64,000 nucleotides of DNA, taken from the NCBI GenBank assembly GCA_934098705.1, contig CAKOPC010000002.1, forward strand, positions 26,990 through 90,989, in the 5' to 3' direction. Source of the DNA: an uncultured Bacilli bacterium. Lineage in GTDB: Bacteria; Bacillota_I; Bacilli_A; RF39; UBA660. The number at the start of each line of letters is the position of its first letter. Positions within the stretch are counted from its first letter, which is position 1. Positions 1 to 64,000 of the stretch are shown here, one piece after another. A program made the translations under genes and the position numbers. The notes beneath the pieces are model-generated. The model saw only the letters and a list, made by a program, of their open reading frames with translations. It was not told the DNA's origin and searched no databases.

Positions 1-1425
1 TGAACTTATAAATGAACTTGTGCTTTGTTTTACAACTTCTGTTTCATTATTTGCATTAATTTTAGGAAACTTTAAATTTACAAACAAATTAATTATAGAC
101 ATAAAAACTGGTAATATAATAGATATTAAAGTAATAAATATAGTATCCGTAATATTAACTTTATAACTTATAAAAAATATTAAATCACCTACTAAAATAG
201 ATGTTACAACAATTAAATTACTCATTATAATCTTAGATAAAAGTATTAAACTATTACTAATTGGTAAAGTCTTTAACATAGAAAAGTAACTACCTTCAAG
301 TGATATAGAAGATGATGTTATATAAGTATTACAAGAAGTAAATATTACAAAACATAAATATATTAAAGGTATATTATTAATAACTTGTACTACATCATTA
401 TTATAAAAATTAGATAAATAATTTATTAGTAAGCTTTTATTAAAACTAATAAAAATAGTAATTACTAAAAGTAAAATAATACCAAATAAAGAATTCACAA
501 ATAAGGTAGGACTTGCCAAATACTTCTTTAAATCTTTTATAACAAGAGCTTTTATTTTACTTGACTTTTCTATTTTTACTTTTTTATTTTTCTTTTTACT
601 AGTAAAAACACAAGCATTAATTATATTAAAGTAATACTTATTAGTTATTACTATAAATATTAAAACAGGTATTATATTTATTAACAATAGTTTTATAAAA
701 TCAAGTATATTAAACCTTGTAATTAGATTATTATAAAGTTTAAAATTATAGAAAATACCTACTATTAAACTATTTATTTTTTGTGCATTTAAAACAATTT
801 TATCTAAAAAACTATTTATAGAAAATGATACAAAAAATATTATTAAAGTAAATAAAAGTGATATTATTGTTTGCATTATTTTATAATTTTTAAATTTTTT
901 AGCTATAAACTTTACTAAAACTGCTAAAAATGAAGATATAACTATAGGTATTATAGGTAAAAAAAGTGTCATTAAAATAGTTATTATGTAAAATAATATA
1001 TTAGGATGCACAAAATATATATAAAGAGCATATGTTGGTAGTAAAAATAATAAGTTGTAAAGCACTTCAAATATATATAATTTTAATATTCTAACAAGAA
1101 TAATATAAGAAGTTTTAATAGGTAACGAAAATAATAAATCATCATCTTTTGAGGAAAATAAAATACCAAGTGATTTATATATTCCTTGAAGTAATGTTAA
1201 AAGTGATACTGATAAAAACATCATATTTAATATAATGTAACATGAATTAATACTATTCATTTGTTTAAAAAGCGGATATAAAATCTGTAAGAAAGCAAAC
1301 ATTATAATAAAAGCAAATATAAATACAGTAATTATTTTTCTTGTACCTTTTAAATCTTTATTTACTCTTATTAAATCCATATCCTCTGTTAAAACAGCTT
1401 TTAAAAGTGAAATAAATTTTTTCAT
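1..1425 (-). CDS. Putative ABC transporter permease, 3' part of gene runs off the window start (partial)
   Basis: Minus-strand ORF starts at ATG 1425 (MKKFISLLKAV...), directly downstream of the ABC ATPase gene. The translation is dominated by long hydrophobic runs. No conserved motif recognised. Confidence 0.4.
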   Translation of the reverse strand, partial: MKKFISLLKAVLTEDMDLIRVNKDLKGTRKIITVFIFAFIIMFAFLQILYPLFKQMNSINSCYIILNMMFLSVSLLTLLQGIYKSLGILFSSKDDDLLFSLPIKTSYIILVRILKLYIFEVLYNLLFLLPTYALYIYFVHPNILFYIITILMTLFLPIIPIVISSFLAVLVKFIAKKFKNYKIMQTIISLLFTLIIFFVSFSINSFLDKIVLNAQKINSLIVGIFYNFKLYNNLITRFNILDFIKLLLINIIPVLIFIVITNKYYFNIINACVFTSKKKNKKVKIEKSSKIKALVIKDLKKYLASPTLFVNSLFGIILLLVITIFISFNKSLLINYLSNFYNNDVVQVINNIPLIYLCFVIFTSCNTYITSSSISLEGSYFSMLKTLPISNSLILLSKIIMSNLIVVTSILVGDLIFFISYKVNITDTIFITLISIILPVFMSIINLFVNLKFPKINANNETEVVKQSTSSFISS

Positions 1426-1427
1426 AA

Positions 1428-2135
1428 CTACTTTTCAATCTCCAAAAATACTTCTTCCAAAGATTCATCACTTACAACATCTTCCATATTACCTGATACA
1501 ACTAATTTACCATGTTTTATAATAGCAACTTTAGTACATAACTTTTCCGCAACTTCTAAAATATGAGTTGAGAAAAAAACTATCTTGCCACTTTTACTAA
1601 ATTCCCTTAATACTTCTTTTAAATCAAATACTGCCTTAGGATCAAGTCCAACAAAAGGTTCATCCATAATTAAAACTAAAGGCTCATGACAAAGTGCTGA
1701 AACTATTAATACCTTTTGTTTCATACCATGAGAAAATGAAGCTATTTCATCATTTAATCTATCTTCTATATTAAACATTTTAGCATATTTCTCTATATTT
1801 TTACGTCTTACATCACCTGGAACTTCATACATATCACATACAAAATTGATATAGTTAATAGCAGTCATATTTTCATATAAAATTGGATTATCAGGCACAT
1901 ATGCAATTTGTTTTTTTACCTTAAGAGGGTCATTTTTAATTGATGCACCATTAACTAAAATATCACCATCATCAAAAGGTATAATACCACAAATTGATTT
2001 TATAGTAGTAGTTTTTCCTGCCCCATTAGGGCCAATAAAACCAAATATACAACCATCATCTACTGTAAGTGATAGATTGTCTATAATCTTTTTATCCTTT
2101 TTATAAGATTTTGTAAAATTTTTAATTTCTATCAT
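1428..2135 (-). CDS. ABC transporter ATP-binding protein
   Basis: Walker A GPNGAGKTT, ABC signature-like SHGMKQK, Walker B LIMDEPFVGLD, H-loop STHIL; 235 aa. Confidence 0.9.
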   Translation of the reverse strand: MIEIKNFTKSYKKDKKIIDNLSLTVDDGCIFGFIGPNGAGKTTTIKSICGIIPFDDGDILVNGASIKNDPLKVKKQIAYVPDNPILYENMTAINYINFVCDMYEVPGDVRRKNIEKYAKMFNIEDRLNDEIASFSHGMKQKVLIVSALCHEPLVLIMDEPFVGLDPKAVFDLKEVLREFSKSGKIVFFSTHILEVAEKLCTKVAIIKHGKLVVSGNMEDVVSDESLEEVFLEIEK

Positions 2136-2198
2136 ATAATATCCTCCCTAAAAATATATAATAAGACAAAAAGAATAATGAAATAAATCACTATTCTC

Positions 2199-2840
2199 TT
2201 AATACATTTTTATAACTTCCAATTTTTTATCATTATCTTTTGCATGAACTAAAACAACAGTAACTTCAGTTGGATACCCTAAATCCTTTTCATATGTTAC
2301 TAAAACATTAACTTTATAAGCCTTTTCATCATCAATATCTTCATACTTATAAGTTGTTTCTGTAACATCTTTTACTTCTACATCCTTTACAACTGGTAAC
2401 TCTTGTTTTCTATTTCCATATACATTATGTTCTATATATTTATAAACTGTTTCACTAGCTTCCAAAATAAAATTCTTTTGTTGATCTTGTCTTACATATT
2501 GCACTCCACCTATATCGTTTTTTGATATTTTGTTATTAAGATTATAAAAATCACAAACTATAAGTTGTGCAACATATGATGCATAAGCTTGTTCATCTAT
2601 TTTTTCTTTTTTTAATTCTTTGCTTAATTCATTGTATAATTTTTTATAAAGAGCTGTTTGATCTTCCTCAAGTTCATACCCATATTCCTTAATTGTATCA
2701 ACCACTTTTGGTTTTGCAATAATTGTTGTTTTTTTAAAAAATCTCTTATAACCTAAATACATAATACCTAAAACAGCAATAACTACAACTACGATGATAG
2801 CAATATTAATTTTTTTTCTTATACTTTTCTTTAGTTTCAT
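2199..2840 (-). CDS. Hypothetical membrane-anchored protein
   Basis: Single N-terminal hydrophobic helix (IAIIVVVVIAVLGIMYLGY) followed by a charged Lys/Glu-rich domain; no recognisable motif. Confidence 0.45.
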   Translation of the reverse strand: MKLKKSIRKKINIAIIVVVVIAVLGIMYLGYKRFFKKTTIIAKPKVVDTIKEYGYELEEDQTALYKKLYNELSKELKKEKIDEQAYASYVAQLIVCDFYNLNNKISKNDIGGVQYVRQDQQKNFILEASETVYKYIEHNVYGNRKQELPVVKDVEVKDVTETTYKYEDIDDEKAYKVNVLVTYEKDLGYPTEVTVVLVHAKDNDKKLEVIKMY

Positions 2841-2844
2841 ACCT

Positions 2845-4857
2845 TTACTCTCCTATCTCATTTTCATTTTTATATTTCTCATCCTTATTAAAGTAATCAT
2901 ATACAACAATACTATTAGAAATATCAAGTATTTCATCAGTGTATTCTTTACACGACTTTATATAATCTTCTTTAATAGGAACATCTTCTAACAACTTATA
3001 CTCATTTTTACTATCATTATAATATACCTTATCTGTTATAAAATTACCATTTGGAAAAGCAACTATACTTTCATTTTTAGAAAATAAATCACTTCCAAGA
3101 GCATATGGATTATTAAATCCCAGCATATTTAAGATAGTAGGAGAAATATCAATCATACCCGATACTCTAGATATTACCTCACTATAATTTTTCTTAAAAT
3201 CCTCATCTTTAGAATATATTATAAAAGGCACTCTTCTATTAATTTCATACCAGTAATAATCAATATTTTTATATCTTTCATCATATTCCTCAAAAACGTC
3301 TTCTGTCTCATAGTTATAGTTATAATAATAATTCCACTCATCCTTTTCAATTCTTGCATCATGATCTCCATAAATTATTATAACTGTATTATCAAGTATT
3401 CCTTCCTTATCAAGCATATCAATAAACATACCAATTTGTTTATCTGCATAATGTGCTGATTTAAAGTAATTACCAAGTTTAGTCCCCTCAAGATATGGAT
3501 ATGTAATACCATCAACAGTTAAAGTAACAGGAAAGTCGCCATACTTATCAGTATCTTCAAAAGGAGTATGATTACTTAACGTAATTATTGTACCATAAAA
3601 ATTAGTATTTGTTAAAGAGATTTCTTTAATTTTTTTAACAGCTTGAGAAAGAAAAGATTTATCACTCAGTCCAAAACCTATTTTTTCATCTATAACAAAA
3701 GAGTTTTTATCATAAAACTTTTGATAACCTAAAGATTTATACATATTATTTCTATTCCAAAACTCTCCCGTATTAGCATGCATAGAAAAAGTATAATATC
3801 CATTTTCGTTAAGTATTTTATACATTGAATTGTAACTTCTATTAGCATAATTTATAAAAGCTGTACCAATTTTAACAGGCATCATAGAAGTAGCAACTAA
3901 AAACTCTGTATCACTTGATGTTCCAATACTAACTTGTGAATAAAAATTATTAAAGAAAATACCATCACTTGCAAGTTTTTTTAAATTAGGAGTAACATCT
4001 TTTCCATTAAAATTTGCCTCCATAGCAAGTGTTTGCATACTTTCAGCATGAATTGCTATAACATTTTTACCCTTAAATATATTAGAATATTTATTTTTAG
4101 AAGTCGTATTACCTTTATATTTATAATAATTATCTATCTTTTTATTAGCCTTATCACTACCAAAAAGTGGTGCAACATTTGGAGAAATACTTGTTACAAT
4201 ATCATTTAACTGATAAAGATAAACTCCAAATTTAGTAACTGAATATTCCCTATTCCACTGATTATAAAATCTACCATAATCAACTAAATCAAGTCCCAAA
4301 ATAAGTAATAAAAGAGAAACAGCAAAATTAATATAATTAATCTGTATACATCTTTTTTTAGGTAATAAAGTATCTATTTTTTTATCATTTATTTTTGATT
4401 TTAATAACTTTTTATTATTTGGTATATTCTTATGAAAAACAAACATAAATATAGGAAACCATAAAAGTATAAAGTATGAAGGACGTAAAAGATTACCAAC
4501 AACATTAGCATCACCAGTTTCAGTATTTGTAAAAGCAAATGAGGCAAATGTTACTGATATAAAGCTATCATAATAACTATAATATACAATATTAGCAATA
4601 CCAATTATAGAAAATATAATAGTTAAAGTATAAATATATTTAAATCTATTTTTAGGTTTTATAACAAAATATAATCCACTAAAAAGGAAAATAGCAATTA
4701 AATCCCCAAATATTGGAGATAAACTAAATATATTTTTAACAGTTAACATCCTAACAATTATTTCATTTATTAAACATCCAAATATAAAACAAGTAAGTAA
4801 TTTTTCATCTTTCATTAACTTTAATAAATCATTAAAATATTCCTTTATCTTTTTCAT
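2845..4857 (-). CDS. LtaS-family sulfatase-domain protein (lipoteichoic acid synthase / phosphoglycerol transferase-like)
   Basis: 670 aa. N-terminal polytopic segment (~5 TM helices) followed by a large extracytoplasmic alkaline-phosphatase-superfamily domain (VIAIHAESMQ..., GDHD near the C-terminal part), the architecture typical of LtaS. Confidence 0.7.
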   Translation of the reverse strand: MKKIKEYFNDLLKLMKDEKLLTCFIFGCLINEIIVRMLTVKNIFSLSPIFGDLIAIFLFSGLYFVIKPKNRFKYIYTLTIIFSIIGIANIVYYSYYDSFISVTFASFAFTNTETGDANVVGNLLRPSYFILLWFPIFMFVFHKNIPNNKKLLKSKINDKKIDTLLPKKRCIQINYINFAVSLLLLILGLDLVDYGRFYNQWNREYSVTKFGVYLYQLNDIVTSISPNVAPLFGSDKANKKIDNYYKYKGNTTSKNKYSNIFKGKNVIAIHAESMQTLAMEANFNGKDVTPNLKKLASDGIFFNNFYSQVSIGTSSDTEFLVATSMMPVKIGTAFINYANRSYNSMYKILNENGYYTFSMHANTGEFWNRNNMYKSLGYQKFYDKNSFVIDEKIGFGLSDKSFLSQAVKKIKEISLTNTNFYGTIITLSNHTPFEDTDKYGDFPVTLTVDGITYPYLEGTKLGNYFKSAHYADKQIGMFIDMLDKEGILDNTVIIIYGDHDARIEKDEWNYYYNYNYETEDVFEEYDERYKNIDYYWYEINRRVPFIIYSKDEDFKKNYSEVISRVSGMIDISPTILNMLGFNNPYALGSDLFSKNESIVAFPNGNFITDKVYYNDSKNEYKLLEDVPIKEDYIKSCKEYTDEILDISNSIVVYDYFNKDEKYKNENEIGE

Positions 4858-5663
4858 AACTTCTTCTCCTTACCAAGGTTATATTTATTAATATTTATAG
4901 CCATACCTACAACAAAAAGATAAGCAATTAAATAAATCCACAAAAGAAGTATTAAAATATTAGCAAAATTACCATACAAAACATTATATTTAGCAATATT
5001 TGTTATATAAAATGAAAATATCTCTGTTGCTATAACCCAGCTTACTGTTGTAAAAATAGCACCAAGTGTTGTTTCTTCACTTTTTATTTCCTTACTAGGA
5101 GCCATTGTATACAAAAGTTTAATAGCTAAATAAATAAAAGTAAATGTTACAATAACCTTTATAAATTTTATAATACCAAGATAATTTTGAATATTAATAT
5201 ATTTTGTTAAATAATTTAATATAACATTACCAAGAATTGGAATAAATATCATAAATACAAGTAAAGTTATTAAAACAAAAGTCATAAATAAGGACTTTAA
5301 AGTTATTCTTAATACACTATTCTCTTTTATTTTATATAAATTATTAGAAGTTATTATAATTGATTTAGGTCCATTAATAGCCATAAAGAAATAGGCAAAA
5401 AAGAAAAATATTGCACTATTTCCATAAGATGAAGTACAAAATGGAATAATTATAGAAGCTAAGTTATCAGGAAGGTATGTATATATAAGATTAGTAAGAT
5501 TAAAACTTTCAATAAAATGAGATACTATAATAGCACAAATAGCAAGTATTGGCACAAAAGACATTATAATATAAAATGCTAATTGTCCTGGCAATACTTG
5601 CATCTCTGGCAACATAATAATTTTTTTAAATTCTTTATATATTCTTTTTATTTCACTTTTCAT
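4854..5663 (-). CDS. YihY/BrkB family polytopic membrane protein
   Basis: 269 aa, ~6 TM helices; N-terminal region MQVLPGQLAFYIIMSFVPIL resembles the YihY (misnamed RNase BN) family; 4-bp overlap with the downstream gene. Confidence 0.6.
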   Translation of the reverse strand: MKSEIKRIYKEFKKIIMLPEMQVLPGQLAFYIIMSFVPILAICAIIVSHFIESFNLTNLIYTYLPDNLASIIIPFCTSSYGNSAIFFFFAYFFMAINGPKSIIITSNNLYKIKENSVLRITLKSLFMTFVLITLLVFMIFIPILGNVILNYLTKYINIQNYLGIIKFIKVIVTFTFIYLAIKLLYTMAPSKEIKSEETTLGAIFTTVSWVIATEIFSFYITNIAKYNVLYGNFANILILLLWIYLIAYLFVVGMAININKYNLGKEKKL

Positions 5664-5666
5664 AAC

Positions 5667-7757
5667 TTATCTATAATTCTTTTCTTTATCCATACGCATT
5701 TCAATAGTAGCTTCATTTATAGCATCATCTACTGTTTTTATTTCATCATCAATCATACTATAACCAATAGCAGCTCCAAATCCATATGGTAACTTATCAA
5801 ATTCCTTAGAAAGTTTTGACAAATAACTATTTATTTGTGTTTTACTATAACCAATTAAATATATTAAAAACTCATTTCCATCTGTTCTTATAATATCGCT
5901 TTTCTCAAGTTGATTATTGATTAATATAGCAGCAGCCTTTTTAATTAACTCATTACCTTCCTCATGTCCATAATTATCATTAACATATTTTAAATTATTT
6001 AAATCAATCATAACAATAGTTCTTGGATATATCTTAGTATTATCCCAGTTATTTATATTATCATTTAAATAATTTCTATTCTTTAAATTAGTTAGCATAT
6101 CATTATATCTTAATACATTTTCTTTCTTTGTAATCTTAACATTTTTAGAATTTTTAAGTAATAACATAACAACAAATATTATAATAATAGGACATAATAT
6201 AATACCAACAACTATCATATAAATACCTTTAAAGCTACCTTCTGTTTCATTAACATTAATTAATTCATTTAAAGCCTCTATTTTATATTCATCATAATTT
6301 GTATTATATAAAACAAAATCTATTAAATTATATAAAACATCTTCACTTTGTTTAACAACAAATTTATTTGCTCCAACAAAACTATCACTAAATAGATATT
6401 TATATTGTTTTAATGTATCATCTTTTAAAAGTAAATAATCATTTTTATCAAGTAAAAGTATACCATCACTACTTATTTGTTTATTATAACTTGTTATTGT
6501 TTTAATACTACTATTTATATTTTTACTAACATAATCATATAAATATCCATCTTTCATTAAATATAATTTATTATTAACAAGACCATATTTATTATTTATA
6601 TCATAATATTTATTTGCTAAACAAGCAAATTCTTCCTTAATAGCAGAATTAGTATTTAAATAATTACTATTATCATAAGCAAAATCAACATAAGCCATAT
6701 CAAGTTTACCACTATCTAATGCTTTCTTTAATTCATCTACTGATTTATACTCTATATATTCAAACTCTATATCAGTCATATTAATAAGAGTTTCAATGTA
6801 TTTACCAGCAATACCATATAATTTATTATTTTTCAAAGTATTATAAGCATTATCTTTAGTAAAACCATATTTATAAACCCTTTTATTTAATGTTGACTTT
6901 GATATTTCAGTAAAGTTTTTATTAGCACTATAAAACTTTAATAAATTCTTGTCAAAACTTAAAGTCATTTTATTTTCTTTATAATTATTTAAAAGTTTCT
7001 CTATAATAGTATTTAATTTTTCATTATTACCAAGTCTTAATACATATTTATCTTCTAAATCTCCAATTACATAATTAGCATATAAAGAATTATTTGTTAT
7101 AACATCTAAATAACTATATCTTGGTAAAATAATATATGATAAAGTAGCATTATTTAAATCAGCAATTAAATCTTCTGCATTATTATAAGTTTTTAAAGAA
7201 ATACCTTTATTTTGTAAATAAGTATTTATAAAAGTTTCATCATCTTTTAAAATGCCAACATTTTTTTTTGATAATTCACTTACATCTTTTATATCTTCAA
7301 GTGTTTTACCTAAAACAACATATTTATCAGCAAGCATTAAAGTATCATTATCTAAAATAGCATCAGTTGGCTTTAATAAAGCAATAGATAATCCATCATA
7401 ATTTACTGAAGATGTATAGTTATATGGCATTTTATTAAAGGAAAGTCCAACACTTTCTGTTACATAATCTAAAAAGTCAAATATAACGCCATCCCCTTCT
7501 TTAGCATATATGTAAGTATCATTAGGAACATTTATATCAACTAAAACAGATTTATTACTTTCAACCCATTGCTTTTCTAAAAGAGTTAAATTATTATCTT
7601 CATCTTCAACAGTTAAAAAATAATAAATAATTCCTGCAACAGATAAAATAACAATTATTGCAATTAAAAGTTTAAAAATAAGTCCCTTTACATTCTTTTT
7701 CTTTTTTCTTAATTTCATAAAAGTATTACTCCTTATCTTTGTTATCATCTTTTTCAT
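5667..7757 (-). CDS. Membrane sensor protein with large extracytoplasmic domain and C-terminal degenerate GGDEF domain
   Basis: N-terminal TM helix, ~480-aa extracytoplasmic region (solute-binding-protein-like), a second TM, then a GGDEF-type domain (YGHEEGNELIKKAAAIL...IIRTDGNEFLIYL). The signature reads DGNEF instead of GG(D/E)EF. Confidence 0.6.
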   Translation of the reverse strand: MKKMITKIRSNTFMKLRKKKKNVKGLIFKLLIAIIVILSVAGIIYYFLTVEDEDNNLTLLEKQWVESNKSVLVDINVPNDTYIYAKEGDGVIFDFLDYVTESVGLSFNKMPYNYTSSVNYDGLSIALLKPTDAILDNDTLMLADKYVVLGKTLEDIKDVSELSKKNVGILKDDETFINTYLQNKGISLKTYNNAEDLIADLNNATLSYIILPRYSYLDVITNNSLYANYVIGDLEDKYVLRLGNNEKLNTIIEKLLNNYKENKMTLSFDKNLLKFYSANKNFTEISKSTLNKRVYKYGFTKDNAYNTLKNNKLYGIAGKYIETLINMTDIEFEYIEYKSVDELKKALDSGKLDMAYVDFAYDNSNYLNTNSAIKEEFACLANKYYDINNKYGLVNNKLYLMKDGYLYDYVSKNINSSIKTITSYNKQISSDGILLLDKNDYLLLKDDTLKQYKYLFSDSFVGANKFVVKQSEDVLYNLIDFVLYNTNYDEYKIEALNELINVNETEGSFKGIYMIVVGIILCPIIIIFVVMLLLKNSKNVKITKKENVLRYNDMLTNLKNRNYLNDNINNWDNTKIYPRTIVMIDLNNLKYVNDNYGHEEGNELIKKAAAILINNQLEKSDIIRTDGNEFLIYLIGYSKTQINSYLSKLSKEFDKLPYGFGAAIGYSMIDDEIKTVDDAINEATIEMRMDKEKNYR

Positions 7758-8223
7758 ATGTTGCAGATGTATACTTAAAATTACTACTGTTTTTATTTAA
7801 GTATCCAATAGTAGGATAACCATCTACATTTTCACCATTAATATTTAAAAATACTTGAATATCATAGAACTTCTTTTGCTCTTCTTTTATATCACTAACA
7901 ATAATAGATGTTAGCTTTTTACTATCATCAAGTTTTGTATCATCCTTTACTGTTATATGAACATTTAATATTCTTCCCTTTATATTATATGATGCCGTAT
8001 CTACTATTTCTTCCTCTTTTAATTTAGATATTATAGTATTCATCTCATCATCAGTTATTTTTACCTTTGAAATACCATCTAATCTATTACCATATAAAGG
8101 TTTTCCACTACCTGCAAACATTAAATTATATAAAACACCACAAACAATAGCGATAAAAGTAAATGCAACTATTCCAATAGAAGTATATTTGTTTTCTTTA
8201 ATTATTTTTTTTATATTTTCCAT
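7726..8223 (-). CDS. Hypothetical membrane-anchored protein
   Basis: 165 aa, one N-terminal TM helix, then a soluble domain; no motif recognised. Confidence 0.4.
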   Translation of the reverse strand: MENIKKIIKENKYTSIGIVAFTFIAIVCGVLYNLMFAGSGKPLYGNRLDGISKVKITDDEMNTIISKLKEEEIVDTASYNIKGRILNVHITVKDDTKLDDSKKLTSIIVSDIKEEQKKFYDIQVFLNINGENVDGYPTIGYLNKNSSNFKYTSATYEKDDNKDKE

Positions 8224-8278
8224 AAATTCAAAACTCCTTATTCTATAAATAGTATTATAACTTATATTATAGATTTTA

Positions 8279-9700
8279 TCAATTTACATCTTTTGACAGT
8301 AAATCTTTTAACAATTTATTTACAATAACAGGATTAGCACTACCTTTAGTTTCTTTCATTACCATACCCATAAGATACTTAAAGGCATTATCTTTACCAT
8401 TTTTATAATCATTTACAGAAGCTTTATTTTCATCTAATACCTTAGTAACAACTTTCATAAGTTCATCACTATTACTAACTAAAGATATATTATTTTTCTT
8501 TAAGATTTCATCTAAACTTAAATCACTCTCCATTAAGTCTTGTAAAATATCTTTAAAGTTTTTACTTGATAACTTTCCACTATCTAAATAATTAACAATA
8601 TCTATAAATTTACTATCTATTTTAGTATCATATACTGAAAGTTTATTCTTATTTAAATATGATGTTATATCTCCAAGTAATATATTACTAGCTATTTTTA
8701 AATTAATATTCTTATCTATAAATTTATTTAGATAATCACTTAAATCCTTATTAGCAATTAATTTTTCTATATTAACATTTGATATACCATTATTTGTATA
8801 TATTTCTCTTCTTTCACTAGGAAGCATTACTATATCTTTTTTAACGTTTTCTATATATGAATCCTCTAATACAACATAAGGAATATCAGGTTCTGGAATA
8901 TATCTATAATCATTACCAACTTCCTTTTTTCTCATAGAAACAGTTGTATTTAACTTAGAATCAAATCTTCTAGTTTCTGGTATTAAAGTGCCTCCTCCTT
9001 CTAAAATATCAATTTGTCTTTTTATTTCCTCATTAATAGCAGTTCCAACATCTTTTATAGAACCAATATTTTTAACTTCACATTTAGTACCTAAAGTATC
9101 AGTCTTAGAAACAGAAACATTTACATCAGCTCTCATAGAACCTTCCTCAATTTTACAATCACTAACACCAAGATAAAGCATTAATTCTCTTAAATTTTCA
9201 AGATAAGACATAGCATCACTACTTGATGTTATACAAGGTTTAGTAACAATTTCAATAAGAGGAACACCACTTCTATTATAATTTAAAAGTGTATACCCAT
9301 TTACATGTAAACTTTTACAAGTATCTTCTTCAATATGCATCTCTTCAATTAAAACGTACTTATCATCACCTATTTTAAGTTTTCCATTAACTCCAATAGG
9401 AGTTTCATTTTGTGTTATTTGATAACCCTTTGGTAAATCAGGATAATAATAACACTTTCTATCAAAATGCATACGTTTATTTATAGTACAATTAAGAGCA
9501 AGACAAGCCTTTAAAGCTTTATATATAACCTCTTTATTTAAACTAGGTAAAACACCAGGCATACCAAGGTCAATTATATTTACATGTCTATTTACAGAAT
9601 CACTATAACCATTTACAGAAGGAGAAAATATTTTAGTTTTTGACATTACCTCAATATGTACTTCAATTCCTATCGTAGGAGTATAATCTTTATTCATCAT
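8279..9700 (-). CDS. gatB: Asp-tRNA(Asn)/Glu-tRNA(Gln) amidotransferase subunit B
   Basis: 473 aa. N-terminus YTPTIGIEVHIEV is typical GatB; sits in a gatC-gatA-gatB operon with 1-bp overlap with gatA. Confidence 0.9.
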   Translation of the reverse strand: MMNKDYTPTIGIEVHIEVMSKTKIFSPSVNGYSDSVNRHVNIIDLGMPGVLPSLNKEVIYKALKACLALNCTINKRMHFDRKCYYYPDLPKGYQITQNETPIGVNGKLKIGDDKYVLIEEMHIEEDTCKSLHVNGYTLLNYNRSGVPLIEIVTKPCITSSSDAMSYLENLRELMLYLGVSDCKIEEGSMRADVNVSVSKTDTLGTKCEVKNIGSIKDVGTAINEEIKRQIDILEGGGTLIPETRRFDSKLNTTVSMRKKEVGNDYRYIPEPDIPYVVLEDSYIENVKKDIVMLPSERREIYTNNGISNVNIEKLIANKDLSDYLNKFIDKNINLKIASNILLGDITSYLNKNKLSVYDTKIDSKFIDIVNYLDSGKLSSKNFKDILQDLMESDLSLDEILKKNNISLVSNSDELMKVVTKVLDENKASVNDYKNGKDNAFKYLMGMVMKETKGSANPVIVNKLLKDLLSKDVN

Positions 9701-11127
9701 TACTTAACCTCCTTGGTAGCATTCTCAATAAATGCTGCAAGTTTATAAATATCTTGTTCGCAAAACTTATTACCAATAATTTGCATACCTATTGGTAACT
9801 TATCAAGCTTGCCAATAGGAAGTGATAAAGCAGGTAAACCAGCCATATTAACAGGTATTGTTAATAAATCATCCATAAACCCTTTATTAGCATCATTTCT
9901 ATACTCATCAAGTTTGCAAGGGAAAGATGTAGTAACAGGTCCAATTATTAAATCATAAGAGTTAAAAGCCTTATCAAACTCACACTTCATAGCATTCCTT
10001 ATTCTTAATGCCTTGTCATAATATGTTTTAGCATTAGCACCACTTAATAAATATGAACCAATCATCATCCTTCTTTTAACTTCCTTACCAAAGCCACGAC
10101 TTCTTGACTTCTTAAAAGTTTCAGTTATATTGGTTGCATCACTACTACTATAACCATATTTTATGCCATCAAAACGAGCTAAATTACTACTTGCTTCCCC
10201 AAGAGCAATTACCTGATATAAACAAACAGCATCTTCAAGATACTTAATATCAATAATATCAACAGTGGCCCCATTTTTCTTTAAAATATCAACAACCTTA
10301 AATAAAGCATTTTTAATATTTTCATCAACAACAGAACTTATATAAAAACTTGGAATAGCAATTCTCATATTAGCAATATTATCTCCAATTTTAGCAGTAA
10401 AGTCAGTAGTAGGAGTTTTAATATTAGTTAAATCTCTTTCATCTTTCTCACACAAAATATTAAGTAATAAAGCATTTTCATAAACATTTCTTGAAATAGG
10501 ACCAATTTGATCTAATGAAGATGAAAAAGCAATAAGGCCAAACCTTGATACTCTTCCATATGTAGGTTTTAAACCAACAACACCACAATATGAAGAAGGT
10601 TGTCTTATAGAACCACCAGTATCACTACCAAGAGATAAAGGTACAATATTTGCAGAAACACAAGCAGCACTACCACCTGATGAACCACCAGGTATACGTG
10701 TTTTATCAAGTGGATTTAAAACAGGTCCATAATAACTAGTTCTGTTAGAAGAACCCATAGCAAACTCATCCATATTACATTTACCTATAATAACCATATT
10801 ATTTTTATTAATAAGATCAACAACAAAAGCATCATAAATAGGATTAAAATTAGAAAGAATTAAAGAAGCACAGGTAGTTCTTAAATGCTTAGTTACAATA
10901 TTATCCTTAATAGCTATAGGAATACCAAATAAAATGTTTGAAACCTCCATTTTATCAAGTTCACTTGCCCTTTTCAAAGCCTCCTCTTTATTTAAAGTTA
11001 TAAAACAATTTAAATCTTTATTTTCCTCTACTCTTAAAAAAGCTTCATTAACTAAATCAGTAACTGTAACCTTTTTTTCTTTTAATAATTTATTAATCTC
11101 AACTATTGGTAAATCTAAAAATCTCAT
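9700..11127 (-). CDS. gatA: Glutamyl-tRNA(Gln) amidotransferase subunit A (amidase signature family)
   Basis: 475 aa. Amidase signature GGSSGGSAA with the Ser-cisSer-Lys context (KDNI...GGSSGGS); overlaps gatC and gatB by 1 bp each. Confidence 0.9.
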   Translation of the reverse strand: MRFLDLPIVEINKLLKEKKVTVTDLVNEAFLRVEENKDLNCFITLNKEEALKRASELDKMEVSNILFGIPIAIKDNIVTKHLRTTCASLILSNFNPIYDAFVVDLINKNNMVIIGKCNMDEFAMGSSNRTSYYGPVLNPLDKTRIPGGSSGGSAACVSANIVPLSLGSDTGGSIRQPSSYCGVVGLKPTYGRVSRFGLIAFSSSLDQIGPISRNVYENALLLNILCEKDERDLTNIKTPTTDFTAKIGDNIANMRIAIPSFYISSVVDENIKNALFKVVDILKKNGATVDIIDIKYLEDAVCLYQVIALGEASSNLARFDGIKYGYSSSDATNITETFKKSRSRGFGKEVKRRMMIGSYLLSGANAKTYYDKALRIRNAMKCEFDKAFNSYDLIIGPVTTSFPCKLDEYRNDANKGFMDDLLTIPVNMAGLPALSLPIGKLDKLPIGMQIIGNKFCEQDIYKLAAFIENATKEVK

Positions 11128-11417
11128 TATTCAAATACACCCCCAACCTCTATATAATCAGCCATCTTTTTAGGGGCATTTAATAAAACATCATCAACAC
11201 TTAACATATCTTCTGCTTTATCATCCCTTAAAGCACATATATTATCATTAGGACTTATTAAACGATTACAATCTTCAACATCAACATCCTTTATTTTATC
11301 AACTTCATCTAAAATTTCTTTTAATTTAATAGCATACTCATCTATTTCATCATCTGTTAATTCTAATCTTGCAAGATTTGCAACATGTAAGACTTCCTCT
11401 TTTGTTAACTTTTCCAT
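11127..11417 (-). CDS. gatC: Glutamyl-tRNA(Gln) amidotransferase subunit C
   Basis: 96 aa, MEKLTKEEVLHVANLARLELTDDE, typical GatC; first gene of the gatCAB operon. Confidence 0.85.
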   Translation of the reverse strand: MEKLTKEEVLHVANLARLELTDDEIDEYAIKLKEILDEVDKIKDVDVEDCNRLISPNDNICALRDDKAEDMLSVDDVLLNAPKKMADYIEVGGVFE

Positions 11418-11558
11418 ATAACATCCTCCGTCCTATATATTATATAATAAATTAAGCCTAGATACAAGAAATAGTTTATTTATAACAATTTGTATTTTGT
11501 ACTCTATGCTAAACAAAAAAGTATTTTTAACCTATTTTGTTTAGTTAGAAATACTTTT

Positions 11559-12542
11559 TTAAAATAATGAATTTTGATGAAATTTATTAAAATATTTATA
11601 AGCTTCTTCAGTTGCAATTCTACCTCTTGATGTTCTTTTAATAAAGCCAATACTTATTAGATATGGTTCATACATATCTTCTATTGTAGATACTTCTTCT
11701 CCAACTGATGTTGCAAGAGTATCAATACCAACAGGTCCACCATTAAACTTATCTATAATTGTAAGTATTAATTCTTTATCTGTTTCATCAAGTCCTATTT
11801 GGTCTATTTTTAATCTATCAAGTGCCTTTCTTGTTATATCTAAATCGATTATACCTTCTCCTTCAACTAAAGCAAAATCTCTTACTCTTTTAAACAGCTT
11901 ATTAGCAATTCTTGGTGTTCCTCTGCTTCTTTTGGCAAGTTCTCTTGATGCTTCTTCATCTATTTCTGTTTGAAGCACTTTACTTGTTCTATTAATAATT
12001 AAAACAAGTTCATCTTCTGTGTAATATCTAAGTTTATTAACAATACCAAATCTATCACGAAGCGGACTTGATAAATCTCCTGCCCTTGTTGTTGCTCCAA
12101 CTAAAGTAAATGGTGGTAAATCTATTTTTATATTTCTTGTTGAACCTTCATTTCCAATAATTAAATCAATCGTAAAATCTTCCATAGCAGGATATAATAT
12201 TTCTTCGATAAATTTTGGCATACGATGTATTTCATCAATAAATAAAACATCCCCAGCTTCAAGGTTTGAAAGTATGGCAGCAAGATCTCCACTTTTTTCA
12301 ATCGAAGGTCCACTAGCTGTTTTTATACCAACTCCTAATTCATTAGCAATAATATACGCCATAGTTGTTTTTCCAAGTCCTGGAGGTCCATAAAGAAGTA
12401 CATGGTCTAAACTTTCCTCTCTTTTTTTTGCAGCCTCTATAAAAACCTTCATATTTTCTTTAACTTCTGTTTGACCTATATATTCATCCAACTTGGAAGG
12501 CCTTATATTAGTTTCAAATTCTTCTTTATCCATATTTATCAA
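11559..12542 (-). CDS. ruvB: Holliday junction branch migration helicase RuvB
   Basis: 327 aa. Walker [10 protein letters not shown], Walker B LFIDEIHR, sensor-1/arginine finger region; immediately downstream of ruvA. Confidence 0.95.
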
Positions 12543-12546
12543 ATCC

Positions 12547-13107
12547 TTACTTTAATAATAGTTTTAAAGCTTCTTTTACTTGTTCCTCAATAGGTTTTGA
12601 AGCATCAACTTTATTTATTACACTCTTAAATTCTTTTTCTTTATAACCAAGTCCTTTTAATACTTCACATAATTCTTCAAGTGTATCATTTTGTGTTATA
12701 TCTCCCGAAATATTAAGTTTTCCTTTTAAATCTAATATTATCTGCCTAGCTACTTTCTCCCCAATTTTAGGAAATTTTTTTAAATATAAAATATTTTCCC
12801 TATTTATAGCATCAACAATACCTGATATACTACCTGTTGCCAGCATAGGAAGTGCCATTTTAGGTCCTACTCCTTTAACACTTATAAGCTTTAAAAATAA
12901 TTCTTTTTCTAAAGCTTCCTTAAAACCAAATAAACTATGTTCATCTTCTCTTATATGTTCATATAAATAAACTTTATATTCTTTTCCAATTTCAAATGAA
13001 TAAGGGTTAGGAACATTTATAAAATATCCAATACCTGAGCATTCCAAAGTAATGAAACTGCCCTCTCCTTCTGTTACTTTTCCTATTATATAATTATACA
13101 CAAGCAA
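12547..13107 (-). CDS. ruvA: Holliday junction DNA-binding protein RuvA
   Basis: 186 aa. N-terminal OB-like domain ([11 protein letters not shown]...), tandem HhH motifs (GVGPKMAL; [10 protein letters not shown]), C-terminal RuvB-interacting domain. Confidence 0.9.
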
Positions 13108-13202
13108 AAACTCCTCTCACTTATAAATTATATGGTAATTCTAGGCAAAAGTAAAGCGAACAAAGACATTTTTAAGCATATAATATTTTTGATGAAAATT
13201 CC

Positions 13203-13231
13203 TTGACAATAGCAAAATTTTGTACTATTAT
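13203..13231 (+). promoter_or_regulatory. Sigma-A-type promoter (-35 TTGACA, 17-bp spacer, -10 TATTAT)
   Basis: TTGACA at 13203-13208, 17-nt spacer, TATTAT at 13226-13231; followed by RBS AAGGAGG (13247-13253) and ATG at 13257. Confidence 0.5.
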
Positions 13232-13256
13232 TTTAGGAAGAAAAAGAAGGAGGAAT

Positions 13257-13535
13257 ATGGTTATGACAATGGATGAGAGAATGTATTATAAAGATCATTT
13301 AAAAAACCTTGAAGATGAAATAACAAATCTTTCAAGTAATTTAACACCTAGTTTAAGTGATGAAATATTACTAGTTGAAAAAAAGATAGAATTTGAAAAA
13401 ATATTAATAGAAATAGAGGTAAAACAAAATAAAACTGTTTCTAAAAGTACTGAAGAAGAGCTTTTATACTTAATTGAAAAAGAAAGAATACTAAAGGAAA
13501 CAAAAGGATTTATATTACAAAAAAAACTAGATTAA
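13257..13535 (+). CDS. Small hypothetical charged / coiled-coil-type protein
   Basis: 92 aa from ATG 13257 (MVMTMDERMYYKDHLKNLEDE...), with a good RBS and promoter upstream. The longer ORF-track start at 13203 would contain the promoter and is unlikely to be real. Confidence 0.45.
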   Translation: MVMTMDERMYYKDHLKNLEDEITNLSSNLTPSLSDEILLVEKKIEFEKILIEIEVKQNKTVSKSTEEELLYLIEKERILKETKGFILQKKLD

Positions 13536-13577
13536 TGATATCAAACTATTAGAGTTCATATCATTATCTAGCTTTTT

Positions 13578-13817
13578 TTATATCATATTATCAATATCAG
13601 GCACCTTATCATTTACAATAGTACTTATAATTTTATCTTCTTTCTCTTTTGATACTTCTTTACCTGTTATTAAGCTAAGCTTTTTTATAACATTTCTTAA
13701 AGCATCTTCATTTTTCATATTACTATCTTGAAGTGTTTTAGCAAGGTCAAGTATTGTATCTTTTGATACACTTGTCTTCTTTTCTATTTTTTTAAATAAG
13801 TTATCAGTTATTTTCAT
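13578..13817 (-). CDS. Small SpoVIF-like protein (stage VI sporulation protein F family), tentative
   Basis: 79 aa; FKKIEKKTSVSKDTILDLAKTLQDSN...KEKEDKIISTIVN resembles the SpoVIF/YjcC family as recalled from memory; not verified by a search. Confidence 0.35.
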   Translation of the reverse strand: MKITDNLFKKIEKKTSVSKDTILDLAKTLQDSNMKNEDALRNVIKKLSLITGKEVSKEKEDKIISTIVNDKVPDIDNMI

Positions 13818-13865
13818 AAAGTAAAAAATCCTCCTAACATATTATATGTTAAAAGGATTTTTTGG

Positions 13866-15179
13866 TTATAATAAATCATTTTTATTTTTAAATTCTAAAA
13901 TAATTGGTGTCCCTGTAAATGAAAAGGCTTCCCTTATTTTATTTTCTAAGTATCTTTCATATGAAAAATGTACTAATGTTTTATCATTTACATGGAATGT
14001 GAATTTTGGAGGTTTAACACCTGACTGGTGTACGTACGAAATTTTAAGTCTTCTTCCTTTATAACTTGGTGCTATATTAAGGTCATAAGCTTCTCTTACA
14101 ACATCATTTAAAGTGCTTGTTTTAACCTCTTTAGTAATTGACTCTTTAACAAGAGCTACACTTTGCATGATAGTATTTATTCTAAGTTTTAAAAGAGCTG
14201 ATACAAAAACTACTGGAACGTAATCTAAGAATTTAAATTCTTCTCTTATTTCTTTAGTAAACTTTTTCATATCTTCTTCTTTATTGTTTACAACATCCCA
14301 CTTATTAACAACAATTATTATACCTTTTCCAGCATCTTTAGCATAACCTGCGATATGTTTATCATGTTCTATAATACCTTCTTCTCTATTTATAACAAGA
14401 AGACATATATCACTTCTTTCAATAGCTCTTGTTGTTCTAAGAAGACTATATTTTTCTATATTTTCATATATTTTGCCTTTTTTTCTAAGTCCTGCGGTGT
14501 CTATAAGTACATAATCTTCTTTATTATATTTAAAGTTTATATCAACCGCATCACGTGTTGTACCTGCAACATCACTAACAATTAATCTATCTTCATTAAG
14601 TAGGGCATTAACTAAACTACTTTTTCCAACATTTGGTCTTCCAATAACACATACCTTACATGCTACTATATCATCTTCTTCATAAAGATTAAAGCCTTTT
14701 ACAACCTCATCTAAAAGATCAAGTAACCCTCTATTATTAGCTCCTGAAACATTTATAAAGGTATAAGCACCAAGTTCATAAAAATCATATAAATTATCAC
14801 TTGCTTCCTTACAATCAGTTTTATTTATAGCAACAATAACTTCTTTATTTGATTTTCTTAACATATCTCTAACAACAAAATCATTTTTAGTTAATCCATC
14901 TTTTCCATCTACAACAAAAATAATTTTATCAGCTTCAAGTATTCCAATAGAAACTTGTGTTTTAATGCTATCATTAAAAAGATCCTTTTCTATATCTATA
15001 CCACCAGTATCTATAAGATTAAATTTATATCCTTTATAATTTACTTCTCCATATATTCTATCTCTTGTAACTCCTGGAGTATCTTCAATTATAGATATTT
15101 TTTTACCCACTAAAGCATTAAATATAGTACTTTTTCCAACATTTGGTCTTCCTACTATACAAACAGTTGGTATTTTCAT
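13866..15179 (-). CDS. der: Ribosome-associated GTPase Der/EngA (tandem GTPase domains + KH-like domain)
   Basis: 437 aa; two G domains (GRPNVGKST...DTGG, and GRPNVGKSS...DTAG...NKWD) plus a C-terminal KH-like domain. Confidence 0.9.
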   Translation of the reverse strand: MKIPTVCIVGRPNVGKSTIFNALVGKKISIIEDTPGVTRDRIYGEVNYKGYKFNLIDTGGIDIEKDLFNDSIKTQVSIGILEADKIIFVVDGKDGLTKNDFVVRDMLRKSNKEVIVAINKTDCKEASDNLYDFYELGAYTFINVSGANNRGLLDLLDEVVKGFNLYEEDDIVACKVCVIGRPNVGKSSLVNALLNEDRLIVSDVAGTTRDAVDINFKYNKEDYVLIDTAGLRKKGKIYENIEKYSLLRTTRAIERSDICLLVINREEGIIEHDKHIAGYAKDAGKGIIIVVNKWDVVNNKEEDMKKFTKEIREEFKFLDYVPVVFVSALLKLRINTIMQSVALVKESITKEVKTSTLNDVVREAYDLNIAPSYKGRRLKISYVHQSGVKPPKFTFHVNDKTLVHFSYERYLENKIREAFSFTGTPIILEFKNKNDLL

Positions 15180-15208
15180 AAAAATCCCCTCCTTATAATA
15201 CTTTTAAA

Positions 15209-15231
15209 GAATTAGGATATATTCCTAATTC
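15209..15231 (-). terminator. Candidate intrinsic terminator downstream of tig
   Basis: Perfect 9-bp inverted repeat GAATTAGGA / TCCTAATTC with a 5-nt loop, between the tig stop (15237) and der start (15179); moderately U-rich 3' flank on the minus strand. Confidence 0.4.
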
Positions 15232-15236
15232 TTATA

Positions 15237-16499
15237 TTATTTATTATTTTCCTTTAAAAATTCAATTACTTTTTTGATTTCTACTTCATATTTCATAGAT
15301 TCTAATCCACCTATTGCTTTTAAGAAATCTTCTTTTTTCATACCATAACTTTTAGCAGTTGTATCTGCTTCTTTTTCTGCTTCTTCATCTGTTACAGTAA
15401 TGTTTTCTAATGATTTAATTTCTTCAAGAATAAATCTATATTTTATACGTTTTAATGCTTCAGGCTTCATTTGTTCTTTTAACTTTTCTTCATTTGTTTT
15501 TGTAACTTCATAGTAGTATTTAATATCCATACCTTGCATTCTTAATTGTTCATTAAATTGTTCTACCATATGATGTAATTCATGTTCTACTAATTCTTCT
15601 GGTATATCAACTTCTGTTGATTTTTCTATTTCTTCAAGTAAAGCATCAACAAATTTATTTTCAGCTTCTACTTCTTTAGAACCTTTTAATGACTCTTCAA
15701 CATTTTTTCTAAGAGATGCTTCATCTTTAACACCTTCAAGTGCTAAATCAGCAAAGAAATCTTCATCAAGTGTTCTTTCTATTTTTTCTTTTATTTCATT
15801 TACTTTAACTTTAAATGTTGCGTCTTGGCCTTTTAAATCATTACTTGGATAATCATCTGGGAATTTAACATTTATTTCCTTTTCTTCTCCCTTTTTCATA
15901 CCAACAAGTTGATCTTCAAATCCTGGTATAAAACTTCCTGAACCTATTTCTAATGAATAATTAGAAGCTTTACCACCTTCAAATGCCTTACCATCTTTAA
16001 ATCCTTCAAAATCAATTATAGCGATATTTCCCTTATCTACTGCTCCATCTTCTTTTACTTTAATTTCACTATATCTTTTAAGCATATTATTAATTTCAGC
16101 ATCAACTTCTTCTTTTAATACTTTAACATCTTCTTGTTTTATTTTTAAACCCTTATATTTTTTAATATTAACAGAAGGTTTAGTTGTAATAGTAAATTTA
16201 AAAGTACAACCATCACTTGTTATTGATGTTAAGTCAACAGAAGGTTCAATAATTGGTTCATATTTATTAGTATCAAGTGCTCTTTTATAAGCATCTGGTA
16301 ATAATATATCTACTGTATCCATATATAAAGATTCTTTTCCAAATTTCTTTAAATATACATCTTTTGGTACATGACCTTTTCTAAAACCATCAACAGAGGC
16401 TGTCTTAATTTTTTTATCTAAAGCCTTTTCCATTGCTTTATCAAATTCATCTTTTTCTATTTTAATTTCTACTTCAAATACGTTTTGTTTTTTTTCCAT
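15237..16499 (-). CDS. tig: Trigger factor (ribosome-associated chaperone / PPIase)
   Basis: 420 aa. N-terminal ribosome-binding domain, central FKBP-type PPIase region (GFRKGHVP...IPGFEDQLVGMKKGEEKE), acidic C-terminal arm domain. Confidence 0.9.
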   Translation of the reverse strand: MEKKQNVFEVEIKIEKDEFDKAMEKALDKKIKTASVDGFRKGHVPKDVYLKKFGKESLYMDTVDILLPDAYKRALDTNKYEPIIEPSVDLTSITSDGCTFKFTITTKPSVNIKKYKGLKIKQEDVKVLKEEVDAEINNMLKRYSEIKVKEDGAVDKGNIAIIDFEGFKDGKAFEGGKASNYSLEIGSGSFIPGFEDQLVGMKKGEEKEINVKFPDDYPSNDLKGQDATFKVKVNEIKEKIERTLDEDFFADLALEGVKDEASLRKNVEESLKGSKEVEAENKFVDALLEEIEKSTEVDIPEELVEHELHHMVEQFNEQLRMQGMDIKYYYEVTKTNEEKLKEQMKPEALKRIKYRFILEEIKSLENITVTDEEAEKEADTTAKSYGMKKEDFLKAIGGLESMKYEVEIKKVIEFLKENNK

Positions 16500-16602
16500 A
16501 ATAGTATCCTTCCTTTCAACAATGTATATTATAAACTAAAATGTTTATTTATACAAGAAAAAGTTACAAAATAAAAATAAATAGCATAAACTATTTACTT
16601 TG

Positions 16603-17199
16603 TTAAGATGTAACTTGTTGGGCATCAATTTTTATTTTAAAGAAAGCTTGCTTTTCAAGTAAAGCCTCTTTTTCTGTATCACTAAGACTACCAAAATTAA
16701 ACCATAATCTTAAGTTATATGTTTTTTCAGCATCTTTATCTATTACATCTTGATAGATTATTCTATTGTTCTCAGTAATAGAAACAGGTGTTTTAGAAAC
16801 TCCATCAACTGTTACATTACCTCTTAAATACTTTGTTAATAAAGCATTACTATTAGTAACTGAAGTATCATCTAATAATTTTATTTCATAATATGCTTTA
16901 TCTGTACCTATATTTGTTATTTTAAAAGCATAATAACTAGTACTTGCCATACCTATTGCATCTGTTGCTTCCCCAATTTCTAAAGTACTTAAACCACTAC
17001 TTACTTCAGTAAATTTAAGAGCAATACTACCAACCTTTATAACTTGTTTTTTACTAGATTCTAAAACTGTATTAAATATAGCAAAACTTGCCCCAATAAC
17101 GATTGCAATAACTCCTATCATTGACAAAAGTATTGATATTTTAATACCTATATTTTTCTTATCAAAAGAAAATCTCATAGCAAAAACACCTACTTTCAT
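16603..17199 (-). CDS. Hypothetical membrane-anchored protein
   Basis: 198 aa with an N-terminal TM helix (ISILLSMIGVIAIVIGASFAIF) and an extracytoplasmic beta-rich domain; no motif recognised. Confidence 0.4.
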   Translation of the reverse strand: MKVGVFAMRFSFDKKNIGIKISILLSMIGVIAIVIGASFAIFNTVLESSKKQVIKVGSIALKFTEVSSGLSTLEIGEATDAIGMASTSYYAFKITNIGTDKAYYEIKLLDDTSVTNSNALLTKYLRGNVTVDGVSKTPVSITENNRIIYQDVIDKDAEKTYNLRLWFNFGSLSDTEKEALLEKQAFFKIKIDAQQVTS

Positions 17200-17257
17200 A
17201 TCCTATATATAAAGTATAACTAATTTTTAAAACTTTTACAAGTAATTTATTATATTT

Positions 17258-17268
17258 TGTGATATAAT
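17258..17268 (+). promoter_or_regulatory. Extended -10 element (TGaTATAAT) upstream of murT
   Basis: TGATATAAT at 17260-17268, 24 nt upstream of the murT ATG, with RBS AAGGAG at 17279-17284. No well-spaced -35 found. Confidence 0.3.
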
Positions 17269-17292
17269 TTTTTTATAAAGGAGATTTGAAGT

Positions 17293-18630
17293 ATGAAAAG
17301 GATAAAAAAGTTTTTTAGTATCTTAATTGGAAAAGTAACACTTTTTTTATGTAAATTAATAGGCAGAGGAAGTTCAACTCCAGGTGTTATAGCGTATAAA
17401 TTTAATAAAAATATTTTAAATGATTTTATATTACCTAAAAATATAATTGTTGTAACAGGATCATCTGGTAAAGGTTCAACAACAAAGATGATAAATGATG
17501 TTTATAAAGATTTAGGATTTAAAGTAGCATATAATAGTAAGGGTTCAAATCAGCTTGGAGCAATTATTACAACTTTAATTGAAAACTGTAACATGAAAGG
17601 TTATGTAAATAGTGATGTATGTGTATTTGAACTTGATGAAAGAAGCTGTAAATATGTTATTCCTTATATCAAACCAACAAGTATTGTAATAACAAATATA
17701 ACAAGAGATCAACCCCCTCGTCAAAGACACTTTGACTTTATATATAATGAAATTGAAAAATCATTAATTAAAGGTTGTAATCTTATAATAAATGGGGATG
17801 ATCCCTATTTACAAAAGTTTGCCTTAGAAAATAAATATAACTGTTTATATTATGGAGTTAGTAAAAACAAATATTCTTATAACGATGAAAAGTTTAACAG
17901 TTTAAATATTTATAGATGTCCTAAATGTTTAAAAAAGTTAGACTACAACTATTATAATTTTGAAACACTTGGAGATTATAAATGTCCTTCATGTGATTTT
18001 AAAAGACCAAAAATAAATTATGAAGTAACAGTAATAGATTATGATAAGTTTGAAATCAAAATAAATAATAAATATAAAGTAAATATAAATAATAACATGC
18101 TATTTAATATATATAATACTATATCAGCATTTGCATGTTTAGCATTTAATAAACTAGACTGTAATAGAATAGCTAAAAGTATGTCTAAAATAGCACTTAA
18201 TAAAAAGTTATTTAATGAGTATAAATATAAAAATAGAAATGTATATGTTTTAAACAATAAAGCAGAAAATGCCTCTACCTATAACCAATCTGTTTTCTAT
18301 ACATCACAAAATAAAAACACCAAAACTTTAGTTTTAGGGTGGATGGAAATATCAAGAAGATATAACTTTGATGATTTATCTTGGCTTTATGATATTGATT
18401 TTGAACTATTAAATGATGGAAGCGTAGATAAAATAATTTGTTGTGGTCCTCAAAAATATGACATAGCGTTAAGAATGAAATATGCTGGTTTTGATGAAGA
18501 TAAAATTAAAGTATTTTATGATTTATATGATGCCGAAGAGGAAATAAAAAATTCAAATGGTGATATTTATGCCATATTAAACTTTGACTATGTAAAACCA
18601 TTTAATGATATTATGGAGGAAGATATATGA
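17293..18630 (+). CDS. murT: Lipid II isoglutaminyl synthase subunit MurT (Mur ligase family + DUF1727)
   Basis: 445 aa. Mur-ligase ATP-binding loop GSSGKGSTT, a Cys4 zinc ribbon (CPKC...CPSC), C-terminal DUF1727-like region; stop overlaps the start of the gatD-like gene (ATGA). Confidence 0.8.
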   Translation: MKRIKKFFSILIGKVTLFLCKLIGRGSSTPGVIAYKFNKNILNDFILPKNIIVVTGSSGKGSTTKMINDVYKDLGFKVAYNSKGSNQLGAIITTLIENCNMKGYVNSDVCVFELDERSCKYVIPYIKPTSIVITNITRDQPPRQRHFDFIYNEIEKSLIKGCNLIINGDDPYLQKFALENKYNCLYYGVSKNKYSYNDEKFNSLNIYRCPKCLKKLDYNYYNFETLGDYKCPSCDFKRPKINYEVTVIDYDKFEIKINNKYKVNINNNMLFNIYNTISAFACLAFNKLDCNRIAKSMSKIALNKKLFNEYKYKNRNVYVLNNKAENASTYNQSVFYTSQNKNTKTLVLGWMEISRRYNFDDLSWLYDIDFELLNDGSVDKIICCGPQKYDIALRMKYAGFDEDKIKVFYDLYDAEEEIKNSNGDIYAILNFDYVKPFNDIMEEDI

Positions 18631-19301
18631 ATATAGTAGTGGGACACTTATATTATGACCTTATGAACCTTTACGGAGATAATGGTAATATAAAAGTATT
18701 AAAATATAATCTTGAAAAACAAGGAATAAATGTAACAATTAAAAAATTATCACTTGATGATAAAATAGATTTTAATAAACTAGACATGATTTATATGGGT
18801 AGTGGAACTGAAGAAAATAGAAAAATTGTATTAGATAACATCTTAAAATATAAAAATAATATAAATAAATTTTATAAAGATAATAAATTCTTACTTGTAA
18901 CAGGAAATTCATTATCTTTATTTGGAAACTATATAATAGATAAAGATGGTAATAAAAAAGATGCTTTAAAACTATTTAACTTTTATACTAAAGAGAAAGA
19001 GGAAAGAGATGTAAAAGAAGTAAATATTCCTTGTACTTTTCTAAAAGATAACCTACTTGGCTTTATTAATAAACAAGATAATATGTATAAAAATGATAAA
19101 ATACTAGAATATGGTATATATAAAAATAACTTTTATGGTACTTATATTCTTGGTCCTATACTTGCAAGAAATCCAGAGTTTACACAGTACTTTATAACTA
19201 ATCTAATTAAAACAAAAGATAAAGATTTTATATTTAAAGACTTTAATACATCACTTGATGAAGAAGCATATTTAGATTATATTGCATTTAAAAATAGTTA
19301 A
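18627..19301 (+). CDS. gatD: Lipid II isoglutaminyl synthase glutaminase subunit GatD (CobB/CobQ-like class I glutamine amidotransferase)
   Basis: 224 aa, translationally coupled to murT; size and position fit the MurT/GatD peptidoglycan iso-glutamate amidation pair. Confidence 0.7.
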   Translation: MNIVVGHLYYDLMNLYGDNGNIKVLKYNLEKQGINVTIKKLSLDDKIDFNKLDMIYMGSGTEENRKIVLDNILKYKNNINKFYKDNKFLLVTGNSLSLFGNYIIDKDGNKKDALKLFNFYTKEKEERDVKEVNIPCTFLKDNLLGFINKQDNMYKNDKILEYGIYKNNFYGTYILGPILARNPEFTQYFITNLIKTKDKDFIFKDFNTSLDEEAYLDYIAFKNS

Positions 19302-19325
19302 CAAAAGGTTAACTATTATTTTTTT
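19295..19325. terminator. Bidirectional intrinsic terminator between convergent gatD and a membrane protein gene
   Basis: 8-bp stem TAGTTAAC / GTTAACTA with a 5-nt loop, followed by TTATTTTTTT; lies in the 14-bp gap between convergent stops. Confidence 0.5.
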
Positions 19326-19999
19326 ATATTAATCCTTGGAAAGGCTCTAATAAGTCTACGATGAAATTTAAAGCTTAAAAGTTCTTGCCTTATCTTACTA
19401 TTTATTTCATTACTAGAATCTTTTTTTATTAAAGTAACTTTCTTAGTAAATTTACTAATTATAAAAAATGACACTATATAATCAGTAACAAATATTATAA
19501 AAAGTATTAAAGCTGATATATTAAGATATAAAGCAGGAATTTTATATAAAATATCTAACACAAAGGGATTTATATAATATAAAAGTAAAACTCCAAGTAT
19601 ACCAAAGCAAAAAGAATTACGAAGACATACCCTTCCATTTACATTTAATACCCTATTTGAATAATCCCACCATCTAGTTTTAAATAATCTTTCCATAATG
19701 TAACTTGTTATATATTCCAAAATACTGCAAAGTAAAAAAGCCATAGCAAAAAGAACAATTACATCTTTGTTATATCTTTTTAAAACAATTATCATAAATA
19801 AAGCAGATACTCCATATATAGGACAAATTGGCCCAATTAAAAAACCTCTATCAGCCACTATTTTATAATATATAGAACAAGCAGCTGTTTCAATTATCCA
19901 TCCTAAAAAAGAATAAATTATAAAAAGTAAAAACAAAATTATTATATCGTACATAAATATCAACTCTTCCAAATAAATATTAAAAATAAAAGCAAACAT
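19316..19999 (-). CDS. Hypothetical polytopic membrane protein
   Basis: 227 aa, ~6 hydrophobic helices across the whole length; no motif recognised. Confidence 0.4.
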   Translation of the reverse strand: MFAFIFNIYLEELIFMYDIIILFLLFIIYSFLGWIIETAACSIYYKIVADRGFLIGPICPIYGVSALFMIIVLKRYNKDVIVLFAMAFLLCSILEYITSYIMERLFKTRWWDYSNRVLNVNGRVCLRNSFCFGILGVLLLYYINPFVLDILYKIPALYLNISALILFIIFVTDYIVSFFIISKFTKKVTLIKKDSSNEINSKIRQELLSFKFHRRLIRAFPRINIKK

Positions 20000-20017
20000 A
20001 AAGTCTGCTTAAAATTT

Positions 20018-21112
20018 TTAGAAATTTTTATGTTGTAAAAATCTTGGTATATCTATCTCACTTGGTTCAAAATTTCCGCCTTGACTTCCGTCATCATCAT
20101 CTGTATCATCTAAAGTAGTATCTCTTCTTGTTTGTGTTGTTACTCCCTCTTTATATAAATTGCCTGCATTTTTCTTCTTGTCAAAACCCGTTGCAATAAT
20201 AGTTACAATAACTTCATCATTTAAATTTTCATTAATTACAGAACCAAATATAATATTAATATCTGTATTAGATGCAGCACGTACAACTTCAACTGCTTGT
20301 TCTGCCTCAAATAATGTAAGATTTGCCCCTCCTGTTATATTAATAATAGCATCTGTTGCTCCATGAATTGATGTTTCAAGAAGTGGAGATGAAACAGCTT
20401 GTCTTGCAGCTTCAATAGCTCTTTCTTCACCCATGCCAATACCAATACCAATAATAGCATTACCTGCTTTTTCCATGACTGTTCTAATGTCTGAAAAATC
20501 AAGGTTAACAAGTCCAACAACTGCAATTAAATCAGATATTGACTGTACGCCACGAAGAAGTACATTATCAACCTCTTTAAAGGCATCAAGCATTGGTGTT
20601 GATTTATCAATTATTTCTCTTAATCTATCATTTGGAATAACAATTAAAGTATCAACATGTTTTTTTAACTCTTCAATACCATATGTTGCATTATCCATTC
20701 TCTTTTTACCTTCAAATGAGAAAGGACGTGTTACAATACCAACAGTTAGAGCACCTTGATTTTGAGCTATTTCCGCTATTATTGGAGCAGCACCAGTTCC
20801 TGTTCCACCGCCCATTCCGCAAGTTATAAATACCATGTCAGCTCCTTTTAGAGCCTCTTCTATTTCCTTTTTGGCTTTTATAGCAGTTTCTTTTCCAATT
20901 TCAGGACGTGCTCCCGCACCAAGACCTGTTCCTAACTGAATCTTTTTCTCTGCTTTTGAAGCTGTTAAAACTTGTGAATCTGTATTTACAACAATAAATT
21001 CAACCCCTCTTACACCAGCATCAATCATTCGGTTAACAGCGTTACCACCGCCGCCTCCTACTCCAACAACTTTAATTTTTGCTAACTGATCCATCATCGA
21101 TAAATCAAACAT
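20018..21112 (-). CDS. ftsZ: Cell division GTPase FtsZ
   Basis: 364 aa. Tubulin signature [24 protein letters not shown]-terminal motif, acidic disordered C-terminal tail. Confidence 0.95.
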
Positions 21113-22347
21113 TACTTATCATCTCCTTCAAATATCTTAAAGACCTTACCTAAAACTCCAACAGACGTAACTTTCTTTCTGGCATCAAGCATCTCTTCTA
21201 TTTTATCTTCACTAAGCATCGTATACTCTTTATCTCTCATTTTTAATTTTTCATTAAAATATTTTATCATGCCATAACAAGCAGCATATCTATTTTCTCT
21301 AATACCAATAATACCCAAATGGATTACTGAAGAATTTCTAGCAAATAACTCCTCCGCTATCGCATCAAAACCTAACATTGAAGTTATACCACCACTTATA
21401 ATTATATAACCTATTTCACGATTTGTTAAGTTATTTATCTCATTTTTTACTTTTTTTAGTATTTCAACACATCGTGATTCTATAATTTGAGAAAGATCAT
21501 ACTGATTTATATTAATCTTTTCTCCTACCCTATTTATACAAGTATAAACTTCATCACTATCAGCATACTTTCTATTACTAACAGCAAACTCTTCCTTTAT
21601 TTTTTTAGCATCATCTACTTTATAGTTAAAAGCAATATCTTCATCAATATTACGTCCACCCATAAGCATTATCTTTTCTTTTATCATTATACCCTTATTA
21701 AATATAGCAAGTTTTGTTGTTTCATCTCCAATATCTATTAAAGCAACAACTTTATTATCTAAATCAGGTGTTTTAACAGAGTAATAATTACCAACTGATG
21801 AAAATACAATATCTATAACATCTAAATTTAATGATTCTATAATAGAAGCTACAGAATAGACGTTTTTCTTTGGTACAGATGATGCAACTGCTTTAACTTC
21901 TAACTTTTTACAAGTTATATTAAAAGGGTCCTTTATTACAGTATTATCTGCCCTATATTCAATAGGCATAACGGATACAACTTCGTATCCTTCTTTTACA
22001 TTGTTTTTTAAAGCATTTTGTAAACAACTAAATATTACTTCACCTGTTACTTTATTATTATCTTCCGGAAGATTTACATTACCAGATACAATATCAAAAG
22101 TAACATTTGTTGATGGCACTATAGCAAGTACCTCAGTTATTTTAGTACCAAGATTACTTTCTATCTCTTTTATTCCTTTTTTTATAGCACTACTTACTTT
22201 AGTAGCATCAATAATAAGTCCTTGTTTCACACCTTGTGATGGTACTATACTTCGTGCCAAACAATTATATTTATGATTAAAATATTCTAAACAAACAATT
22301 TTTATGGTATCAGTACCTATATCTATACTAGTAAATATCTTTCTCAT
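21112..22347 (-). CDS. ftsA: Cell division protein FtsA (actin-like ATPase)
   Basis: 411 aa. Actin-fold N-terminus ([15 protein letters not shown]), immediately upstream of ftsZ with 1-bp overlap. Confidence 0.85.
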
Positions 22348-22475
22348 ATCATACCCTCTTAACTACTTAATTAAATTATACAATATGAAAGTGTAAAACG
22401 CAAGAATAATATAAATTTTACATAATTAGACATTTTAAACAAAAAATACGCAAAATAACTTTACGTATCTTTACA

Positions 22476-22811
22476 TTATATCAAATCATTACCATTACTA
22501 TCTTTAGTATTACCAAGTAATATATCTATACCTTCTATAAAACCCCAAATGCCTGCAATTATTGGACCAAGTCCTAAAAATATCCAGCCAACTGTTGTTA
22601 AAAGAAGCTGTGTCAAACCTTTACTACTATAACCTAAGTAAAAGTTATGAATACCAAATCCTCCTAAAAATATACCTAAAATACCAGCTACTATCTTTGA
22701 TTTTCCAAATACAACACTTGGATTACTATTATTTAGTAATTTACCACAATTTAAACAAACATCAGCATCATTTGATTTAATTTTTTCTCCACAATTAGGA
22801 CAATACTTCAT
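22476..22811 (-). CDS. Zinc-ribbon + TM2-domain membrane protein
   Basis: 111 aa. N-terminal CPNCGEK...CLNCGK zinc ribbon, then two TM helices with the TM2-type GxxxG-rich motif (GILGIFLGGFGIHNFYLGY). Confidence 0.6.
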   Translation of the reverse strand: MKYCPNCGEKIKSNDADVCLNCGKLLNNSNPSVVFGKSKIVAGILGIFLGGFGIHNFYLGYSSKGLTQLLLTTVGWIFLGLGPIIAGIWGFIEGIDILLGNTKDSNGNDLI

Positions 22812-22816
22812 AAATA

Positions 22817-23413
22817 CTACTCTCCTTCACAAGATGTACATAAACCAAGATTTACATCTTGCATATATAATTTTAATTTTTCCTTTAGGCTCTCTACTCT
22901 ATCTTTAGTCCAGTATTGTACTGGAGTTATATTATCTTTCATAACTGATGTTTCATTATCATGATGAATTATATTACCATCAACAACAAATGATACATCA
23001 GGCACAAATATCTTTTCATTACCCTCATCATCATATAATAAATTACCATTTAAAGCCTTAAGAAGTTTTTTATAAAAATCAGTATTATTTTTTCTATCAT
23101 CTAATATATTATAATAATAAATCTTCTCTATTTCTTCTTCTTTTGCAACTTCATTTAAATATTTAACATAAGCTTTGCACCAAGGACACTCTGGGAACCC
23201 TAAATAAACAATACCTGTTCCATGTTGTAATATCTTTAAAATTTCATCTTGAGTTCTATAAACAAATACATTATCAGTTGTAATACCATATTCATCACTA
23301 AATTTTTCATTATCTGTCTTACCAAAATTCTTATTAACTATGGTATATATTATAAAAGCAATTAAAATAGAAGATATTATCATTAAAAACATTGTTAATA
23401 TTTTCTTTTTCAT
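22817..23413 (-). CDS. Membrane-anchored thioredoxin-fold protein (CPWC active site)
   Basis: 198 aa; N-terminal TM anchor, CxxC motif in FPECPWCKAYVKYL consistent with a thioredoxin-like fold. Confidence 0.5.
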   Translation of the reverse strand: MKKKILTMFLMIISSILIAFIIYTIVNKNFGKTDNEKFSDEYGITTDNVFVYRTQDEILKILQHGTGIVYLGFPECPWCKAYVKYLNEVAKEEEIEKIYYYNILDDRKNNTDFYKKLLKALNGNLLYDDEGNEKIFVPDVSFVVDGNIIHHDNETSVMKDNITPVQYWTKDRVESLKEKLKLYMQDVNLGLCTSCEGE

Positions 23414-23477
23414 TTAATATAAATCTCCTTTCAACACTAATATTATAATATAAAAGGATATAATTTTCAAGAATTAT

Positions 23478-23512
23478 AAAATAAAAAAACTAATAACAAA
23501 ACTACTTATTAG
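23478..23512 (-). terminator. Candidate terminator at the 3' end of the methyltransferase gene
   Basis: 7-bp inverted repeat CTAATAA / TTATTAG overlapping the stop codon, followed on the minus strand by a U-rich tract (TTTTTTTATTTTA). AT-only stem, so weak. Confidence 0.35.
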
Positions 23513-24224
23513 TCTTTCTATTTTCTAAATCAATACTTGTTGGAATATCTATTTTATTATCTGGTATTTCAAGTCCCCAGTTATCCCATCCATTATAATT
23601 TTCTCTTGCAAATAGTTCAATTTTTTCCTGAAATGGAAACATTTTACTTATACCTTCTATCACCTTAACAGGTTTTTTACTATGTTCTTCTCTTGGAAAA
23701 GTAATAAGTTGTCTTACATTTCTAGCTCCTCTAGGAGTTGGTATCACACCTTTTTTAAAGACAAGACAAAATTCAGTTTGTGATAAAGTATATCTACCTG
23801 GATTATGAATCATTTTATCCCACACAAAAGCAACTGTTTTATATTCAAATCCCCAGTAATTTCCAAGTTTTATAGCATTTTCAAACTGTGGTCCTGTAGT
23901 CCACATAAAAAGTAAACAACTTTTACTATCTGCAATAGATAAAACGTCAAGTTGCATTAAATCTTTAAGTTTTAAAGTGGGATACTTAAAAGATGCTGAA
24001 CTTAAAAAAATATTTTTAGTAAAACCAACATTTAAATCTTTTATAGTAGTTTTATCATATTGATATTTACCACCATAATCCCAAGGAGGATCCATATAAA
24101 TAATTTGATATTTTTTATTAGGTAATTTTGGATAAAGTTCATCTAAAGGATTAACCTTCTTTCTATTCTTACCTTGCACGTTATATATTGAATATGCTGT
24201 AATATTTTTACTACTATTATCCAT
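23502..24224 (-). CDS. MT-A70-family (beta-class) N6-adenine DNA methyltransferase; R-M system M subunit
   Basis: 240 aa. Catalytic motif IV DPPW (YMDPPWDYGG). Size and MT-A70-type arrangement fit a DNA MTase; divergent from a C-protein/REase pair. Confidence 0.75.
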   Translation of the reverse strand: MDNSSKNITAYSIYNVQGKNRKKVNPLDELYPKLPNKKYQIIYMDPPWDYGGKYQYDKTTIKDLNVGFTKNIFLSSASFKYPTLKLKDLMQLDVLSIADSKSCLLFMWTTGPQFENAIKLGNYWGFEYKTVAFVWDKMIHNPGRYTLSQTEFCLVFKKGVIPTPRGARNVRQLITFPREEHSKKPVKVIEGISKMFPFQEKIELFARENYNGWDNWGLEIPDNKIDIPTSIDLENRKTNK

Positions 24225-24285
24225 AATTTCACCTCATTATCATTTTACATTTTTATTAATATTTAGTCAATAATACATAAAAATG

Positions 24286-24330
24286 TTGTATATATACCGT
24301 TGTAATATATACCAAGTGTATATTATATTA
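24286..24330. promoter_or_regulatory. Candidate C-box / operator in the divergent M <- -> C intergenic region
   Basis: Palindrome GTATATATAC (24288-24297), second copy AATATATACC (24304-24313) 14 bp downstream, and GTGTATATTAT (24318-24328), immediately upstream of the C-protein ATG (24347). Confidence 0.35.
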
Positions 24331-24346
24331 ATGATGGTGATGCAAA

Positions 24347-24556
24347 ATGGACTTAGAAAAATTAGGAAATCGTATAAAATCTCTAAGACAAAATATGGGA
24401 ATAAGTCAAGAAGACTTTGCTCTTCAAATAGGTATGGATAGAACATATTATTCCGCAATCGAAAATGGTAAACATAATATTACTATTAAAAATTTATACA
24501 AAATAGCAAACGGTTTAAAAATAACAATTAGTGAATTATTAAATATTTTTAAATAA
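24347..24556 (+). CDS. Controller (C) protein, XRE-family helix-turn-helix regulator of the R-M system
   Basis: 69 aa; HTH (ISQEDFALQIGMDRTYYSAIENGK). Sits between the MTase and REase genes, the classic C-protein position (as in PvuII/BamHI-type systems). Confidence 0.7.
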   Translation: MDLEKLGNRIKSLRQNMGISQEDFALQIGMDRTYYSAIENGKHNITIKNLYKIANGLKITISELLNIFK

Positions 24557-24571
24557 TTTAATGGAGGTTGT

Positions 24572-25180
24572 ATGGGTAAATTACAGTTAAGTAAAAGAGC
24601 AAACTGGGAAAGTACAAGTGGTAAAAAGGCAGAAAAAGCAGAACAAAACTTATATAAAGTTTTTGAAAAAGAATTTAAAAATACAAAATATATTTTATAT
24701 AAAAAGCCTACATTTTTAAAAGATTTATATGCAAATGTAAAACTTGATGATGAAGTTTTAAAAGCAATTTATAATCCAAATATTGATTTAAAGAAAACAA
24801 AATGGGGCATTTGTCCTGATTTTGCTATTCAAAATAAAGAAACAGGTAAAATTCTTTTTGGAGAGATAAAAAGACAAGATGGCTGGGTTGAAGGAAAAAA
24901 TCCAAGTGCAGGAAGAGGTAATGCTCACGAAAGATTCTGCAAATTCTTCACACCAGGATTATTAAAAGCATGTCGCAAAATTGGAAAAATAAAAAGTAAA
25001 GAAATTCTCCCATTTTGGGTAGTCTTTGAAGGAGATGTTACAAGAGATCCAAAAAGAGTAAGAGAAATAACTTTTTTATTTGATAAATATAACAAAAACT
25101 TTTTTATGTGGCGTCCTAATGAAACTGGTGATGTGTTAATTAATCACTTTAACAAATACTTAAAAAAATATTTAGACTAA
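24572..25180 (+). CDS. Putative type II restriction endonuclease (PD-(D/E)xK fold)
   Basis: 202 aa. Candidate PD...(D/E)xK motif: GICPDFAI ... FGEIKRQ. Follows the C gene by 15 bp with an RBS (GGAGG). Confidence 0.55.
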   Translation: MGKLQLSKRANWESTSGKKAEKAEQNLYKVFEKEFKNTKYILYKKPTFLKDLYANVKLDDEVLKAIYNPNIDLKKTKWGICPDFAIQNKETGKILFGEIKRQDGWVEGKNPSAGRGNAHERFCKFFTPGLLKACRKIGKIKSKEILPFWVVFEGDVTRDPKRVREITFLFDKYNKNFFMWRPNETGDVLINHFNKYLKKYLD

Positions 25181-25197
25181 AATTCTAAATATTTTTT
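25165..25197. terminator. Intrinsic terminator at the 3' end of the REase gene (bidirectional with the PAP2 gene)
   Basis: 11-bp stem AAAATATTTAG / CTAAATATTTT with a 9-nt loop containing the TAA stop, followed by TTTT. Confidence 0.45.
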
Positions 25198-25210
25198 ATA
25201 TGTTTTATTA

Positions 25211-25858
25211 TTATAAATCTAAAATATCAAAATTAAGTATTAAATCAAATAGTTTTTTATCTTTATATTTTTCAGCCACTTTATAAATTAATTTAGTTAT
25301 AAAGTAAGCGATAACAGAAGCTGTAAAGCCTGATGCTATGCCTCCTAAAATGTCTGATGGATAATGTACCATTAAGTAATTTCTTGAAATACCCATTAAG
25401 ATTAAAAATATAAAAGCACTCCAACCTTTCTTTTTATCACAAATCAAAAATACACTCATTGCAAAAGCAGAAGCAGCAGTTGCATGTCCTGATGGAAAAG
25501 AAAAACCATCTTCCATAACACTTCCAGCATCATTCCACCATGTATTATAAACACCTAAAGTATCTATAAAAGGTCTTGGTCTTGCAATTAAATCTTTTAA
25601 AATAATATTTGTAAATATTGCCCCACAGCCAATAGCACCAAAAATACATATTCCAAGTTTTCTTGTCTTTTTAAAAAGCATTAAAATAATAGATAAAAGT
25701 ATTAAAAATATTCCCTTTTCTCCAAGTAAACTTATAAACTTAAAAAAAGGTGTAAAGAAACCATTTGTTGCCTCTAAAAACTTATGTAAAGCCTCTAAAA
25801 TTGCATAATCATACGAAGCAAAAGCATTATTAATTAAATTTGCTACATTAAATAACAT
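25211..25858 (-). CDS. PAP2-family membrane phosphatase (undecaprenyl-diphosphatase / lipid phosphatase-like)
   Basis: 215 aa. PAP2 motifs KxxxxxxRP (KDLIARPRP), PSGH (SFPSGHATAASAF), SRxxxxxHxxxD (SRNYLMVHYPSD); polytopic. Confidence 0.75.
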   Translation of the reverse strand: MLFNVANLINNAFASYDYAILEALHKFLEATNGFFTPFFKFISLLGEKGIFLILLSIILMLFKKTRKLGICIFGAIGCGAIFTNIILKDLIARPRPFIDTLGVYNTWWNDAGSVMEDGFSFPSGHATAASAFAMSVFLICDKKKGWSAFIFLILMGISRNYLMVHYPSDILGGIASGFTASVIAYFITKLIYKVAEKYKDKKLFDLILNFDILDL

Positions 25859-25922
25859 AAATTACCTCCATATTTTTACATATTTTTTAAACAAGTTAAA
25901 CAAAATTAATTCATTATTTTGT

Positions 25923-26726
25923 TTAATTATTACTATTTGTTATATAAATATTACCTGCACTTGCATCAATATAAGTAATATTTACACCATTACCATATAC
26001 TTTATCTTCCAAAACTTTACCATCTATTAAAACCTTACCTACACTTTTATCAATGATAAATTTATAATCTTTAATGTCATCTTTTATATTCATATTTAAA
26101 TTGCCAACACCAAGATCTAACTTAGTATTACCATAAAATATACCATCTATTGTAATATTTGATACACCACCATCTAAACTTAAATTGTTAAAAACAGAAT
26201 TATTAATAGTAACATTACCTGCCCCAGTTTCTATCTTAGCATTTCTATTTACCGTTAAATCATTAATAGTTACCTTACCAGCTTCAAAATCTGTTTCAAA
26301 AAAGTCTGTAACTAGCTTTTCTACTTTTACACTACCAGTATCAACTTCTAAAGAAGTTTCATAAAGTTTATACCCTAAAGGAACAGTAATTGTTACAACT
26401 TGTAGCATTTTATTATTAAGTAAGCTATGATTTTTTTCTTTGATAACAAGTTTGTTACCTTCCTCATAAATTTCTATATATTTACTTGAAGTATCAAAAG
26501 TAAATTCTTCTCCTGATACAATATTTAAAGATGTAGCCTTTAAATCAATATCAAGTGTATCTATATTTTTTGAAATACTATAATGTTTTATACTATCAAA
26601 ACCATCATCAAAACCTATGCCTGTAATACTTGAAAAAGCAAATATAATTCCTGATACAATACTAATAATTATAGATATTGCAAAACAAATTGCTAAATAT
26701 TTTATTATCCTTTGTATTAACGTCAT
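25923..26726 (-). CDS. DUF4097-like (putative beta-helical 'adhesin' domain) membrane-anchored protein
   Basis: 267 aa. N-terminal TM, then repetitive beta-strand-rich sequence with recurring G.G..V.I / N.T..G motifs, as in YvlB/DUF4097 proteins; 4-bp overlap with the upstream LiaF-like gene. Confidence 0.45.
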   Translation of the reverse strand: MTLIQRIIKYLAICFAISIIISIVSGIIFAFSSITGIGFDDGFDSIKHYSISKNIDTLDIDLKATSLNIVSGEEFTFDTSSKYIEIYEEGNKLVIKEKNHSLLNNKMLQVVTITVPLGYKLYETSLEVDTGSVKVEKLVTDFFETDFEAGKVTINDLTVNRNAKIETGAGNVTINNSVFNNLSLDGGVSNITIDGIFYGNTKLDLGVGNLNMNIKDDIKDYKFIIDKSVGKVLIDGKVLEDKVYGNGVNITYIDASAGNIYITNSNN

Positions 26727-27397
26727 TTTATACTAGCTCCTCCAAATATACATGTTATATTAAGATAAATAGTATGATTATTGTTAGAGAATACTTTATC
26801 TTTTCTCTCATCACTTACTCCCCCAAATATAGGAACACTGTTTACCTTTAAATTAACATCTTTAGAAAGTTTTATATCAAGTCCACCAAATACACATGTT
26901 GCATTAATAACAACATCTTCTTTTATATTAGCACCTTCTAAATTTAACTTTACACCACCAAATATAGAATCAATAGTGCATCCTTTAAAATCTTGATTAT
27001 CATAATTTATATCATTGCCTGCAAAAGAAGCATTATAATATGGCATACCTTCTTTAGTTTTATTTATAGTTTTAATCTCTTTACTAAATTTACCATCAAA
27101 CATAATTGATAAACCAATACCAATTAAAATAATAGGTAAAAGAATCTTCCAGAAAACAGCAAAACTAAATAAATTATTAGAAGCTAAAAGTAATAATACT
27201 CCAACTAAAATTCCTATAAATGTTGATACTTTAACACCTTCTGTAAATAATGAAATAACACAAGGTACAATTATAAATAAAGTCCACCAACCATCAAATA
27301 GTAAATTTACTTTCACAATATTAAAGGAATTAAGAAAAATTAAAACAGCAACTACTATAAAAAACAGTCCCCAAATAACATTTTTATAAGATTTCAT
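26723..27397 (-). CDS. LiaF-like membrane protein (cell-wall-active antibiotic response protein family, DUF2154-like C-terminus)
   Basis: 224 aa. Four N-terminal TM helices, then a C-terminal domain with repeated xFGGxxI motifs (IFGGVKLNL, VFGGLDIKL, IFGGVSD, IFGGASIK). Confidence 0.5.
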   Translation of the reverse strand: MKSYKNVIWGLFFIVVAVLIFLNSFNIVKVNLLFDGWWTLFIIVPCVISLFTEGVKVSTFIGILVGVLLLLASNNLFSFAVFWKILLPIILIGIGLSIMFDGKFSKEIKTINKTKEGMPYYNASFAGNDINYDNQDFKGCTIDSIFGGVKLNLEGANIKEDVVINATCVFGGLDIKLSKDVNLKVNSVPIFGGVSDERKDKVFSNNNHTIYLNITCIFGGASIK

Positions 27398-27486
27398 AAA
27401 AAATTCCTCCTTAAAATAATTATAATATATAAAATTTAAATTTAAAAGATAAAACTATCACATACACTTGATAGTTTTAAACATTT

Positions 27487-28695
27487 TTAAAAATTAAACA
27501 TTATCCACTCTGGTTTTACAATTAATAATATTCCTATTATAAGCATTAAAATACCCCCAATAAGTTTAGAATATTTACTATATTTATTAGAAATACCACT
27601 AACCTTTAAAGTAAGCATAGCAATAACAAATACTATTATATCGTCAAGCAAAAAGAATAGTATGTATAAAAGTGTGTAAATAAATGCTGTAAATCCATGT
27701 ATATTATTTATAGCAAGTATACTAGAAAATAACATTGGTAAGCCAGCAGAACAAGCAAGTTCCACAATGTTTACACTAACAGCAAGTGTTATAACACCAA
27801 TTAATGCAAGAATAAAATTTTGTTCTTTTGTAAACTTCTTTATCTTTTCAAAAATACTTTTACGTTTTTTGACACTTGTTACATTACATCCAACATCTTT
27901 TACTTTTACTGATTTATAAAAACCATATAAATTAAATAAAGCACCTACTATAGCAATTATAGCAATTATTGTCCTAATTATAACTGACGCACTAAATGAT
28001 TCTGCTATTTTTAGCCACGACATCATAATAAGCATATAAACAAAGGCTGATGCCACTAAAAAAGTTATACCAAGTATCCATTTTCTTTTTTTATTTTCCA
28101 TGCCAAGTAAAGAACTTATCAAAAATAATAATACCCACATAGCACATGGATTAAATCCATCAACAAGTCCTATAACTATAGACATTAAAACAAGAGAAGT
28201 GTTTTTAACATCTATTTTACCAAGAAAAGGTAAAACTTCTTTATTTTCATTATTAACATTATCTTTTTTATTATCATCATTACTATTACTATTATCTTCT
28301 TTACTATCATTATTATCTTTTGTATTATTATCATCAATCTTTTCAATACCTAAGTATTCTACAATTAAATTTTCTATTTTTTCGTTATACTCTTCCATAT
28401 AACCAAGTACATAATCATCACCAATAACTAAAAAAGGAACTCCATTTTGCTTTACACCAAGTCTTTCTTTTTCATCAAGCATTTTACTTTCATTATCACG
28501 ATTTTTATATACTTCATACTCTTCTATGGCTAAAGAATCATACTTTTCTTTAAGCTCTGCCAAAAATACTTTTTCCCTCCTGCAATGAGGACAAGAATAT
28601 CCATAATAAAGCTGTATACTATCATCCTTTGCACTTACATTTAAAGTAAATAAAGATAAAATAACAACAAATAATATCTTTATAAATTTTTTCAT
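27487..28695 (-). CDS. Thioredoxin-like domain fused to a CcdA/DsbD-type thiol-disulfide transporter membrane domain
   Basis: 402 aa. Signal/anchor, CPHC thioredoxin-like domain (YGYSCPHCRREK), Asn/Asp/Lys low-complexity linker, then polytopic domain with a conserved Cys in a TM helix (FNPCAMWVLLFL) as in CcdA/DsbD. Confidence 0.6.
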   Translation of the reverse strand: MKKFIKILFVVILSLFTLNVSAKDDSIQLYYGYSCPHCRREKVFLAELKEKYDSLAIEEYEVYKNRDNESKMLDEKERLGVKQNGVPFLVIGDDYVLGYMEEYNEKIENLIVEYLGIEKIDDNNTKDNNDSKEDNSNSNDDNKKDNVNNENKEVLPFLGKIDVKNTSLVLMSIVIGLVDGFNPCAMWVLLFLISSLLGMENKKRKWILGITFLVASAFVYMLIMMSWLKIAESFSASVIIRTIIAIIAIVGALFNLYGFYKSVKVKDVGCNVTSVKKRKSIFEKIKKFTKEQNFILALIGVITLAVSVNIVELACSAGLPMLFSSILAINNIHGFTAFIYTLLYILFFLLDDIIVFVIAMLTLKVSGISNKYSKYSKLIGGILMLIIGILLIVKPEWIMFNF

Positions 28696-28961
28696 AATAC
28701 TTTCTCCACTGCTTTTATAAATTCCTCTTTTTTATGTTCTCCAACAAGTCTTTTTACTTCTTTACCATCCTTCATGAATATAAAAACAGGCAATATATCC
28801 CCAACATTATACTCTTCTATTTCATCCATATCATAATCAAGGCTTAATACTTCTATATCTTTATCCTTGATAAAATCATTAAATATTCTATTCATAACAA
28901 GACAACTATTACACCATAAAGCAGTAATTTTTACTATTTTCATTTTAACTTCTCCATACAT
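28692..28961 (-). CDS. Small thioredoxin-family protein
   Basis: 89 aa; WCNSC CxxC active site in the canonical position (KITALWCNSCLVM). Confidence 0.65.
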   Translation of the reverse strand: MYGEVKMKIVKITALWCNSCLVMNRIFNDFIKDKDIEVLSLDYDMDEIEEYNVGDILPVFIFMKDGKEVKRLVGEHKKEEFIKAVEKVL

Positions 28962-30055
28962 TCTTTAAAACATTTTAAAAATTCTAATACATCTTCCTTA
29001 CTAGTTTTATAAGATAAACTTATCCTTATACTATGTGTTGCCTTATCTAAATCATTTGTTAAAGCTAAAACTGCCTGGGATACATTATTCATACTACAAG
29101 CTGTTTTAGTTGAAATATATATATTATATTCTTCTAACATATGTTGCATAGTTTCAGGTTTAATATCCTTTATACTTAAATTTATTATATGTGGTATACA
29201 ATAATCATTACTATTTATAAAAACATTATCCATCTTGCTTAAATTATCCTTTAAATAAGAATTTAGTTCTTTTACATAATTATATTTTTTGTCAAAATCT
29301 TCATAAACAATCCTTAAAGCTTTAGCTGTTGATGCAATAAGAGCAGTTGGAGGAGTACCACTTCTAAAAACAGTTGTTGATTTTCCACCATGTATTAAAG
29401 GTTCAATTACTATATTACTTTTTTTATATAGAACACCTATTCCTTTAAAACCATAAAACTTTTGTGCTGAAAAACTTGCTAAATCAACATATTTTAATGA
29501 TACCTTTTCCTTACCAATACTTTGGGTTATATCGCTATGAAAAAAGGCTCTACTATTTTCTTTTATAATCTTACCTATTTCATCTAAATCTTGTCTTATA
29601 CCTATTTCACTATTTACACTTGCGATACTTACAAGAATAGTATCATCTTGTAATTTATTTTTTAAATCTTCTAAATCAACCTTACCATTTTTATCCAAAT
29701 TAACAAATGAAACACTAAATCCTAAGTTTTGTAAATATGATAAAGGTGCAACAATAGAGGAATGCTCAAGATTTGTTGTAATAATATGTTTGCCTCTATT
29801 TTGATATTTAAAACATATTCCCTTTATCGCTGTATTATTTGCTTCACTTGCTCCACTTGTATAAATAATTTCATCACTATTAACTCCTAAAATATCTGCT
29901 ATCTGTCTTGTTGAAGCATCAATTAAAGCTTTAGCTTCTGTTCCAAGTTTATGTAAAGAATTAGGATTACCAATAAAATTATTAGTTACTTTAACATATG
30001 TATCTAAAACATCTTTATCAACTGGTGTTGTTGCACTATAATCTAAATATATCAT
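28940..30055 (-). CDS. Cysteine desulfurase (class V aminotransferase, NifS/IscS-like)
   Basis: 371 aa; MIYLDYSATTP N-terminus, PLP-lysine context SFSAQKFYGFKGIG, C-terminal Cys-containing loop (TKTACS). Confidence 0.85.
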   Translation of the reverse strand: MIYLDYSATTPVDKDVLDTYVKVTNNFIGNPNSLHKLGTEAKALIDASTRQIADILGVNSDEIIYTSGASEANNTAIKGICFKYQNRGKHIITTNLEHSSIVAPLSYLQNLGFSVSFVNLDKNGKVDLEDLKNKLQDDTILVSIASVNSEIGIRQDLDEIGKIIKENSRAFFHSDITQSIGKEKVSLKYVDLASFSAQKFYGFKGIGVLYKKSNIVIEPLIHGGKSTTVFRSGTPPTALIASTAKALRIVYEDFDKKYNYVKELNSYLKDNLSKMDNVFINSNDYCIPHIINLSIKDIKPETMQHMLEEYNIYISTKTACSMNNVSQAVLALTNDLDKATHSIRISLSYKTSKEDVLEFLKCFKECMEKLK

Positions 30056-30066
30056 TTTAAAACTCC

Positions 30067-30390
30067 CTATTTTGCTCTAAATAAATAATTTATTAAATAA
30101 ATTAAAAACCATACAAAAAATACTATTAATATCCAAGATAAAACATCATAAAATAAACCAGTTGAATATTTAGCTAATATTTCAAAAATTGAACCTGGAA
30201 TATTTCTATTAACAAAATCTGCAACTTCATCTATTCCTAAATGATTTGCAATATAATTTACAAGTCTTAAAAATATTTCAACAATTCCAATTAAATATGT
30301 AACCCATTTTATATCTCTTAATAAAAATATAACTAAAGCAACTAATACTAAAAATACTATTAAATCCATACTACTTAATACCTCCAACAT
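30067..30390 (-). CDS. Small hypothetical membrane protein (2-3 TM helices)
   Basis: 107 aa, hydrophobic; no motif recognised. Confidence 0.4.
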   Translation of the reverse strand: MLEVLSSMDLIVFLVLVALVIFLLRDIKWVTYLIGIVEIFLRLVNYIANHLGIDEVADFVNRNIPGSIFEILAKYSTGLFYDVLSWILIVFFVWFLIYLINYLFRAK

Positions 30391-30453
30391 TACAAAAATA
30401 ATTATACCATGCTACATAGAAAAGTTAAAGAAAAAATAATAATTACTAAAAAT

Positions 30454-31236
30454 TTATTTAACGTTTTTTGACTTATCTATAGCCTTGCAACATAAATTGC
30501 ATAAAGGACACTTTAAACATAAAGGATTCGTAGGAAAGCAAAAAGTTCTCCCTAAATTCCAAAAGGCAGTTGTTAACTTACCTGGAAAAGAAGGATACAA
30601 TTTCCTTGCTTCATCTATTATTTCTTTTTGATTATCATTTTCAACAAGTCCAAGTCTTAAAAATAATCTACGAATATGAATATCATAAGCAATATCAATA
30701 TTTTCTTTATCTAAAATATTAACATTCATATCTCTAACTAATATTAAAGTTCCAAGTGATGCTTTTTTATGACTTATTCCTTTAAATTTTTCCAAATTTG
30801 AAACTATAGAAGCAGCACTTTGCCCTTTCCATATGTTAGAAGCATTAGAATCATACTTATTAACTATATCATAAATTGCACTATAAATATAATTAGCCAT
30901 TTTTTTAGGATATCTGTGTAATGCCTTATTTTTCCTAATTAAATTTTCAAGTTTTGCTTCATTATACTCTTTTAATATTCTATTAAAGTCAAAATAACCT
31001 ATTCTTTTAGACAATTTATATGGTAAACTCCAAGCAACAGATGCATTTACTGATTGGTCTGCTATTAAACCAATAATAAAAGCATTTACATTATTATAAA
31101 TAAAATCTTTTTCCTCATTTTCTAGTAAATTAGCCTTTAAAATACTGCTTTCATCCTCTATTTTTTCTAAATATTCTAAAACTGCTTTCAATATATTACT
31201 CTCTTTTTCAGTCAAATTGTTACCTTTCATAAACAA
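30454..31236 (-). CDS. HhH-GPD superfamily DNA glycosylase-like protein with endonuclease III-type [4Fe-4S] cluster loop
   Basis: 260 aa. HhH-like GISHKKASLGTL, Asp-containing YDIHIRRLFLRLGL (cf. EndoIII VDTHIFRV.NRLGL), C-terminal C-x6-C-x2-C-x5-C (CFPTNPLCLKCPLCNLC). Confidence 0.5.
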   Translation of the reverse strand: MFMKGNNLTEKESNILKAVLEYLEKIEDESSILKANLLENEEKDFIYNNVNAFIIGLIADQSVNASVAWSLPYKLSKRIGYFDFNRILKEYNEAKLENLIRKNKALHRYPKKMANYIYSAIYDIVNKYDSNASNIWKGQSAASIVSNLEKFKGISHKKASLGTLILVRDMNVNILDKENIDIAYDIHIRRLFLRLGLVENDNQKEIIDEARKLYPSFPGKLTTAFWNLGRTFCFPTNPLCLKCPLCNLCCKAIDKSKNVK

Positions 31237-31315
31237 ACACTCCTAATATTAATTAAAACTTAAAGAAAGAAAAAAAACAAGATTTTTTCATATATTTTAC
31301 TAGGGAGCTTATCTT

Positions 31316-31636
31316 ATGAATTTGGATCATAAAACATCAAAAACTTATACTATAATAGCTTGCATAATTGGTTTTGCACTAATAGATGACCTAACAGCAA
31401 ACGAACAAAATGCATTAGGTAATTTTTTATATTTAGTAGCCCAAATACTAGAAACAAATAGTGCACTGCAACAAAATATCGAAGAAAAATTAAAAGGTGT
31501 TACAACAAATATAAATAGTAAAAATGCTAAAGGAGGAGGTACACCTTTTACAGATAATTATATAAGTAATGATGTACTTAAAAAGTTAATAAAAGATGTT
31601 GATTTAATTAAGGAAACACTAGAAAATTTAAAATAA
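31316..31636 (+). CDS. Hypothetical small protein
   Basis: 106 aa; one hydrophobic segment near the N-terminus; no motif recognised. Confidence 0.35.
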   Translation: MNLDHKTSKTYTIIACIIGFALIDDLTANEQNALGNFLYLVAQILETNSALQQNIEEKLKGVTTNINSKNAKGGGTPFTDNYISNDVLKKLIKDVDLIKETLENLK

Positions 31637-31713
31637 CATAGACTTTTTTTTAAAAATATTATATAATGTTACTGGTTAATTCTTTTATATGAGTTAAAAA
31701 GGAGGAAAAATTT

Positions 31714-33393
31714 ATGTTATTTAAACCTAACAAGACATATGTCTTTGCTTTAGGTGGATTAGGTGAAGTTGGAAAAAATATGTATTGTGTAATGCATGGC
31801 AATGAAATTATAATCATTGACGCTGGTGTTTTATTTCCAGATGAAGAATTACACGGTATTGATTATGTTTTACCAGATTTTGATTTTTTAAAGAAAAACG
31901 AAAAAAAGATTAAAACTTTAGTAATTACACATGGTCATGAAGATCATATTGGAGGCATACCATTTTTATTACAAAATGTTAATATTCCTTCAATTTTTGC
32001 ACCTAATCAAGCCTATGCGCTTATAAAGAAAAAATTAGAAGAAAGAAACATTAACTATAAAGGATTAAGAAGTTATACAAGTAATGATAAGTTAAAATTT
32101 AAAAATTTTGAAATTTCGTTTTTTAGAACAACCCACTCTGTTCCAGATTCTCATGCAATATATGTAAAAACACCAGATGGCAATATCGTTCAAACAGGAG
32201 ATTTTAAAATGGATTTAACACCTATTGGACCAGTTTGTGATTTTGCTAAAATGGCAGAAATTTCAAAAGAAGGAGTAACACTTCTTATGGCAGATTCAAC
32301 TAATGCTTTAGATGAAGGGTTTTCTCTTTCAGAATCAAAAGTTGATGAAGCACTACATGAAGTATTTGCAAAACATCAAAGTAGAAGACTTATAATTGCC
32401 ACCTTTGCCTCTAATATATACCGTTTAAAACATATTATCGAAACAAGTAAAGAATATGGAAGAAAGGTATGTATATTTGGTAGAAGCATGGAAAACAACA
32501 TTAATATATCAATCGAAGGTGGATATATTGATGCCAAAGATGTTATAGTAACTGCAGATGTTGCTAATAATTTAAAACCTGGCGAAGTTGTACTTTTATG
32601 TACTGGTACACAAGGAGAACCACTTGCTGCATTATCAAGAATTGCCGATGGTATCCATAAACAAATAACACTTCGTCCTGATGATGTTGTTATATTCTCA
32701 TCATCTGCTATCCCAGGTAATGCTAATGCTATAGCAAGAACTATAAATAATCTTTACCTAAAAGGTGTTAAAGTATACACAACATCCAATGAAAGAGAAA
32801 TCCATGCATCAGGTCATGCTATGAGTGATGAATTAAAACTTATGATAAGACTTATTAACCCTAAGTACTTAATGCCAATACATGGTGAATACAGAATGCT
32901 TAAAAAACACGCAAAATGGGGTATTGAATGTGATATACCAAAAGAAAACACCTTTATCTTAGATAATGGTGATGTGTTAGAACTTGATAATGGAACTGTT
33001 TCCCATGTTGGTAAATTTGATGTTAATGAATCATATGTTGATGGAAGTAGAATTGGAGAAATATCTGGTGCAGTATTAAATGATAGAAAAATAATGGCAA
33101 ATGATGGAATATTAGTTATAATTGCTAATATTAACATTGAAAATAGAAAACTTTTAGGAAAGCCAATGATTACAACAAGAGGTTTTATCCTAATAAATGA
33201 AAATGAAGAACTTATAAATAAAATAGAAAAAGTTGCTACTAAATCAATTATAAAAGAATTAAAAAATAAAACAGCAACTTATCAAGATATAAAACAAGAA
33301 TTAACTAAAGATGTATCAACATTTATAAAAACTGAAACAGGTAGAAAACCAATAGTTCTTCCAATAATTTCTAATATAAAAATAGAAAAATAG
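31714..33393 (+). CDS. rnj: Ribonuclease J (metallo-beta-lactamase / beta-CASP 5'-3' exo/endoribonuclease)
   Basis: 559 aa. MBL motif HGHEDHIGG, beta-CASP region, C-terminal domain; strong RBS AAAGGAGG upstream. Confidence 0.9.
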   Translation: MLFKPNKTYVFALGGLGEVGKNMYCVMHGNEIIIIDAGVLFPDEELHGIDYVLPDFDFLKKNEKKIKTLVITHGHEDHIGGIPFLLQNVNIPSIFAPNQAYALIKKKLEERNINYKGLRSYTSNDKLKFKNFEISFFRTTHSVPDSHAIYVKTPDGNIVQTGDFKMDLTPIGPVCDFAKMAEISKEGVTLLMADSTNALDEGFSLSESKVDEALHEVFAKHQSRRLIIATFASNIYRLKHIIETSKEYGRKVCIFGRSMENNINISIEGGYIDAKDVIVTADVANNLKPGEVVLLCTGTQGEPLAALSRIADGIHKQITLRPDDVVIFSSSAIPGNANAIARTINNLYLKGVKVYTTSNEREIHASGHAMSDELKLMIRLINPKYLMPIHGEYRMLKKHAKWGIECDIPKENTFILDNGDVLELDNGTVSHVGKFDVNESYVDGSRIGEISGAVLNDRKIMANDGILVIIANINIENRKLLGKPMITTRGFILINENEELINKIEKVATKSIIKELKNKTATYQDIKQELTKDVSTFIKTETGRKPIVLPIISNIKIEK

Positions 33394-33418
33394 TCAATTT
33401 AACTTGGCTATTTTTTTT
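33388..33418 (+). terminator. Intrinsic terminator of rnj
   Basis: 10-bp stem AAATAGTCAA / TTGGCTATTT (one G-U pair) with a 6-nt loop, followed by TTTTTTT; overlaps the TAG stop. Confidence 0.5.
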
Positions 33419-34310
33419 ACTTAAAAAGTTCTAAAATATCATAAAATTCTTTAGGAGGCATAGCTTCTATATATATTTCTTTTTTTGTTATAGGGTGAAT
33501 AAATCTTATACTTTGAGAGTGAAGCATCTGTCCAAAAGATGGATTAAATATCTTTCTATTACCATATACATTATCATTTACAACTGGATGTCCTATGTAA
33601 TTTAAGTGAACTCTTATTTGATGAGTTCTACCAGTTTTAAGTTTACATTTTATTAAAGTTGCTTCCTTATATCTTTCTAAAACTGTAAAATAAGTTATGG
33701 CATCTTTAGCATTTATATCTGTAACCATATATTTTTGACGATTTTTAATATCTCTTCCAAGTGGAGCATCAATACAACCACTATCATGTTTTAAAACACC
33801 CCAAACTAAACAAAGATAATTTCTTTCAACCTTTTTATTTTTTATCATGTTAGATAACATTTCATGAATCTTATCATTTTTAGCAACAACCATAACACCA
33901 CTTGTATCCTTATCAAGTCTATGCACAATACCTGGTCTTACACTATCCTTATTACTTACTCCATCATTAAAATAATATAAAAGTCCTTGTGATAAAGTAT
34001 TATGATAATTGCCTGGAGCAGGATGCACAACAACCCCACTTTGTTTATTTATAATTGCTAAATATTCATCTTCATATAAAATATCTATATCTAATTTCTC
34101 AGGTTTTAAATAGGAAATATCCTCCTCCTCTTCCTTATAAGTTATAATATCTCCATTCTTTACTTTATAACTTTCTTTACAAAGTTTACCATTTACCTTT
34201 ACATTACCATTTTTTATCATTTCTTTTATTTTAGTTCTTGAAATATCACTATTATTTTTTAAATATACATCAAGTCTTATATCATTATCTATTACTACAA
34301 CTTCTTTCAT
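33417..34310 (-). CDS. rluD: RluA-family 23S rRNA pseudouridine synthase (RluD-like) with N-terminal S4 domain
   Basis: 297 aa. S4-like N-terminus, catalytic motif HRLDKDTSGVMVVAK. Confidence 0.85.
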   Translation of the reverse strand: MKEVVVIDNDIRLDVYLKNNSDISRTKIKEMIKNGNVKVNGKLCKESYKVKNGDIITYKEEEEDISYLKPEKLDIDILYEDEYLAIINKQSGVVVHPAPGNYHNTLSQGLLYYFNDGVSNKDSVRPGIVHRLDKDTSGVMVVAKNDKIHEMLSNMIKNKKVERNYLCLVWGVLKHDSGCIDAPLGRDIKNRQKYMVTDINAKDAITYFTVLERYKEATLIKCKLKTGRTHQIRVHLNYIGHPVVNDNVYGNRKIFNPSFGQMLHSQSIRFIHPITKKEIYIEAMPPKEFYDILELFK

Positions 34311-34785
34311 GTTTGTCCTCCATTAAAATATTAATAATTAAAATTATTCCCCCAACAACTATAAAAACATCTGCAAAATTAAATATAGGGAAGTAATAAC
34401 TTCCAAATTTAAAACTTAAAAAATCTATTACATAACCATTAAAACATCTATCAAATAAATTACCTAAAATGCCCCCTATCATTAAAGAATAGGACATAAT
34501 TTGTAAAACGTTTAAATCCTTTTTTAATAAAAACTTATTGATTAGTAAAAGTGATACTATAGCGGTAATAATTAAAATAATAGTATTATTAGGAAACATA
34601 CTAAAAGCTGCACCATTATTAGTTACATAATCTATATAAAAGAAATTCTTTATAACTTCCTTTTTAAATAAAACGTTACCACATCTTACAATAAAGTACT
34701 TTGTTATTATATCAAAAACAAAAAAAAGAATTGCAAAACCATATACCACCACATAATCTTTATACTTATCATATAATTTTGACAT
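34285..34785 (-). CDS. lspA: Lipoprotein signal peptidase (signal peptidase II)
   Basis: 166 aa, 4 TM helices, conserved NxGAAFS and FNFADVFI motifs. Confidence 0.85.
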   Translation of the reverse strand: MSKLYDKYKDYVVVYGFAILFFVFDIITKYFIVRCGNVLFKKEVIKNFFYIDYVTNNGAAFSMFPNNTIILIITAIVSLLLINKFLLKKDLNVLQIMSYSLMIGGILGNLFDRCFNGYVIDFLSFKFGSYYFPIFNFADVFIVVGGIILIINILMEDKHERSCSNR

Positions 34786-34828
34786 AATATCACCTCAAAT
34801 AGTAGTATACCATAATTTATTAATTTAA

Positions 34829-35062
34829 TTAACTATTTTTAACAAGTATAACATCAGTTCCAATTCTTTCTATTCTATCCCAAGTTATTTCTTTTTCTTC
34901 TTGTTTACCCATTTTAAACATTCCTTTACTTATTGGTTCTGTTATTAAAGATATAAGATGCCCTGCACTATCTAATTTAACATCTATTATATTACCTATT
35001 TTATTACCATTTAAATCAATTATATCTTTATGTTGAAGTTCTGATAAACGCATAATTATCAC
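34829..35062 (-). CDS. PRC-barrel protein, YlmC/YmxH family
   Basis: 77 aa. RLSELQHKDIIDLNGNKIGNIIDVKLD is typical of the small YlmC/YmxH PRC-barrel proteins of sporulating Firmicutes. Confidence 0.6.
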   Translation of the reverse strand: MIIMRLSELQHKDIIDLNGNKIGNIIDVKLDSAGHLISLITEPISKGMFKMGKQEEKEITWDRIERIGTDVILVKNS

Positions 35063-35102
35063 CTATTAATATATATGAAAAAAATAGATAAAACATTTCT
35101 AT

Positions 35103-35984
35103 CTATTTTAAGTAATTAATAACTTGTAATGCTGCTATAGTACCATCACTTGTTGCAGTTGTAAGTTGTCTTACCTTTTTATAAGTACAATCACCTGCGG
35201 CAAAAATACCATCTACATTTGTTTTACAATCTATAGTCTTTATATAACCATCATCTGTAAGATTTACTAACCCTTTAAATATATCATTACAAGGCTCAAG
35301 TCCTATCGATATAAACATACCATCTGCCTTTAATGTATCTTTATCATTTATAATAACTGAAGATAAAGCATCATCTCCATTTATTTTTGTGATTTTTGAT
35401 GATAATAAAATCTTTATATTAGATATTTTTTTTATTTCCTCTATTAATTTCTCTTCTCCTGTTAATTTATCAAGATTTTGGACCATGTAAACATTTTTAC
35501 AAATAGAAGATAAAGAAATAGCATTAATAAGAGCCGTATTGCCTCCCCCTACAACTATTACATCTTTTCCTTTATAAAAAGCCCCATCACAAGTAACACA
35601 AAAATGTATTCCCTTTCCTATTAAATTATCTTCATTTTCTAAATTTAATTTTCTATGTGAAACTCCAGTTGCAATTATAATTGTTTTTGAAAAATAAGTA
35701 TTATCATCTGTTACAACCTTTTTAGTATCCCCATCCAATACCTTTAAAACAGTACCTATCTCAAAAGAAACGCCAAGATCTTCTACCTGTTTAAAAACAT
35801 TATCTACCAAAGATGCCCCTTTTATATCAGGACATCCTGGGTAATTTGAAACTTTGGGAGATGAGGATATTTGTCCCCCAATAGTTTCTTTTTCTATAAT
35901 TAAACACTTAAGATTTGCTCTTGCAAGATATATAGAAGCGGTCATACCAGCCATTCCGCATCCTATAATTATACAGTCATACAT
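35103..35984 (-). CDS. trxB: Thioredoxin-disulfide reductase-like flavoprotein (low-Mr TrxB type)
   Basis: 293 aa. FAD-binding GCGMAGMTASIY, redox CxxC CVTCDGAF, NAD(P)H-binding GGGNTA. No C-terminal extension. Confidence 0.7.
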   Translation of the reverse strand: MYDCIIIGCGMAGMTASIYLARANLKCLIIEKETIGGQISSSPKVSNYPGCPDIKGASLVDNVFKQVEDLGVSFEIGTVLKVLDGDTKKVVTDDNTYFSKTIIIATGVSHRKLNLENEDNLIGKGIHFCVTCDGAFYKGKDVIVVGGGNTALINAISLSSICKNVYMVQNLDKLTGEEKLIEEIKKISNIKILLSSKITKINGDDALSSVIINDKDTLKADGMFISIGLEPCNDIFKGLVNLTDDGYIKTIDCKTNVDGIFAAGDCTYKKVRQLTTATSDGTIAALQVINYLK

Positions 35985-35987
35985 AAA

Positions 35988-38309
35988 TTATGCCTCTTCT
36001 GTAAACTTCTTTATATTTGATAAATTAACAATATTAGTTGCAACACCATTTTTTATAACAACTAAAGTTGGAGCCTGTTTTACATTATATTTTTTAGTTA
36101 AATCAACATCTTCTTCAGCATCTACAAATTCATATTTTATATGTTTTTTATCAAGAAGTGTTTTAGCTACTTTACAATTAGGACATGTTTTAGTACCAAA
36201 TAACATAATTTTATCTTCTTCATTATGACATTTTTCATGATGACAATCTAAATTATATTCTTTTCTCATTTCAAATTCTTTTGTTTTACCAGCATTCCAG
36301 TTTTTTATTGGTCTATAATATCCAGTTATTCTACTATAAACTTCTGTTTCACAACCACATTTAGGACATTTATAAACTTCTCCAGTTATATAGCCATGAT
36401 TTTTACATACTGAGTATGTTGGAGATATTGTGTAATATGGTAATTTATAATTATTAGCTATAGTTTTAACAAGGTTAGCAGCACTTTTCCAGCCATCTAA
36501 TCTTTCTCCTAAGAAAGCATGGAATACTGTACCTGATGTATATAAAGTTTGAAGTTCATCTTGTATATCTAACGCTTCAAATAAATCTTCTGTATAACCA
36601 ACAGGTAAATGAGAACTATTAGTATAATATGGTGTATCATCATTAGATGCTGTAATGATATCTTTAAACATTTCCTTATCTTTTTTAGCAAGTCTATAAG
36701 AAGTTGATTCAGCTGGTGTTGCTTCAAGATTATATAAATCACCATACTCTTCTTGATAATCAGCAAGCTTTTCTCTCATATAATTTAATACATCTTTAGT
36801 AAATTCTTGTGCTTCTTTATTAGTTAAATCTTTTTTAATCCAAGAAGCATTTAAACAAGCTTCATTCATACCAACAAGTCCAATAGTTGAAAAATGATTA
36901 CTAAATGTTTTTAAATATCTCTTAGTATAAGGATATAATCCCTCTTCAAGTAATTTTGATATTACATTTCTCTTTATCTTTAAACTACGTGCTGCAATAT
37001 CCATAATTTTTGTAAGTCTTTCATAAAAATCTTTTTCGTCTTTTGCAAGATAAGCAATACGTGGCATATTAATTGTTACAACACCTATTGAACCAGTACT
37101 TTCACCACTACCAAAATAACCTCCTGATTTTTTACGTAATTCTCTTAAATCAAGTCTTAATCTACAACACATACTTCTAACATCACTTGGTTCCATGTCA
37201 GAGTTTATATAATTTGAAAAGTATGGAGTACCATATTTAGCAGTCATTTCAAATAATAACTTATTGTTTTCTGTTTCTTTAAAATCAAAATCTTTAGTTA
37301 TTGAATAAGTTGGAATTGGGTACTGGAAACCTCTTCCATTAGCATCACCTTCAATCATAATCTCAATAAAGGCTTTGTTTATCATATCCATTTCTTTTTG
37401 ACAATCTTTATATTTAAAATCTACTTCACGTCCTCCAATAATTGCATTAAGTTCTGCTAAGTCATTAGGGCAAGTCCAGTCAAGAGTAACATTTGTAAAC
37501 GGTGCTTGTGTTCCCCATCTTGAAGGAGTATTAACACCATATACAAATGATTGTATTGCCTGTTTTGTTTCTTTATATGACAAATTGTCTATTTTAACAA
37601 AAGGAGCAAGATATGTATCAAAACTTGAAAATGCTTGTGCTCCAGCCCATTCATTTTGCATAATACCTAAAAAATTAACCATTTGATTACATAATGTTGA
37701 TAAATGTTTCGCAGGTGATGATGTTATTTTTCCAGGAACTCCTCCAAGTCCTTCCAAAATTAATTGTTTTAAACTCCAACCAGCACAATATCCTGTAAGC
37801 ATTGACAAATCGTGAATATGGAAAGTACAATCACGATGTGCCTTGGCAATTTCTTCATCATATATCTCACTTAACCAGTAGTTAGCAGTAATTGCTCCAC
37901 TATTACTTAAAATAAGACCTCCAACTGAATATGTTACTGTTGAGTTTTCCTTAACTCTCCAGTCAGTTACATTAACATAACTATTTACAACTTCCCTATA
38001 ATCTAACATTGTATTTTTAATATTACGCATTTTATCATGTGATTTACGATATAAAATATATGCTTTAGCAACTTTATCATAACCTGCATTAATTAAAGTT
38101 TTTTCAACTGCATCTTGTATATCTTCAACATTTACAATATTATTTTCAACTTTACTATTAAAAGCAGCAGTAACTTTTAAAGATAAAAAGTCAATTATAT
38201 TTTCGTCATAACACTCCCCTTCTGCTTCAAAAGCCTTAATAATAGCTTTACTTATTTTTTCCATTTCAAATGAAACAATTTTACCGTCTCTTTTTCTTAC
38301 TTTATACAT
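35988..38309 (-). CDS. nrdD: Anaerobic ribonucleoside-triphosphate reductase NrdD (class III RNR) with N-terminal ATP-cone and C-terminal glutaredoxin/NrdH-like fusion
   Basis: 773 aa. ATP-cone (VRKRDGKIVSFEMEKI...VEDIQDAVE), active-site loop SMCCRLRL, C-terminal Zn-ribbon CPKCGC + glycyl-radical region (RITGYY). Extra ~75-aa tail with thioredoxin-fold CxxC (FGTKTCPNCKVAK ... APTLVV). Confidence 0.9.
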   Translation of the reverse strand: MYKVRKRDGKIVSFEMEKISKAIIKAFEAEGECYDENIIDFLSLKVTAAFNSKVENNIVNVEDIQDAVEKTLINAGYDKVAKAYILYRKSHDKMRNIKNTMLDYREVVNSYVNVTDWRVKENSTVTYSVGGLILSNSGAITANYWLSEIYDEEIAKAHRDCTFHIHDLSMLTGYCAGWSLKQLILEGLGGVPGKITSSPAKHLSTLCNQMVNFLGIMQNEWAGAQAFSSFDTYLAPFVKIDNLSYKETKQAIQSFVYGVNTPSRWGTQAPFTNVTLDWTCPNDLAELNAIIGGREVDFKYKDCQKEMDMINKAFIEIMIEGDANGRGFQYPIPTYSITKDFDFKETENNKLLFEMTAKYGTPYFSNYINSDMEPSDVRSMCCRLRLDLRELRKKSGGYFGSGESTGSIGVVTINMPRIAYLAKDEKDFYERLTKIMDIAARSLKIKRNVISKLLEEGLYPYTKRYLKTFSNHFSTIGLVGMNEACLNASWIKKDLTNKEAQEFTKDVLNYMREKLADYQEEYGDLYNLEATPAESTSYRLAKKDKEMFKDIITASNDDTPYYTNSSHLPVGYTEDLFEALDIQDELQTLYTSGTVFHAFLGERLDGWKSAANLVKTIANNYKLPYYTISPTYSVCKNHGYITGEVYKCPKCGCETEVYSRITGYYRPIKNWNAGKTKEFEMRKEYNLDCHHEKCHNEEDKIMLFGTKTCPNCKVAKTLLDKKHIKYEFVDAEEDVDLTKKYNVKQAPTLVVIKNGVATNIVNLSNIKKFTEEA

Positions 38310-38324
38310 ATTTTTACTTCCTTC

Positions 38325-39002
38325 CTACCTAACTTTAATTTTTCTTTTTTTATTTAAAACATCTTCCATATAAATAAGTTCATCTTCTGTAAAACCATGA
38401 AGATTTTTATTCATAACATTATTACTTAATCTAAAATTTTGTATATAATAAGGTGTTTCTTTTTTAAACATATCATTTATTTCTAAAATATCAAAAATAG
38501 TATGATATTCTTTTATAACAGTAGTTCTAAATTCATGTAAAACATTAGAGTCTTCAAGTATTTTTATACTTTGCATTATCTTATCTGTATTAATATTAAC
38601 GCCCGTTACCATACTATATTTTGCAAGTGTTTGTTTAATATCCATTGCTACATAATCTAGTAAATTACTATCAATCAAATCTTTTAACATAACAGGATTA
38701 TATCCGTTAGTATCAAGTTTAACTTTATAACCCATATCCTTTATTTTTTTTATAAACTCTTTTAAATCCTTATGTATCGTAGGCTCTCCTCCAGTTATTA
38801 CAACGCCTTCAAGAATACCTTTTCTTTTTTCTAAATACGAAAATACCTTATCCATTTCTAAAGTGTCATCATCTAAATTATTTATAAGACCACTATTTTG
38901 ACAAAAAGGACACTTAAAATTACATCCTTTAGTAAATATTATACAAGATAAAGTATCTGGGAAATCCAAAAGAGTTACCTTTTGCATTCCTGCAATCTTC
39001 AT
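38325..39002 (-). CDS. nrdG: Anaerobic ribonucleotide reductase activating protein (radical SAM)
   Basis: 225 aa; radical SAM cluster motif CNFKCPFCQN, GGEPT glycine-rich motif; directly upstream of nrdD. Confidence 0.85.
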   Translation of the reverse strand: MKIAGMQKVTLLDFPDTLSCIIFTKGCNFKCPFCQNSGLINNLDDDTLEMDKVFSYLEKRKGILEGVVITGGEPTIHKDLKEFIKKIKDMGYKVKLDTNGYNPVMLKDLIDSNLLDYVAMDIKQTLAKYSMVTGVNINTDKIMQSIKILEDSNVLHEFRTTVIKEYHTIFDILEINDMFKKETPYYIQNFRLSNNVMNKNLHGFTEDELIYMEDVLNKKRKIKVR

Positions 39003-40864
39003 GTACTATCACCAACCTTAAAAGCAACAAGTCCAAAACCTAAATCATTTAAACTCTTTATAGTATTTATAATATCTTTATCACTTGCTATATTAATAGA
39101 GGTTAAATACCCACCATTTAAATATTTATTATAAATACTAACACTATCTAATTTTTTTAGATTGTTAAATTCTATTATATTTTTATAACAATCTATATCT
39201 TTTAACATATTACTATATATTGTTTTATCAATATTAACAAAGTAATTAGTAGCATCTTCAAAGTATGCAAAACTTAATTTAAAATCAAGTTTTAAAGAAT
39301 CAGTATACTTATAAAGCCATGTTTTTATATATTTTAAAATTCTATCTTGTGATACCAAATCCTTTTCTATATCAAGAAATTTTATCATTTCAAGAAACCC
39401 TGAAAGATTAATAACTAATATACCATTTTTTATTATTTTTCTTATTTTTTGACCCTTTTCAAGTCTTTCATCATCATAGATATTACCATTAAAAAGTACT
39501 TTGTAATTATCTTTTGTTTTATCACCTAAAGTTTCAAGTACAACATCAAGTTCACATTTTATATTCTCTAAAGTTTCTAAAAGTTCACTGTAAAAAGCCT
39601 TATTTAACTTTCTATACTTTAATCCTAATCTTGCCATATTTAAAGATGTAACAGCAAGTACCATATTATTTTTACTTTCTAAACATATACCATTACTAAA
39701 ATATAAAGTATTGTTACTATAATTTAATTTAATATTTCTATTTATTTTTATTAAAGTTGCAACTCTTTCTAACATAGCATAACTATTTAATAAATAATTA
39801 TTAACATTAAATATAAAACATATATTGTTATATGAATTATTCTCTATAATTTTTAAAATATAATTTAAAATAATGTTATTATCTTTAAAACTTAAATTAA
39901 ATGTATATTTATAATTAAAATATGTATTATTAATACCATTAAATAACTGTTCCATATTGTTGTATAAGTCATTTAAAACTTCTGTTTTTGATAAAGATAA
40001 TGTTTTTAAAAATATATTATAAATATTATCATTTATCAAAAATTCATTAAATAACGATATAGAAGTATCAAAAGATGTTATTTTTGCTATAGTATCATCA
40101 AGTTTTTTAATATTTATAAATTCTAAAAATCCAAACATATTTAAATTTTGTTTTAATCTAATACTAAAATTCTCTTTATAAAAACAAATTGCTTTAGATA
40201 AAAATATATTGTCTATATCATTTACTAATATTTCTTGTGCTGTTTCTAAACTTGCTTTTGTAAGTGATAAATAAAGGTCTAAAATATAATTTTTTCCAAG
40301 TTTTAAAGGGTCAATTCTTAAATTTATATATTCTAAAAATCCTAAATTAAAGGAATCTAAATCATGAATATATATTTTTCCTTCATCATGAGCTCTTATA
40401 AATTTATTATCCATCACATATGATTTTGTATATGATGAAGATACAATTTTACCATATTTTAATAATGCCTTTGTGGGAGATAAGAATTTGGTATCTGCAT
40501 CCTCTAAATCCTGAGCTACTCTTACAAATTTATGTTGTTTTTTAAGTGTAAAAGCTCTTCTTGACTCATTTCTTCTATTACGATAACTATTAAATTCTTC
40601 ATATACATCAAAAAACTTAGCCTTTTTTAATTGTTCCTCAATTATATCCTGTATATCCTCAACATTAATTGTTTTTCTATCCTTATAATTTTCCATTATA
40701 AAACTCATAACATCCTCATATACTTTATTAGCATATGACTTATCATATTTATTTGGAAAAGCATCAAATGCATATTTTATAGCAATAGCTATTTTAAGTT
40801 CATTAAAAGAAACTCTTTGTCCACTTCTTTTTACAACAACTAAACTTTTACTTAAATTTTGCAC
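38999..40864 (-). CDS. Degenerate NrdD paralog: ATP-cone + class III RNR-like core lacking the C-terminal Zn-ribbon/glycyl-radical region
   Basis: 621 aa, GTG start. N-terminal ATP-cone (VVVKRSGQRVSFNELKIAIAI...INVEDIQDIIE). Core alignable to the adjacent NrdD (AHDEGKIYIHDL vs AHRDCTFHIHDL; VLAVTSLNMARLG vs IGVVTINMPRIAYL). No CC loop, no CxxC...CxxC, no RxxGY. Stop overlaps the nrdG start (ATGA). Confidence 0.6.
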   Translation of the reverse strand: MQNLSKSLVVVKRSGQRVSFNELKIAIAIKYAFDAFPNKYDKSYANKVYEDVMSFIMENYKDRKTINVEDIQDIIEEQLKKAKFFDVYEEFNSYRNRRNESRRAFTLKKQHKFVRVAQDLEDADTKFLSPTKALLKYGKIVSSSYTKSYVMDNKFIRAHDEGKIYIHDLDSFNLGFLEYINLRIDPLKLGKNYILDLYLSLTKASLETAQEILVNDIDNIFLSKAICFYKENFSIRLKQNLNMFGFLEFINIKKLDDTIAKITSFDTSISLFNEFLINDNIYNIFLKTLSLSKTEVLNDLYNNMEQLFNGINNTYFNYKYTFNLSFKDNNIILNYILKIIENNSYNNICFIFNVNNYLLNSYAMLERVATLIKINRNIKLNYSNNTLYFSNGICLESKNNMVLAVTSLNMARLGLKYRKLNKAFYSELLETLENIKCELDVVLETLGDKTKDNYKVLFNGNIYDDERLEKGQKIRKIIKNGILVINLSGFLEMIKFLDIEKDLVSQDRILKYIKTWLYKYTDSLKLDFKLSFAYFEDATNYFVNIDKTIYSNMLKDIDCYKNIIEFNNLKKLDSVSIYNKYLNGGYLTSINIASDKDIINTIKSLNDLGFGLVAFKVGDST

Positions 40865-41177
40865 TATACTGTATCACTTCCTTTTACCCTATGAGTTAAT
40901 GATAACAAAATAAATATTATAGTGCAATGTTTTTTTTGCTATTTTTTTAAAAAATATAAAATGATGTAAATTTAAAAATTTAAAAAATTAACAAAAAAAA
41001 CATTTCTTTCTATATATTGCAACAATTTAGATATAACTTTTTAATTTTGTTTGCTTTACAAAAGAAAAAATAATACTTGTCATTTAATTTTACAAACATA
41101 TTTTTTATATTTTTTTTAATGTTTATCTTTACAAAGTGTAAAAAAAAATATAAAATGAATATAGTGGTGGATGACAA

Positions 41178-42029
41178 ATGATAAAAAATGAATTAGATAC
41201 TATAAATATGGATGATATAAATGATAAGACTATAAAAAACTATGTCGAAAATTATATAACAAGAAATGATAAAGAAAACGAACCATTTATTAATAATGCA
41301 ATATTAATATCATCTTTGACATCCCTTTTTATAACCTATAAAAAAAATCCTGTTATAAGAACTAATACATCATTTAAAGATTATCTATATATAAATGCCA
41401 CTCAAAGTATGTTAAATTTAATAAATATTGAAAATAAATATGATAATATTGATCCGAAAAATATAAAAAAACAGCTAGAAAAACATTTAATTAATGGTTA
41501 TAATAATATATATGAAAATAATAAAAATAAAGATGATATTCTATTTAAATTACATATAAATAATAATGATATATATAATGTAAAAGTCGAAGATGCTATG
41601 TACATTCTAAAAGATATGATAACAACATTAATACTATATGATAACTCTTATTATGATAGATTAGAAAAACAAATATTTTTAGAGTACGATAAATTTAGCA
41701 AAACAACTCATGACATAAGTTATATTCTAAAAAAAGTAGTGGAAGCTTTAAATACCTTAAATGAAAAACTAGATAAAGCAAAAAAAGATGGTAATAAAGT
41801 TATAATTAACTACTATATAGAAAGTATGATAAAATTAATTGATAATAAAACTTCTAATATTACAAGTGATATATTTAAAGGCTTAAATCCAGAAGATAAA
41901 ATGAATTTTTGTAAAATAAGATATATAAAAGCATCATTAAAAGATGAAATGGAATTTTCAAAAAAGAAAGAACAAATAAAATTTAATAAATTTATAGGTA
42001 ACAGATATATAGTAAGTAAAAGTGCATAA
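41178..42029 (+). CDS. Hypothetical cytoplasmic protein (Asn/Lys-rich)
   Basis: 283 aa; no TM segments, no motif recognised; RBS GGTGG upstream. Confidence 0.4.
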   Translation: MIKNELDTINMDDINDKTIKNYVENYITRNDKENEPFINNAILISSLTSLFITYKKNPVIRTNTSFKDYLYINATQSMLNLINIENKYDNIDPKNIKKQLEKHLINGYNNIYENNKNKDDILFKLHINNNDIYNVKVEDAMYILKDMITTLILYDNSYYDRLEKQIFLEYDKFSKTTHDISYILKKVVEALNTLNEKLDKAKKDGNKVIINYYIESMIKLIDNKTSNITSDIFKGLNPEDKMNFCKIRYIKASLKDEMEFSKKKEQIKFNKFIGNRYIVSKSA

Positions 42030-42119
42030 AAAAAAGACCATGAATAAATAATAAAATAAACCCATAAAGAGGATTCACTTTTTTATTTAGTCCTCTTTAT
42101 AGGTTACATTTTACAAATT

Positions 42120-42788
42120 TCAAGGTCTTTTTTTTACAATATTATTAAATGATTTATAAATAAAATCTTCCTTTATTATACCTCTTACATTATTTAAAGG
42201 ATAAATAAAAGTCCTTTTTCCTACCATTACTCCAGGATTTAAAACACAACTACAACCAACATTTACACTATCGCCAAGAAAAGCTCCTACCTTCCTTCTT
42301 TTAGTATCAATATCATTTATAATAATGTTAGACTTATCAAGTTTTAAATTAGAAAGTACTGTTTGTGCCCCTAAATGCACATTAAACCCCAGTATAGAAT
42401 CTCCAACATAATTATAATGTCCTAATATAGTGTTACCAAGTAAAATAGAATTTTTAACTTCACAAAATGTTCCTATGCTAGAGCCTTTTCCAACTATTAC
42501 ATTACCCCTTATATTAGTAAAGCATTTAATATTAGCATCATCAAAAATAATACAAGGACCCTCTATCTTAACAAAATCATCTAAAGTAGCACTTTTAGAA
42601 ATCCATATATTATTATCACGTTTTATGTAAGTTTCATCTAAAGTACTGCCAAGTTTTATAATAATATCTCCTATATCATTTAATATTTCCCAAGGGTAAC
42701 TATAATTTTTTAAATAATTTAAAAAATCACAACTAGGCTTATTATTATCTAAACTTAAAATTTCTAAATTATATAAATCTTTTATCAT
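42120..42788 (-). CDS. Left-handed beta-helix (hexapeptide-repeat) acyl/nucleotidyl-transferase-like protein
   Basis: 222 aa. C-terminal hexapeptide repeats (VIVGKGSSIGTFCEVKNSILLGNTILGHYNYVGDSILGFNVHLG...). Confidence 0.5.
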   Translation of the reverse strand: MIKDLYNLEILSLDNNKPSCDFLNYLKNYSYPWEILNDIGDIIIKLGSTLDETYIKRDNNIWISKSATLDDFVKIEGPCIIFDDANIKCFTNIRGNVIVGKGSSIGTFCEVKNSILLGNTILGHYNYVGDSILGFNVHLGAQTVLSNLKLDKSNIIINDIDTKRRKVGAFLGDSVNVGCSCVLNPGVMVGKRTFIYPLNNVRGIIKEDFIYKSFNNIVKKRP

Positions 42789-42812
42789 AAAATTCCTTCT
42801 TTCTATATAATT

Positions 42813-43895
42813 TTATACAATATATTTTTTAACAACTGGTATATGTTTTAATATGTAAACAAAAATTAAAGACAAGATAAATATTACAAAAGATGCTACA
42901 AAAATACCAAAAAATGGATTGATGTTTAAAAAATAAGGCTTAAACTTTTCAACTAAATAAACATGAAACATATATATTCCCAGTATATTTGGAGTTATAA
43001 AATCTATAATTTTACTCTTTTTATTATCTATAAACATTAAAGCTAATAAAAATATACAAACTGATGGCAACATTATCAAGATATTTGAATAAGTTAAAAG
43101 TTTTTCATAATGAATATTATAATGTTTTGTTAAAATAAAATTTAATAAAATATTAATAACTAAGGGAATAATAGATAAAATGATTAAATTGTTCTTTTTA
43201 AAAGTTATATTTTTATAATTATTATAGGCAATATACCCAAATGCAAAATATCCTAAATAATAGGTACCATTAAATAATGGAACCGGATGAATAATACTTG
43301 TATTAATATTATATACACTTAAAATTATTCTAACAAATGATACTACTCCTGATAAAACAAGCCATAACTTTATAAATAATATATTGTAATTAGAATCCAT
43401 ATTTTTAACCATTTTTGATATAAAAGGTTCTGTAATATAAAGTCCTATTATGGCATACATATACCATAGATGCCCATTACCTTTTAAATAACTAAATATA
43501 CTGCCTATAAGATATAATGGATTATTAACATGATTTATAAAATAATAAAATATAGTCCAAAAGGTAAGAATAGTAATAAGTCTTATTATTCTTTTTCTAT
43601 ACTTTACTTTGTCAAAATCTCTACCTAATAAACATGCCCCACTTATCATAAAAAATAAAGGTACACAAACTCTTGATATTATATTTATAGAAAGTAAATA
43701 AAAATAAGGAACATCATTTATATTTGGATAAAGTCTTAAATACCTACTTGAAACATGTATTAAAATTACTAAAAATATAGAAATTACTCTTAAAACTTCA
43801 AGCCTATTATCTTTTTCTTTTATATAATTACTGTCTTTATACTTTAAATTATTATTATTATTATTATCATTTTTATTTTCAATTTTATCCTTCAT
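42813..43895 (-). CDS. Acyltransferase-3 family integral membrane protein (OatA/OafA-like O-acyltransferase domain)
   Basis: 360 aa, ~10 TM helices, N-terminal poly-Asn tract; LRVISIFLVILIHV... matches the Acyl_transf_3 topology and N-terminal motif. Confidence 0.55.
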   Translation of the reverse strand: MKDKIENKNDNNNNNNLKYKDSNYIKEKDNRLEVLRVISIFLVILIHVSSRYLRLYPNINDVPYFYLLSINIISRVCVPLFFMISGACLLGRDFDKVKYRKRIIRLITILTFWTIFYYFINHVNNPLYLIGSIFSYLKGNGHLWYMYAIIGLYITEPFISKMVKNMDSNYNILFIKLWLVLSGVVSFVRIILSVYNINTSIIHPVPLFNGTYYLGYFAFGYIAYNNYKNITFKKNNLIILSIIPLVINILLNFILTKHYNIHYEKLLTYSNILIMLPSVCIFLLALMFIDNKKSKIIDFITPNILGIYMFHVYLVEKFKPYFLNINPFFGIFVASFVIFILSLIFVYILKHIPVVKKYIV

Positions 43896-44188
43896 AAAAT
43901 TATTACCTTTCTTTTTTATATAACATAACTACTAATTAAGCTAATTATCAGTGAAACAATTTTAAATAATAATAAATTTTAATTATTTCTTTTTCAAATT
44001 ATTTCACTGTAATAACTCTTTTTTTTAAAATTTATATACAAATTAGCTTGTTATATTGGTATATTATAAATTAATTATAAACAAAAGTTTTTAAAAAAAC
44101 AAGGATAATAAAAACTATAAAAATAGTATTTAATATTAAAAATTAATATAAAAATTATTTTTTTATCATTTTGAAAAATAAATTTAGT

Positions 44189-44971
44189 TTAAATGTTTAA
44201 TTTTAATTTATCATATGGTATAAGAATATTTTTATCTCCATAATAATATGGTCCTATTTGGTACCTTGGAAAATATATAATTAAACCATCTTTAGAAAAT
44301 AAAAAATTTTGAAAATTATCTTTAACAGGAAGTGTTCCCTCCCTTAACCAATTTTTTAAATCCTGTCTTTTATATAAATTAGTATTACTGAAAGTATCAT
44401 AAATATATTTAGACATATCTTGTAAAATATTAGGATTTATATTTATTAAGTCCTCTATTGTGATAAACTTATCATTTTCTTTATCATAACAAATTGTATA
44501 TATTAAATGAATAGGATGAGCTCCTTTTGTATAACTTTCTGTGAAAAAAATATAGGAAATAAATGATGATTTATAAAATCCTTGGTAATTAATAATTAAA
44601 TAATATGTAGTTTTATTACTATTTAAGGTAATTTTTTCAAAATCATTAATTTCACCGTTTATAAATTTTTTTATTTTCTTATTAAGTTTTTTATAATCAG
44701 TCGAAGGATAAATTATTTTCATAGTATTAACATTTGGATCTATAATTTCTATTTTTTGTCCGTTATGAGATAAAAAATGATTTATTGCTATTAATACTAA
44801 TGTAGTTACAAAGATTATTATAATTGTAAATAGTATATAATATTTGAATTTACTAAAATTTGGTCCTGTTAAATTTTTATTTTTCTTGTTTGTTTTAATA
44901 TCATTTTTAGAAATTTTAAATAAACTTTTCTTGTTTGCTAAATTTTTCTTACGTTTTTTCATAAATAACAC
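44189..44971 (-). CDS. Membrane-anchored protein, possibly DUF3298/DUF4163-like (RsiV / PdaC C-terminal domain-like)
   Basis: 260 aa; basic N-terminus and one TM, then an extracytoplasmic domain with a GAHP-containing segment (YTKGAHPIH). Family assignment from memory only. Confidence 0.3.
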   Translation of the reverse strand: MLFMKKRKKNLANKKSLFKISKNDIKTNKKNKNLTGPNFSKFKYYILFTIIIIFVTTLVLIAINHFLSHNGQKIEIIDPNVNTMKIIYPSTDYKKLNKKIKKFINGEINDFEKITLNSNKTTYYLIINYQGFYKSSFISYIFFTESYTKGAHPIHLIYTICYDKENDKFITIEDLININPNILQDMSKYIYDTFSNTNLYKRQDLKNWLREGTLPVKDNFQNFLFSKDGLIIYFPRYQIGPYYYGDKNILIPYDKLKLNI

Positions 44972-45207
44972 CTTTTAAAATATTTTATGAAATGATATAA
45001 ATAAAAAGACTAATAGCGATATTAAAAATAAAGTGCTATTAATCATGAACTTTAATTATACTTATGTTTTTTTGCAAATATATAAAATATTAAGGTATAA
45101 TATAAAATTAAACAGGTTATTAAAAAAGATAGACCAAAAATTATCTATCTTCTCACCTAAACTGTAATAATTAAATAAATTAAACACTGCATAAATCTTG
45201 ACATTAA

Positions 45208-45582
45208 CTATTTTTTATAAATTTTATTGTAATACTTTGTAATATCTTTTTTGGAGTATATAACATCTTGTCTATCATTTTCAAGTTTTATATAAGAAAT
45301 ATTAGGTATTTCATCTGTTATATATTTAAGTAAACAAAGTTCTGCAATACCAAGGTCTAATTTTTTAAACTTTTCATTATCTAAACTTTTAAATAAATTA
45401 TCAATTCTAATTTGAAAATCACCACAGTCAAAATACTTATTCCTAGCATTTTTTAGATTTAATGCTCCTGAAGCTTTGTATTTTAAATCAAAATATATTG
45501 TTATAACATCATCTTTAAATATTTCTATACCTGTTATTTTCTTTTTATAACCTAATAATAACATACTTATTATTCCTTTCAA
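45208..45582 (-). CDS. Hypothetical protein
   Basis: 124 aa; no motif recognised. Confidence 0.35.
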   Translation of the reverse strand: MKGIISMLLLGYKKKITGIEIFKDDVITIYFDLKYKASGALNLKNARNKYFDCGDFQIRIDNLFKSLDNEKFKKLDLGIAELCLLKYITDEIPNISYIKLENDRQDVIYSKKDITKYYNKIYKK

Positions 45583-45645
45583 CTTAGTATCAGCTTAATA
45601 AATTTTAATAAAAAAACTAGATTAAACCTTATCTAGAATTTAAAA

Positions 45646-45719
45646 ATGGCAGGGGCAGTAGGAATCGAACCCACATCAGCGGTTTTGGAGACCGTTATTC
45701 TACCGTTATACTATGCCCC
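45646..45719 (-). tRNA. tRNA-Trp (anticodon CCA)
   Basis: Minus-strand sequence AGGGGCAUAGUAUAACGGUAGAAUAACGGUCUCCAAAACCGCUGAUGUGGGUUCGAUUCCUACUGCCCCUGCCA. 7-bp acceptor stem (AGGGGCA/UGCCCCU), U8, T-arm GUGGG-UUCGAUU-CCUAC, anticodon loop CUCCAAA, encoded 3' CCA. Confidence 0.85.
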
Positions 45720-45805
45720 TAAAAACATGTTACAAGATAATTTTATATTAAAACTTCTAAAAAATCAAGAGATTACATAAAATTTATTATAATAATGGAG
45801 GTATT

Positions 45806-46234
45806 ATGGCTATAGTACAGTTTACAAAGAAAGAAAAAGAATTACTAGCAAGACTTATGCGTGCCGAAGCATTAGGAGAAGGAGATTTAGGTATGTTGAT
45901 GGTTGGTAATGTCATTATAAATCGTGTAATTGGAGATTGCCTAGATTTTAAAAATGTAAGGAGTATAAATGATGCTGTATATCAAACACCAGGTGGTTTT
46001 TCTGGAGTTAATTCATCACTTTTTGTAGGAGTACCAACATCAAAAGAAATAAGTTTAGCAGAAAGAATACTAAGAGGAGAATATTACCACCCTGCAACCC
46101 ATGCTTTATGGTTTTATGCACCAAAACAAGGAGATACCTGTGTAAATCTTTGGTACGGGCAAAGAAATTCCGGAAGATATAAAAATCATTGCTTTTATAT
46201 ACCAAATGAAGGAATATGTAGACAACTTTACTGA
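45806..46234 (+). CDS. Cell wall hydrolase, SleB/CwlJ-like (Hydrolase_2 domain)
   Basis: 142 aa. LLARLMRAEALGEGDLGMLMVGNVIINRV is the hallmark N-terminal motif of SleB/CwlJ-type cortex-lytic / cell-wall hydrolases. Confidence 0.7.
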   Translation: MAIVQFTKKEKELLARLMRAEALGEGDLGMLMVGNVIINRVIGDCLDFKNVRSINDAVYQTPGGFSGVNSSLFVGVPTSKEISLAERILRGEYYHPATHALWFYAPKQGDTCVNLWYGQRNSGRYKNHCFYIPNEGICRQLY

Positions 46235-46256
46235 TACATATTCCTTTTTTAGTATT

Positions 46257-47645
46257 TTATTCAGGTATTATTAAAATTTGTCCTATAGAAAGTTCATTAC
46301 TTGTTAAATTGTTAACGGTTTTAAGTTTGTCAACAGTTGTATTATTCTTTTTAGCAATGCTCCATAAACTATCGCCACTTACTACCTCATAAGTTTCATA
46401 ATTTTCTGTTTTTGGAATAAGAAGTTTTTGATTTATTGTTAACATATTATCAGTCAAATTGTTATACTCCTTTAGCTCTCCAACAGTTATATTGTATTTT
46501 TTAGCTATAGACCATAAACTATCACCTGTTTTTACAATATAAGTTATTTCATCATCTAATGAGTCATCTGCTGGTTTTGGAATTAAAAGTTTTTGGCCTA
46601 TACTTAATACATTGCTTGTAAGATTATTAGCATTCTTTATTTCATCAACTGTTAAACCGTTTTTTAAAGCAATGCTATACAAACTATCACCTTTTTGGAC
46701 TACATATATACCATCATCTACTGTATCTTTTTTTGGAATTAGTAGTTGTTGATTTATAGATAATGCTGTTGTACCAAGTTTATTTAATTTTATAATGTCA
46801 TCAACATCAACTGAGAATTGTTTTGCGATTTTATATAGGCTATCGCCTTTTTGAACTGTATATACTAAAAAATCTGTAATTTCTGTATCTTCTTCCTGAG
46901 TAGGTATTTTAAGTGTTTGTCCTATTTGAAGTAGGTTACTTGATAAATTATTTGCTGTTATAAGGTCATTTACTGAAACATTAAATTTATTAGCAATACT
47001 CCATAAACTATCGCCCTTTTGGACTACATAAACATTGCCACTACCTTTAGGTGGTGTATAATTATACCCAGCATACTCTGCTATAGCTTTTACTGCAGCT
47101 TCAACATAATCTAAATTGTGTTTTTTTAATTGTTCTACATCATCACCTTTGGAATCTAAAAAACCATACTCAATTAAAATAGTTTCAATGTCCCCAGTAT
47201 CACGCATAATGTAATAGTAATCTTTGGATGGATCACTTGGAAGTCTTCTTTGATAGTACTTTCTTGTGTTTTGACCTGCTCTGCCAATATTTTCCAGTAC
47301 TGATTTAGCAAGTTTATCATTATTTCTTAAAGCATAAATTACTTCAGCACCATCGCCACCCCCAGCATTTAAGTGATTAGACACCACAATAACATCTTTA
47401 CTATTACCATAAGCATTACGCATCCTCTTTATCCTATCTTCTCTTGACAAATCCTCATCATAACTTCTAGTTAAAGTTGTAGGTATCCCAAGTTCCTTAA
47501 ATCTATTATACATATATAAAGAATTATTTAAATTGTAATCCTTTTCAACAATACCATTACCACTTGCACCAGCATCACTTCCACCATGTCCCGCATCAAC
47601 AACAATACCCTTTGCTTTTCTTAAATAATCATTCATGTATATCAC
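46257..47645 (-). CDS. N-acetylmuramoyl-L-alanine amidase (Amidase_3) with five C-terminal LysM repeats
   Basis: 462 aa. N-terminal MurNAc-LAA domain (GIVVDAGHGGSD...GN), then five ~45-aa LysM repeats (Y.V.KGDSL..IA.K..V....L...N.L....L..GQ.L.IP). Confidence 0.85.
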   Translation of the reverse strand: MIYMNDYLRKAKGIVVDAGHGGSDAGASGNGIVEKDYNLNNSLYMYNRFKELGIPTTLTRSYDEDLSREDRIKRMRNAYGNSKDVIVVSNHLNAGGGDGAEVIYALRNNDKLAKSVLENIGRAGQNTRKYYQRRLPSDPSKDYYYIMRDTGDIETILIEYGFLDSKGDDVEQLKKHNLDYVEAAVKAIAEYAGYNYTPPKGSGNVYVVQKGDSLWSIANKFNVSVNDLITANNLSSNLLQIGQTLKIPTQEEDTEITDFLVYTVQKGDSLYKIAKQFSVDVDDIIKLNKLGTTALSINQQLLIPKKDTVDDGIYVVQKGDSLYSIALKNGLTVDEIKNANNLTSNVLSIGQKLLIPKPADDSLDDEITYIVKTGDSLWSIAKKYNITVGELKEYNNLTDNMLTINQKLLIPKTENYETYEVVSGDSLWSIAKKNNTTVDKLKTVNNLTSNELSIGQILIIPE

Positions 47646-47705
47646 CTAAAATAATATATGACAATAATAAATTAAGGTGCAGAAAAACACTAACTGAAAT
47701 AAAAA

Positions 47706-48323
47706 TCACAAATTAAGCACATCATTTATTATACATCTAACCTCAATAACTCTTTTTTCCATAAAGTTTGGATGATCCTTAAACCATTTTTTATTAAGAG
47801 GTGAAGGATGAGGAAGTACAATAGCTAACTTTTCATTAATATAATTATTTTTGAAAACCAAATCATTAAAATTTTCATCTGGAAAAAACACCTTAGCAGC
47901 CTTTGCTCCAACTATTATATAAATTTTGTTCTTTACATATTTAATTTCATTTTTAACCCAAGTATCATAACAAATTTTAGGAGGCATTCTATCATTACCA
48001 TGACTATCTTTTCCAGGATAGCAATGTGCAAGTGATGTAATATAAAAATTATCAGGATTATAAAAAATATTATCATCAATTTTATACCACTCATATTTTA
48101 ACTTTTCCCCAGATTTATCCGTAAAAGGCTTCAAAGTAAAATCAACTGTTTTTGATGGAGCCTGACTTATTTGAACTATTTTAGAATATTCATTACCAAA
48201 AACTACTGGATGAGGTGTAAAACCAAATTCATCTTTACACAAAACACATTTCTTTAAATTACAAATAAATTCTTCAAAATTAACATTCTTCATAAAACAC
48301 CTTTCAACATCTTTTACCATCAA
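47706..48323 (-). CDS. Uracil-DNA glycosylase superfamily protein
   Basis: 205 aa; motif-B-like HPSPLN near the C-terminus and a motif-A region FGNEYSKIVQISQAPS (variant of GEAPG). Confidence 0.55.
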   Translation of the reverse strand: MMVKDVERCFMKNVNFEEFICNLKKCVLCKDEFGFTPHPVVFGNEYSKIVQISQAPSKTVDFTLKPFTDKSGEKLKYEWYKIDDNIFYNPDNFYITSLAHCYPGKDSHGNDRMPPKICYDTWVKNEIKYVKNKIYIIVGAKAAKVFFPDENFNDLVFKNNYINEKLAIVLPHPSPLNKKWFKDHPNFMEKRVIEVRCIINDVLNL

Positions 48324-48557
48324 TTTCCAAAAAAAATTGGTAAAAATTTACAAATAAAATTATAACCTCATGTAAACAAAAAGACAACTCATAAATAGCT
48401 ATAGTCCTCTTAAAATCATAGTGTCAAGGTCATAAAAATTACCAAATTTTACCAATTTTTATACATTTAAAATTATTAAATCAAAAGAAAATATTTAAGT
48501 AATTACCTTACAAACAAAGTAAATCATCAAAATATTTTTAAAAACAAGCACCCTATT

Positions 48558-49577
48558 TTAGTCCATAAAATGTCCAAATTTTGCCAAATCTTCATAACAA
48601 ATATTTCTAAGATTTAAATCCTTAATAATATTCTTAGGTTTACACTCTTCATAAAACTTATCCAAAGTATCAATAACCCCTTTATCCGTTTCAATGTAAA
48701 TTGACACAGGTCTTTCAACACCTATTGCATAAGATATTTGAACCAAACACCAATTATATTCAGGATTATCCCTTAAAATTTCCTTGGCTATACTTCTTGC
48801 CTTATAAGCCCCACTTCTATCAACCTTACTAGGATCCTTACCGGAAAAAGCACCACCTCCGCACTTAGCGAAAGATTGATAACTATCAACAACAATTTTC
48901 CTACCAGTAAGTCCAGCATCTCCTAAAAAGCCCCCAATTAAAAACTTACCCGTTGGATTTATTAAATAATTCAAAACCTTAACACCATACTCCAAACAAA
49001 TATTATCACAAATACCAATAAGTATCTTATCAGTTTCATCTCTTTCCTTTTCAGTATTTTGGTAGCAAATGGTAAAAGTCTTTATATACTCTAACTTATT
49101 ATTTTCATAAAACCCAGTAATTTCAGCCTTACCATCAGATAAAAAACGCTTATCTCTTTTTCTTAATTCATCATAACACTTACTAAATTTTTGTAAAATA
49201 ACCATAGCAACAGGTAAATATTCACAAGTATCACGAGTTGCATATCCAAACATCATGCCATTATCTCCAGCACCCAAAAACTCCTCAGTAACACCTCTTG
49301 CAATATCTGGACTTTGTGTTCCAAGATTATTAATAATTTTATAACTATCATCATAACCAACATCTAAAAGAACCCTTTTAACAATTTTAGAAACATCGAA
49401 AACAGCCTTAGTTGTAACTTCTCCCGTTATAAAAATTTTACCCTTTCCTCCAACTACCTCAACAGCACACCTTGAAGTTTTATCTTGTTTTAAACACTCA
49501 TCTACAATAGCATCACTTATTTGATCACAAACCTTATCAGGATGACCTCTAAATACTATTTCATTACTATATAACAT
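48558..49577 (-). CDS. metK: S-adenosylmethionine synthetase (methionine adenosyltransferase), unusually short form
   Basis: 339 aa. N-terminal GHPDKVCDQISDAIVD, C-terminal GGGAFSGKDPSKVDRSGAYKAR; preceded by a SAM-I riboswitch. Confidence 0.85.
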   Translation of the reverse strand: MLYSNEIVFRGHPDKVCDQISDAIVDECLKQDKTSRCAVEVVGGKGKIFITGEVTTKAVFDVSKIVKRVLLDVGYDDSYKIINNLGTQSPDIARGVTEEFLGAGDNGMMFGYATRDTCEYLPVAMVILQKFSKCYDELRKRDKRFLSDGKAEITGFYENNKLEYIKTFTICYQNTEKERDETDKILIGICDNICLEYGVKVLNYLINPTGKFLIGGFLGDAGLTGRKIVVDSYQSFAKCGGGAFSGKDPSKVDRSGAYKARSIAKEILRDNPEYNWCLVQISYAIGVERPVSIYIETDKGVIDTLDKFYEECKPKNIIKDLNLRNICYEDLAKFGHFMD

Positions 49578-49604
49578 ATATCATTCCTCCTTTTTTCATC
49601 TAAT

Positions 49605-49740
49605 AAGAAAACACCCAAGATAACCTTTCTTGAGTGTTAAAAAAAGTTATCTTATTGATCTAGCATTACCACCTAATCAAATAGGTTGGTGCGACTTCAT
49701 AAGGCTAGTCCCTCCATCGCTCTTAATAAGATGTAACTAA
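49605..49740 (-). ncRNA. SAM-I (S-box) riboswitch with intrinsic terminator expression platform
   Basis: Minus-strand leader AUCUUAUUAAGAGCGAUGGAGGGACUAGCCUUAUGAAGUCGCACCAACC...GGUGGUAAUGCUAGAUCAAUAAGAU fits the S-box consensus. P1 is AUCUUAUU / AAUAAGAU. Then a terminator AACACUCAAGA-loop-UCUUGGGUGUU plus U-tract, ~25 nt before the metK RBS. The P1 3' strand can pair with the terminator 5' half as an antiterminator. Confidence 0.8.
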
Positions 49741-49786
49741 ATTATATATTAAAAAATAAAAATTTACAAGTATTATTTTACAAGTA

Positions 49787-50452
49787 CTATTTAGATAAAA
49801 TACTTAAAGCATCTTTAGCAGCATTTTGTTCTGCTTCCTTCTTACTTTCCCCAACACCTTCACCTAAACTTATACCATCAACCTTTACACAAGCTTTATA
49901 TACTTTATTATGTGCTGGTCCTGATTCATCTATAATTTCATATTCTAAAGATTTTTTATCAGTTTGTACTGCCTCTTGTAATGTTGATTTATAATCATTA
50001 AATAATAAAATGTTTTTATCTTCTATATAAGGAACAATAATTTTAAGTCCAACTTCTTTTACCTTTTCATAACCAAGATCAAGATATATAGCACCCATTA
50101 AAGCCTCAAAAACATCAGCCATAATAGCTTTTTTATGAGAGCCATCACTTCTTGTTTCCCCAACACCTACTTTAATATACTTTGAAAAATTCAAATCTTT
50201 AGCATACTCATACAAAGCATTTTCACATACATAACTTGCACGAATTTTTGTCATTTCACCTTCCGTATACAAATTAGCCTTGTATAAATAATCAGAAATA
50301 ATTAGATCAACTATAGCATCACCTAAAAACTCAAGTGTTTCATAAGAACCAACATTATGCTCATATGCATATGAAGTATGCACAAAAGCCTGTCTATATA
50401 ACTTCATATCAGTAGGTTTTACTGAAAGCTTTTCTAACAATTCCTCTATCAT
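49787..50452 (-). CDS. rnc: Ribonuclease III
   Basis: 221 aa; catalytic signature ETLEFLGDAIVDL, C-terminal dsRBD (GPAHNKVYKACVKVDG...GESKKEAEQNAAKDAL). Confidence 0.9.
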   Translation of the reverse strand: MIEELLEKLSVKPTDMKLYRQAFVHTSYAYEHNVGSYETLEFLGDAIVDLIISDYLYKANLYTEGEMTKIRASYVCENALYEYAKDLNFSKYIKVGVGETRSDGSHKKAIMADVFEALMGAIYLDLGYEKVKEVGLKIIVPYIEDKNILLFNDYKSTLQEAVQTDKKSLEYEIIDESGPAHNKVYKACVKVDGISLGEGVGESKKEAEQNAAKDALSILSK

Positions 50453-50654
50453 AAATATCTCTCCTTTTATATATAAATAATAACATATAACTTCAAAAAT
50501 ATCAAAAAAAAAACAATAACAATTTAGAAATTAAACAAATAAACATAAAAAATACAATAAAACAAACAAGAAAAAAACTTCCGCTTAATTAACAAAAAAA
50601 ATTAGATTGATAAAAATAATAATTAATAGTAAAATATTATTAGGAGATTTATAT

Positions 50655-50882
50655 ATGAAATACATCTTGATATTTTTTATAAAAGTTTATAAAGCACTTC
50701 CTGGTCCATGGCATGGTATGTGTAGATTTTATCCAACATGCTCAAGTTATGCCATTGAAGCATTAAATGAATATGGTTTTATAAAAGGTAGTATTATGTC
50801 AATAAAAAGAATTATAAGATGTAATCCCAAAAGTAAAATATGGTACGATCCTGTACCAAAAAATATTAAAAAAAAAGCATAG
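50655..50882 (+). CDS. yidD: Membrane protein insertion efficiency factor YidD
   Basis: 75 aa from ATG 50655 (RBS AGGAG at 50643). [29 protein letters not shown] is the conserved YidD core. The ORF-track start at 50607 lacks an RBS. Confidence 0.8.
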
Positions 50883-50896
50883 AAAAGGAGAAAAAA

Positions 50897-51766
50897 ATGA
50901 AAAAAGTAATATACTTAGCGATAATAGTAAGTTTATTTTTAACAACTGGTTGTCTTAAAATATTTAAATTATATGATATGGATGACATAGACATCATAAC
51001 AACAATATACCCAGTAGAATACGTTGCTAATAGAATATATGGTGAAAGTTCAAATATTTCAAGTATCTATCCAAGAGGAACAGATATAAATAAATACGAA
51101 TTAACAAAAAAACAAATAAAAGATTATAGTAACTACGACCTATTTATTTATAATGGTGAATCAAATGAAAGAAGTTACGCAACTAGCATGTTAAACAATA
51201 ATAAAAATTTAAAAATTATTGATGCTTCATATGGACTTGACGTTATAAATGCCAGCACCGATATATGGCTTAATCCATCAAATATTTTGATGATAGCACA
51301 AAATATAAAACAAGAATTAGGAGAGTACATACAAAGTGTATACGTAAAAGAAAAACTTGAAAATAATTATCAATTATTAAAAGTAGACATATCAGAGCTT
51401 GAAACAGAACTTAAAAAAACTGCTGACAATTCCAAAGATAAAAGAATAATATCTTATGATGAATCACTAATGTTTCTAGAAAAATACGGTTTTACAGTTG
51501 TTAACTTAACAGCAAAAGATAAAAACATTGATAACAATATTGAACTTGCTAAATCAATTTTAAATGATGAATTAACTTATGTTTTTGTAACAGAATTTCA
51601 AGAAGAAACTGATTTATTAAAAGAATTACAAGATAACTATAATGCAAAACTTGAAACTTTTAAAGTAATGACAACTATAACTGAAGAAGATGCAAATAAT
51701 AATGAAGATTATCTATCAATTATGAAAAGTAATATAACAAAAATAAAGGAAGAAACCTACAAATAG
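50897..51766 (+). CDS. Lipoprotein, metal ABC transporter substrate-binding protein-like (ZnuA/TroA-like), tentative
   Basis: 289 aa. Lipobox LTTGC, then IITTIYPVEYVANRIY resembling the N-terminus of cluster-9 metal SBPs. No adjacent ABC ATPase/permease, so function uncertain. Confidence 0.4.
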   Translation: MKKVIYLAIIVSLFLTTGCLKIFKLYDMDDIDIITTIYPVEYVANRIYGESSNISSIYPRGTDINKYELTKKQIKDYSNYDLFIYNGESNERSYATSMLNNNKNLKIIDASYGLDVINASTDIWLNPSNILMIAQNIKQELGEYIQSVYVKEKLENNYQLLKVDISELETELKKTADNSKDKRIISYDESLMFLEKYGFTVVNLTAKDKNIDNNIELAKSILNDELTYVFVTEFQEETDLLKELQDNYNAKLETFKVMTTITEEDANNNEDYLSIMKSNITKIKEETYK

Positions 51767-51781
51767 GAATCTTCCTTTTTC
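51746..51781. terminator. Bidirectional intrinsic terminator between the lipoprotein gene and hsp20
   Basis: 8-bp stem AAGGAAGA / TCTTCCTT with a 16-nt loop containing the TAG stop, followed by TTTTT. Confidence 0.45.
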
Positions 51782-51798
51782 ATATTTATGTAAATAAA

Positions 51799-52188
51799 TT
51801 AATCAATTTCAATTTTCTTTTTAGTGTCTACATTTTCCTTTTTAGGAACAATAACTCTTAACATACCATTGTTAAATTCTGCTTTAATAGAGTCTTCATT
51901 AGTGTCTCCAATATAGAATTGTCTCTTATAGCTTCCATAAACTCTTTCACGTCTTAAATATTTTTTACCTTCTTTTTCTTCATGTTTATGGCTAGATGTT
52001 GCAGTAATTGTTAAATATCCATTATCACAATCAATGTTTATATCCTCTTTCTTAAATCCAGGCACATCCATTTCAATATAATATTTATCGTCCTTTTCAT
52101 AAATATCACACTTCATGTTATTATTTTTAACCTCTGGTAAATCATCAAATAAATCATCTAAAAAGAAATTTCTTGGTACTAAATTCAT
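51799..52188 (-). CDS. Hsp20/alpha-crystallin family small heat-shock protein
   Basis: 129 aa. Alpha-crystallin domain (DIYEKDDKYYIEMDVPGFKKEDINID...GMLRVIVPK). Confidence 0.8.
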   Translation of the reverse strand: MNLVPRNFFLDDLFDDLPEVKNNNMKCDIYEKDDKYYIEMDVPGFKKEDINIDCDNGYLTITATSSHKHEEKEGKKYLRRERVYGSYKRQFYIGDTNEDSIKAEFNNGMLRVIVPKKENVDTKKKIEID

Positions 52189-52249
52189 AATTCATTCCTC
52201 CTTCGTACAATTATGTTATACCACTATTTTTGGCACTTGTCAAGAATAA

Positions 52250-52660
52250 GTGCTAAAAAAATTATTTTTTTTTACATACATTTATAGTATGAAACAAAAC
52301 AACAGAAATATACAACTTTTAAAAATAAATAAAGATGCCTTAATTCTTTTTATGGTAGCACTTATAATCTCTATTTATATAACAAACAATGATATTTTAC
52401 GCCTTGAAGGTAAAAGTAAAAAAGATACTTACACCCTTGAAATATTTAACAGATGCTTTGCAATTATTATCCTTTTAATTTTTCTATACACAAGTTATGA
52501 AAGTTATAAAATAGCTAAAAGTAATAATAAATATAATGAAACATTTACTATGCAAATTATCGTAGCTGTATTATCATTAATCGCAGGTATTATAGCATTT
52601 TATATAACATATATAAATAAAAATCAAAATATAAGTAGTGTATCAAATTTTGAAGTATAA
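52250..52660 (+). CDS. Hypothetical small membrane protein (3 TM helices)
   Basis: 136 aa; hydrophobic, no motif; true start may be the internal Met at ~52289. Confidence 0.35.
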   Translation: MLKKLFFFTYIYSMKQNNRNIQLLKINKDALILFMVALIISIYITNNDILRLEGKSKKDTYTLEIFNRCFAIIILLIFLYTSYESYKIAKSNNKYNETFTMQIIVAVLSLIAGIIAFYITYINKNQNISSVSNFEV

Positions 52661-52666
52661 GTATAA

Positions 52667-53440
52667 CTAATATATCTGTTTTTTTATTCTAACTAAAGCA
52701 TTCTTTTCAAGCCTTGATATTTGAGCTTGTGATATACCAAGTTCATTTGAAATTTCCATCTGTGTTTTACCAACAAAATATCTATCTTCCAAAATCTGTC
52801 TTTCCCTACTTGTTAATTTGCTAATTGCCTTAGTAAGTGTCATATGTTCTAAATGATCGTAAGAACTTTTAGGGTCGCTTACTTGATCACATAGATATAT
52901 TGTATCTCCGCCATCATTATAAATTGGTTCAAAAAGACTAACTGGAGGTATTAAAGCTTCAAGTGCATTAATAACTTCCCTTTCCTTTATTTCCAAAATT
53001 TTAGCTATTTCTTCATTTGTTGGTTCCTTCCCATTTTCTAAAGTTAATTTTTCCTTTAATTTAAGTACTTTATACGCTGTATCTTTTACACTTCTTGATA
53101 CTCTAATACTTGTATTATCTCTAATATATCTTTTCACTTCTCCAAGTATCATAGGAACAGCATAAGTTGACAACTTTACATTTAAACTTGGATCAAAATT
53201 ATCTATGGCCTTTACAAGTCCAATACACCCAATTTGAAATAAATCATCCAAATTTTCATTGTAAGTTTTAAAATTTTTCAAAATAGACAAAACAAGTTTT
53301 AAATTTCCATTTATAAGTTCTTCCCTTGCTAATTTATCTCCTTGTTTCATTCTTTTAAACAAAACTTCCATCTCTTCCTGTTTTAAAACTTTTAAACTAC
53401 TTGTATTTATACCAGATATTAAAACTTTATATTTAGACAT
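52667..53440 (-). CDS. sigG: Sporulation sigma factor SigG (forespore-specific sigma-70 family)
   Basis: 257 aa; alignable along its length with Bacillus SigG as recalled: KVLISGINTSSLKVLKQEEM, GDKLAREELINGNLKLVLSIL, DDLFQIGCIGLVKAIDNFD, STYAVPMILGEVKRYIRDN, IRVSRS, PVSLFEPIYNDGGD, GKTQMEISNELGISQAQISRLEK. Confidence 0.85.
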   Translation of the reverse strand: MSKYKVLISGINTSSLKVLKQEEMEVLFKRMKQGDKLAREELINGNLKLVLSILKNFKTYNENLDDLFQIGCIGLVKAIDNFDPSLNVKLSTYAVPMILGEVKRYIRDNTSIRVSRSVKDTAYKVLKLKEKLTLENGKEPTNEEIAKILEIKEREVINALEALIPPVSLFEPIYNDGGDTIYLCDQVSDPKSSYDHLEHMTLTKAISKLTSRERQILEDRYFVGKTQMEISNELGISQAQISRLEKNALVRIKKQIY

Positions 53441-53570
53441 ATTTATATTCCTTTCAACCTTAATAATGAAAAAAGAATATAAATTTTATGCAAAATTAAA
53501 ACATTTTACCATTTTTTATTCAAACTATTAAAATGGCAAAAAATAACAAATCTATAATTTATTAAAAAAA

Positions 53571-54760
53571 AGGTTTAACAAAAACTTTACAAGTATTTAT
53601 TAACCTTCTTTATCTCTTCATTAAGATTACTTTTTAATATATAATCTTTAAATCCATCTTCAATGTATTTTGAAACTAAAAACTTTTTATCATCATTAAT
53701 AGTTATTAATACTGGTGTTTTAAATTTTTTTATAGTTTGTAATTTCTTTAAAGTATCATATCCACTTTGAAGCCCCATCTCATCATCCACTATTATCATG
53801 TCATACTCTTCCCCATTTTTTATCTTCTCTATCGCACCTTTTCCATATAATACCATTGTTACATCTATACCAAGTTTTATTAATTGTTCCTCCATCTGTT
53901 TGGCTTCGTTTAGTTTTTCGTTTACTATTAATATTTTTCTTTTTCCTCTTGTATCTATTTGATTAAAATTTATTTTATCTTTATTTTCTTTTATTTTTTG
54001 GTCTATTATTATTAGGTACTCACTACCTTTATTTATTTCACTTCTTACTATTAATGTTCCTCCAAGTACTTTTATTATCTTATTTGCCATTTCTATTCCA
54101 ACATCTACTTTATCAAGTTTTTTAAAGTCTTCTTGTTCCATATAACTTGCACTTAATATCCTATTTACTTTCTCTATTGTCATACCACATCCTGAATCAC
54201 TTATTGATATTATTAATCTACATACATCATATTTTACTATGGAATTAACTTTTATTTCTATAAAACCTTTTTTTGTCTGCTTTAATGAATTATTTAATAT
54301 ACTAATTAACACTTGCTTTAATTTTACTTTATCACCATAAAGTTTGGCATCTATTAAATCTGTATAATTTGTTCTTAATTCAACATCACCTTGTATCTCT
54401 TCCTTTACTCTTTTTTCTATCTCTTTAAATAATAGTTTTACATCATAAAATCCAAGAGCCAATTTTATATTTGATATATCCATATTTGATATATCAAACA
54501 CATTATTTGCCAGAAGCATTAATTCTTTAGAACTTATATTTACTTGTTTTGCCATTTCTTTTAAGTTATCTTTATTATTTTCACTTATCATAAGATTACT
54601 TATATCTTGAATATTTTTTATTGGTTCCTTAGTTTTTTGTTGTAACTCAAATAATAAATTTAATTTTTCTTCATTTGTCTTTTCAATTAGTTTTCTATTT
54701 TCATTTAACGTTTCAATAACCTTTACATCTGGATTTTCTATTGTATGATACATAATAAAA
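53571..54760. repeat. Large direct repeat, copy 1 (~1.19 kb; 3' two-thirds of the hybrid kinase gene plus 16 bp of 3' flank)
   Basis: Near-identical to 57561..58750 (offset 3990 bp). Identity runs from AGGTTTAACAAAAACTTTACAAG just past the stop to ...CTTTACATCTGGATTTTCTATTGT at the TM/cytoplasmic boundary, with scattered substitutions (roughly 95% by eye). Confidence 0.8.
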
Positions 54761-55386
54761 GCAATAAATATAAGTACTGGATTTATCAAATAATTTAATG
54801 TAGGGTCAATAATCATCACAATAAGTATAGATATACCAAGTATTACAAGTACATAAACTGGAATATATTTTTTACTTTTTATATTTTTATAATTTAAAAG
54901 CACACACACAATTTGTGTAATAAGTCCAAGTCCAAATATAAAATATGTATACATAACAGAAATACCTTTAGATGTCGCAGCACTATTAGGATTTATAGTA
55001 ACTTCAATAGGAAATATTAAAACAACTAAAATACTAAAGATTCCCAAAATATAAAATATATTTTCTATCTGCCTCAATTTATCTTGTTTTTTTAAAGAAA
55101 CATATAAAATATAAAATGTAAATATAAATACCCATAAAAGAAGTCCAATTAAATAAAGTTTATTAAATAATGATACAACAAAAACACTACTTGTAACTTT
55201 TGAACTAACATATATACCAAGTAAAATACCACTGCAAGACATAAATATATTGGCAAGTAAAAACAGTGAATATAGATTATCTTCCATTTTCTTTAATCTC
55301 GGTTTGTTAAAAAACAGTATTGCAACTGCAATTATTACTAATAGTGCATAAAAATTAATACTTAAAAAACCTAAAACATTTTCCAT
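53587..55386 (-). CDS. Polytopic sensor histidine-kinase-like / receiver hybrid protein, copy B (no His at the H-box position)
   Basis: 599 aa. ~7 TM helices, DHp-like helix, HATPase_c (N-box LISILNNSLKQTKKG, G1 ISDSGCG, G2 GIEMANKIIKVLGGTL), C-terminal REC (DMIIVDDEMG ... VLITIND ... DYILKS). The canonical HE.RTP position reads FELQQKTKEP. Confidence 0.7.
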   Translation of the reverse strand: MENVLGFLSINFYALLVIIAVAILFFNKPRLKKMEDNLYSLFLLANIFMSCSGILLGIYVSSKVTSSVFVVSLFNKLYLIGLLLWVFIFTFYILYVSLKKQDKLRQIENIFYILGIFSILVVLIFPIEVTINPNSAATSKGISVMYTYFIFGLGLITQIVCVLLNYKNIKSKKYIPVYVLVILGISILIVMIIDPTLNYLINPVLIFIAFIMYHTIENPDVKVIETLNENRKLIEKTNEEKLNLLFELQQKTKEPIKNIQDISNLMISENNKDNLKEMAKQVNISSKELMLLANNVFDISNMDISNIKLALGFYDVKLLFKEIEKRVKEEIQGDVELRTNYTDLIDAKLYGDKVKLKQVLISILNNSLKQTKKGFIEIKVNSIVKYDVCRLIISISDSGCGMTIEKVNRILSASYMEQEDFKKLDKVDVGIEMANKIIKVLGGTLIVRSEINKGSEYLIIIDQKIKENKDKINFNQIDTRGKRKILIVNEKLNEAKQMEEQLIKLGIDVTMVLYGKGAIEKIKNGEEYDMIIVDDEMGLQSGYDTLKKLQTIKKFKTPVLITINDDKKFLVSKYIEDGFKDYILKSNLNEEIKKVNKYL

Positions 55387-55422
55387 ATAACACTAACCTT
55401 CTTTTTATCCATTTTTATTCTT

Positions 55423-57402
55423 TTATTTTCTTTTTCTAACTAAATCTTTTGTTTCATTTTGATAAATATCTATGGTAGATGTAGAAAGATTTGTTTCCGC
55501 TACAACAACATTAACAATATCATCATCTGTTAAATCATCTTTTCTTAATGAAACAAAATCCATCTTTCCATTTTTAGTTTGTGGAATAGAAGTTCTAAAT
55601 TTAAATTTTGATGGAATTTGTCTTGATGACATATCTTTGTTTGCTAAAATATCATTATAAACAATATCATTAACAACACTTATATAATCTTCATTTTTAT
55701 ACTCATCATTTAAAACAATATGACAAGCTGGCATTAAACCTCTTCTTTTTTCATCAAAATATTCAACAATACATACATATTTAACTTTTTCATTTTTAGC
55801 TATTTCTTTTTCAACTTCATATGGTTTTATTTTATAACCATCAAATCTTGCAAAAGATCTATCTTTTCTTGATTTATGATAGAATTTTCCTTCTTCATCC
55901 ATTTCCACTAAATCTCTTGTTCTAATATATGTCTTTCCATCAAGTTCATATTGTGGAATAATAACATTTTCATCTAAAACACCTTTTGTTACATTATCTC
56001 CAGATACAGCAAGTTCTCCAAAAGTTCTACCATTATGATTTATAGGAACTCTAACAAGTCTATCTTCAATATTTGGGTCAACTAATGTAAAGTCAGTGTG
56101 AGGAAGTGGTATTCCAATACATTCATAATCATTATAAGCACCTTGTGCATAAGAACCGCAACCAAAGAACTCACTCATACCATAACCCTTAGTTACAGTA
56201 CAAGAACTACCATGTTTTCTAAAGAATTTATTTAATTCCTCTTCATCCTTTGCAGTCATAGTATCTCCACCATAAATAGCAACCTTTACACAAGATAAAT
56301 CTTCACCCTCTAAATAATCACAAGTTGTAAGTGAATGTAATAGTGATGGTGAAATCATAATTACATTTGGATGATATTTTTTTATTAAATATCCAAATTC
56401 ACTTATCTCAAACTCTGGAACATCAATGTTATTAGCAAGGCTTGTCAAATTCATTAAATAATTATTATAAGCTCCAAATGGTGCAAAAAATGGTAAAACA
56501 TGAAGTGCTGTATCACCCTCATCAAAATTTACAAGTCCTTGTTTTAACTGTTCTAATGTTGATATAGCATTTTTATGTGTTCCAGGTATTGGTTTTGGTC
56601 TTGTACCACTTGTACCTGATGTATGTCCTATATATTGTAAACCATCTAAATTTCTATAAACAGTAAAACGTGAATTTTGAACGTTTCTTTTTAAATCATC
56701 ATAAAACATTATATTTAGTTTTGAAGAAGCCATAGCATCATTTAAAGTACCCTCTTGTTGTTTCATCATTTGCACTTTTTCAAGTAATGCTTGATACCAT
56801 TTTAACTTATTAATATTATCTAAAACATGTCTTTTATTTTTTAAATCATTATAATTAATGACATCTTTCATATAACTAATTTTTCCACCAAGATTCATAG
56901 AATCAGTAGCTCTTAAAAGAACAACATCACGTATTCCATATGATAAAAGTTCTTCTTCTACTGGTTTTATCATCGCCATATAACACATATCAAGAGCAAC
57001 TATATATTTTGGATGTTCAAATTTTACTATTTCAAGTAACTTATTTCCATTAGCTTTAGCATCCATACTATCTGGTCTTGGATCGATAAAATCAGATACT
57101 GCTCCAATTTGAGCAGAACCAAGCCATAATTCTCCTACTTCTGGAATATTTGGAACTAAATATAAAATTCTATCTCCAACTCCAACACCCATTTCAGTAA
57201 GTACTCTAGATGCTTTATCAGCATTATAAAATAATTCTCCATAAGAAGTTTCCTTGCCATAATAAGTTTCTGCTGTTAAATCTTTCTTATTTCTTGCTAT
57301 ATTTTCTAAATATTTTTTAATGTTTAAATCAACATAATTTTGTCTTTCTATTGGATAATTTTTATAAAAATTCATCCAAGGCATATTTTCATTTTTATTC
57401 AT
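55423..57402 (-). CDS. Adenylate-forming enzyme (AMP-binding / ANL superfamily), copy B
   Basis: 659 aa. AMP-binding core motif YIGHTSGTSGTRPKPIPGTHKN (T[SG]GT.G.PK), a second Gly-rich motif, C-terminal domain; substrate unknown. Confidence 0.75.
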   Translation of the reverse strand: MNKNENMPWMNFYKNYPIERQNYVDLNIKKYLENIARNKKDLTAETYYGKETSYGELFYNADKASRVLTEMGVGVGDRILYLVPNIPEVGELWLGSAQIGAVSDFIDPRPDSMDAKANGNKLLEIVKFEHPKYIVALDMCYMAMIKPVEEELLSYGIRDVVLLRATDSMNLGGKISYMKDVINYNDLKNKRHVLDNINKLKWYQALLEKVQMMKQQEGTLNDAMASSKLNIMFYDDLKRNVQNSRFTVYRNLDGLQYIGHTSGTSGTRPKPIPGTHKNAISTLEQLKQGLVNFDEGDTALHVLPFFAPFGAYNNYLMNLTSLANNIDVPEFEISEFGYLIKKYHPNVIMISPSLLHSLTTCDYLEGEDLSCVKVAIYGGDTMTAKDEEELNKFFRKHGSSCTVTKGYGMSEFFGCGSYAQGAYNDYECIGIPLPHTDFTLVDPNIEDRLVRVPINHNGRTFGELAVSGDNVTKGVLDENVIIPQYELDGKTYIRTRDLVEMDEEGKFYHKSRKDRSFARFDGYKIKPYEVEKEIAKNEKVKYVCIVEYFDEKRRGLMPACHIVLNDEYKNEDYISVVNDIVYNDILANKDMSSRQIPSKFKFRTSIPQTKNGKMDFVSLRKDDLTDDDIVNVVVAETNLSTSTIDIYQNETKDLVRKRK

Positions 57403-57474
57403 AAAACAACCACCTCTAATAAAAAATTTTGTCTGTTAGTATATCACAATTTTATAATAAATTATAAAACATGG

Positions 57475-57512
57475 CATATTCGGTTAAAATAGCACCATAT
57501 TCTGCAAATATA
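57475..57512. promoter_or_regulatory. Doubled operator-like motif upstream of adenylate-forming enzyme gene B
   Basis: GCATATTCGGTTAAAATA (57474-57491) and CCATATTCTGCAAATATA (57495-57512), 21 bp centre-to-centre, 73-110 bp upstream of the ATG at 57402. Matches the motif pair at 61459-61498. Confidence 0.45.
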
Positions 57513-57560
57513 CCCCTCTTTTTTCTATAAATAATATATCATATAAAATAAAAAAAAGAA

Positions 57561-58750
57561 AGGTTTAACAAAAACTTTACAAGTATTTATTAACCTTCTT
57601 TATCTCTTCATTAAGATTACTTTTTAATATATAATCTTTAAATCCATCTTCAATGTATTTTGAAACTAAAAACTTTTTATCATCATTAATAGTTATTAAT
57701 ACTGGTGTTTTAAATTTTTTTATAGTTTGTAATTTCTTTAAAGTATCATATCCACTTTGAAGCCCCATCTCATCATCCACTATTATCATGTCATACTCTT
57801 CCCCATTTTTTATCTTCTCTATCGCACCTTTTCCATATAATACCATTGTTACATCTATACCAAGTTTTATTAATTGTTCCTCCATCTGTTTGGCTTCGTT
57901 TAGTTTTTCGTTTACTATTAATATTTTTCTTTTTCCTCTTGTATCTATTTGATTAAAATTTATTTTATCTTTATTTTCTTTTATTTTTTGGTCTATTATT
58001 ATTAGGTACTCACTACCTTTATTTATTTCACTTCTTACTATTAATGTTCCTCCAAGTACTTTTATTATCTTATTTGCCATTTCTATTCCAACATCTACTT
58101 TATCAAGTTTTTTAAAGTCTTCTTGTTCCATATAACTTGCACTTAATATTCTATTTACTTCCTCTACTCCAATACCACATCCTGAATCACTTATTGATAT
58201 TATTAATCTACATACATCATATTTTACTATAGAGTTTACCTTTATTTCTATAAAACCCTTTTTAGTTTGTTTTAATGAATTATTTAATATACTAATTAAT
58301 ACTTGTTTTAATTTTACTTTATCGCCATAAAGCTTGGCATCTATTAAATCTGTATAATTAGTCCTTAACTCAACATCACCTTTTATCTCTTCCTGTACTC
58401 TTTTTTCTATTTCTTTAAATAATAGTTTTACATCATAAAATCCAAGAGCTAACTTTATATTTGATATATCCATATTTGATATATCAAATACATTATTTGA
58501 TAAAAGCATTAATTCTTTAGAACTTGTATTTACCTGTTTTGCCATTTCTTTTAATTTCTCTTTATTATTTTCATTTAACATAAGATTACTTATATCTTGA
58601 ATATTTTTTATTGGTTCTTTAGTTTTCTGTTGTAACTCAAATAATATATTTAGCTTTTCTTCATTTGTTTTATCAATTAGTTTTCTATTTTCATTTAATA
58701 TTTCAATAACCTTTACATCTGGATTTTCTATTGTAAAATACATAATAAAT
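57561..58750. repeat. Large direct repeat, copy 2
   Basis: See copy 1. Similarity ends abruptly where the N-terminal sensor-domain coding regions begin. Confidence 0.8.
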
Positions 58751-59364
58751 AAAACAAAAGATTCAGTAACCGTAATCATTGTAAAACCTGGATATATTTT
58801 TTGAATTACTGAAGCAACACCAAGTCCTACAATTAAAACAATAAGTGGTAAATATTTTCTTATTTTTAATGATTTATAATTTTTTGCCATAAAATAAATA
58901 CTTACAACTATAGAAATTAATGAAGCAACATAAGTTGCAACAATAGATGGCCCTTTAGAATACATATATTTATCAATAACTATATTAAGAGGAAGCACAA
59001 TAATTAATACTGAAAAGATAGAGGTGAATATCAAAATATAATTTGAAATTCTTTTTTCATGTATTTCATAGTTTTCATTTCCTAATGAAACACATATTGC
59101 ATATTTTAAAAACAAAGTACAAAAGAAAAGTAAATACAATAAGTAAGACTTATTAACTAATAAATTAAAGAAACTATCTGGATTTGAGTACAAACCATTA
59201 TAAATACATAAAAGTTCAATTAAAAGTCCAAATATATTTAAACTAAGAAGATTATTAAATATATTAAGTTCGTAAGAATCAATGTGTTTCTTTTTCTTAT
59301 ACATAAATGTCAAAACAATAATGTATAAAAGACTCATAATTAAAAAGTGAGAACTATTATTCAT
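57577..59364 (-). CDS. Polytopic sensor histidine-kinase-like / receiver hybrid protein, copy A (no His in the DHp region)
   Basis: 595 aa. Divergent N-terminal 6-7 TM sensor region; from FTIENPDVKV onward nearly identical to copy B, with the last ~230 aa identical. The only His of copy B's linker (HTIENP) is Phe here. Confidence 0.7.
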   Translation of the reverse strand: MNNSSHFLIMSLLYIIVLTFMYKKKKHIDSYELNIFNNLLSLNIFGLLIELLCIYNGLYSNPDSFFNLLVNKSYLLYLLFFCTLFLKYAICVSLGNENYEIHEKRISNYILIFTSIFSVLIIVLPLNIVIDKYMYSKGPSIVATYVASLISIVVSIYFMAKNYKSLKIRKYLPLIVLIVGLGVASVIQKIYPGFTMITVTESFVLFIMYFTIENPDVKVIEILNENRKLIDKTNEEKLNILFELQQKTKEPIKNIQDISNLMLNENNKEKLKEMAKQVNTSSKELMLLSNNVFDISNMDISNIKLALGFYDVKLLFKEIEKRVQEEIKGDVELRTNYTDLIDAKLYGDKVKLKQVLISILNNSLKQTKKGFIEIKVNSIVKYDVCRLIISISDSGCGIGVEEVNRILSASYMEQEDFKKLDKVDVGIEMANKIIKVLGGTLIVRSEINKGSEYLIIIDQKIKENKDKINFNQIDTRGKRKILIVNEKLNEAKQMEEQLIKLGIDVTMVLYGKGAIEKIKNGEEYDMIIVDDEMGLQSGYDTLKKLQTIKKFKTPVLITINDDKKFLVSKYIEDGFKDYILKSNLNEEIKKVNKYL

Positions 59365-59425
59365 GAAATTACACTTCCTTTATTTTACAAGTAAATTATA
59401 TCACAAAGTCAAAAAAAAGAAAATC

Positions 59426-61390
59426 TTATTTCGTTAAGATTCTCTTCATTTCTTTTTTATCTTTATTATTTTTTAAATCTTCGTAAGAATTATAAACATC
59501 TCTTGCTAAAACACACTTATTAGAAATACCTTCCTCAATTAAAGCTAAAAAGCTTCTTTTTAGAGTTGGAGATATAACAAATGATTCTTTATTATCTCTT
59601 ACTCTAAAATATAATTTATCTAAAACATCTGCTCCAAAAGCTTTAACACATCTATTTAATGCTGAATATAAAACTTTATCTTTATCAAATGAAACATTAA
59701 TTTGTGGTTCAATATGAGCTACATATTTTACATTACCATTATCATTTACAGTTACAACTTCACAAGACATAATCTTTTTAGTATCTTTTAAAATTTCATT
59801 AGCTATTTTATAATTTGGAATATTTCCATCTCTATTACTTATTCTACCCTTTACATAAATATGTGAAAACTTATCAATATAACCATATACATTTAAGTTA
59901 GCCCAAGTTTTTCCATAAGCATCTTTAATAAAGAACGCCTTATCTCCTTCTTTATTATTTACATAACCTTCCATAGTACATGGTGAATTAGCAACAAGAT
60001 TACCTGGTTCCATAAAATCACAATATGTACCATCTTTCCTTAAGGCTTTTATATTAACCATTCCATATGTTGACATACCAACAGGTTCTTTTATACCAAA
60101 ATTTTTAAATAATTTAGTCTGCAAAGCTCTATACATTGTAATAAAAATACCACCATGCTCAGAGTCCCCCCCTGCTATACTCATACATACAACAGATGTT
60201 GGAAGTTTTATAATATCACGTCCTGCATCAAGACTTCTAAGCCATTTATTTAGTACTTTTTCTTCATTTGCATCAAGACCTTCACCAATACACATAGGGC
60301 ATATTAAAAACGGAAGTTTAATATTTTTATATCTAGGATCCCACATTTGTTTTTTCATATTATAAATAAATACTGATCTTGAAGTTAAAAATACATTAGG
60401 TTTATTAATTAAAAGTGATTCGAATATAAAATCTTTATCGTTTATAGGTTCAAGAGCAACTATACCACTTTGCATAGCAACATCACTTACTCCAGACATA
60501 AAATCAGTATCAGACATTGTTCTAACTAAAGATAACATAACCATACCCTTCATAGATGGTATTTTAGATATTTCACTATCATGATATCTTCCCATAGTAA
60601 TATAACTTCTTACTCTATGAACTAATCCTTTTGGTTTATTTGAAATAGTAGAACCACTTGTATAAGTTGTTGTAAAGTCGCTATCAAGTGTTGTTACATC
60701 ATAAATTTCTCCCTTTACATTATCACCCTTAGTCAAAAATTCATCAAATGACATAATATTATCAAATGAAGATAAAGTATCATTATAAGATTTTTCATCC
60801 AATTTATAAAATTTATCAGTTATTTGAGCATATGGATTGCCATTTTTTAATGAATGATTAAGTGGAATAGGAATTATTGTTTTAGGAACCTCTAACATCT
60901 TTAACGTTTCACTAAATGAAACAAAATTCTTATCACTTACAAATATTAAATTAGATGTTGCATTATCAACAATATTTTTTAAATATTCATGATCCATATC
61001 TGCTGCTAAAAGATTAACTCTAGCACCAATTATACTTGCAGCACCCATTATAAATGGAAATTCAGGTGTATTTTCAAGACAACATACAATTTCCTCTCCC
61101 TTTTTTACACCATTTGCCTTCAATGCTTTAGCATACTTATATGAATAAGCAAAAAAATCTTTATAAGAAAAATTAGTACCTCTATATTTTATATAAGGTG
61201 CCTCCAAATTATTTTTATTTCTTTCCCATACTTCTTTAATCCAAGACCAATTATGATTTTCATCAATATCTTTTAATATTTTTTGATTTTTCTTATTACA
61301 ATCACTACTATCATAATAATTATTATTTGGCATGCTCTTAACTTTTTCTATTTCTAAAACAAAATTTTTAAACAATTCTTCATTTTTCAT
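59426..61390 (-). CDS. Adenylate-forming enzyme (AMP-binding / ANL superfamily), copy A (divergent paralog of 55423..57402)
   Basis: 654 aa. AMP-binding core motif YTSGSTISNKPKGLVHRV; similar length and domain order to copy B but strongly diverged in sequence. Confidence 0.7.
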   Translation of the reverse strand: MKNEELFKNFVLEIEKVKSMPNNNYYDSSDCNKKNQKILKDIDENHNWSWIKEVWERNKNNLEAPYIKYRGTNFSYKDFFAYSYKYAKALKANGVKKGEEIVCCLENTPEFPFIMGAASIIGARVNLLAADMDHEYLKNIVDNATSNLIFVSDKNFVSFSETLKMLEVPKTIIPIPLNHSLKNGNPYAQITDKFYKLDEKSYNDTLSSFDNIMSFDEFLTKGDNVKGEIYDVTTLDSDFTTTYTSGSTISNKPKGLVHRVRSYITMGRYHDSEISKIPSMKGMVMLSLVRTMSDTDFMSGVSDVAMQSGIVALEPINDKDFIFESLLINKPNVFLTSRSVFIYNMKKQMWDPRYKNIKLPFLICPMCIGEGLDANEEKVLNKWLRSLDAGRDIIKLPTSVVCMSIAGGDSEHGGIFITMYRALQTKLFKNFGIKEPVGMSTYGMVNIKALRKDGTYCDFMEPGNLVANSPCTMEGYVNNKEGDKAFFIKDAYGKTWANLNVYGYIDKFSHIYVKGRISNRDGNIPNYKIANEILKDTKKIMSCEVVTVNDNGNVKYVAHIEPQINVSFDKDKVLYSALNRCVKAFGADVLDKLYFRVRDNKESFVISPTLKRSFLALIEEGISNKCVLARDVYNSYEDLKNNKDKKEMKRILTK

Positions 61391-61458
61391 ACATTATTCC
61401 CCCTTAACAAAAGTTAACTGCTATTATAACACTTTAATAAAAAAATTTCAAATTAAAG

Positions 61459-61498
61459 CCATATTCTGTCAAAATAAGGTCGCATTCTGTCAAAAATA
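61459..61498. promoter_or_regulatory. Doubled operator-like motif in the divergent intergenic region (adenylate-forming enzyme gene A <- -> radical SAM gene)
   Basis: CCATATTCTGTCAAAATA (61459-61476) and CGCATTCTGTCAAAAATA (61481-61498), 21-bp period, 70-108 bp upstream of the ATG at 61390. Consensus with the 57.5-kb copy: ATATTCTGtcAAAATA. Confidence 0.45.
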
Positions 61499-61584
61499 AT
61501 CTTTAATTTACAAATATATAATAACATTATCTAAATAAAAATTCAAATAAATATGTTATAATAACTAAAAAAGGTGATGTTTTT

Positions 61585-62478
61585 ATGGAAAAAGAATTTT
61601 TAAACTGCAATCTATGTCCTAGAAATTGTAATATAAATAGATATGAAACATTAGGTTTTTGCATGGCTCCCCCTAAAATAAAAATAGCAAAAGCAGACTT
61701 ATTCTTTTATGAAGAACCTTGTATTTCTGGTAGTAATGGTAGTGGTGCTATATTTTTTTCACACTGCAATTTAAAATGTATATTTTGTCAAAATTATGAA
61801 ATATCAACAAATAATATAGGGAAAGAAATAACTATAGATAAATTTAGTGATATTATGATTAATCTTCAAAATAAAGGGGCACTAAATATAAATTTAGTAA
61901 CACCAACTATGTATATACCATTAATTAAAAAAGGAATTATAAAAGCCAAAGAAAAAGGTCTTAATATACCTATTATATATAATACAAGTGGTTATGAAAA
62001 TGTTGAAGCTTTAAAAACACTTGATGGACTTATTGATGTATATCTTCCTGATTTTAAGTATTATAATGATAATCTTGCTTATAAATATTCAAATACAAAA
62101 AACTATAAAGAAACTGTTAAAAGTGCAATAGAGGAAATGTACAAACAAACAGGTAAAATAACATTTGATAAAAATGGCATAATTAAAAAAGGCGTTATTG
62201 TAAGACACTTAATGCTTCCTAATATGGAAGATGATTCTAAAAAAATTATCGAATACTTGTATAAAAAATACAAAGATAATATCTTTTTAAGTATAATGAA
62301 CCAGTATACTGTAATAAAACCTTTAAAGTATGAAGAATTAAATAAAACTATAGAGGAAAAAGTATATGATGATGTAATAAACTATGCTTATGACCTTGGC
62401 ATACGTAATGCTTATATTCAGGAAGGTGGAACACAAAAAAAGAGCTTTATTCCTGATTTTAAAAATCAAGAATTCTAA
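61585..62478 (+). CDS. Radical SAM protein with N-terminal Cys-rich extension (PflX-like / putative glycyl-radical-enzyme-activase-like family)
   Basis: 297 aa. N-terminal C.LCPR.C...R.....G.C pattern (CNLCPRNCNINRYETLGFC) followed by radical SAM CxxxCxxC (HCNLKCIFCQN); RBS AAAGG upstream. Confidence 0.65.
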   Translation: MEKEFLNCNLCPRNCNINRYETLGFCMAPPKIKIAKADLFFYEEPCISGSNGSGAIFFSHCNLKCIFCQNYEISTNNIGKEITIDKFSDIMINLQNKGALNINLVTPTMYIPLIKKGIIKAKEKGLNIPIIYNTSGYENVEALKTLDGLIDVYLPDFKYYNDNLAYKYSNTKNYKETVKSAIEEMYKQTGKITFDKNGIIKKGVIVRHLMLPNMEDDSKKIIEYLYKKYKDNIFLSIMNQYTVIKPLKYEELNKTIEEKVYDDVINYAYDLGIRNAYIQEGGTQKKSFIPDFKNQEF

Positions 62479-62529
62479 GCTCAAATCTATATTAACGCTA
62501 AAATGGTAGCAGTTAGCGTCTACACTATC

Positions 62530-63143
62530 TTATGGCATATAGTATGTTTTTGTTCCACTTTTAAGATCAAATATTATAGAACCATACTTACTTGTTTCAA
62601 AATATGTTAAATTAAGCTTATTTAAACTATCAATAGTTTCCTTTGAAGGATGATTATATTTATTATTAAAAGATGCAGATATGATGGAATATTTAGGATT
62701 TGTTACCCTTAAAAAATCATAAGAACTACTCGTATTTGAACCATGATGTGCTAACTTTAAAATATATAAAGAAGATAAATCATAATTATTAATTAAATCC
62801 TCTTCAACACTTTTAGGTATATCCCCAGTAAATAGCATCTTTTTATTATACATATTTAAATATAAAACAATACTTGATGAGTTTTCATCATTATTATTTT
62901 TATTCAAACTATATAATTTTATACCATTAAAATCAATTATATTACCTTTATATAATTTTTTAACTGGTATTTTTTTAAACTTGATGCCTTAATAAGTTTA
63001 TTTTCCAAATAATTTAGCTTATTACTGTTAATATATATGTTATCTATTTTAAAATTATTAACCAAATAAATACTATCTCCCATATGATCATAATCTCCAT
63101 GTAGTTGTTGTAAAAAAGTAAGTCGAATAAAAAGAACTATCAA
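62530..63143 (-). pseudogene. Remnant of a ComEC/Rec2-type metallo-beta-lactamase domain, split into two ORFs and lacking the N-terminal channel domain
   Basis: ORF 63143..62937 carries LHGDYDHMGD (HxHxDH). ORF 62907..62530, in a different frame, carries MLFTGDI ... KLAHHGSNTSSS ... NKYNHPSKETI, typical of the ComEC C-terminal MBL domain. An A7/T7 homopolymer at 62961-62967 lies in ORF 1 (63143..62937), ~25 nt before its stop, i.e. upstream of the frame break on the minus strand. Confidence 0.5.
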
Positions 63144-63161
63144 AGCTGATAATTCCTATTT

Positions 63162-63809
63162 CTATAATTTTTTATTTTTTTGTGATTGTTTGACTGTTTC
63201 AAATATGTGATTTGCATCTTGCTTTAACAAATCTGGATTCTTAACGTATTCTAACAATTTTTCTTTAGAATAATTTTCTAGCATGTATTTTCCTAAAGTA
63301 TATGAGTAACTATACCCGTTTTCTGTTCCATTAAAATCACTTTTTAATTTTTCAAAATCACAATATTCTAAACTAACTGGTGAATAATCTTGATTACTTA
63401 GATTAGTTGCCAATGCTTCCCAATACCAACTAACACCCTTAGAATTTTCATTCCACTCTTGCTGACATGAATGCACAAACTCATGTAGTATGCATTTTAT
63501 AAATTCTTCCATATCCATATCTTCATGTTCTTTAGATTTTCTTGCTTCAGACATTTCTAACAAGTTAATATTACCATCATATGTATCAGCACACATCCAT
63601 TCTTTAAATTCTTTTACAAATGGCAACAAATGTTTCTTGTATTTTTCTCTATCAGTAAAAATCACTACTTTCTTTTTTTGAGAAAGTTTTTCAAGTTCAA
63701 AAAATTCTAAAATTTCAATGGTATTGTTTTCTAATGTTGAAATTATATTTGACATATAATCAATCTCTTTGTCATATTCAATAGTAAAATTACTAAGTTC
63801 GATTTTCAT
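63162..63809 (-). CDS. Hypothetical protein with HExxH zinc-metallopeptidase-like motif
   Basis: 215 aa; ILHEFVHSCQQEW ... WEALA suggests a gluzincin-type HExxH...E arrangement; no further family assignment possible. Confidence 0.4.
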   Translation of the reverse strand: MKIELSNFTIEYDKEIDYMSNIISTLENNTIEILEFFELEKLSQKKKVVIFTDREKYKKHLLPFVKEFKEWMCADTYDGNINLLEMSEARKSKEHEDMDMEEFIKCILHEFVHSCQQEWNENSKGVSWYWEALATNLSNQDYSPVSLEYCDFEKLKSDFNGTENGYSYSYTLGKYMLENYSKEKLLEYVKNPDLLKQDANHIFETVKQSQKNKKL

Positions 63810-64000
63810 CTAATCATCTCCAAATCTATATCTATTATATCATACTAATTCATATTCTCTAGCTATTATTCTCTCATCAGAACAATATTTAATTATATAT
63901 TCATTATCTTGTTTGCAAATGATAATTCCTACTGTAGCATTTTCTTCAATTGTTTTTATATTCTTATCTATATAATTCATATAAGTCATAATTTGACCAG

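Follow-up and report, generated by a model that had tools for sequence, protein, structure and literature searches.

The window, by which the whole 64-kb stretch of DNA analysed here is meant, contains a compact type II restriction-modification unit controlled by a C protein, in which the gene of a DNA methyltransferase (M) is transcribed divergently from a controller gene (C) followed by a codirected endonuclease gene (R). Very probably, the cassette works as a type IIP restriction-modification system, belongs to the MunI family, is supplied with its own controller protein and is an old resident of the host species rather than a newcomer. The initial annotation described a compact divergent unit enclosed between the genes of a thioredoxin-like membrane protein and PAP2 phosphatase, and both the arrangement and the neighbors were recovered as proposed, with three intact ORFs found. 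M occupies positions 23502-24224 of the minus strand and encodes 240 aa, while C (24347-24556, plus strand) and R (24572-25180, plus strand) encode products of 69 and 202 aa, respectively, R starting 15 nt after the stop codon of C and having its own Shine-Dalgarno sequence (GGAGG) at the 5′ side. On the side of M the unit is flanked by the gene for a PedC-like membrane protein with thioredoxin fold (22817-23413, minus strand, 198 aa), and downstream of R by the PAP2 phosphatase gene (25211-25858, minus strand), which is convergent with R; ftsA and ftsZ are located at 1-3 kb from the cassette.

Gene products and the predicted recognition site

Functional categories initially ascribed to the three products, namely a divergent MT-A70-type adenine methyltransferase with a DPPW motif, a small XRE-type controller and a 202-aa PD...(D/E)xK endonuclease, hold true upon comparison with profile libraries. 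M matches the Pfam family MT-A70 (PF05063) with an E-value of 1e-17 and 65.1 bits against a gathering score of 23.9, the alignment covering profile positions 1-172 of 172, as well as the PADLOC model MTase_II (PDLC03262, 7.7e-66); its MDPPWDY stretch falls on residues 44-50 (DPPW on residues 45-48), and MT-A70 enzymes are the nearest solved structures. M.MunI is a circularly permuted N6A-MTase classed together with MT-A70 proteins (PMC4738411). Thus M is predicted to be an N6-adenine methyltransferase of the MT-A70 family (circularly permuted, beta-class) protecting CAATTG, its M.MunI-like assignment being based on matches to the Pfam and PADLOC models as well as on the company of R: homologues of M with ~70% identity adjoin MunI-family R genes in 66 out of 80 loci. 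The very name M.MunI could not be transferred to this protein: it was absent among the 120 homologues listed, all designated merely as “MT-A70 family methyltransferase”, and a cluster look-up added nothing. As to the controller, C is recognized by Pfam HTH_3 (2e-18) and by the PADLOC model Control_protein (4.1e-21), and the solved structures nearest to it are those of C.AhdI (5e-11), C.BclI (2e-9) and C.Esp1396I (2e-9). The alternative of C being an antitoxin from a toxin-antitoxin pair was rejected, as the corresponding NCBIfam matches (HipB and similar) remained far under their cutoffs and both the controller models and the genomic context fit a C protein.

The endonuclease, which the initial annotation could not place in any recognizable family, turned out to be a full-length homologue of R.MunI. 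Residues 1-202 of R align with residues 1-202 of the latter (PDB 1D02, 202 aa) at ~69% identity (E=2e-95), the Pfam family RestrictionMunI (PF11407) is matched with an E-value of 1.4e-64 (217.9 bits, the cutoff being 25), and the PADLOC model REase_II is covered from profile position 1 to 202 of 202 (7e-100). The MunI family numbers 2,555 matching database clusters, almost all of exactly 202 aa, and its members already bear the NCBI label “MunI family type II restriction endonuclease”. In an alignment of 23 sequences (the window protein, 1D02 and 21 diverse homologues), the active site P82-D83...E98-I-K100 is present in R, and P82, E98 and K100 are invariant, while alanine at position 83 occurs solely in 1D02, crystallized as the D83A mutant. 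All eight residues of the segment G114-R-G-N-A-H-E-R121 are also found in the window R and are invariant throughout the 23 sequences. In MunI this 114-GRGNAHER-121 segment reportedly makes the base contacts, as Deibert et al. are said to have described in 1999. The same segment is the counterpart of the GNAxER motif of EcoRI. At five nearly invariant positions the window R departs from the rest of the family (H48F, E87Q, L125F, I156V, and W169L).

MunI recognizes CAATTG (PMC5896346), and this site differs from that of EcoRI by the outer base pair only (PMC5896346; PMC4081073). Homology to R.MunI combined with retention of D83, E98 and K100 and of the GRGNAHER segment makes CAATTG the predicted site of R, which would be cut as C^AATTG. 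Judged from sequence, R joins a well-known family as a new member from an uncultured host, with a specificity that is predictable and already known, in place of the possibly new one suggested at first.

The frequency of this hexamer in the DNA of the host is in line with the prediction. Only one copy of CAATTG, at position 63947, is present in the 64-kb window, while 23 ± 4.9 copies are expected from dinucleotide shuffles and 22.3, 14.9 or 11.9 from Markov models of order 1, 2 and 4, respectively. The resulting ratio of observed to expected number, 0.04, is the lowest among all 64 palindromic hexamers of the window. In relatives without the cassette this ratio comes to 0.97 (106 kb of DNA from distant Bacilli) and 1.6 (38 kb from nearer ones), and for the dereplicated flanks of other MunI-family cassettes (138 kb of host DNA) it is equal to 0.40, a moderate depletion (rank 19 of 64). 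Depletion of CAATTG is not, therefore, a lineage-wide feature.

Control region and transcript ends

The intergenic region separating M from C combines two promoter-like sites and a predicted operator. The site attributed to M (24242-24270, minus strand) consists of TTGACT and TAAAAT spaced by 17 nt and matches consensus in 10 of 12 positions; on the plus strand its -35 element reads as AGTCAA, which is conserved at the 5′ side of the operator in most loci of the family. The putative promoter of the C-R operon (24300-24329, plus strand) has TTGTAA and TATATT at a distance of 18 nt (9 of 12 positions matched). The predicted C-box operator (24284-24316, plus strand), TGTTGTATATATACCGTTGTAATATATACCAAG, contains a CCGTTG core, and its right half overlaps the -35 element of the C/R promoter. 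The same geometry is repeated in other loci, with the -35 element lying within the right half of the operator and the -10 element ~17 nt downstream.

Across the loci, a conserved element of ~32 bp with consensus TGT[T/G]ACT[T/C]ATA[G/A]TCCGTTG..TTATA..CA.C precedes C, and in many family members it comprises the classical C-box GACTnATAGTC. A weight matrix was built from 59 other loci, the window being left out, and was applied to both strands of the 64 kb. It gave one outstanding match at 24265-24324 of the plus strand, directly 5′ of C, with a score of 14.8 against -0.9 for the runner-up. The family-invariant CCGTTG core is kept in the operator of the window, and its left half deviates from the GACTnATAGTC consensus, having GTTGTATATATAC instead of GTTACTTATAGTC; among the other operators it most resembles those of loci L041 and L037. 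The operator of C.MunI belongs to the experimentally determined C-protein sites (PMC2632904).

By analogy with systems of the PvuII, AhdI and Esp1396I type, from which the regulatory logic is taken over, the unit may be supposed to work as follows. M, transcribed divergently from its own promoter, would methylate adenine in CAATTG sites of the host, and unmethylated CAATTG would be cut (C^AATTG) by a homodimer of R, as expected from homology to MunI. C would bind the operator at 24284-24316, placed between both promoters and covering the -35 element of the C-R unit, so that transcription of C and R would be activated at low and repressed at high concentration of C and the appearance of R would be delayed relative to that of M. 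The adjacent promoter of M may be dampened by bound C as well. The actual specificity of cleavage by R and methylation by M we infer from kinship with the MunI enzymes.

The initial annotation also assumed that the cassette is flanked by hairpin terminators of its own, and this holds in part: both hairpins are real in the sense that they fold better than shuffled sequences, and the one on the side of R is probably shared with PAP2. Downstream of M, a hairpin followed by a U-run (23478-23524, minus strand) probably serves as an intrinsic terminator and overlaps the stop codon of M with its 5′ arm; in the minus-strand RNA it forms a 19-bp stem with a dG of -15.8 kcal/mol (z -3.98 versus dinucleotide shuffles) and then continues as UUUUUUUAUUUU. 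The other hairpin (25163-25197, plus strand) is built of AT pairs only, with the last codons of R serving as its 5′ arm, and is likely a bidirectional terminator: dG is -10.3 (z -3.75) for the plus and -12.6 (z -3.70) for the minus strand, also relative to dinucleotide shuffles. Since it is situated between convergent genes and folds equally on either strand, it probably represents a bidirectional terminator common to R and PAP2 and not private to the cassette. Neither of the two was called by a scan for consensus GC-rich terminators because both stems are AT-rich.

Loss, maintenance and origin of the cassette

Purifying selection acts on both M (pN/pS 0.11) and R (pN/pS 0.05) within the species; for neighboring genes the values range from 0 to 0.16. 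All three ORFs are intact in 19 of the 19 loci listed with an intact cassette, some of which overlap on one contig. A different state was encountered in the strain L030, which shares 97.5% nucleotide identity with the window over 3.1 kb on the side of PAP2 and carries an internal deletion of 1.15 kb (window positions ~23925-25072) across TAAAAGTT microhomology. The deletion removes residues 1-96 of M, the intergenic control region, C and residues 1-166 of R; in what remained of M, a frameshift and a premature stop codon arose later, and the hairpin downstream of M is still present. This locus was considered as an empty site and discarded once it proved to be conspecific, with the cassette internally deleted. 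The remnants imply that the system is ancestral in the species and was lost in at least one lineage, and loss of the system by deletion in one strain means that it is dispensable.

How such a loss was tolerated is a matter for which a tentative and rather unlikely scenario may be offered, namely escape from restriction-modification “addiction”. As the host has purged CAATTG ~20-fold, few cleavable sites would be exposed upon loss of the methylase, and this may have let L030 survive the removal of C together with 5′ parts of M and R in one microhomology-mediated event; the other version, put forward with the same reserve, is that the five substitutions in R and the variant operator mark a sub-lineage with altered cleavage.

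The same deletion, with the frameshift and stop codon in what is left of M, could be read as a sign that the whole system is decaying or silent, so that R or all the components are inactive, M is at most an orphan methylase, and depletion of CAATTG is a fossil. The unusual substitutions in the window R and the degeneracy of the left half of its operator relative to consensus would fit this view, but it appears quite unlikely in light of the intactness of the three ORFs in all 19 intact-cassette loci listed, housekeeping-like pN/pS values for R and M, the unimpaired catalytic triad of R, and the retention of promoter-like sites, Shine-Dalgarno sequences and terminator hairpins altogether.

An active system long maintained in the species, which is the reading we prefer, has against it the five substitutions in R, the deviating left half of the operator, the no more than moderate depletion of CAATTG around other cassettes of the family and the dispensability seen in L030, and it has also to be reconciled with the mobility of its family. 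Among 80 metagenomic loci surveyed, with relatives of R from 54 to 99% identical, the order with M divergent from C and R was found in 66, the remainder being mostly ended by contig edges and one having M downstream, and C is placed directly upstream of R in the same orientation in 76 of the 80. For 47 loci, GC content varies from 26 to 66% in the flanks belonging to the host and from 29 to 43% in the cassette. Occurrence of the same cassette in hosts of so different composition means that the family is clearly horizontally mobile, just as the initial annotation presumed for units of this organization. On catalogued vectors the cassette is nevertheless rare: there were no matches in 72,556 plasmids, one partial match among phage records (50,697 in all), and 11 contigs of 2.9 million in IMG/VR, and for this reason neither a plasmid nor a phage vector can be proposed.

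With respect to the host species, however, the recent insertion implied by the initial annotation did not find confirmation. Same-species contigs, at least 12 of them distinct and intact, originate from human gut metagenomes, Hadza samples included, and the cassette occupies the same site in 12 of the 12 such contigs listed. When GC content and codon usage of the cassette were compared with those of its flanks, no contrast was revealed. With 26.1% GC (versus 25.2% for the window), the cassette is poorer in GC than its counterparts at all the other loci, and this points to compositional amelioration to the host; in GC, GC3 and synonymous codon usage it deviates from 49 host ORFs by less than 1 sd. 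Synonymous diversity of the cassette (pS 0.02-0.03) is equal to that of the flanking genes.

A pristine empty site was met neither in the same-species contigs listed nor in the nearest relatives examined. The search via FtsA in species-representative genomes, a collection from which this species is absent, yielded distant relatives only (FtsA 38-45% identical), sharing ftsA-ftsZ alone. The search via the PedC-like flank led to the next species (62-66% identical), where the region is rearranged and the cassette is absent; since PAP2 is not beside PedC there, it does not provide a clean empty site. Thus, arrival of the cassette in the recent past, which might be suspected from the mobility of the family, from the unrelated housekeeping functions of the neighboring genes and from the different gene orders in the nearest other species, devoid of the cassette, is held to be improbable: no same-species contig listed has an empty site, composition is that of the host and GC is under that of every other locus, synonymous diversity is the same as in the flanks, and the 20-fold purge of CAATTG takes a long time.

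Relation to known systems

The closest known counterpart is the MunI system of Mycoplasma sp., for which MfeI is an isoschizomer. R has 202 aa in both, the two proteins being colinear over their whole length and 69% identical, with the same PD83...E98-x-K100 and GRGNAHER elements, and in the window it is likewise accompanied by an MT-A70-type methyltransferase and a C protein. The original MunI system is reported to have the same layout with M divergent from C-R (said to be described by Siksnys et al. in 1994). The two differ in the host, which is here an uncultured human-gut representative of Bacilli with ~25% GC and not a Mycoplasma, in ~31% of the residues of R, the five nearly invariant positions among them, and in the left half of the operator, where the window has the variant GTTGTATATATAC versus GTTACTTATAGTC. 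Isoschizomers are commonly less than 69% identical, a point that speaks against a change of specificity in R. The proposal that this MunI-family pair has drifted off CAATTG to a new specificity, by a changed outer base pair or by relaxed recognition, may refer to the five substitutions, to an identity of just 69%, and to the related folds of EcoRI, MunI and MluCI reading different outer bases (PMC4081073), but it is highly improbable given that 114-GRGNAHER-121 is unchanged and that no palindrome is as depleted in the host as CAATTG, which shows no depletion in relatives without the system.

With EcoRI and RsrI, specific for GAATTC, the predicted CAATTG-specific R would have in common the alpha-branch PD-(D/E)xK fold, the approach from the major groove and the reading of the inner AATT (PMC4081073; PMC5896346). 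It is distinguished from them by low overall similarity and by the other outer base pair, and those systems have no C protein and possess a partner methylase of another class; no match of the cassette proteins to EcoRI-type models was detected in Pfam or PADLOC. The systems PvuII, AhdI, BclI and Esp1396I resemble the cassette in the small HTH_3 controller codirected with R and located just upstream of it, in the divergent orientation of M, and in the bipartite operator overlying the C/R promoter, many members of the MunI family having the GACTnnnAGTC box. Their R and M enzymes, however, are unrelated to those of the window, and in contrast to PvuII-type operators the left half of the window operator lacks the GACT/AGTC symmetry, while the CCGTTG core and the GTTG...CAAG repeat of the right half are kept.

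Altogether, this is an ordinary and well-known kind of bacterial anti-phage system, implying no new biology, and the analysis adds little beyond annotation, namely a predicted CAATTG-specific system (isoschizomer of MunI and MfeI) in uncultured, very AT-rich gut Bacilli. Its practical use may lie in transformation and cultivation of the host, for which incoming DNA would need methylation of CAATTG or removal of such sites, and in binning by methylation motif. In a more general sense, the near absence of CAATTG together with the natural deletion variant illustrates, on a small scale and cleanly, how a genome and its resident restriction system coevolve over a long time.

Partial loss of the cassette, and variation in its PedC-like neighbor

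In L030 (Logan SRR17806424), a contig of the same species, 1.15 kb has been deleted from within the MunI-family restriction-modification cassette: the segment corresponding to approximately 23925-25072 of the window is missing, the affected stretch of the contig is L030:2954-3599, and the microhomology TAAAAGTT is present at the deletion site. Residues 167-202 of the endonuclease R survive there, while the remnant of the methylase M comprises residues 97-240, frameshifted and containing a stop codon. The deletion is a natural loss of the MunI-family system in one lineage. Among the genes tested, the highest within-species synonymous diversity (pS 0.068) belongs to the PedC-like gene flanking the cassette on the M side (22817-23413, minus strand), whose L030 product (L030:3600-4193) is only 71% identical, as against 92-97% identity of the adjacent DNA; this is a possible sign that recombination had a breakpoint next to the cassette or that an allele was exchanged there.

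Variation in layout and in the genomic surroundings

The spacer between the controller gene C and R, judged by gene coordinates, is 15 nt long in the window (24557-24571) and in some strains and 11 nt in others, the indel being recorded for the window and the same-species loci L002, L004, L007, L009, L010, L013, L016, and L018; such a small indel could alter translational coupling of R. At the MunI-family locus L093 (L093:2791-4332), C and R are followed by a convergent M downstream, and no divergent M is present upstream. A 260-aa HhH-GPD-like gene (DNA glycosylase fold; 30454-31236, minus strand) is found in the window, L003, L008, and L015, and is absent from the otherwise collinear same-species contigs L001, L002, L004-L007, L009, L014, and L016-L018; its presence is therefore polymorphic within the species, at a distance of about 5 kb from the cassette. 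The plus strand of the window (1-64000) is strongly asymmetric, with 6,139 G versus 9,969 C, and the sign of the local GC-skew tracks gene orientation; the locally dominant direction is that of the minus strand, and transcription of C and R runs opposite to it.

Palindromic hexamers in the window

The sole CAATTG of the window is located near its end, at 63947-63952, past the last complete listed ORF (63162-63809), and may lie inside an ORF running off that end. Many other palindromic hexamers are also under-represented 4- to 8-fold across positions 1-64000, including GAATTC (2 observed versus 15.9 expected), TGTACA (3 versus 16.8), TGATCA (3 versus 15.7), CTTAAG (5 versus 23.6), TCTAGA (4 versus 16.6), and AGATCT (4 versus 16.5). 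These shortfalls suggest that the host DNA has been exposed to further restriction systems, encoded within or outside the window.

Follow-up and report, generated by a model that had tools for sequence, protein, structure and literature searches.

To our knowledge, structures that explain how the ATP-cone controls class III ribonucleotide reductases (RNRs) date only from 2023-2025, and all such control seen so far operates within the catalytic subunit. Among class I RNRs, yeast Rnr4 is a catalytically inert β paralog that pairs with Rnr2. The betaherpesvirus proteins UL45 and M45 are inactive R1 homologs (PMC5469499). In the NrdD of Prevotella copri (PcNrdD), dimers make contact through their ATP-cones in a dATP-dependent way, with only a single monomer active at any one time; the roles of the NxN flap, the cysteine residues, the substrate-binding elements, the Zn ribbon and the glycyl-radical domain of NrdD have also been described (PMC11226230). 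GrcA (YfiD), a 'spare part' of pyruvate formate-lyase, consists of the glycyl-radical domain alone (PMC8683613). Searches of open-access full text returned no comparable inert paralog in class III RNR or in any glycyl radical enzyme, and nothing relevant on dead, inactive or paralogous NrdD or on a split glycyl-radical domain in RNR.

The gene described here, which we named psiD, is the first of four in the operon psiD-nrdG-nrdD(Grx)-trxB. It lies in a 64-kb stretch of DNA that was analysed as a whole and is called the window in the following (Table 1).

The psiD protein and its operon

psiD starts with GTG, and its N-terminus, MQNLSKSLVVVKR, agrees with the family consensus. Its ATP-cone is recognized by Pfam with 54.6 bits (gathering score cut-off 25.8), whereas the NRDD model PF13597 gave a partial match to residues 380-604 (E 2.1e-21). 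The NCBIfam models for complete reductases scored far below their cut-offs, with PRK07111 as the best match (126.9 bits against an equivalog cut-off of 764) and TIGR02487 at 49.9 bits (cut-off 326). Neither Pfam nor NCBIfam revealed a domain for binding DNA or RNA. The AF2 model (pLDDT 82.6, pTM 0.77) contains the finger hairpin and the full set of ten barrel strands, and Foldseek searches with this model had the NrdD structures 8p28 and 8p23 as top matches (E ~1e-23, TM ~0.65). The protein is basic, with a pI of 8.8 compared with 6.2 for the adjacent NrdD.

We compared the motifs of psiD with those of catalytic NrdDs by alignment. The cysteine of strand β-A is absent, with LGFLEYINL in psiD at the place of GYCAGW in the adjacent NrdD and GTTTC in the closest catalytic clade. 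Also absent is the thiyl-radical cysteine of the finger loop (Cys416 in PcNrdD), where psiD has YFSNGICLE as opposed to SMCCRL and YMGCRTRV. The Zn ribbon and the RxxGY glycyl-radical motif are missing altogether, as the psiD chain stops once the last barrel strand is complete. Also lost are the NxN flap, the s-site hairpin, loop 2 and the glutamate of the TPAE loop, and the HxHD motif has changed to YIHD. A first-pass annotation, made by reading the sequence, had described psiD as lacking the thiyl-radical CC loop, the Zn ribbon and the glycyl-radical motif, which the alignments bear out: neither the catalytic cysteines nor the glycyl-radical residues are present. Its summary of a retained ATP-cone and a lost catalytic C-terminus holds for the cone, but the loss reaches far beyond the C-terminus. 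Judging by these alignments, psiD has lost every element for binding or reducing ribonucleotides or for carrying a glycyl radical, which makes it a catalytically dead homolog of NrdD with its ATP-cone retained.

Table 1. Features of the psiD locus, with positions in the window.
Feature	Position	Strand	Basis or remark
Presumed promoter region, between psiD and a divergent gene	40865..41177	.	No supported NrdR box
psiD, non-catalytic NrdD-like protein, 621 aa, operon gene 1	38999..40864	-	ORF, Pfam, AF2/Foldseek, family conservation
ATP-cone domain (aa 9-100)	40565..40840	-	PF03477, E 1.6e-14; VVVKRSGQRV and INVEDIQDIIE invariant or nearly so
Linker helices (aa 101-160), KQQHKF conserved, NxN flap deleted	40385..40564	-	Alignments with catalytic sister clade and PcNrdD
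YIHD, degenerate remnant of triphosphate-binding HxHD	40361..40372	-	Alignments; first His is Tyr/Phe in most family members
β-A strand region LGFLEYINL, without the β-A Cys (Cys171 of PcNrdD)	40319..40345	-	Alignments
Finger-loop remnant YFSNGICLE; Y388, F389, G392 invariant; Asn at the thiyl-radical Cys position	39677..39703	-	Alignments
Second most conserved block (aa 443-492)	39389..39538	-	Consensus FETIGDK.K.NYKVLFN.NILDDEKLE.GQKIRKVIKNGTLNINL.GL.E
Last barrel strand GFGLVAFKV	39014..39040	-	Alignments and AF2; psiD ends 4 residues on
ATGA overlap, psiD stop / nrdG start	38999..39002	-	ACATGAAG; ATG 39002..39000, TGA 39001..38999
nrdG, class III RNR activase, 225 aa	38325..39002	-	TIGR02495 NrdG2, 219.7 bits (cut-off 131)
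nrdD, catalytic, 773 aa	35988..38309	-	PF13597, E 3.7e-193; PRK08270, 1138 bits; PF00462 at aa 701-751
trxB, final cassette gene, thioredoxin-reductase-like flavoprotein, 293 aa	35103..35984	-	TIGR01292, 310 bits, just under cut-off 343

The adjacent NrdD has an ATP-cone, the full NRDD core (GYCAGW, SMCCRL, the Zn ribbon and RITGYY) and a C-terminal glutaredoxin-like domain (CPNC). The overlap of the psiD stop with the nrdG start, pointed out in the first reading, was confirmed in the sequence. In all 39 related loci compared, the distance between the two lies between an 11-nt overlap and a 7-nt gap, and 15 of them have the 4-nt overlap, from which psiD appears to be tightly coupled to nrdG in translation. 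All 40 related loci with enough downstream sequence show the order psiD-nrdG-nrdD(Grx fusion), trxB comes next wherever the contig reaches, and the flanking genes vary between loci. The distance matrices of the four cassette genes all correlate about equally (r 0.52-0.62, partial r 0.18-0.36), indicating that they are co-inherited as a cassette; a mirror-tree comparison of evolutionary distances thus gave no partner-specific signal for psiD, all pairs being similar.

Upstream of psiD, where it had been suggested to look for an NrdR box, we found one match to the 10-bp core CWANATNTWG (41010..41019). Matches to this core are at chance level in the window (9, with 11.7 expected), and occur in 2 of 38 orthologous upstream regions, so that an NrdR box is not supported; nor did the search with this core reveal a conserved operator-like motif upstream of psiD. 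A promoter scan was likewise at chance level (59 matches, 54 expected in a genome of ~25% GC), and no terminators were found. An Rfam scan at gathering thresholds had no match near the operon; elsewhere in the window it identified one SAM riboswitch and one tRNA. Within the 64-kb window, which was the scope of this search, there is no further ATP-cone ORF, NrdR-like or otherwise.

Origin, conservation and relatives of psiD

The first-pass annotation had taken psiD for a degenerate class III RNR paralog with a core clearly homologous to the neighboring NrdD. The motifs on which it relied are indeed present (AHDEGKIYIHDL; VLAVTSLNMARLG in psiD versus IGVVTINMPRIAYL in NrdD), but the presumed closeness of the two proteins did not hold: they are 19% identical overall, they belong to different subfamilies, and BLASTP aligned only the first 170 residues (28% identity, E 2e-8). 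Rather than a copy of its neighbor, psiD is by its alignments and tree position the sister of a different, Prevotella copri-like NrdD clade, and a recent duplication of the adjacent NrdD was ruled out by identity, subfamily assignment and tree position. A phage origin was rejected too, as IMG/VR contains only ordinary NrdD N-termini (~30% identity) and no psiD members.

The catalytic sister clade comprises Prevotella copri-type NrdDs of gut Bacilli, whose glycyl-radical domain is encoded apart as a polypeptide of 49-61 residues and must therefore dock in trans. The split large subunits of this clade keep the Zn-ribbon part, which psiD is without, and also share the conserved block of psiD at residues 443-492. 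In the basal-most psiD locus (L032), the order is psiD-nrdD-nrdG, and psiD stands directly upstream of an NrdD of the P. copri-like type with its own nrdG; being beside nrdD and nrdG, it is still tied to class III RNR genes there.

We found 42 intact psiD orthologs, in uncultured gut and rumen Bacilli, and no pattern of frameshifts or stops as expected of a pseudogene. The proteins are only 32-41% identical across lineages, yet all 64 within-species variants are 621 residues long. The dN/dS values of psiD (0.10-0.22) equal those of nrdG (0.10-0.28) and trxB (0.12-0.19), with nrdD at 0.03-0.11, and pooled pN/pS is below 0.5 in every region of the gene, with minima of 0.15 for the linker and 0.17 for the cone. 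The ATP-cone is also the most conserved region among 38 orthologs (mean frequency of the top residue 0.70). In a family alignment of 16 sequences, K12, R13, K24, Y94, R95 and R98 of the cone are invariant; these positions (the KR start, the lysine of helix 1 and the Y/F-R end) we take to be the nucleotide contacts of characterised cones. The middle third of the protein (residues 186-380) is poorly conserved.

These results bear on a further proposal of the first reading, that psiD might be a decaying duplicate. Such a pseudogene in progress would stay open merely by chance or to let nrdG be translated. Such decay would agree with psiD being the fastest-evolving gene of the cassette (its rate is ~4.4 times that of NrdD and ~1.5 times that of NrdG and TrxR), with its low GC content (~21-22%, compared with 29% for nrdD) and with the enrichment in Asn and Ile, residues of AT-rich codons, which had been noted before and which we measured as 11.1% and 10.0% (6.6% and 6.7% in NrdD). 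It is at odds with the persistence of intact orthologs over such divergent lineages, with their constant length within species, with a dN/dS like that of the neighboring genes, with invariant motifs along the full length of the protein and with a confidently predicted fold, and we consider it highly improbable. psiD is conserved and under purifying selection; it is not a decaying duplicate.

By profile search, psiD belongs to a larger group of NrdD-like ATP-cone proteins that are dead in a similar way and fall into at least 92 clusters at 50% identity. Both cysteines, the NxN flap, the first histidine of HxHD and the substrate-loop glutamate are absent from all 92 dead representatives, whereas catalytic controls in the same alignment have the complete set (NNHHDCCNECCG). 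Five of the six distant members examined are stand-alone genes without nrd neighbors, suggesting that the ancestral function may not need a co-encoded RNR. We found no curated family model for these proteins and, in open-access full text, no paper that describes them.

Proposed function and alternatives

The conservation of psiD points to a regulatory or accessory role, which is probable, rather than to a pseudogene. More specifically, we propose that psiD is a functional, non-catalytic descendant of NrdD that acts in trans as an ATP/dATP sensor of the class III RNR system, a reading in which we place about even confidence. The first-pass annotation had suggested a dATP/ATP-sensing regulator or a heteromeric partner of NrdD, and a role of this kind is still the explanation that we rank highest. 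In this model, psiD would combine a putatively ligand-competent ATP-cone, the linker helices and a ten-stranded barrel with a cysteine-less finger loop, and would be made as the first product of the operon, coupled to the activase NrdG. Its cone would bind ATP or dATP, and the bound nucleotide would decide whether psiD associates with catalytic NrdD, through cone-cone or cone-core contacts like those in the dATP-inhibited NrdD tetramer of Prevotella copri, and so tune the amount of active reductase. That psiD binds nucleotides, has NrdD as its partner and exerts a regulatory effect is inferred from the predicted fold, the selection on the gene, the concentration of constraint in cone and linker, the linkage to nrd genes and the precedent of PcNrdD. 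Several observations count against the model. The co-encoded NrdD has a normal-looking ATP-cone of its own, so that an extra sensor is not obviously needed, and psiD evolves fast, has a poorly conserved middle third, shows no partner-specific mirror-tree signal, is encoded with another type of catalytic NrdD in L032 than in all other loci and has distant relatives that mostly stand alone (5/6). Extended to the whole family, the proposal is more tentative and on the doubtful side: these undescribed dead ATP-cone proteins might sense dATP/ATP in trans or serve anaerobic RNR as hetero-oligomeric regulatory subunits, and might have arisen beside a naturally split reductase lineage with a glycyl-radical peptide of ~55 residues.

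Dead paralogs are known as partners in class I RNR (Rnr2-Rnr4), and psiD could likewise be an obligate structural partner, forming a stable heterodimer with NrdD in which it replaces the inactive monomer and serves folding, stability or activation instead of nucleotide-dependent regulation. The retained NrdD fold and barrel, the strict conservation of the operon and the half-of-sites behavior of PcNrdD (PMC11226230) would fit this, but psiD has lost, or keeps only in degenerate form, the s-site hairpin and loop 2, which lie at the dimer interface of NrdD, and it is the cone and linker, rather than the core, that are most strongly constrained. Further, psiD and the adjacent NrdD are of different subfamilies with little sequence identity (19%), and the type of the catalytic partner differs between L032 and all other loci, which speaks against a tightly co-adapted core-core interface. 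We therefore regard a structural partnership as unlikely. A different use of the barrel would be as an activation scaffold for NrdG: lacking a glycyl-radical plug, it could serve as a docking site for NrdG, or for the glycyl-radical domain of NrdD in its flipped-out state, and so assist or gate the installation of the radical. The translational coupling to nrdG in 39 of 39 loci is consistent with this, as is the separate glycyl-radical polypeptide of the sister clade, since a domain that docks there in trans implies that the ancestral barrel could take one in trans. Set against this are the gene order of L032, in which psiD is not beside nrdG, and the absence from psiD of the Zn-ribbon part kept by the split large subunits; a scaffold would also leave the strong constraint on the ATP-cone unexplained, and we find it distinctly improbable.

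The existence of at least 92 clusters of dead NrdD-like ATP-cone proteins, with five of six distant ones standing alone, also raises the possibility that psiD is a sensor that works on its own and acts on something other than the RNR proteins, for example on gene expression, as a substitute for NrdR, or on another step of dNTP metabolism. The basic pI of psiD and the lack of an NrdR-like ORF within the 64-kb window would be compatible with such a role. Yet Pfam and NCBIfam detected no DNA- or RNA-binding domain in psiD, no conserved operator-like motif was found upstream with the NrdR-box core, and in the psiD clade proper every locus is linked to nrd genes, so we judge this sensor to be improbable, too. 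That psiD is still a ribonucleotide reductase, receiving its radical from a glycyl-radical domain in trans, might be imagined from the separately encoded domain of the sister clade. However, with the essential cysteine pair, the NxN flap, the first histidine of HxHD and the substrate-loop glutamate missing in 92 of 92 representatives, and with the overlap of psiD and nrdG leaving the cassette without a small glycyl-radical ORF, this is next to inconceivable.

Comparison with known systems

If these proteins do act as sensors or regulatory subunits, they would give class III RNR, and glycyl radical enzymes as a whole, their first known pseudoenzyme subunit; psiD would then be a separate regulatory or accessory protein of the anaerobic RNR system in abundant, uncultured gut Bacilli. 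The analysis also corrects an annotation: public records label psiD-type proteins 'anaerobic ribonucleoside-triphosphate reductase', and genomes with only a dead copy would be mis-scored as anaerobic dNTP makers. The family further offers a natural experiment, in which an ATP-cone is joined to an empty glycyl-radical-enzyme barrel without catalysis.

The best match of psiD in both sequence and structure is the Prevotella copri-type NrdD (PDB 8P23/8P28; PRK07111-like), with which it has in common the ATP-cone, the linker and the ten-stranded α/β barrel with a finger loop, and from which it differs by the absence of the NxN flap, both cysteines, the s-site hairpin, loop 2, the TPAE glutamate, the Zn ribbon and the glycyl-radical domain. 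With the adjacent NrdD, a PRK08270-type protein with a Grx fusion, it shares an ATP-cone, the NrdD fold and a common operon, in spite of belonging to a different subfamily at 19% identity. Rnr4 and UL45/M45 resemble psiD as RNR paralogs without catalytic residues that are kept by selection and become a partner or take another role, but they are not orthologous to it and belong to a different RNR class. NrdR likewise carries an ATP-cone outside a catalytic RNR, which senses ATP/dATP and controls ribonucleotide reduction; yet NrdR has ~150 residues and an N-terminal Zn ribbon that binds tandem NrdR boxes, whereas psiD has 621 residues, no Zn ribbon and a dead barrel of 460 residues. GrcA, finally, is another case of a glycyl radical enzyme separated into parts. 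Here psiD is the opposite, a barrel without the glycyl-radical domain and without the catalytic cysteines, and a situation like that of GrcA is found instead in the split NrdDs of its sister clade.

Organization and conservation of the psiD cassette

The non-catalytic NrdD-like ORF psiD belongs to a tight minus-strand cassette of four ORFs, together with nrdG, which encodes the activase, a catalytic nrdD and the gene of a thioredoxin-reductase-like flavoprotein. Its stop overlaps the nrdG start, read from the sequence as ACATGAAG. Pfam places an ATP-cone at residues 9-100 (E 1.6e-14) and a merely partial NRDD match at residues 380-604 (E 2.1e-21), and psiD scores far under the cut-off of every NCBIfam NrdD equivalog (best PRK07111, 127 bits vs 764). 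Asn and Ile make up 11.1% and 10.0% of its residues, compared to 6.6% and 6.7% in NrdD. Judged by the ORF, domain, overlap, identity and composition results, what the first-pass annotation had observed here (a 621-aa ORF with an ATP-cone upstream of nrdG-nrdD, overlapping the nrdG start and enriched in Asn and Ile) is right in every particular.

Features in the window and, for cassette genes, identity of related-locus proteins to the window protein and dN/dS (Nei-Gojobori, eight ortholog pairs; dS reaches saturation in pairs that lie further apart)
Feature	Position	Strand	Description	Identity	dN/dS
psiD	38999..40864	-	621 aa, GTG start	32-41%	0.10-0.22
nrdG	38325..39002	-	225 aa; TIGR02495, 219.7 bits vs cut-off 131	46-59%	0.10-0.28
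nrdD	35988..38309	-	773 aa; PRK08270, 1138 bits	74-84%	0.03-0.11
thioredoxin-reductase-like flavoprotein (trxB-like)	35103..35984	-	TIGR01292, 310 bits, slightly below cut-off 343	47-57%	0.12-0.19
SAM riboswitch	49649..49732	-	Rfam scan; RF00162, 63.6 bits; no relation to psiD		
tRNA gene	45650..45720	-	Rfam scan; no relation to psiD		

The nrdD product comprises an ATP-cone, a full NRDD domain with an MCCR motif in its finger loop, and a C-terminal glutaredoxin/NrdH-like domain (CPNC, aa 700-752). This fusion is kept in all related cassettes and, with the downstream thioredoxin-reductase-like gene (together 35103..38309), provides the cassette with its own reductant chain. Within 38001..42000, the AT content of the operon peaks over psiD and the intergenic region upstream of it (GC 0.20-0.22, compared to 0.29 over nrdD); with about 25% GC genome-wide, this fits a weaker amino-acid constraint on psiD. 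The NrdR box proposed upstream of psiD was not borne out: there is one core match, at chance frequency, and of 38 orthologous upstream regions only 2 contain such a match. The Rfam scan found no elements near the operon and a promoter scan stayed at background level.

All 40 psiD loci that reach far enough downstream continue with nrdG and the nrdD fusion, and the trxB-like gene is next wherever the contig reaches, while the flanking genes vary. Relative to the psiD stop, nrdG starts anywhere from 11 nt of overlap to a gap of 7 nt in 39/39 loci, with the ATGA overlap in 15 of these; psiD, the activase and the reductase are expressed together. Over 34 complete cassettes, the mean pairwise distance is lowest for NrdD (0.21), intermediate for NrdG and TrxR (0.62 each) and highest for psiD (0.91). 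Correlations between the distance matrices are similar across all four genes (r 0.52-0.62), which indicates that they travelled together; no partner-specific signal for psiD stands out among them.

The homolog search yielded 64 psiD variants at 98-100% identity, all of 621 aa, and many full-length relatives (606-660 aa, ~40% identity). Among GTDB species, each represented by one genome, a scan yielded 42 intact orthologs in uncultured gut and rumen Bacilli, under record titles such as Bacilli bacterium, Mycoplasma sp. CAG:776, Clostridium sp. CAG:762 and CAG:914, and Ca. Avacholeplasma. With dN/dS at 0.16 and 0.22 in the two close pairs, and within 0.10-0.22 throughout, these intact orthologs and the uniform length of all 64 variants effectively exclude a pseudogene, and with it the decaying duplicate considered earlier. 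Constraint varies along the gene, with pooled pN/pS of 0.17 in the cone, 0.15 in the linker and first strand, 0.45 at aa 186-380, 0.25 at aa 381-500 and 0.30 in the C-terminal part. By residue frequency, the ATP-cone is the best-conserved region (0.70, compared to 0.40 in the middle third); K12, R13, K24, Y94, R95 and R98 are its invariant basic and aromatic positions in a 16-sequence alignment.

Two species (L018 3542..5236, L019 1167..2861) have an intact 564-aa psiD (dN/dS 0.22), which overlaps nrdG and ends just past a conserved GG motif, lacking the last helix and strand. Between the close genomes of L026 and L027, synonymous divergence in psiD is mosaic (pS 0.00 at codons 101-185, about 0.39 at codons 381-500), which suggests recombination inside the gene.

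Catalytic loss and origin

We aligned psiD with catalytic relatives, with the Prevotella copri NrdD (PcNrdD), whose functional map (PMC11226230) gave the motif positions, and across 106 representative proteins, where catalytic controls read NNHHDCCNECCG at the motif columns, confirming the column mapping. By these alignments, psiD lacks the thiyl cysteine of the finger loop (YMGCRTRV reads YFSNGICLE), the Zn ribbon and the glycyl-radical domain. Also missing are the β-A cysteine, loop 2, the strand-six Asn and the TPAE-loop glutamate; the NxN substrate flap and the specificity-site hairpin are deleted, and HxHD has lost its first His (YIHD). psiD is thus catalytically dead, more thoroughly than originally described, and a residual reductase is effectively excluded.

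In an AF2 model from the 16-sequence family alignment (pLDDT 82.6, pTM 0.77), the ten barrel strands are all predicted, as is the finger hairpin. Compared with PDB structures, the model comes closest to the NrdDs with ATP-cones from P. copri and S. thermophilus; the NrdDs from T4 and T. maritima rank next (E 1e-23 to 1e-12, TM about 0.5-0.66). In this model the NrdD barrel scaffold, though dead, is shown still folded.

The first-pass annotation had taken the psiD core as clearly homologous to the adjacent NrdD, its paralog. Overall identity is 19%, BLASTP aligns the first 170 residues alone (28%, E 2e-8), and a different NrdD type, that of P. copri (PRK07111), is nearer, which rules out a copy of the neighbouring gene. 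The closest catalytic relatives are ~757-aa NrdDs of related gut Bacilli, which carry all catalytic motifs (27-30% identity). In neighbour-joining trees, computed without support values, psiD is monophyletic and sister to this clade. The most basal psiD (L032) has a fused NrdD of the P. copri type immediately downstream, together with its small nrdG. We infer as the simplest history a tandem duplication of a P. copri-like nrdD, loss of catalysis in one copy, and later replacement in situ of the other by the nrdG-nrdD(Grx)-trxB module.

The L032 variant cassette (2785..7739) encodes, in this order, psiD (675 aa), the fused NrdD (782 aa), likewise the most basal branch of its clade in the neighbour-joining tree, and an NrdG of 185 aa with CSHKCKGC.

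Split NrdDs and distant NrdD-like proteins

In 39 of 42 sister-clade loci (within L035-L084, e.g. L048 9131..9420, L064, L036, L054, L082), the NrdD ORF, which has about 757 aa and every Cys motif as well as the Zn ribbon, ends just past that ribbon. A separate ORF of 49-61 aa carries the glycyl-radical motif FDRIRRITGYLVGTLDRFNNAKK; it has its own start codon, from 11 nt upstream to 54 nt downstream of the NrdD stop, in any frame, and is followed by a small nrdG. L085 and L032 have the fused form. The 39 loci appear to encode a class III RNR that is naturally split, its glycyl-radical domain being supplied in trans, for which we found no description in the open-access literature.

A profile search over 1.84 billion representative proteins gave 223 matches at E below 1e-30. 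Of the 106 listed that have at least 560 aa, 92 have neither of the two cysteines nor the glycyl-radical domain; with at least these 92, the family of dead NrdD-like proteins is much larger than the psiD cassette. No dedicated Pfam or NCBIfam model covers the psiD family, whose members NCBI names 'anaerobic ribonucleoside-triphosphate reductase', and we found none in IMG/VR. Six distant ATP-cone members (L088-L093) have 680-730 aa; one divergently adjoins nrdD-nrdG (L088) and five stand alone beside unrelated genes, without nrd neighbours. Two distant members retain the Zn ribbon, P0206 and P0245, the latter with a degenerate radical motif (RRINNT). The gene of another, P0231 (L093 499..2589), contains a single in-frame TGA close to its 3' end; the recorded protein requires this to encode Trp, so that the host probably uses genetic code 4.

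Proposed role and known systems

We give about even odds to psiD being a nucleotide-dependent associate of the catalytic system that senses ATP/dATP. Its cone would still bind both nucleotides, binding would allow association with the catalytic proteins, and this association would tune reductase activity or activation. PcNrdD offers a precedent: its cones, once loaded with dATP, bind to the core of another dimer, and only a single monomer works at any one time (PMC11226230). Against such a sensor speak the ATP-cone that the catalytic NrdD itself possesses and the rapid evolution of psiD. The orphan dead relatives make it plausible that psiD is an autonomous sensor acting on something other than the RNR proteins, yet we consider this unlikely, and equally so a constitutive, Rnr4-like structural partner. 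We give even less weight to psiD as a scaffold that serves NrdG or the docking of the glycyl-radical domain.

Inactive RNR paralogs are known from class I, among them yeast Rnr4. The betaherpesvirus R1 homologs UL45/M45 are further cases (PMC5469499). For comparison with the sensor we favour, the ATP-cone of NrdR regulates from outside the enzyme. In open-access text that included phylogenetic analyses across RNRs and a review of glycyl radical enzymes from 2026, we found no account of a dead class III subunit, and we therefore regard psiD as a further case of this kind: a pseudoenzyme paralog of an RNR subunit, here in class III and in an operon, and of real interest to specialists in RNR and glycyl-radical enzymes.

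Follow-up and report, generated by a model that had tools for sequence, protein, structure and literature searches.

Recurrent pairing of adenylate-forming enzymes with seven-transmembrane pseudokinases in uncultured gut Bacilli

Several described systems resemble, each in part, the locus analysed here. In the Rpf/DSF cluster of Xanthomonas, the polytopic hybrid kinase RpfC senses a fatty acid, the cluster also encodes the ANL fatty acyl-CoA ligase RpfB, and the receiver of the sensor binds the fatty-acid enzyme RpfF independently of the phosphorelay, with RpfF and RpfC variants that co-vary (PMC4504480). RetS of Pseudomonas aeruginosa is a 7TMR-DISM hybrid with a degenerate ATP-lid/G2 region, a seven-transmembrane (7TM) input and an output through protein interaction, without a phosphorelay of its own. 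DivL of Caulobacter and PsmA of Streptomyces lack the H-box histidine and serve as scaffolds or regulators via protein contacts (PMC9430884; PMC12963549). Among enzymes, the Aas and FadL–FadD systems re-use exogenous fatty acids with an ANL and a PlsC-type acyltransferase, which recalls the PlsC-containing arrays of the present family, and eukaryotic GPCR-like lipid sensors such as LYCHOS/GPR155 offer a likeness at the level of the fold only (5–17% identity, no common motifs).

We analysed a window of 64,000 nucleotides in which two pairs of minus-strand genes, each an adenylate-forming (ANL) enzyme followed by a 7TM protein with a kinase-like tail, stand in tandem. RpfC has five TM helices, its His is functional, and it works with an HPt domain and the cognate regulator RpfG, whereas the window proteins have seven TM helices and neither that His nor an HPt domain. 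Xanthomonas moreover belongs to a different phylum and does not encode RpfB next to rpfC in a shared operon, and our tally of neighbours by family found no linked regulator or crotonase among the families recurring at 80 loci. RetS differs in its periplasmic DISMED2, its retained H-box His, its two receivers and its lack of a paired acyl-activating enzyme. DivL and PsmA, which are cytoplasmic or polar proteins, have neither a 7TM receptor nor a partner enzyme, and the residue replacing His varies in PsmA but is a conserved Gln in the window family. No 7TM kinase-like partner accompanies Aas or FadD in known systems, and the window modules contain no acyltransferase; unlike sensors of the LYCHOS/GPR155 kind, the window proteins have a kinase-derived tail as output domain in place of a G protein or DEP domain. 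A full-text literature search, whose incomplete coverage means that absence is not proof, returned no description of the family or of the ANL–7TM pairing. The features of the locus are as follows.

59426..61390, minus strand: ANL1, divergent adenylate-forming enzyme, 654 aa, module 1 gene 1 (ORF, Pfam AMP-binding)
57577..59364, minus strand: HK1, 7TM pseudokinase with receiver, 595 aa, module 1 gene 2 (ORF, Pfam HATPase_c and Response_reg)
55423..57402, minus strand: ANL2, adenylate-forming enzyme, 659 aa, module 2 gene 1 (ORF, Pfam AMP-binding)
53587..55386, minus strand: HK2, 7TM pseudokinase with receiver, 599 aa, module 2 gene 2 (ORF, Pfam)
58717..59364, minus strand: HK1 7TM domain, aa 1–216 (GPCR-like fold)
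58717–58743, minus strand: HK1 M-Y-F-T-I-E-N-P-D motif at the TM7 exit (invariant)
58627..58629, minus strand: HK1 Gln246 codon, at the H-box phospho-acceptor His position (alignment to RetS and HK853 structures)
57982..58716, minus strand: HK1 DHp-like hairpin (aa 217–292) and CA-like domain (about aa 305–461) (AF2, Pfam HATPase_c 347–458)
57580..57930, minus strand: HK1 receiver-like domain, aa 479–595 (Pfam Response_reg 481–590)
54727–55386, minus strand: HK2 TM domain
54637–54639, minus strand: HK2 Gln250 codon
57529..58749, minus strand: direct-repeat copy A, the HK1 cytoplasmic half plus 23–48 bp downstream (blastn, repeat search)
53541..54759, minus strand: direct-repeat copy B, the HK2 cytoplasmic half plus downstream bases, with the gene-conversion core at 53564–54159
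61423..61451, minus strand: best sigma-70-like promoter match upstream of ANL1, TTGAAA-17-TATAAT with TG extension, 11/12 (consensus match only)
61585–62478: radical SAM gene, divergent from module 1 (Pfam)

The four ORFs and their arrangement in two enzyme-to-membrane-protein pairs lie exactly where the original prediction had placed them, with gaps of 61 and 36 bp within the pairs and 174 bp between them. The divergent radical SAM gene is likewise present, as is sigG, 146 bp downstream of HK2 and above its NCBIfam equivalog cutoff (374.7 versus 372). Pfam searches, proposed at the outset as a check, recovered AMP-binding in both enzymes and HATPase_c with Response_reg in both membrane proteins. 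Promoter matches in the region were as frequent as in shuffled sequence, and promoter and terminator scans of this AT-rich DNA were uninformative.

The pairing extends far beyond the window. Of 80 independent genome loci, 78 enter the tally of genes lying immediately upstream of the kinase homologue; this gene encodes an ANL in 61, a PF01553 PlsC-type acyltransferase in 12 (three of them with a further ANL just before the acyltransferase) and a weakly matching Zn-phospholipase-C-like protein in three, with two left unclassified; ANL-PlsC-HK and PlsC-ANL-HK arrays occur at L068, L073, L076 and L078. Distant homologues at 37–50% identity, in unrelated contexts, have an ANL immediately upstream in 4/4 cases. 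A reciprocal scan, which was queried with ANL2 orthologues only and so speaks for the ANL2 lineage and not for that of ANL1, placed a kinase homologue downstream of 55 of 66 metagenomic ANL2 relatives, most exceptions being longer enzyme arrays. Homologues of the two families are thus regularly adjacent, and because this holds strongly in both directions the two-gene module survives the neighbourhood comparison on which it had been staked. Species-representative genomes contain at least 588 loci of the family, which falls into about 800 clusters at a 50% identity threshold, with hosts that are small-genome gut Bacilli or ‘Tenericutes’ MAGs, often with several copies per genome; the pairing recurs across hundreds of uncultured gut bacteria.

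Little else travels with the module. Apart from the enzymes, no family recurs in more than about 10 of the 80 loci, no Hpt protein, response regulator, live kinase or DNA-binding regulator is recurrent among the neighbours, and none of the four window proteins matched a PADLOC anti-phage defence model. The two flanking genes singled out in the original prediction proved incidental: sigG is found near none of the other 80-plus loci, and a radical SAM gene is seen again only in L001, a close relative with the same synteny, and, in another position, at L056 and L060 (2/80). Locus L077 has one unrelated sigma-like ORF on the opposite strand.

Both enzymes belong to the ANL superfamily, scoring 71.9 (ANL1) and 132.7 (ANL2) bits against a PF00501 cutoff of 29.9, and ANL2 also weakly matches AMP-binding_C. 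They are far apart, alignable over just 113 residues at 29% identity and 18% identical in the family alignment. ANL1 retains the catalytic-core residues A3 Lys (P-loop), A5 Glu, A8 Arg (hinge) and A10 Lys, and across 60 module-linked ANLs, including both window copies, these are kept in 59, 60, 60 and 59 cases, respectively; with their motifs kept, the enzymes of the module are predicted to be catalytically live. Neither reached any NCBIfam equivalog or subfamily cutoff as a FadD-type long-chain fatty-acid-CoA ligase. The best match was NF004837 (ANL2 156 bits, ANL1 71 bits, cutoff 476), with other models further below; for ANL2 the best models are all long-chain fatty-acid-CoA ligases, each below its cutoff, and the Aas model gave 73 bits against a cutoff of 1221. 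The nearest solved relatives, at low scores, are 4-coumarate-CoA ligase, DltA and FACS. The longer ANLs of the family (776–987 aa) might have been Aas-like ANL–acyltransferase or carrier fusions, but inspection showed either a second, degenerate ANL N-half or a HAD-like domain in them instead, the HAD/NT5C match being confirmed for L076 only.

The polytopic sensor region, originally put at six or seven TM helices, is confirmed as such with the count fixed at seven by AF2 (pLDDT 89.8). In HK1 the bundle adopts a GPCR-like fold, superposable on GPCR TM domains, with a beta-hairpin between TM4 and TM5; the fold matches receptors and not transporters, and the cytoplasmic face is conserved. TM1 begins at residue 2, the hairpin of about 12 residues is the sole extracytoplasmic element, and no N-terminal DISMED1/2 domain is present. 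No Pfam TM sensor family scored above threshold for this domain; weak matches to PF07695 (7TMR-DISM_7TM) occurred in 4 of 28 family TM domains (best E 0.0069), the window copies being unmatched. At 12 of 78 loci the same TM types are carried on fully canonical kinase tails, which argues that the TM domain is a genuine signalling input.

The tail has departed from its kinase ancestry. A DHp-like helix, HATPase_c and a receiver had all been called and are all recognizable, and the DHp dimerization hairpin is kept (HK1 full-length AF2 pLDDT 81; more than 100 full-length homologues), but there is no phospho-acceptor His and no Pfam HisKA match in HK1 or HK2. Instead, Gln246 of HK1 and Gln250 of HK2 align with the phospho-His of RetS and HK853, a column that reads Q in 101, G in 14 and H in 1 of 118 sequences of the family alignment and Q in 50 and H in 12 of an independent set. 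The N and G1 boxes are present (N362, D393, G395, G397) and well kept in the family (N-box Asn 70/78, G1 box 77–78/78), whereas a motif comparison with the His-type members shows that the window copies lack the F box and read KLDKVDVGIEMANK in the G2 region in place of GTGLGLAITK. In the receiver, N485-E486 replaces the DD pocket; D530 and K581 are present, with no conserved Thr/Ser. Across the family the receiver Asp is kept in 48 of 78 members, and a fully canonical receiver (DD, D and K) in 17 of 52 Gln-type versus 12 of 12 His-type members. The 12 His-type members have textbook kinase motifs and slowly evolving tails (63% mutual identity). By Pfam, both window proteins end with the receiver and have no HPt domain.

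Judged by these motifs, the window's two tails are catalytically dead and contain no working kinase. By default, such a domain architecture would be read as a conventional hybrid sensor kinase, able to autophosphorylate and to govern a FadD-type operon by phosphorelay. The HATPase_c and Response_reg domains do exceed their Pfam cutoffs, the N and G1 boxes are intact and canonical members exist as a minority of the family. With Gln for the phospho-His, the F and G2 boxes lost and N-E in place of the DD pocket, however, a phosphorelay output is unlikely in the window copies; they also lack an HPt domain, and neither an HPt nor a regulator gene is found in the vicinity. We regard this explanation as very improbable.

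A better case can be made for a modulator of the RetS/DivL type, in which the dead 7TM proteins, on binding ligand, would heterodimerize with or otherwise control a live kinase, whether a His-type paralogue from the family or some other kinase, and so alter transcription, while the ANL would remove or process the ligand in an RpfB-like turnover. Among solved structures, the cytoplasmic core is closest to the RetS kinase domain (E 1e-15), the RetS/LadS module 7TMR-DISM_7TM is the only recurrent weak Pfam match in the TM domain, and the dimerization hairpin is retained; the family includes a His-type subfamily whose tails are canonical and evolve slowly, and, TM types being common to live and dead tails, the output of the dead versions could yet reach a kinase network. 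Yet the modules have no linked live kinase, Hpt or response regulator, the receiver Asp persists in just 48 of 78 members, and a modulator leaves unexplained why nearly every copy has its own enzyme gene of matching type. We consider this possible but unlikely.

HK1 and HK2 are 74% identical overall, but identity is 26.5% in the TM half against 96% across 379 positions of the cytoplasmic part, so that the pattern first noticed (diverged enzymes and sensor regions, near-identical signalling cores) is upheld at 18%, 26% and 96%. At the DNA level, blastn finds a 1221-bp repeat at 95.5% identity with a copy spacing of 3990. It contains a 596-bp core that is 100% identical (copy A 57554–58149) and ends 23 bp beyond the stop codon, while the rest of copy A (58150–58749) is about 92% identical to copy B. 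An identical tandem layout, with intact ORFs and strain-specific variants, recurs on 23 contigs from independent human-gut samples, which excludes an assembly artefact. Strain comparison shows substitutions particular to a strain in both the HK1 and the HK2 copy, together with polymorphic tract ends. The near-identical cores are the product of ongoing gene conversion; recent tandem duplication as their source is ruled out by the three tiers of identity, the co-shared substitutions and the polymorphic tract ends. It follows that core identity is not in itself evidence for a common output.

These data also bear on whether the kinase-like genes are functionless remnants of a recent tandem duplication, as the loss of catalytic motifs and the relaxed receiver residues of Gln-type members might suggest. 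The ORFs are intact on 23 contigs, and the Gln itself is conserved. Residues K25, Y88, G138, P173 and P192 and the TIENPD and DxGxG motifs are invariant across hundreds of full-length homologues, and the identity tiers and strain polymorphisms show conversion between old paralogues. We give decay next to no credence.

The TM half, by comparison, keeps company with the enzyme. That of HK1 is nearest to L009, L038 and L039, all with ANL1 orthologues (those of L009 and L038, at 886 and 852 bits, lie upstream of matching TM types), and that of HK2 is nearest to L067, L075, L014b and L061, all with ANL2 orthologues (ANL2 matches L075, L088 and L067 at 806, 662 and 647 bits). Once ANLs are more than 40% identical, identity climbs from 30% to 48% in the TM half but only from 36% to 42% in the tail; the overall Spearman correlations (ANL with TM 0.25, ANL with tail 0.19) make the TM co-variation modestly stronger. 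In these comparisons, TM type co-varies with ANL type across genomes, whereas tails are shuffled and gene-converted. The paralogous pairs therefore look specialized for different ligands or substrates, as originally proposed; the accompanying idea of a common output fares less well, with a phosphorelay unlikely and the identity of the cores uninformative.

With roughly even confidence and doubt, we propose that each pair is a ligand-matched sensor–enzyme unit for lipid acyl metabolism whose output is independent of phosphorylation; the pairing probably links the sensing of a fatty-acid-like molecule to its activation, again without phosphorylation. The variable outer half of a GPCR-like 7TM receptor would recognize a lipid or hydrophobic carboxylate, with a fatty acid the likeliest ligand, an assignment suggested by the acyltransferase and phospholipase-like alternative partners and by weak family resemblance. 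The co-encoded soluble ANL would activate the same class of molecule. With its histidine-kinase/receiver tail dead, the membrane protein would act by protein–protein contact, through the conserved cytoplasmic face of the 7TM bundle and a dimeric DHp-CA-REC tail, which together may recruit, scaffold or allosterically gate the ANL at the membrane, much as the RpfC receiver binds RpfF without a phosphorelay. The two pairs would then serve two different substrates through interchangeable tails held identical by gene conversion. The small-genome gut lineages that carry the family fit this proposal, RF39 being reported to lack fatty-acid synthesis (PMC6784871).

Two related readings assign the bundle a part in transport. 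In one, a vectorial acylation machine, the bundle would be a conduit or flip site for exogenous fatty acids more than a sensor, and the tail-docked ANL would trap the entering acid as acyl-AMP or a thioester. The obligate pairing with acyl-activating or acyl-transfer enzymes, the co-variation of TM and ANL types, the conserved cytoplasmic face and the abundance of paralogous pairs in single genomes, in lineages for which absence of FASII is reported, are all consistent with it; the receptor-like, not transporter-like, fold and the 12 of 78 loci at which the same TM domain drives canonical kinase tails, as is typical of a sensor, argue the other way, and we think it distinctly improbable. The other reading starts from the tail, where near-invariance of the N and G1 boxes despite catalytic death hints at a nucleotide-dependent function for which the scaffold model has no explanation. 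Here a 7TM receptor–enzyme complex, without phosphorylation, would bind or admit a specific exogenous fatty acid, and the N/G1 adenine-nucleotide pocket would read ATP, AMP or acyl-AMP, or pass it on, in concert with the docked ANL, directly gating a vectorial acylation that would be the main membrane-lipid route of fatty-acid-auxotrophic, RF39-like gut Bacilli, with one pair per lipid class. We hold this last version to be improbable as a whole.

The family is large and without a name in the sources, and is nearly always tied to an acyl-activating or acyl-transfer enzyme. If our proposal is true, it would provide a natural case of a histidine kinase turned into a receptor tail that does not phosphorylate, in which live and dead forms of one receptor can be compared, and a clean example of gene conversion and domain-level shuffling that meet at one invariant junction motif. 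Uncultured, small-genome gut Bacilli of the RF39 type, which by report make no fatty acids of their own at all, are common in people; if the pairs are ligand-matched units, they would be gene candidates for exogenous lipid handling and hence for growth factors needed in culture.

The four genes of the tandem arrangement lie on the minus strand exactly where the original prediction had placed them, as two adenylate-forming enzymes (ANL1 and ANL2), each followed by a 7TM kinase-like membrane protein (HK1 and HK2); we call each ANL–HK pair a module.

Genes of the two modules in the window
59426-61390, minus strand: ANL1, ORF of 654 aa, Pfam AMP-binding
57577-59364, minus strand: HK1, ORF of 595 aa, Pfam HATPase_c and Response_reg
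55423-57402, minus strand: ANL2, ORF of 659 aa, Pfam AMP-binding
53587-55386, minus strand: HK2, ORF of 599 aa, Pfam HATPase_c and Response_reg

Pfam profile searches thus bore out the anticipated domains, AMP-binding in both enzymes and HATPase_c with Response_reg in both membrane proteins, while HisKA was absent from HK1 and HK2 in this search. Gaps of 61 and 36 bp lie inside the pairs, 174 bp separate pair from pair and 146 bp precede the gene downstream of HK2, which scores above the NCBIfam SigG equivalog cutoff; a divergently transcribed radical SAM gene adjoins module 1. The identical tandem layout recurs on 23 contigs from independent human-gut metagenomes, ruling out an assembly artefact as the source of the tandem pairs.

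HK1 has more than 100 full-length homologues (~600 aa, 35–50% identity), none of them informatively named; the few named ones are titled 'response regulator [Bacilli bacterium]'. Four distant homologues, each on a long contig and in a gene context unrelated to the others, are all immediately preceded by a same-strand AMP-binding gene. Scanning one genome per species yielded at least 588 loci, the best 80 of which were analysed; at the 78 with room upstream, the partner ends 12–305 bp before the kinase homologue.

Upstream partners of kinase homologues (78 of the best 80 loci)
ANL enzyme: 61 of 78 loci
PlsC-type acyltransferase (PF01553): 12 of 78 loci, 3 of them with an ANL just before the acyltransferase
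Weak zinc-phospholipase-C-like protein (E 0.003, below cutoff): 3 of 78 loci
Not assigned: 2 of 78 loci

In the reverse direction, starting from ANL2 relatives in metagenomes, a strong kinase-family match lies directly downstream in 55 of 66 loci with room, and still in 10 of 12 at 30–38% ANL identity to ANL2; most exceptions are longer enzyme arrays reaching past the retrieved DNA. The proposed two-gene module is therefore conserved both ways, with an ANL upstream and a kinase homologue downstream, and the gene-neighbourhood search finds the two families adjoining across genomes rather than never adjacent. ANL–HK–ANL–HK tandems like that in the window also occur at loci L001, L014, L027, L040, L045 and L049 in other genomes, alongside mixed arrays (ANL–PlsC–HK, PlsC–ANL–HK and ANL–HK–PlsC–HK), and some MAGs hold several unlinked module copies. 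Unbiased clustering of neighbours at the 80 loci, in flanks of 6–10 kb, placed no other family at more than ~10 of them and found neither an Hpt protein nor a DNA-binding regulator. The suggested membership of sigG and the radical SAM gene did not survive this comparison: sigG recurs at none of the other loci, and the radical SAM gene is seen again in the syntenic relative L001 and, differently placed, at two further loci, but nowhere else. Their adjacency to the module is incidental.

The phospholipase-C-like family (~330 aa; its match to zinc-dependent phospholipase C is weak) is present at five loci in all and replaces the ANL upstream in L063 (4844-5821), L070 (4928-5917) and L086 (4829-5830); in L063 and L086 the neighbouring kinase has His at the phospho-acceptor position (His-type). 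Pfam places a HAD/NT5C-like phosphatase domain fused to the acyltransferase of L076 (4320-5885), and by inspection an ANL of L068 (2680-5106) has a similar fused N-terminal domain, which hints that some of the arrays carry out an additional step of lipid remodelling.

Elsewhere in the window, sigG (52667-53440) is ~31 kb away from ftsA-ftsZ (19316-22347), and the gene after ftsZ encodes an ABC_trans_CmpB-family membrane protein, not spoIIGA or sigE, so that the usual ftsAZ-spoIIGA-sigE-sigG order is not intact. Convergent to sigG is an ORF for a predicted 136-aa membrane protein without a Pfam match (52250-52660, plus strand); three further strains of the window organism (L089–L091) have a called gene in this position. 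An Hsp20 gene lies just past sigG (51799-52188, minus strand), and Hsp20 homologues occur within 5 kb of the module in seven other loci, which may reflect either synteny within the lineage or a link in function. A tandem pair of NrdD-like genes (35988-40864, minus strand) comprises a full anaerobic ribonucleotide reductase (35988-38309, 1139 bits) and a divergent 621-aa protein (38999-40864) with weak N- and C-terminal NrdD matches, with a radical SAM activase-like gene (38325-39002) between them. An ORF of 125 aa that starts with TTG and lacks a Pfam match (62530-62907, minus strand) resembles the C-terminal part of the 695-aa ComEC of L001 (45% over 106 aa, E 1e-25), and the ORF upstream of it (63162-63809) is unrelated; comEC therefore looks truncated in this genome.

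The original prediction also held that enzymes and sensor regions had diverged between the modules while the signalling cores remained near-identical, and took this pattern to suggest two different ligands or acyl substrates sensed through a common output. The first part stands: HK1 and HK2 are 74% identical overall, with 26.5% in the N-terminal 7TM domain (TM half) versus 96% in the cytoplasmic half (the tail, comprising DHp-like, CA-like and receiver domains), and the two ANL enzymes can hardly be aligned at all (29% identity over a stretch of 113 residues; 18% in the family alignment). DNA identity between the kinase genes is about 50% in the TM-coding part, about 92% from 58749 to 58150 and 100% from 58149 to 57554, ending 23 bp past the stop codon. 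When the window was compared with L089–L091 (positions counted in nt back from the stop codon), the strains differed solely within the last ~600 nt of the two kinase genes, and not at all in ANL2 or the TM halves. Six substitutions in L089, at positions 189–111, are present in both copies; at positions 595–574, HK1 still differs from HK2 in the window and L090, whereas the two copies agree in L091, where both follow HK2, and in L089, where both mostly follow HK1. The copies are thus in concerted evolution via ongoing, bidirectional gene conversion with polymorphic tract ends. As a recombination product, the identity of the tails is not by itself evidence of a shared output.

Among solved structures, the kinase domain of RetS is the best relative of the HK cytoplasmic core (E 1e-15), and Gln246 of HK1 aligns with the phospho-acceptor His in both the RetS and HK853 alignments. 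Within the H-box consensus F-L-F-K-I-S-Q-E-V-K-x-P, Gln is found in 101 of 118 members and His in 1; an independent genome-derived set has Gln in 50, His in 12, Gly in 5 and Asn in 4 at the same column. Gln at the phospho-His position is thus a family trait. Textbook motifs are found in the 12 His-type members (FLSNMSHEIRTPLNAIV, LLTNAVKYT, DTGIGI, an F-box and GTGLGLAITK), and Gln-type members, including HK1 and HK2, have lost the His, F-box and G2 box together. The latter still retain the N-box Asn (70 of 78 members) and the G1 box DxGxG (77–78 of 78). The receiver DD pocket, phospho-Asp and Lys are kept in 12/12 His-type versus 17/52 Gln-type members, and the HK1 and HK2 receivers have N485-E486 where DD is expected. 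From these sequence features, the Gln-for-His exchange, the lost F and G2 boxes and the N-E in place of DD, we conclude that HK1 and HK2 are putative histidine pseudokinases descended from a genuine hybrid kinase family, a result that lends no support to the kinase signalling first envisaged.

Searched alone against 1.84 billion representatives, the TM domain (residues 1-235) retrieved 803 clusters, almost all of proteins of ~600 aa with this domain N-terminal, indicating that it occurs specifically in proteins of this architecture. Pfam has no family for it, and its sole recurrent weak match there is 7TMR-DISM_7TM (4 of 28 members, best E 0.007). An N-out topology was assumed because TM7 runs into the cytoplasmic tail and the loop at 162–172 has a strongly basic character; given this topology, conservation is higher towards the cytoplasm than in the outer half (Mann-Whitney p = 0.004), with HK1/HK2 identity of 36% inside versus 23% outside. 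The exit of TM7 is marked by an invariant M-Y-F-T-I-E-N-P-D motif (58717-58743 and 54727-54753), whose position recalls, by analogy only, the NPxxY of class A GPCRs. This motif coincides with the 5' edge of the gene-conversion tract and with a family-wide break in TM/tail co-evolution, and may be a recombination junction.

The TM halves closest to that of HK1 (L009, L038 and L039; 44, 43 and 35%) lie downstream of ANL1 orthologues (886, 852 and 380 bits), and those closest to HK2 (L067, L075, L014b and L061; 45, 45, 44 and 40%) accompany ANL2 orthologues, a grouping that the cytoplasmic halves do not follow. Over 64 modules, identities correlated between ANL and TM half (Spearman 0.25, Mantel 1/1000) and between ANL and tail (Spearman 0.19, Mantel 9/1000), with a Spearman coefficient of 0.02 for TM half and tail of the same protein. 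For module pairs with ANL identity above 40%, TM identity climbs from 30% to 48%, but tail identity by much less, from 36% to 42%. Tails of the His-type share 63% identity among themselves and only 30% with other tails. The TM halves of the same proteins show no such grouping (33% among themselves, 29% with any others), and in 9 of the 12 the nearest TM neighbour carries a tail whose catalytic residues are lost (a dead tail). The protein is therefore modular: the sensor half travels with the enzyme and the tail is exchanged, with crossover probably at the invariant ENPD junction.

By record title, almost all loci come from uncultured gut 'Bacilli', 'Tenericutes' or 'Mycoplasmatota' MAGs, and genomes with the module include complete chromosomes of 1.2–1.5 Mb. 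Several loci with typical low-GC Bacilli-like modules (L010, L034, L044, L052, L068, L079, L081 and L084, all titled Muribaculaceae, as well as L027, L029 and L075) come from bins named Muribaculaceae, Bacteroidaceae, Vescimonas or Paratractidigestivibacter; such off-taxon titles probably reflect mis-binning or mislabelling, not real distribution. The window organism recurs in human-gut samples, and the window encodes sigG, a CwlD/LysM protein, FtsA/Z and NrdD. Both spore-forming and non-sporulating species are reported within the orders RF39, RFN20 and ML615J-28 (PMC10868615), and RF39 is reported to be without any fatty-acid synthesis and to require exogenous fatty acids (PMC6784871).

Catalytic motifs are intact in ANL1 and ANL2 and in 59–60 of 60 module-linked homologues. 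The nearest NCBIfam models are long-chain fatty-acid-CoA ligases, with both enzymes far below cutoff, and distant solved relatives are 4-coumarate-CoA ligase, DltA and FACS. We infer a lipid as the substrate class because of the PlsC-type acyltransferase and phospholipase-C-like partners and the organisms involved. Module ANLs of 930–990 aa in L003 (4162-6948), L018 (2113-4908) and L030 (2121-5084) have, by inspection, a degenerate second ANL N-terminal half ahead of the complete enzyme.

The best-supported reading, to which we give an about even chance, is that each module is a ligand-matched sensor–enzyme pair. A hydrophobic acid or lipid would be recognised by the 7TM bundle through its variable outer half, and the co-inherited ANL would activate the same molecule class; in dead-tail versions, the conserved cytoplasmic face and dimeric tail would act on the enzyme by touching it, so as to recruit, scaffold or gate it. 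The nearest parallel is Rpf/DSF (PMC4504480), where fatty-acid sensing falls to a polytopic hybrid kinase. The receiver of that kinase binds the fatty-acid enzyme RpfF with no phosphorelay involved, variants of sensor and enzyme co-vary, and an acyl-CoA ligase belongs to the cluster as well. The module differs from that system in every structural feature that would define membership, and our claim is therefore limited to 'works like', not 'is a member of'. As the main rival we see modulation of a live kinase in the manner of RetS/DivL, with the signal turned over by the ANL. The similarity of the tail to RetS and the existence of His-type paralogues speak for this rival, the one-enzyme-per-receptor rule and the lack of a linked signalling partner among the neighbours of the 80 loci speak against it, and we consider it unlikely. 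A transport-like role in vectorial acylation seems quite improbable. Neither the sensor–enzyme reading nor these two explains the conserved N and G1 boxes of dead tails, which motivate the reading that a dead tail, acting jointly with the ANL, may still bind an adenine nucleotide.

7TM sensor kinases, histidine pseudokinases (PsmA, PMC12963549, and likewise DivL) and ANL enzymes are each already known kinds of protein. Our literature search found no description of this family or of the pairing, nor a name for these proteins in any source. What appears to be undescribed is a family in which a kinase-derived 7TM receptor, GPCR-like in shape, is almost always paired with an enzyme of acyl activation or acyl transfer; in which, family-wide, Gln has replaced His and the F and G2 boxes have gone with it; in which receptors of a given type carry either live or dead tails; and which has expanded in reduced-genome gut Bacilli.

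Follow-up and report, generated by a model that had tools for sequence, protein, structure and literature searches.

Two paralogous genes in the 64-kb window (the entire stretch of DNA that was analysed) encode membrane proteins with the organization of a sensor kinase but with a Gln in place of the phosphorylated His. In the most likely reading, their products act as histidine pseudokinase receptors which signal through protein contacts, and we consider the chances about even that both have in this way been derived from seven-transmembrane-helix (7TM) hybrid sensor kinases of the HisKA type. This reading is supported because the replacement of the acceptor His by Gln is conserved, because the loss of the G2 glycines nearly always accompanies it and because an HPt gene is absent. 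The earlier note on this DNA had offered a pseudokinase, a Ser/Thr/Tyr kinase or a scaffold as candidates, of which the pseudokinase or otherwise non-classical reading is supported and that of an anti-sigma serine kinase is not. Judged from sequence comparison, a non-phosphorylating receptor has probably arisen in this family from a functional sensor kinase, and its gene is nearly always found beside that of an acyl-activating enzyme.

Both open reading frames, for which the initial calls and coordinates were correct, are located on the minus strand, as are all features described below. Copy B (53587..55386) encodes a protein of 599 residues and copy A (57577..59364) its paralogue of 595 residues. 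Genes of ANL (AMP-binding) enzymes are found 36 nt upstream of copy B (ANL1, 55423..57402; Pfam PF00501, 1.9e-38) and 61 nt upstream of copy A (ANL2, 59426..61390). Both kinase-like proteins show the layout of a hybrid HisKA kinase, in which seven TM helices are followed by a DHp hairpin, a CA domain and a receiver (REC). In copy B, as defined by Pfam, an AF2 model (pLDDT 80) and Foldseek, the 7TM domain (residues 1-215, 54742..55386), containing an extracellular beta-hairpin at residues 127-141, is followed by a TIENPD junction motif (54727..54744; 58717..58734 in copy A), the DHp (residues 219-297), the CA domain (residues 312-465) and the receiver (residues 484-598, 53593..53937). The DHp hairpin does form in the predicted structure, with helices at 219-268 and 272-297 and Gln 250 residing in DHp alpha-1. 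HATPase_c and Response_reg are the only Pfam domains detected in either protein; the scan gave no HisKA match, with the DHp remaining below threshold, whereas the His-type paralogues do match HisKA. The homology of the DHp to HisKA is evident from HMMER alignments to RetS, GacS and HK853, which run through this region. The best matches of solved structure are histidine kinases, RetS and DivL among them, and Foldseek matches of the copy B model include ShkA, WalK, HK853, RetS and DivL. The proteins do not fit the HPK10 or AgrC type either, whose members are polytopic TM sensors with a non-HisKA H-box, a CA domain of the HATPase_c_5 kind and no receiver: here, DHp and CA can be aligned with kinases of the HisKA type, Pfam assigns the CA domain to HATPase_c (PF02518) and the chain ends in a receiver. 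Residues 1-220 gave zero Pfam matches at E values up to 1, and no Pfam model of the known bacterial 7TM sensor domains (7TMR-DISM, 5TMR-LYT, MASE and others) matched the 7TM domain, whose predicted fold is GPCR-like at the structural level only.

The absence of a phospho-acceptor His in both proteins, proposed in the earlier note, is borne out by three independent alignments, which all place a Gln at this position. In a phmmer search of the PDB, ELQ-Q-KTKEP pairs with KIS-H-EIRTP of RetS; a profile of 77 family sequences places 'klsQEikkP' over 'NMSHEIRTP' of GacS (H293) with high posterior probability; and an ungapped alignment to His-bearing paralogues of the same architecture pairs FLSSMSHEIRTPL with LLFELQQKTKEPI. 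Together, these alignments identify the second Gln as the residue at the acceptor position, which is Q250 in copy B (54637..54639), within the degenerate H-box LFELQQKTKEPIKNI (54610..54654), and Q246 in copy A (58627..58629; H-box 58600..58644), with synonymous codons in the two copies (CAA in B and CAG in A). Of the two residues initially suggested for this site, Gln thus stands and Phe does not. The canonical motif H-E-x-x-T/N-P is found in neither copy; the H-box reads Q-K-T-K-E-P and so lacks the E and T/N residues of the phosphatase motif as well. A census of His residues agrees with the claim that copy A lacks any past its TM region (its only ones, at 6, 27 and 102, are all in TM segments) and that copy B contains a single linker His, H214 in YHTIENPD, which is the only His of this protein. 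Since family members have H, F, N, L or Y in this column, H214 is not a conserved alternative acceptor. By composition alone, a cytoplasmic half free of His would have a P of about 0.02, and the stronger argument comes from the family-wide conservation of the loss.

In the earlier note, the N, G1 and G2 boxes and the receiver Asp appeared intact, which for the ATP-binding domain and the receiver is right only in part. In copy B, the N box (VLISILNNSLKQT, 54274..54312), with its LNNSLK motif, has kept its Asn and the G1 box (DSGCG, 54184..54198) is retained as well, whereas the G2 box anchoring the ATP lid (54085..54111) reads KVDVGIEMA in place of the GTGLGLAIT of His-type relatives, with the lid glycines lost. 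Similarly, where the receiver of a canonical kinase would show DD, D57, T87 and K109, the acceptor Asp D57 (in IIVD), T87 and K109 are kept (D534, T562 and K585 of copy B) but the acidic pair, which constitutes the metal-binding position, has changed to N-E (N489-E490). With D57, T87 and K109 kept, the receiver may still be phosphorylated by an outside donor. Within 207 aligned family members, the N-box Asn is found in 196, the Asp of G1 in 206 and its two Gly in 199 and 202, and N-box Asn and G1 DxGxG are more than 95% conserved in those without His, which makes some nucleotide binding or ATPase activity conceivable. Changes of G2-box Gly to Ala in GacS abolish ATP binding, and RetS, with its degenerate G2 box, is reported to have lost it (PMC8498467). 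From the loss of the motif and the comparison with both proteins, we infer that ATP binding is probably poor or lost here as well. In keeping the histidine kinase fold while losing the acceptor His and ATP-binding residues, both proteins match histidine pseudokinases, in which either or both of these are gone.

The family to which both proteins belong is uncharacterised, with members from uncultured low-GC gut Bacilli, and carries TIENPD as its signature. A search of species-representative genomes with this pattern gathered at least 585 loci, and at 50% identity the family falls into 640 clusters; 71 full-length representatives came from an independent search that used the TM domain only. The motif is invariant in family alignments and near-invariant in the 71 representatives, three of which show conservative T/I changes. 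At the acceptor position, the 207 members contain Q (140), H (22) and N (22), with S, A, G, T, E and others being rare, and the pairing of Q with a following E or D is strongly conserved. The loss of the His is thus conserved among homologues, in 185 of the 207 members and 49 of the 71 representatives (Q 30, H 22, N 6), and roughly two thirds of the family share the replacement by Gln. This loss coincides with that of other catalytic features. All 22 His-type members of the larger set have an intact G2 box and an intact receiver, whereas G2 is degenerate in all 185 others, 131 of which also have a degenerate receiver and 54 a fully canonical one. Among the 71 representatives, G2 is intact in 20 of the 22 His-bearing proteins, and in the two exceptions (P0196 and P0251) G2 is degenerate despite the His. 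An HPt, either fused or encoded downstream, was found at 14 of 16 His-type loci compared to 0 of 64 His-less loci, and the window contains no HPt ORF and no other HK or REC ORF.

The ancestral form survives in the His-bearing relatives (such as P0083, L067 and L079), which are 37-40% identical to copy B over their full length. These share the 7TM domain, TIENPD, the overall length and usually an upstream ANL or acyltransferase gene, but differ by a Pfam match to HisKA, the sequences SHEIRTP and GTGLGL, a canonical receiver (DD/D/K) and an HPt or HPt-REC gene that follows or is fused. With the latter, the set forms a complete phosphorelay, and these proteins are presumably active kinases. In the lineage of the window, the acceptor His has been replaced by Gln, the G2 glycines have been lost, the receiver has eroded from DD to N-E and the HPt is absent.

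RetS from Pseudomonas aeruginosa (PDB 6DK7, 6DK8 and 7N0E) is the best sequence match of solved structure, covering DHp and CA with an E value of about 1e-14. It resembles the two proteins in its hybrid architecture with receiver domains and in a degenerate G2 box and ATP lid (SHLGL), and itself signals by DHp-DHp contacts instead of autophosphorylation, as the two proteins might in a similar manner. Conversely, RetS retains the H-box His (KISHEIRTP), which has a role in the dephosphorylation of GacS, contains a periplasmic sensor domain and two receivers, is proteobacterial, lacks an ANL partner gene and has a known target kinase, GacS, whereas none is evident for the proteins of the window. 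The resemblance raises the question of whether these could modulate a canonical kinase pathway, either that of a His-type paralogue or of another HK, through DHp heteromers in which trans-autophosphorylation is prevented and/or with the receiver as phosphate sink for an HPt or HK. Besides the match to a kinase region with degenerate G2 box and lost ATP binding (PMC8498467), such a role would be consistent with the canonical receiver in 54 of the 185 His-less members, with the conservation of D57, T87 and K109 in the window and with the 77-100% identity that tandem paralogues maintain in their cytoplasmic halves, a condition favourable to mixed dimers. We nevertheless regard it as unlikely, in light of the missing HK, REC and HPt partners in the window, the lack of HPt genes at the 64 His-less loci, the degeneration of most His-less receivers, among which those of a large subclade have K or R in place of D57, and the 1:1 pairing with ANL genes, which it leaves unexplained. 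Among the best 80 loci, no assembly contributes both a His-type and a His-less one, which is a weak argument as it covers these 80 loci only and metagenome-assembled genomes are incomplete.

Precedents for a pseudokinase acting through contacts come from other bacteria. In PsmA, a hybrid histidine pseudokinase from Streptomyces, the H-box His is replaced by residues that vary among orthologues and include Gln, the E/DxxT/N phosphatase motif is lost and autokinase activity is absent, with the protein acting via protein interaction; it is confined to Streptomycetaceae, cytoplasmic, polar and bound to DivIVA, and has neither a 7TM domain nor an ANL partner (PMC12963549). A His-bearing sister clade with HPt partner is not described for PsmA. 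DivL from Caulobacter, which is among the fold and sequence matches of the window proteins, and RocA from group A Streptococcus are also HK-derived pseudokinases that regulate by contacting other members of two-component systems. The protein bound by DivL is DivK~P, and RocA, devoid of a functional CA domain, acts on CovS; neither is known to have the receiver and 7TM architecture or an ANL operon partner.

The earlier note had likened the proteins, as His-less GHKL ATPases next to a sporulation sigma factor, to anti-sigma serine kinases of the SpoIIAB/RsbW type. A SigG gene (NCBIfam NF006071, 374.7 bits at a cutoff of 372) is located 146 nt downstream of copy B. That they would be another type of kinase, either a Ser/Thr/Tyr kinase or such an anti-sigma factor acting on SigG, also finds some backing in the conserved N-box Asn and G1 DxGxG and in proteins such as DivL, with a Tyr at its acceptor site, or plant subfamily-2 ethylene receptors and phytochromes, which act as Ser/Thr kinases. 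However, no sigma factor gene is found within 6 kb at 80 homologous loci, in a relative of 58% identity (L081) the SigG orthologue does not adjoin the kinase-like gene because a GT2 glycosyltransferase gene intervenes, and none of eight scanned flanking ORFs (50607..52660 and 61585..63809) matches a STAS or anti-anti-sigma protein. The link to SigG is local synteny only, and the SpoIIAB-like proposal is thus unsupported. SpoIIAB and RsbW are small single-domain GHKL proteins with intact N, G1 and G2 boxes, whose conserved operon also encodes a STAS protein and the cognate sigma factor, an arrangement that is absent here, where 599 residues form a 7TM-DHp-CA-REC protein. GHKL protein kinases (SpoIIAB, RsbW, PDK) keep G2, an ATP-lid motif required by GHKL serine kinases, whose glycines are gone in each of the 185 His-less members; a Gln at the acceptor site is not phosphorylatable and the conserved neighbour is an ANL gene. 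We thus consider this explanation largely refuted and its truth very improbable.

The two copies do not count as independent observations. Their TM halves are 31% identical and their cytoplasmic halves 96%, and a block of 591 nt (53569..54159, corresponding to 57559..58149) that runs from the last part of CA through REC and the stop codon to 18 nt past it is 100% identical, which is the result of gene conversion; the stretch next upstream is 92% identical. Tandem pairs in four genomes display a similar pattern, with 24-39% identity in the TM halves and 77-100% in the cytoplasmic halves, and in three of the four the respective ANLs are 18-28% identical. The genes are not decaying, as both ORFs are intact with about 600 residues, the Gln codons differ synonymously and copies of 96-99% identity are found in other assemblies. 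Purifying selection (dN/dS of 0.13 between copies over DHp and CA residues 211-415) preserves the operon partner as well as 7TM domain, TIENPD hinge, DHp hairpin and CA fold. That the genes would be non-functional relics, left by duplication of a real kinase and decaying without selection for any function, could account for catalytic losses in H-box, G2 and receiver and for the varying acceptor residue (Q, N, S, T, A, G, E or K), but is hardly credible in view of hundreds of intact ORFs of about 600 residues in many species, the low dN/dS, the invariant TIENPD, the conserved N and G1 boxes and operon partner and His-less clusters that outnumber the His-type.

As histidine pseudokinase receptors, both proteins would have lost the capacity for His autophosphorylation, and their binding of ATP would probably be weak or absent, as reported for RetS. 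Their 7TM domain may still bind a membrane-borne or extracellular ligand, which is probably hydrophobic or acyl-like, and the ensuing conformational change would run via TIENPD into the DHp coiled coil to result in a protein-protein contact instead of phosphotransfer. As the most likely target, the ANL enzyme encoded just upstream might be recruited or gated at the membrane. Each pair of ANL and 7TM domain could then constitute one specificity unit, with the homogenised cytoplasmic halves serving as common dimerisation and scaffold module that may permit mixed dimers. A further-reaching and rather less likely possibility is a new class of receptors in gut Bacilli with reduced genomes, where a 7TM domain of GPCR fold would be joined to a non-phosphorylating DHp-CA-REC scaffold of kinase origin that directly recruits or gates a dedicated enzyme. 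If true, there would be one receptor per adenylate-forming or acyl-transfer enzyme, independent of transcription factor or phosphotransfer, and the paired units would diversify while recurrent gene conversion keeps the scaffold identical, which would let paralogues assemble into mixed receptor arrays.

An ANL gene on the same strand less than 400 nt upstream is found at 51 of 60 loci whose kinase-like gene lacks the His and at 10 of 16 where it is present, and a PlsC-type acyltransferase takes its place in 7 further loci. This adjacency also fits plain co-regulation, following the usual logic of a sensor beside its target gene. In 64 pairs, ANL identity correlates with that of the TM domain (rho 0.38, partial 0.37) and not with that of the cytoplasmic half (rho 0.11, partial 0.05). 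ANL divergence thus tracks the TM half, which may reflect shared ancestry and a conversion limited to the cytoplasmic part instead of co-adaptation. ANL1 contains the core motifs A3, A5, A7, A8 and A10, and its closest relatives in the PDB are 4-coumarate-CoA ligase, DltA and fatty-acyl-CoA synthetases. ANL2 shares 18-25% identity with ANL1, a value that varies with the alignment used, and its A7 Asp is not alignable. Genes of polytopic proteins that handle or sense acyl compounds are located beside fatty-acyl-activating ANL genes also in RpfC/RpfB from Xanthomonas and Aas/LplT from E. coli, where RpfC is an active hybrid kinase with HPt domain and LplT an MFS transporter. Both may be analogous in function, and the parallel to Aas is supported by the PlsC-type acyltransferase genes in some of the homologous loci.

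The two kinase-like proteins, copy B (53587..55386, minus strand, 599 aa) and copy A (57577..59364, minus strand, 595 aa), are each preceded by a gene encoding an AMP-binding protein of the ANL superfamily, with ANL1 (55423..57402, minus strand) located 36 nt upstream of copy B and ANL2 (59426..61390, minus strand) 61 nt upstream of copy A. HATPase_c and Response_reg were the sole Pfam matches in both copies, neither of which matched HisKA, and their transmembrane (TM) domains matched no family in either Pfam or NCBIfam. On the level of NCBIfam models, both proteins resemble the hybrid kinases TorS, ArcB, LuxQ and BarA, all scoring far below curated cutoffs, and a PADLOC search of both copies and their partner proteins returned no defence-system match. 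An H-box helical hairpin (DHp) is seen in an AlphaFold2 model of copy B (alignment of 77 sequences, mean pLDDT of 80), a structure prediction being among the checks that the earlier note had proposed. In this model, seven TM helices with a short extracellular β-hairpin (residues 4–215) are followed by a helix break (I216–N218), the two-helix hairpin of the DHp (219–268 and 272–297), an α/β ATPase (CA) domain (312–465) and a receiver (484–598). A Foldseek search of the PDB with this model returned the histidine kinases ShkA, WalK, HK853, RetS and DivL. With a His-type kinase and an HPt-REC protein as queries, no two-component parts other than the two copies were found in the 64-kb window. A promoter and terminator scan of 52500..61800 gave counts at chance level for AT-rich DNA, so that the operon structure is not definable from it; its top promoter-like site (61451..61423, 11/12 matches, with TG) lies upstream of ANL2.

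The position of the phospho-acceptor was defined by three independent alignments. A phmmer search against the PDB places ELQ-Q-KTKEP of copy B opposite KIS-H-EIRTP of RetS, the family profile aligns 'klsQEikkP' with high posterior probability to 'NMSHEIRTP' of GacS, whose acceptor is H293 (PMC8498467), and a gap-free alignment is obtained with full-length paralogues whose H-box is canonical (FLSSMSHEIRTPL vs LLFELQQKTKEPI). The residue at this position is Gln, namely Q250 in copy B (codon CAA, 54637..54639, minus strand) and Q246 in copy A (codon CAG, 58627..58629, minus strand), and a residue census found no His in copy A beyond residue 102. Together, the alignments and the census show that the core observation of the earlier note, the absence of the acceptor His from both copies, was correct. 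As alternative acceptor we considered H214, the sole cytoplasm-proximal His of copy B, and rejected it, the position being occupied by Phe in copy A and by H, F, N, L or Y across the family. The same note had described the G2 box of the CA domain as intact, whereas the window proteins in fact contain the sequence KVDVGIEMA where His-type relatives carry GTGLGLAIT. Its description of an intact receiver holds for D57, T87 and K109, which are kept, but not for the acidic pair DD, which is changed to N-E.

Both proteins are members of a large family. A word-indexed protein search yielded more than 1600 matches, the best 120 of which are all about 600 aa long and align over their full length. By scanning one genome per species for the pattern [YF][HF]TIENPD, at least 585 loci were confirmed, often several per genome, which nearly all originate from MAGs of uncultured gut organisms with the label Bacilli, 'Tenericutes', 'Mycoplasma sp.' or Erysipelotrichaceae. 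Queried with only the TM domain, an exhaustive HMMER search resulted in 640 clusters at 50% identity (258 at E up to 1e-10), with a kinase-like architecture found in every full-length representative. The TIENPD motif at the junction between the TM and cytoplasmic halves is invariant in aligned family members and near-invariant among these representatives.

The family exists in two states. The acceptor column of 207 aligned members contains Q in 140, H in 22 and N in 22 cases, the remainder being S, A, G, T, E and others. All 22 His-type members combine GTGLGL with a DD/D/K receiver, whereas the G2 region of all 185 non-His members contains fewer than three Gly, and 131 of the latter have a non-canonical receiver too. 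A neighbour-joining tree built on the cytoplasmic region groups the His-type members in one clade. Independent representatives from the TM-domain search carry Q in 30, H in 22 and N in 6 cases, with an intact G2 box in 20 of the 22 His-bearing proteins. Among the best 80 of the at least 585 loci, 14 of 16 His-type vs 0 of 64 non-His loci have a Pfam-confirmed HPt, either downstream of the kinase or as a fusion with it. In the simplest reading, the His-type proteins work as kinases of a phosphorelay, and the non-His members, both window genes included, have altogether lost autokinase chemistry. The HPt occurs either stand-alone (~118 aa), as HPt-REC protein (~260 aa) or fused to the kinase; its gene is located just downstream in the homologous loci L048, L058, L065, L067, L068, L072 and L074 and is part of a fusion in L059 and L079. 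Two representatives, P0196 and P0251, are exceptions with an acceptor His and a degenerate G2 box, which may be intermediates or Gln-to-His reversions; in P0196, the receiver is degenerate as well and the H-box resembles that of the window's clade (LLFELSHEVREPL).

The two copies share a block of 591 nt at 100% identity (53569..54159 = 57559..58149), comprising the end of the CA domain, the receiver, the stop codon and 18 nt past it. The ~600 nt preceding this block are about 92% identical, compared to only about 53% in the 630 nt coding for the TM domain and 18–25% between ANL1 and ANL2. Due to the identity of their last 591 nt and the ~92% in the preceding part, copies A and B are not independent evidence. 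This mosaic is seen again in the loci L024, L034 and L063. In these tandem pairs and that of the window, the TM halves are 24–39% and the cytoplasmic halves 77–100% identical, while the ANLs (compared in the window, L024 and L034) share 18–28% identity. Concerted evolution of the cytoplasmic half is thus recurrent and points to repeated gene conversion, with the TIENPD junction as its limit.

To count partners of the receptor, we used those of the best 80 loci (of the at least 585) whose sequence extends at least 2 kb upstream. Less than 400 nt separate the receptor from the end of an upstream, same-strand ANL gene in 51 of 60 non-His loci and in 10 of 16 of the His type. The position of the ANL is taken by a PlsC-type acyltransferase (PF01553) in four non-His and three His-type loci, and in two of these three an ANL gene is found just past the acyltransferase. 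The presence of PF01553 genes beside the receptor hints at a module that might, by analogy to Aas, handle acyl or lipid substrates. Such genes replace or accompany the ANL in L028 (5099..5950), L046, L064, L063 (7908..8942) and L079 (4326..5891, HAD + acyltransferase); a search of the 64-kb window with PlsC-like queries found no such gene. ANL1, in which the core adenylation motifs are kept, most resembles 4-coumarate-CoA ligase, fatty-acyl-CoA synthetases and DltA. ANL2 has diverged much further (Pfam E of 5.5e-20 vs 1.9e-38) and, since the conserved Asp of A7 is unmatched in the family alignment (NLNV vs T.D), may itself be catalytically altered. In 64 ANL-receptor pairs, ANL identity correlates with TM-domain identity with a Spearman coefficient of 0.38 (partial 0.37), compared to 0.11 (partial 0.05) for the cytoplasmic domain; given the phylogenetic non-independence of the pairs, these effect sizes are no more than indicative.

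With high confidence, we regard copies A and B as histidine pseudokinases. In their derived state, the His is changed to Gln, the G2 box is lost and the HPt absent, while the 7TM domain, the hinge, the DHp and the folds of the CA and receiver domains are kept and the ANL or acyltransferase partner is conserved and varies in step with the TM half. We infer that autophosphorylation on His is absent and that the proteins signal by contacts with other proteins and changes of conformation. They probably bind ATP weakly or not at all, as judged by the precedents of GacS, where ATP binding is abolished when Gly residues of the G2 box are changed to Ala, and RetS, where it was lost (PMC8498467); the lid of RetS is degenerate in a similar way as in copies A and B. 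In the mechanism that we prefer, which is tentative, the pseudokinase would be coupled to its own ANL enzyme: the scaffold would sense a ligand through its 7TM domain and, at the membrane, recruit or gate the enzyme. The pair of ANL and 7TM domain would act as specificity unit.

The main alternative, which we consider unlikely, is a RetS-like protein acting as modulator or phosphate sink on another kinase pathway. It is weakened by the absence of HK, HPt and REC genes nearby, by receivers that are mostly degenerate and by the fact that His-type and His-less loci were never found together in one assembly among the best 80 of the at least 585, and it leaves the pairing with the ANL unexplained. 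That the proteins would instead be kinases of another type is highly improbable, and so is their interpretation as relics, as copies A and B are under purifying selection and not dead genes: their ORFs are intact, 96–99% identical copies are present in other assemblies, dN/dS amounts to 0.13 in the 92%-identical DHp/CA stretch (residues 211–415), the acceptor Gln codon differs synonymously, and in His-less members the Gln followed by Glu/Asp, the N-box Asn and the DxGxG of the G1 box are all strongly conserved.

Histidine pseudokinases are an established kind of protein, with DivL, RocA, in part RetS and recently the hybrid pseudokinase PsmA as examples, which to our knowledge are the few cases that were individually studied. 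Like the window family, PsmA is a hybrid protein in which different orthologues carry different acceptor residues, Gln among them (PMC12963549). Our literature searches on the family, on 7TM kinases with ANL partners and on RF39 lipid metabolism found no description of the family. New are its very large and paralogue-rich nature, the survival of a His-type sister state with HPt inside one family, the near-obligate pairing with an ANL or acyltransferase and the gene conversion that has recurred in the cytoplasmic half. The same family holds a phosphorelay state, with His, G2 box, canonical receiver and HPt, and a pseudokinase state, where all four were lost together. With both side by side in hundreds of natural examples and a few intermediates, it offers a natural experiment on the repurposing of sensor kinases, and the near-obligate pairing suggests that sensing at the membrane is directly tied to acyl or lipid metabolism, and supplies concrete candidate partners. 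The hosts are uncultured low-GC gut Bacilli, whose genomes appear small (the two complete chromosomes in the set measure 1.2 and 1.5 Mb) and presumably encode few regulators; the GC content of the organism is about 25% and its relatives are labelled as Bacilli, Tenericutes or Mycoplasma MAGs. Family genes are currently annotated as 'ATP-binding protein' or hybrid kinase only, and genome surveys should exclude the His-less ones from counts of functional two-component kinases.

Downstream of copy B, a gene encodes a sporulation sigma factor of the SigF/G family (52667..53440, minus strand; NCBIfam SigG 374.7 bits vs a cutoff of 372), which had suggested a likeness to the anti-sigma factors SpoIIAB and RsbW. 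A search for sigma and STAS genes, both in the window and around the homologous loci, found none that is conserved, and we rejected this idea. No sigma gene is located within 6 kb at any of the best 80 of the at least 585 loci, a glycosyltransferase gene separates the receptor from a 77%-identical SigG orthologue in the relative L081 (receptor 58% identical) and none of eight scanned flanking ORFs of the window matches STAS, leaving the analogy unsupported. On the other side of the locus, a 125-aa ORF (62530..62907, minus strand) matches only residues 576–665 of the 695-aa ComEC at the syntenic position of L081 (47% identity), which form the HHGS region of its metallo-beta-lactamase part, and is probably a truncated comEC remnant; the adjoining 215-aa ORF (63162..63809) has no Pfam match. 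An Rfam scan of the window identified only a tRNA and a SAM riboswitch, both outside the locus, the latter an ordinary S-box element (RF00162, 63.6 bits, 49649..49732, minus strand) upstream of metK (48558..49577).
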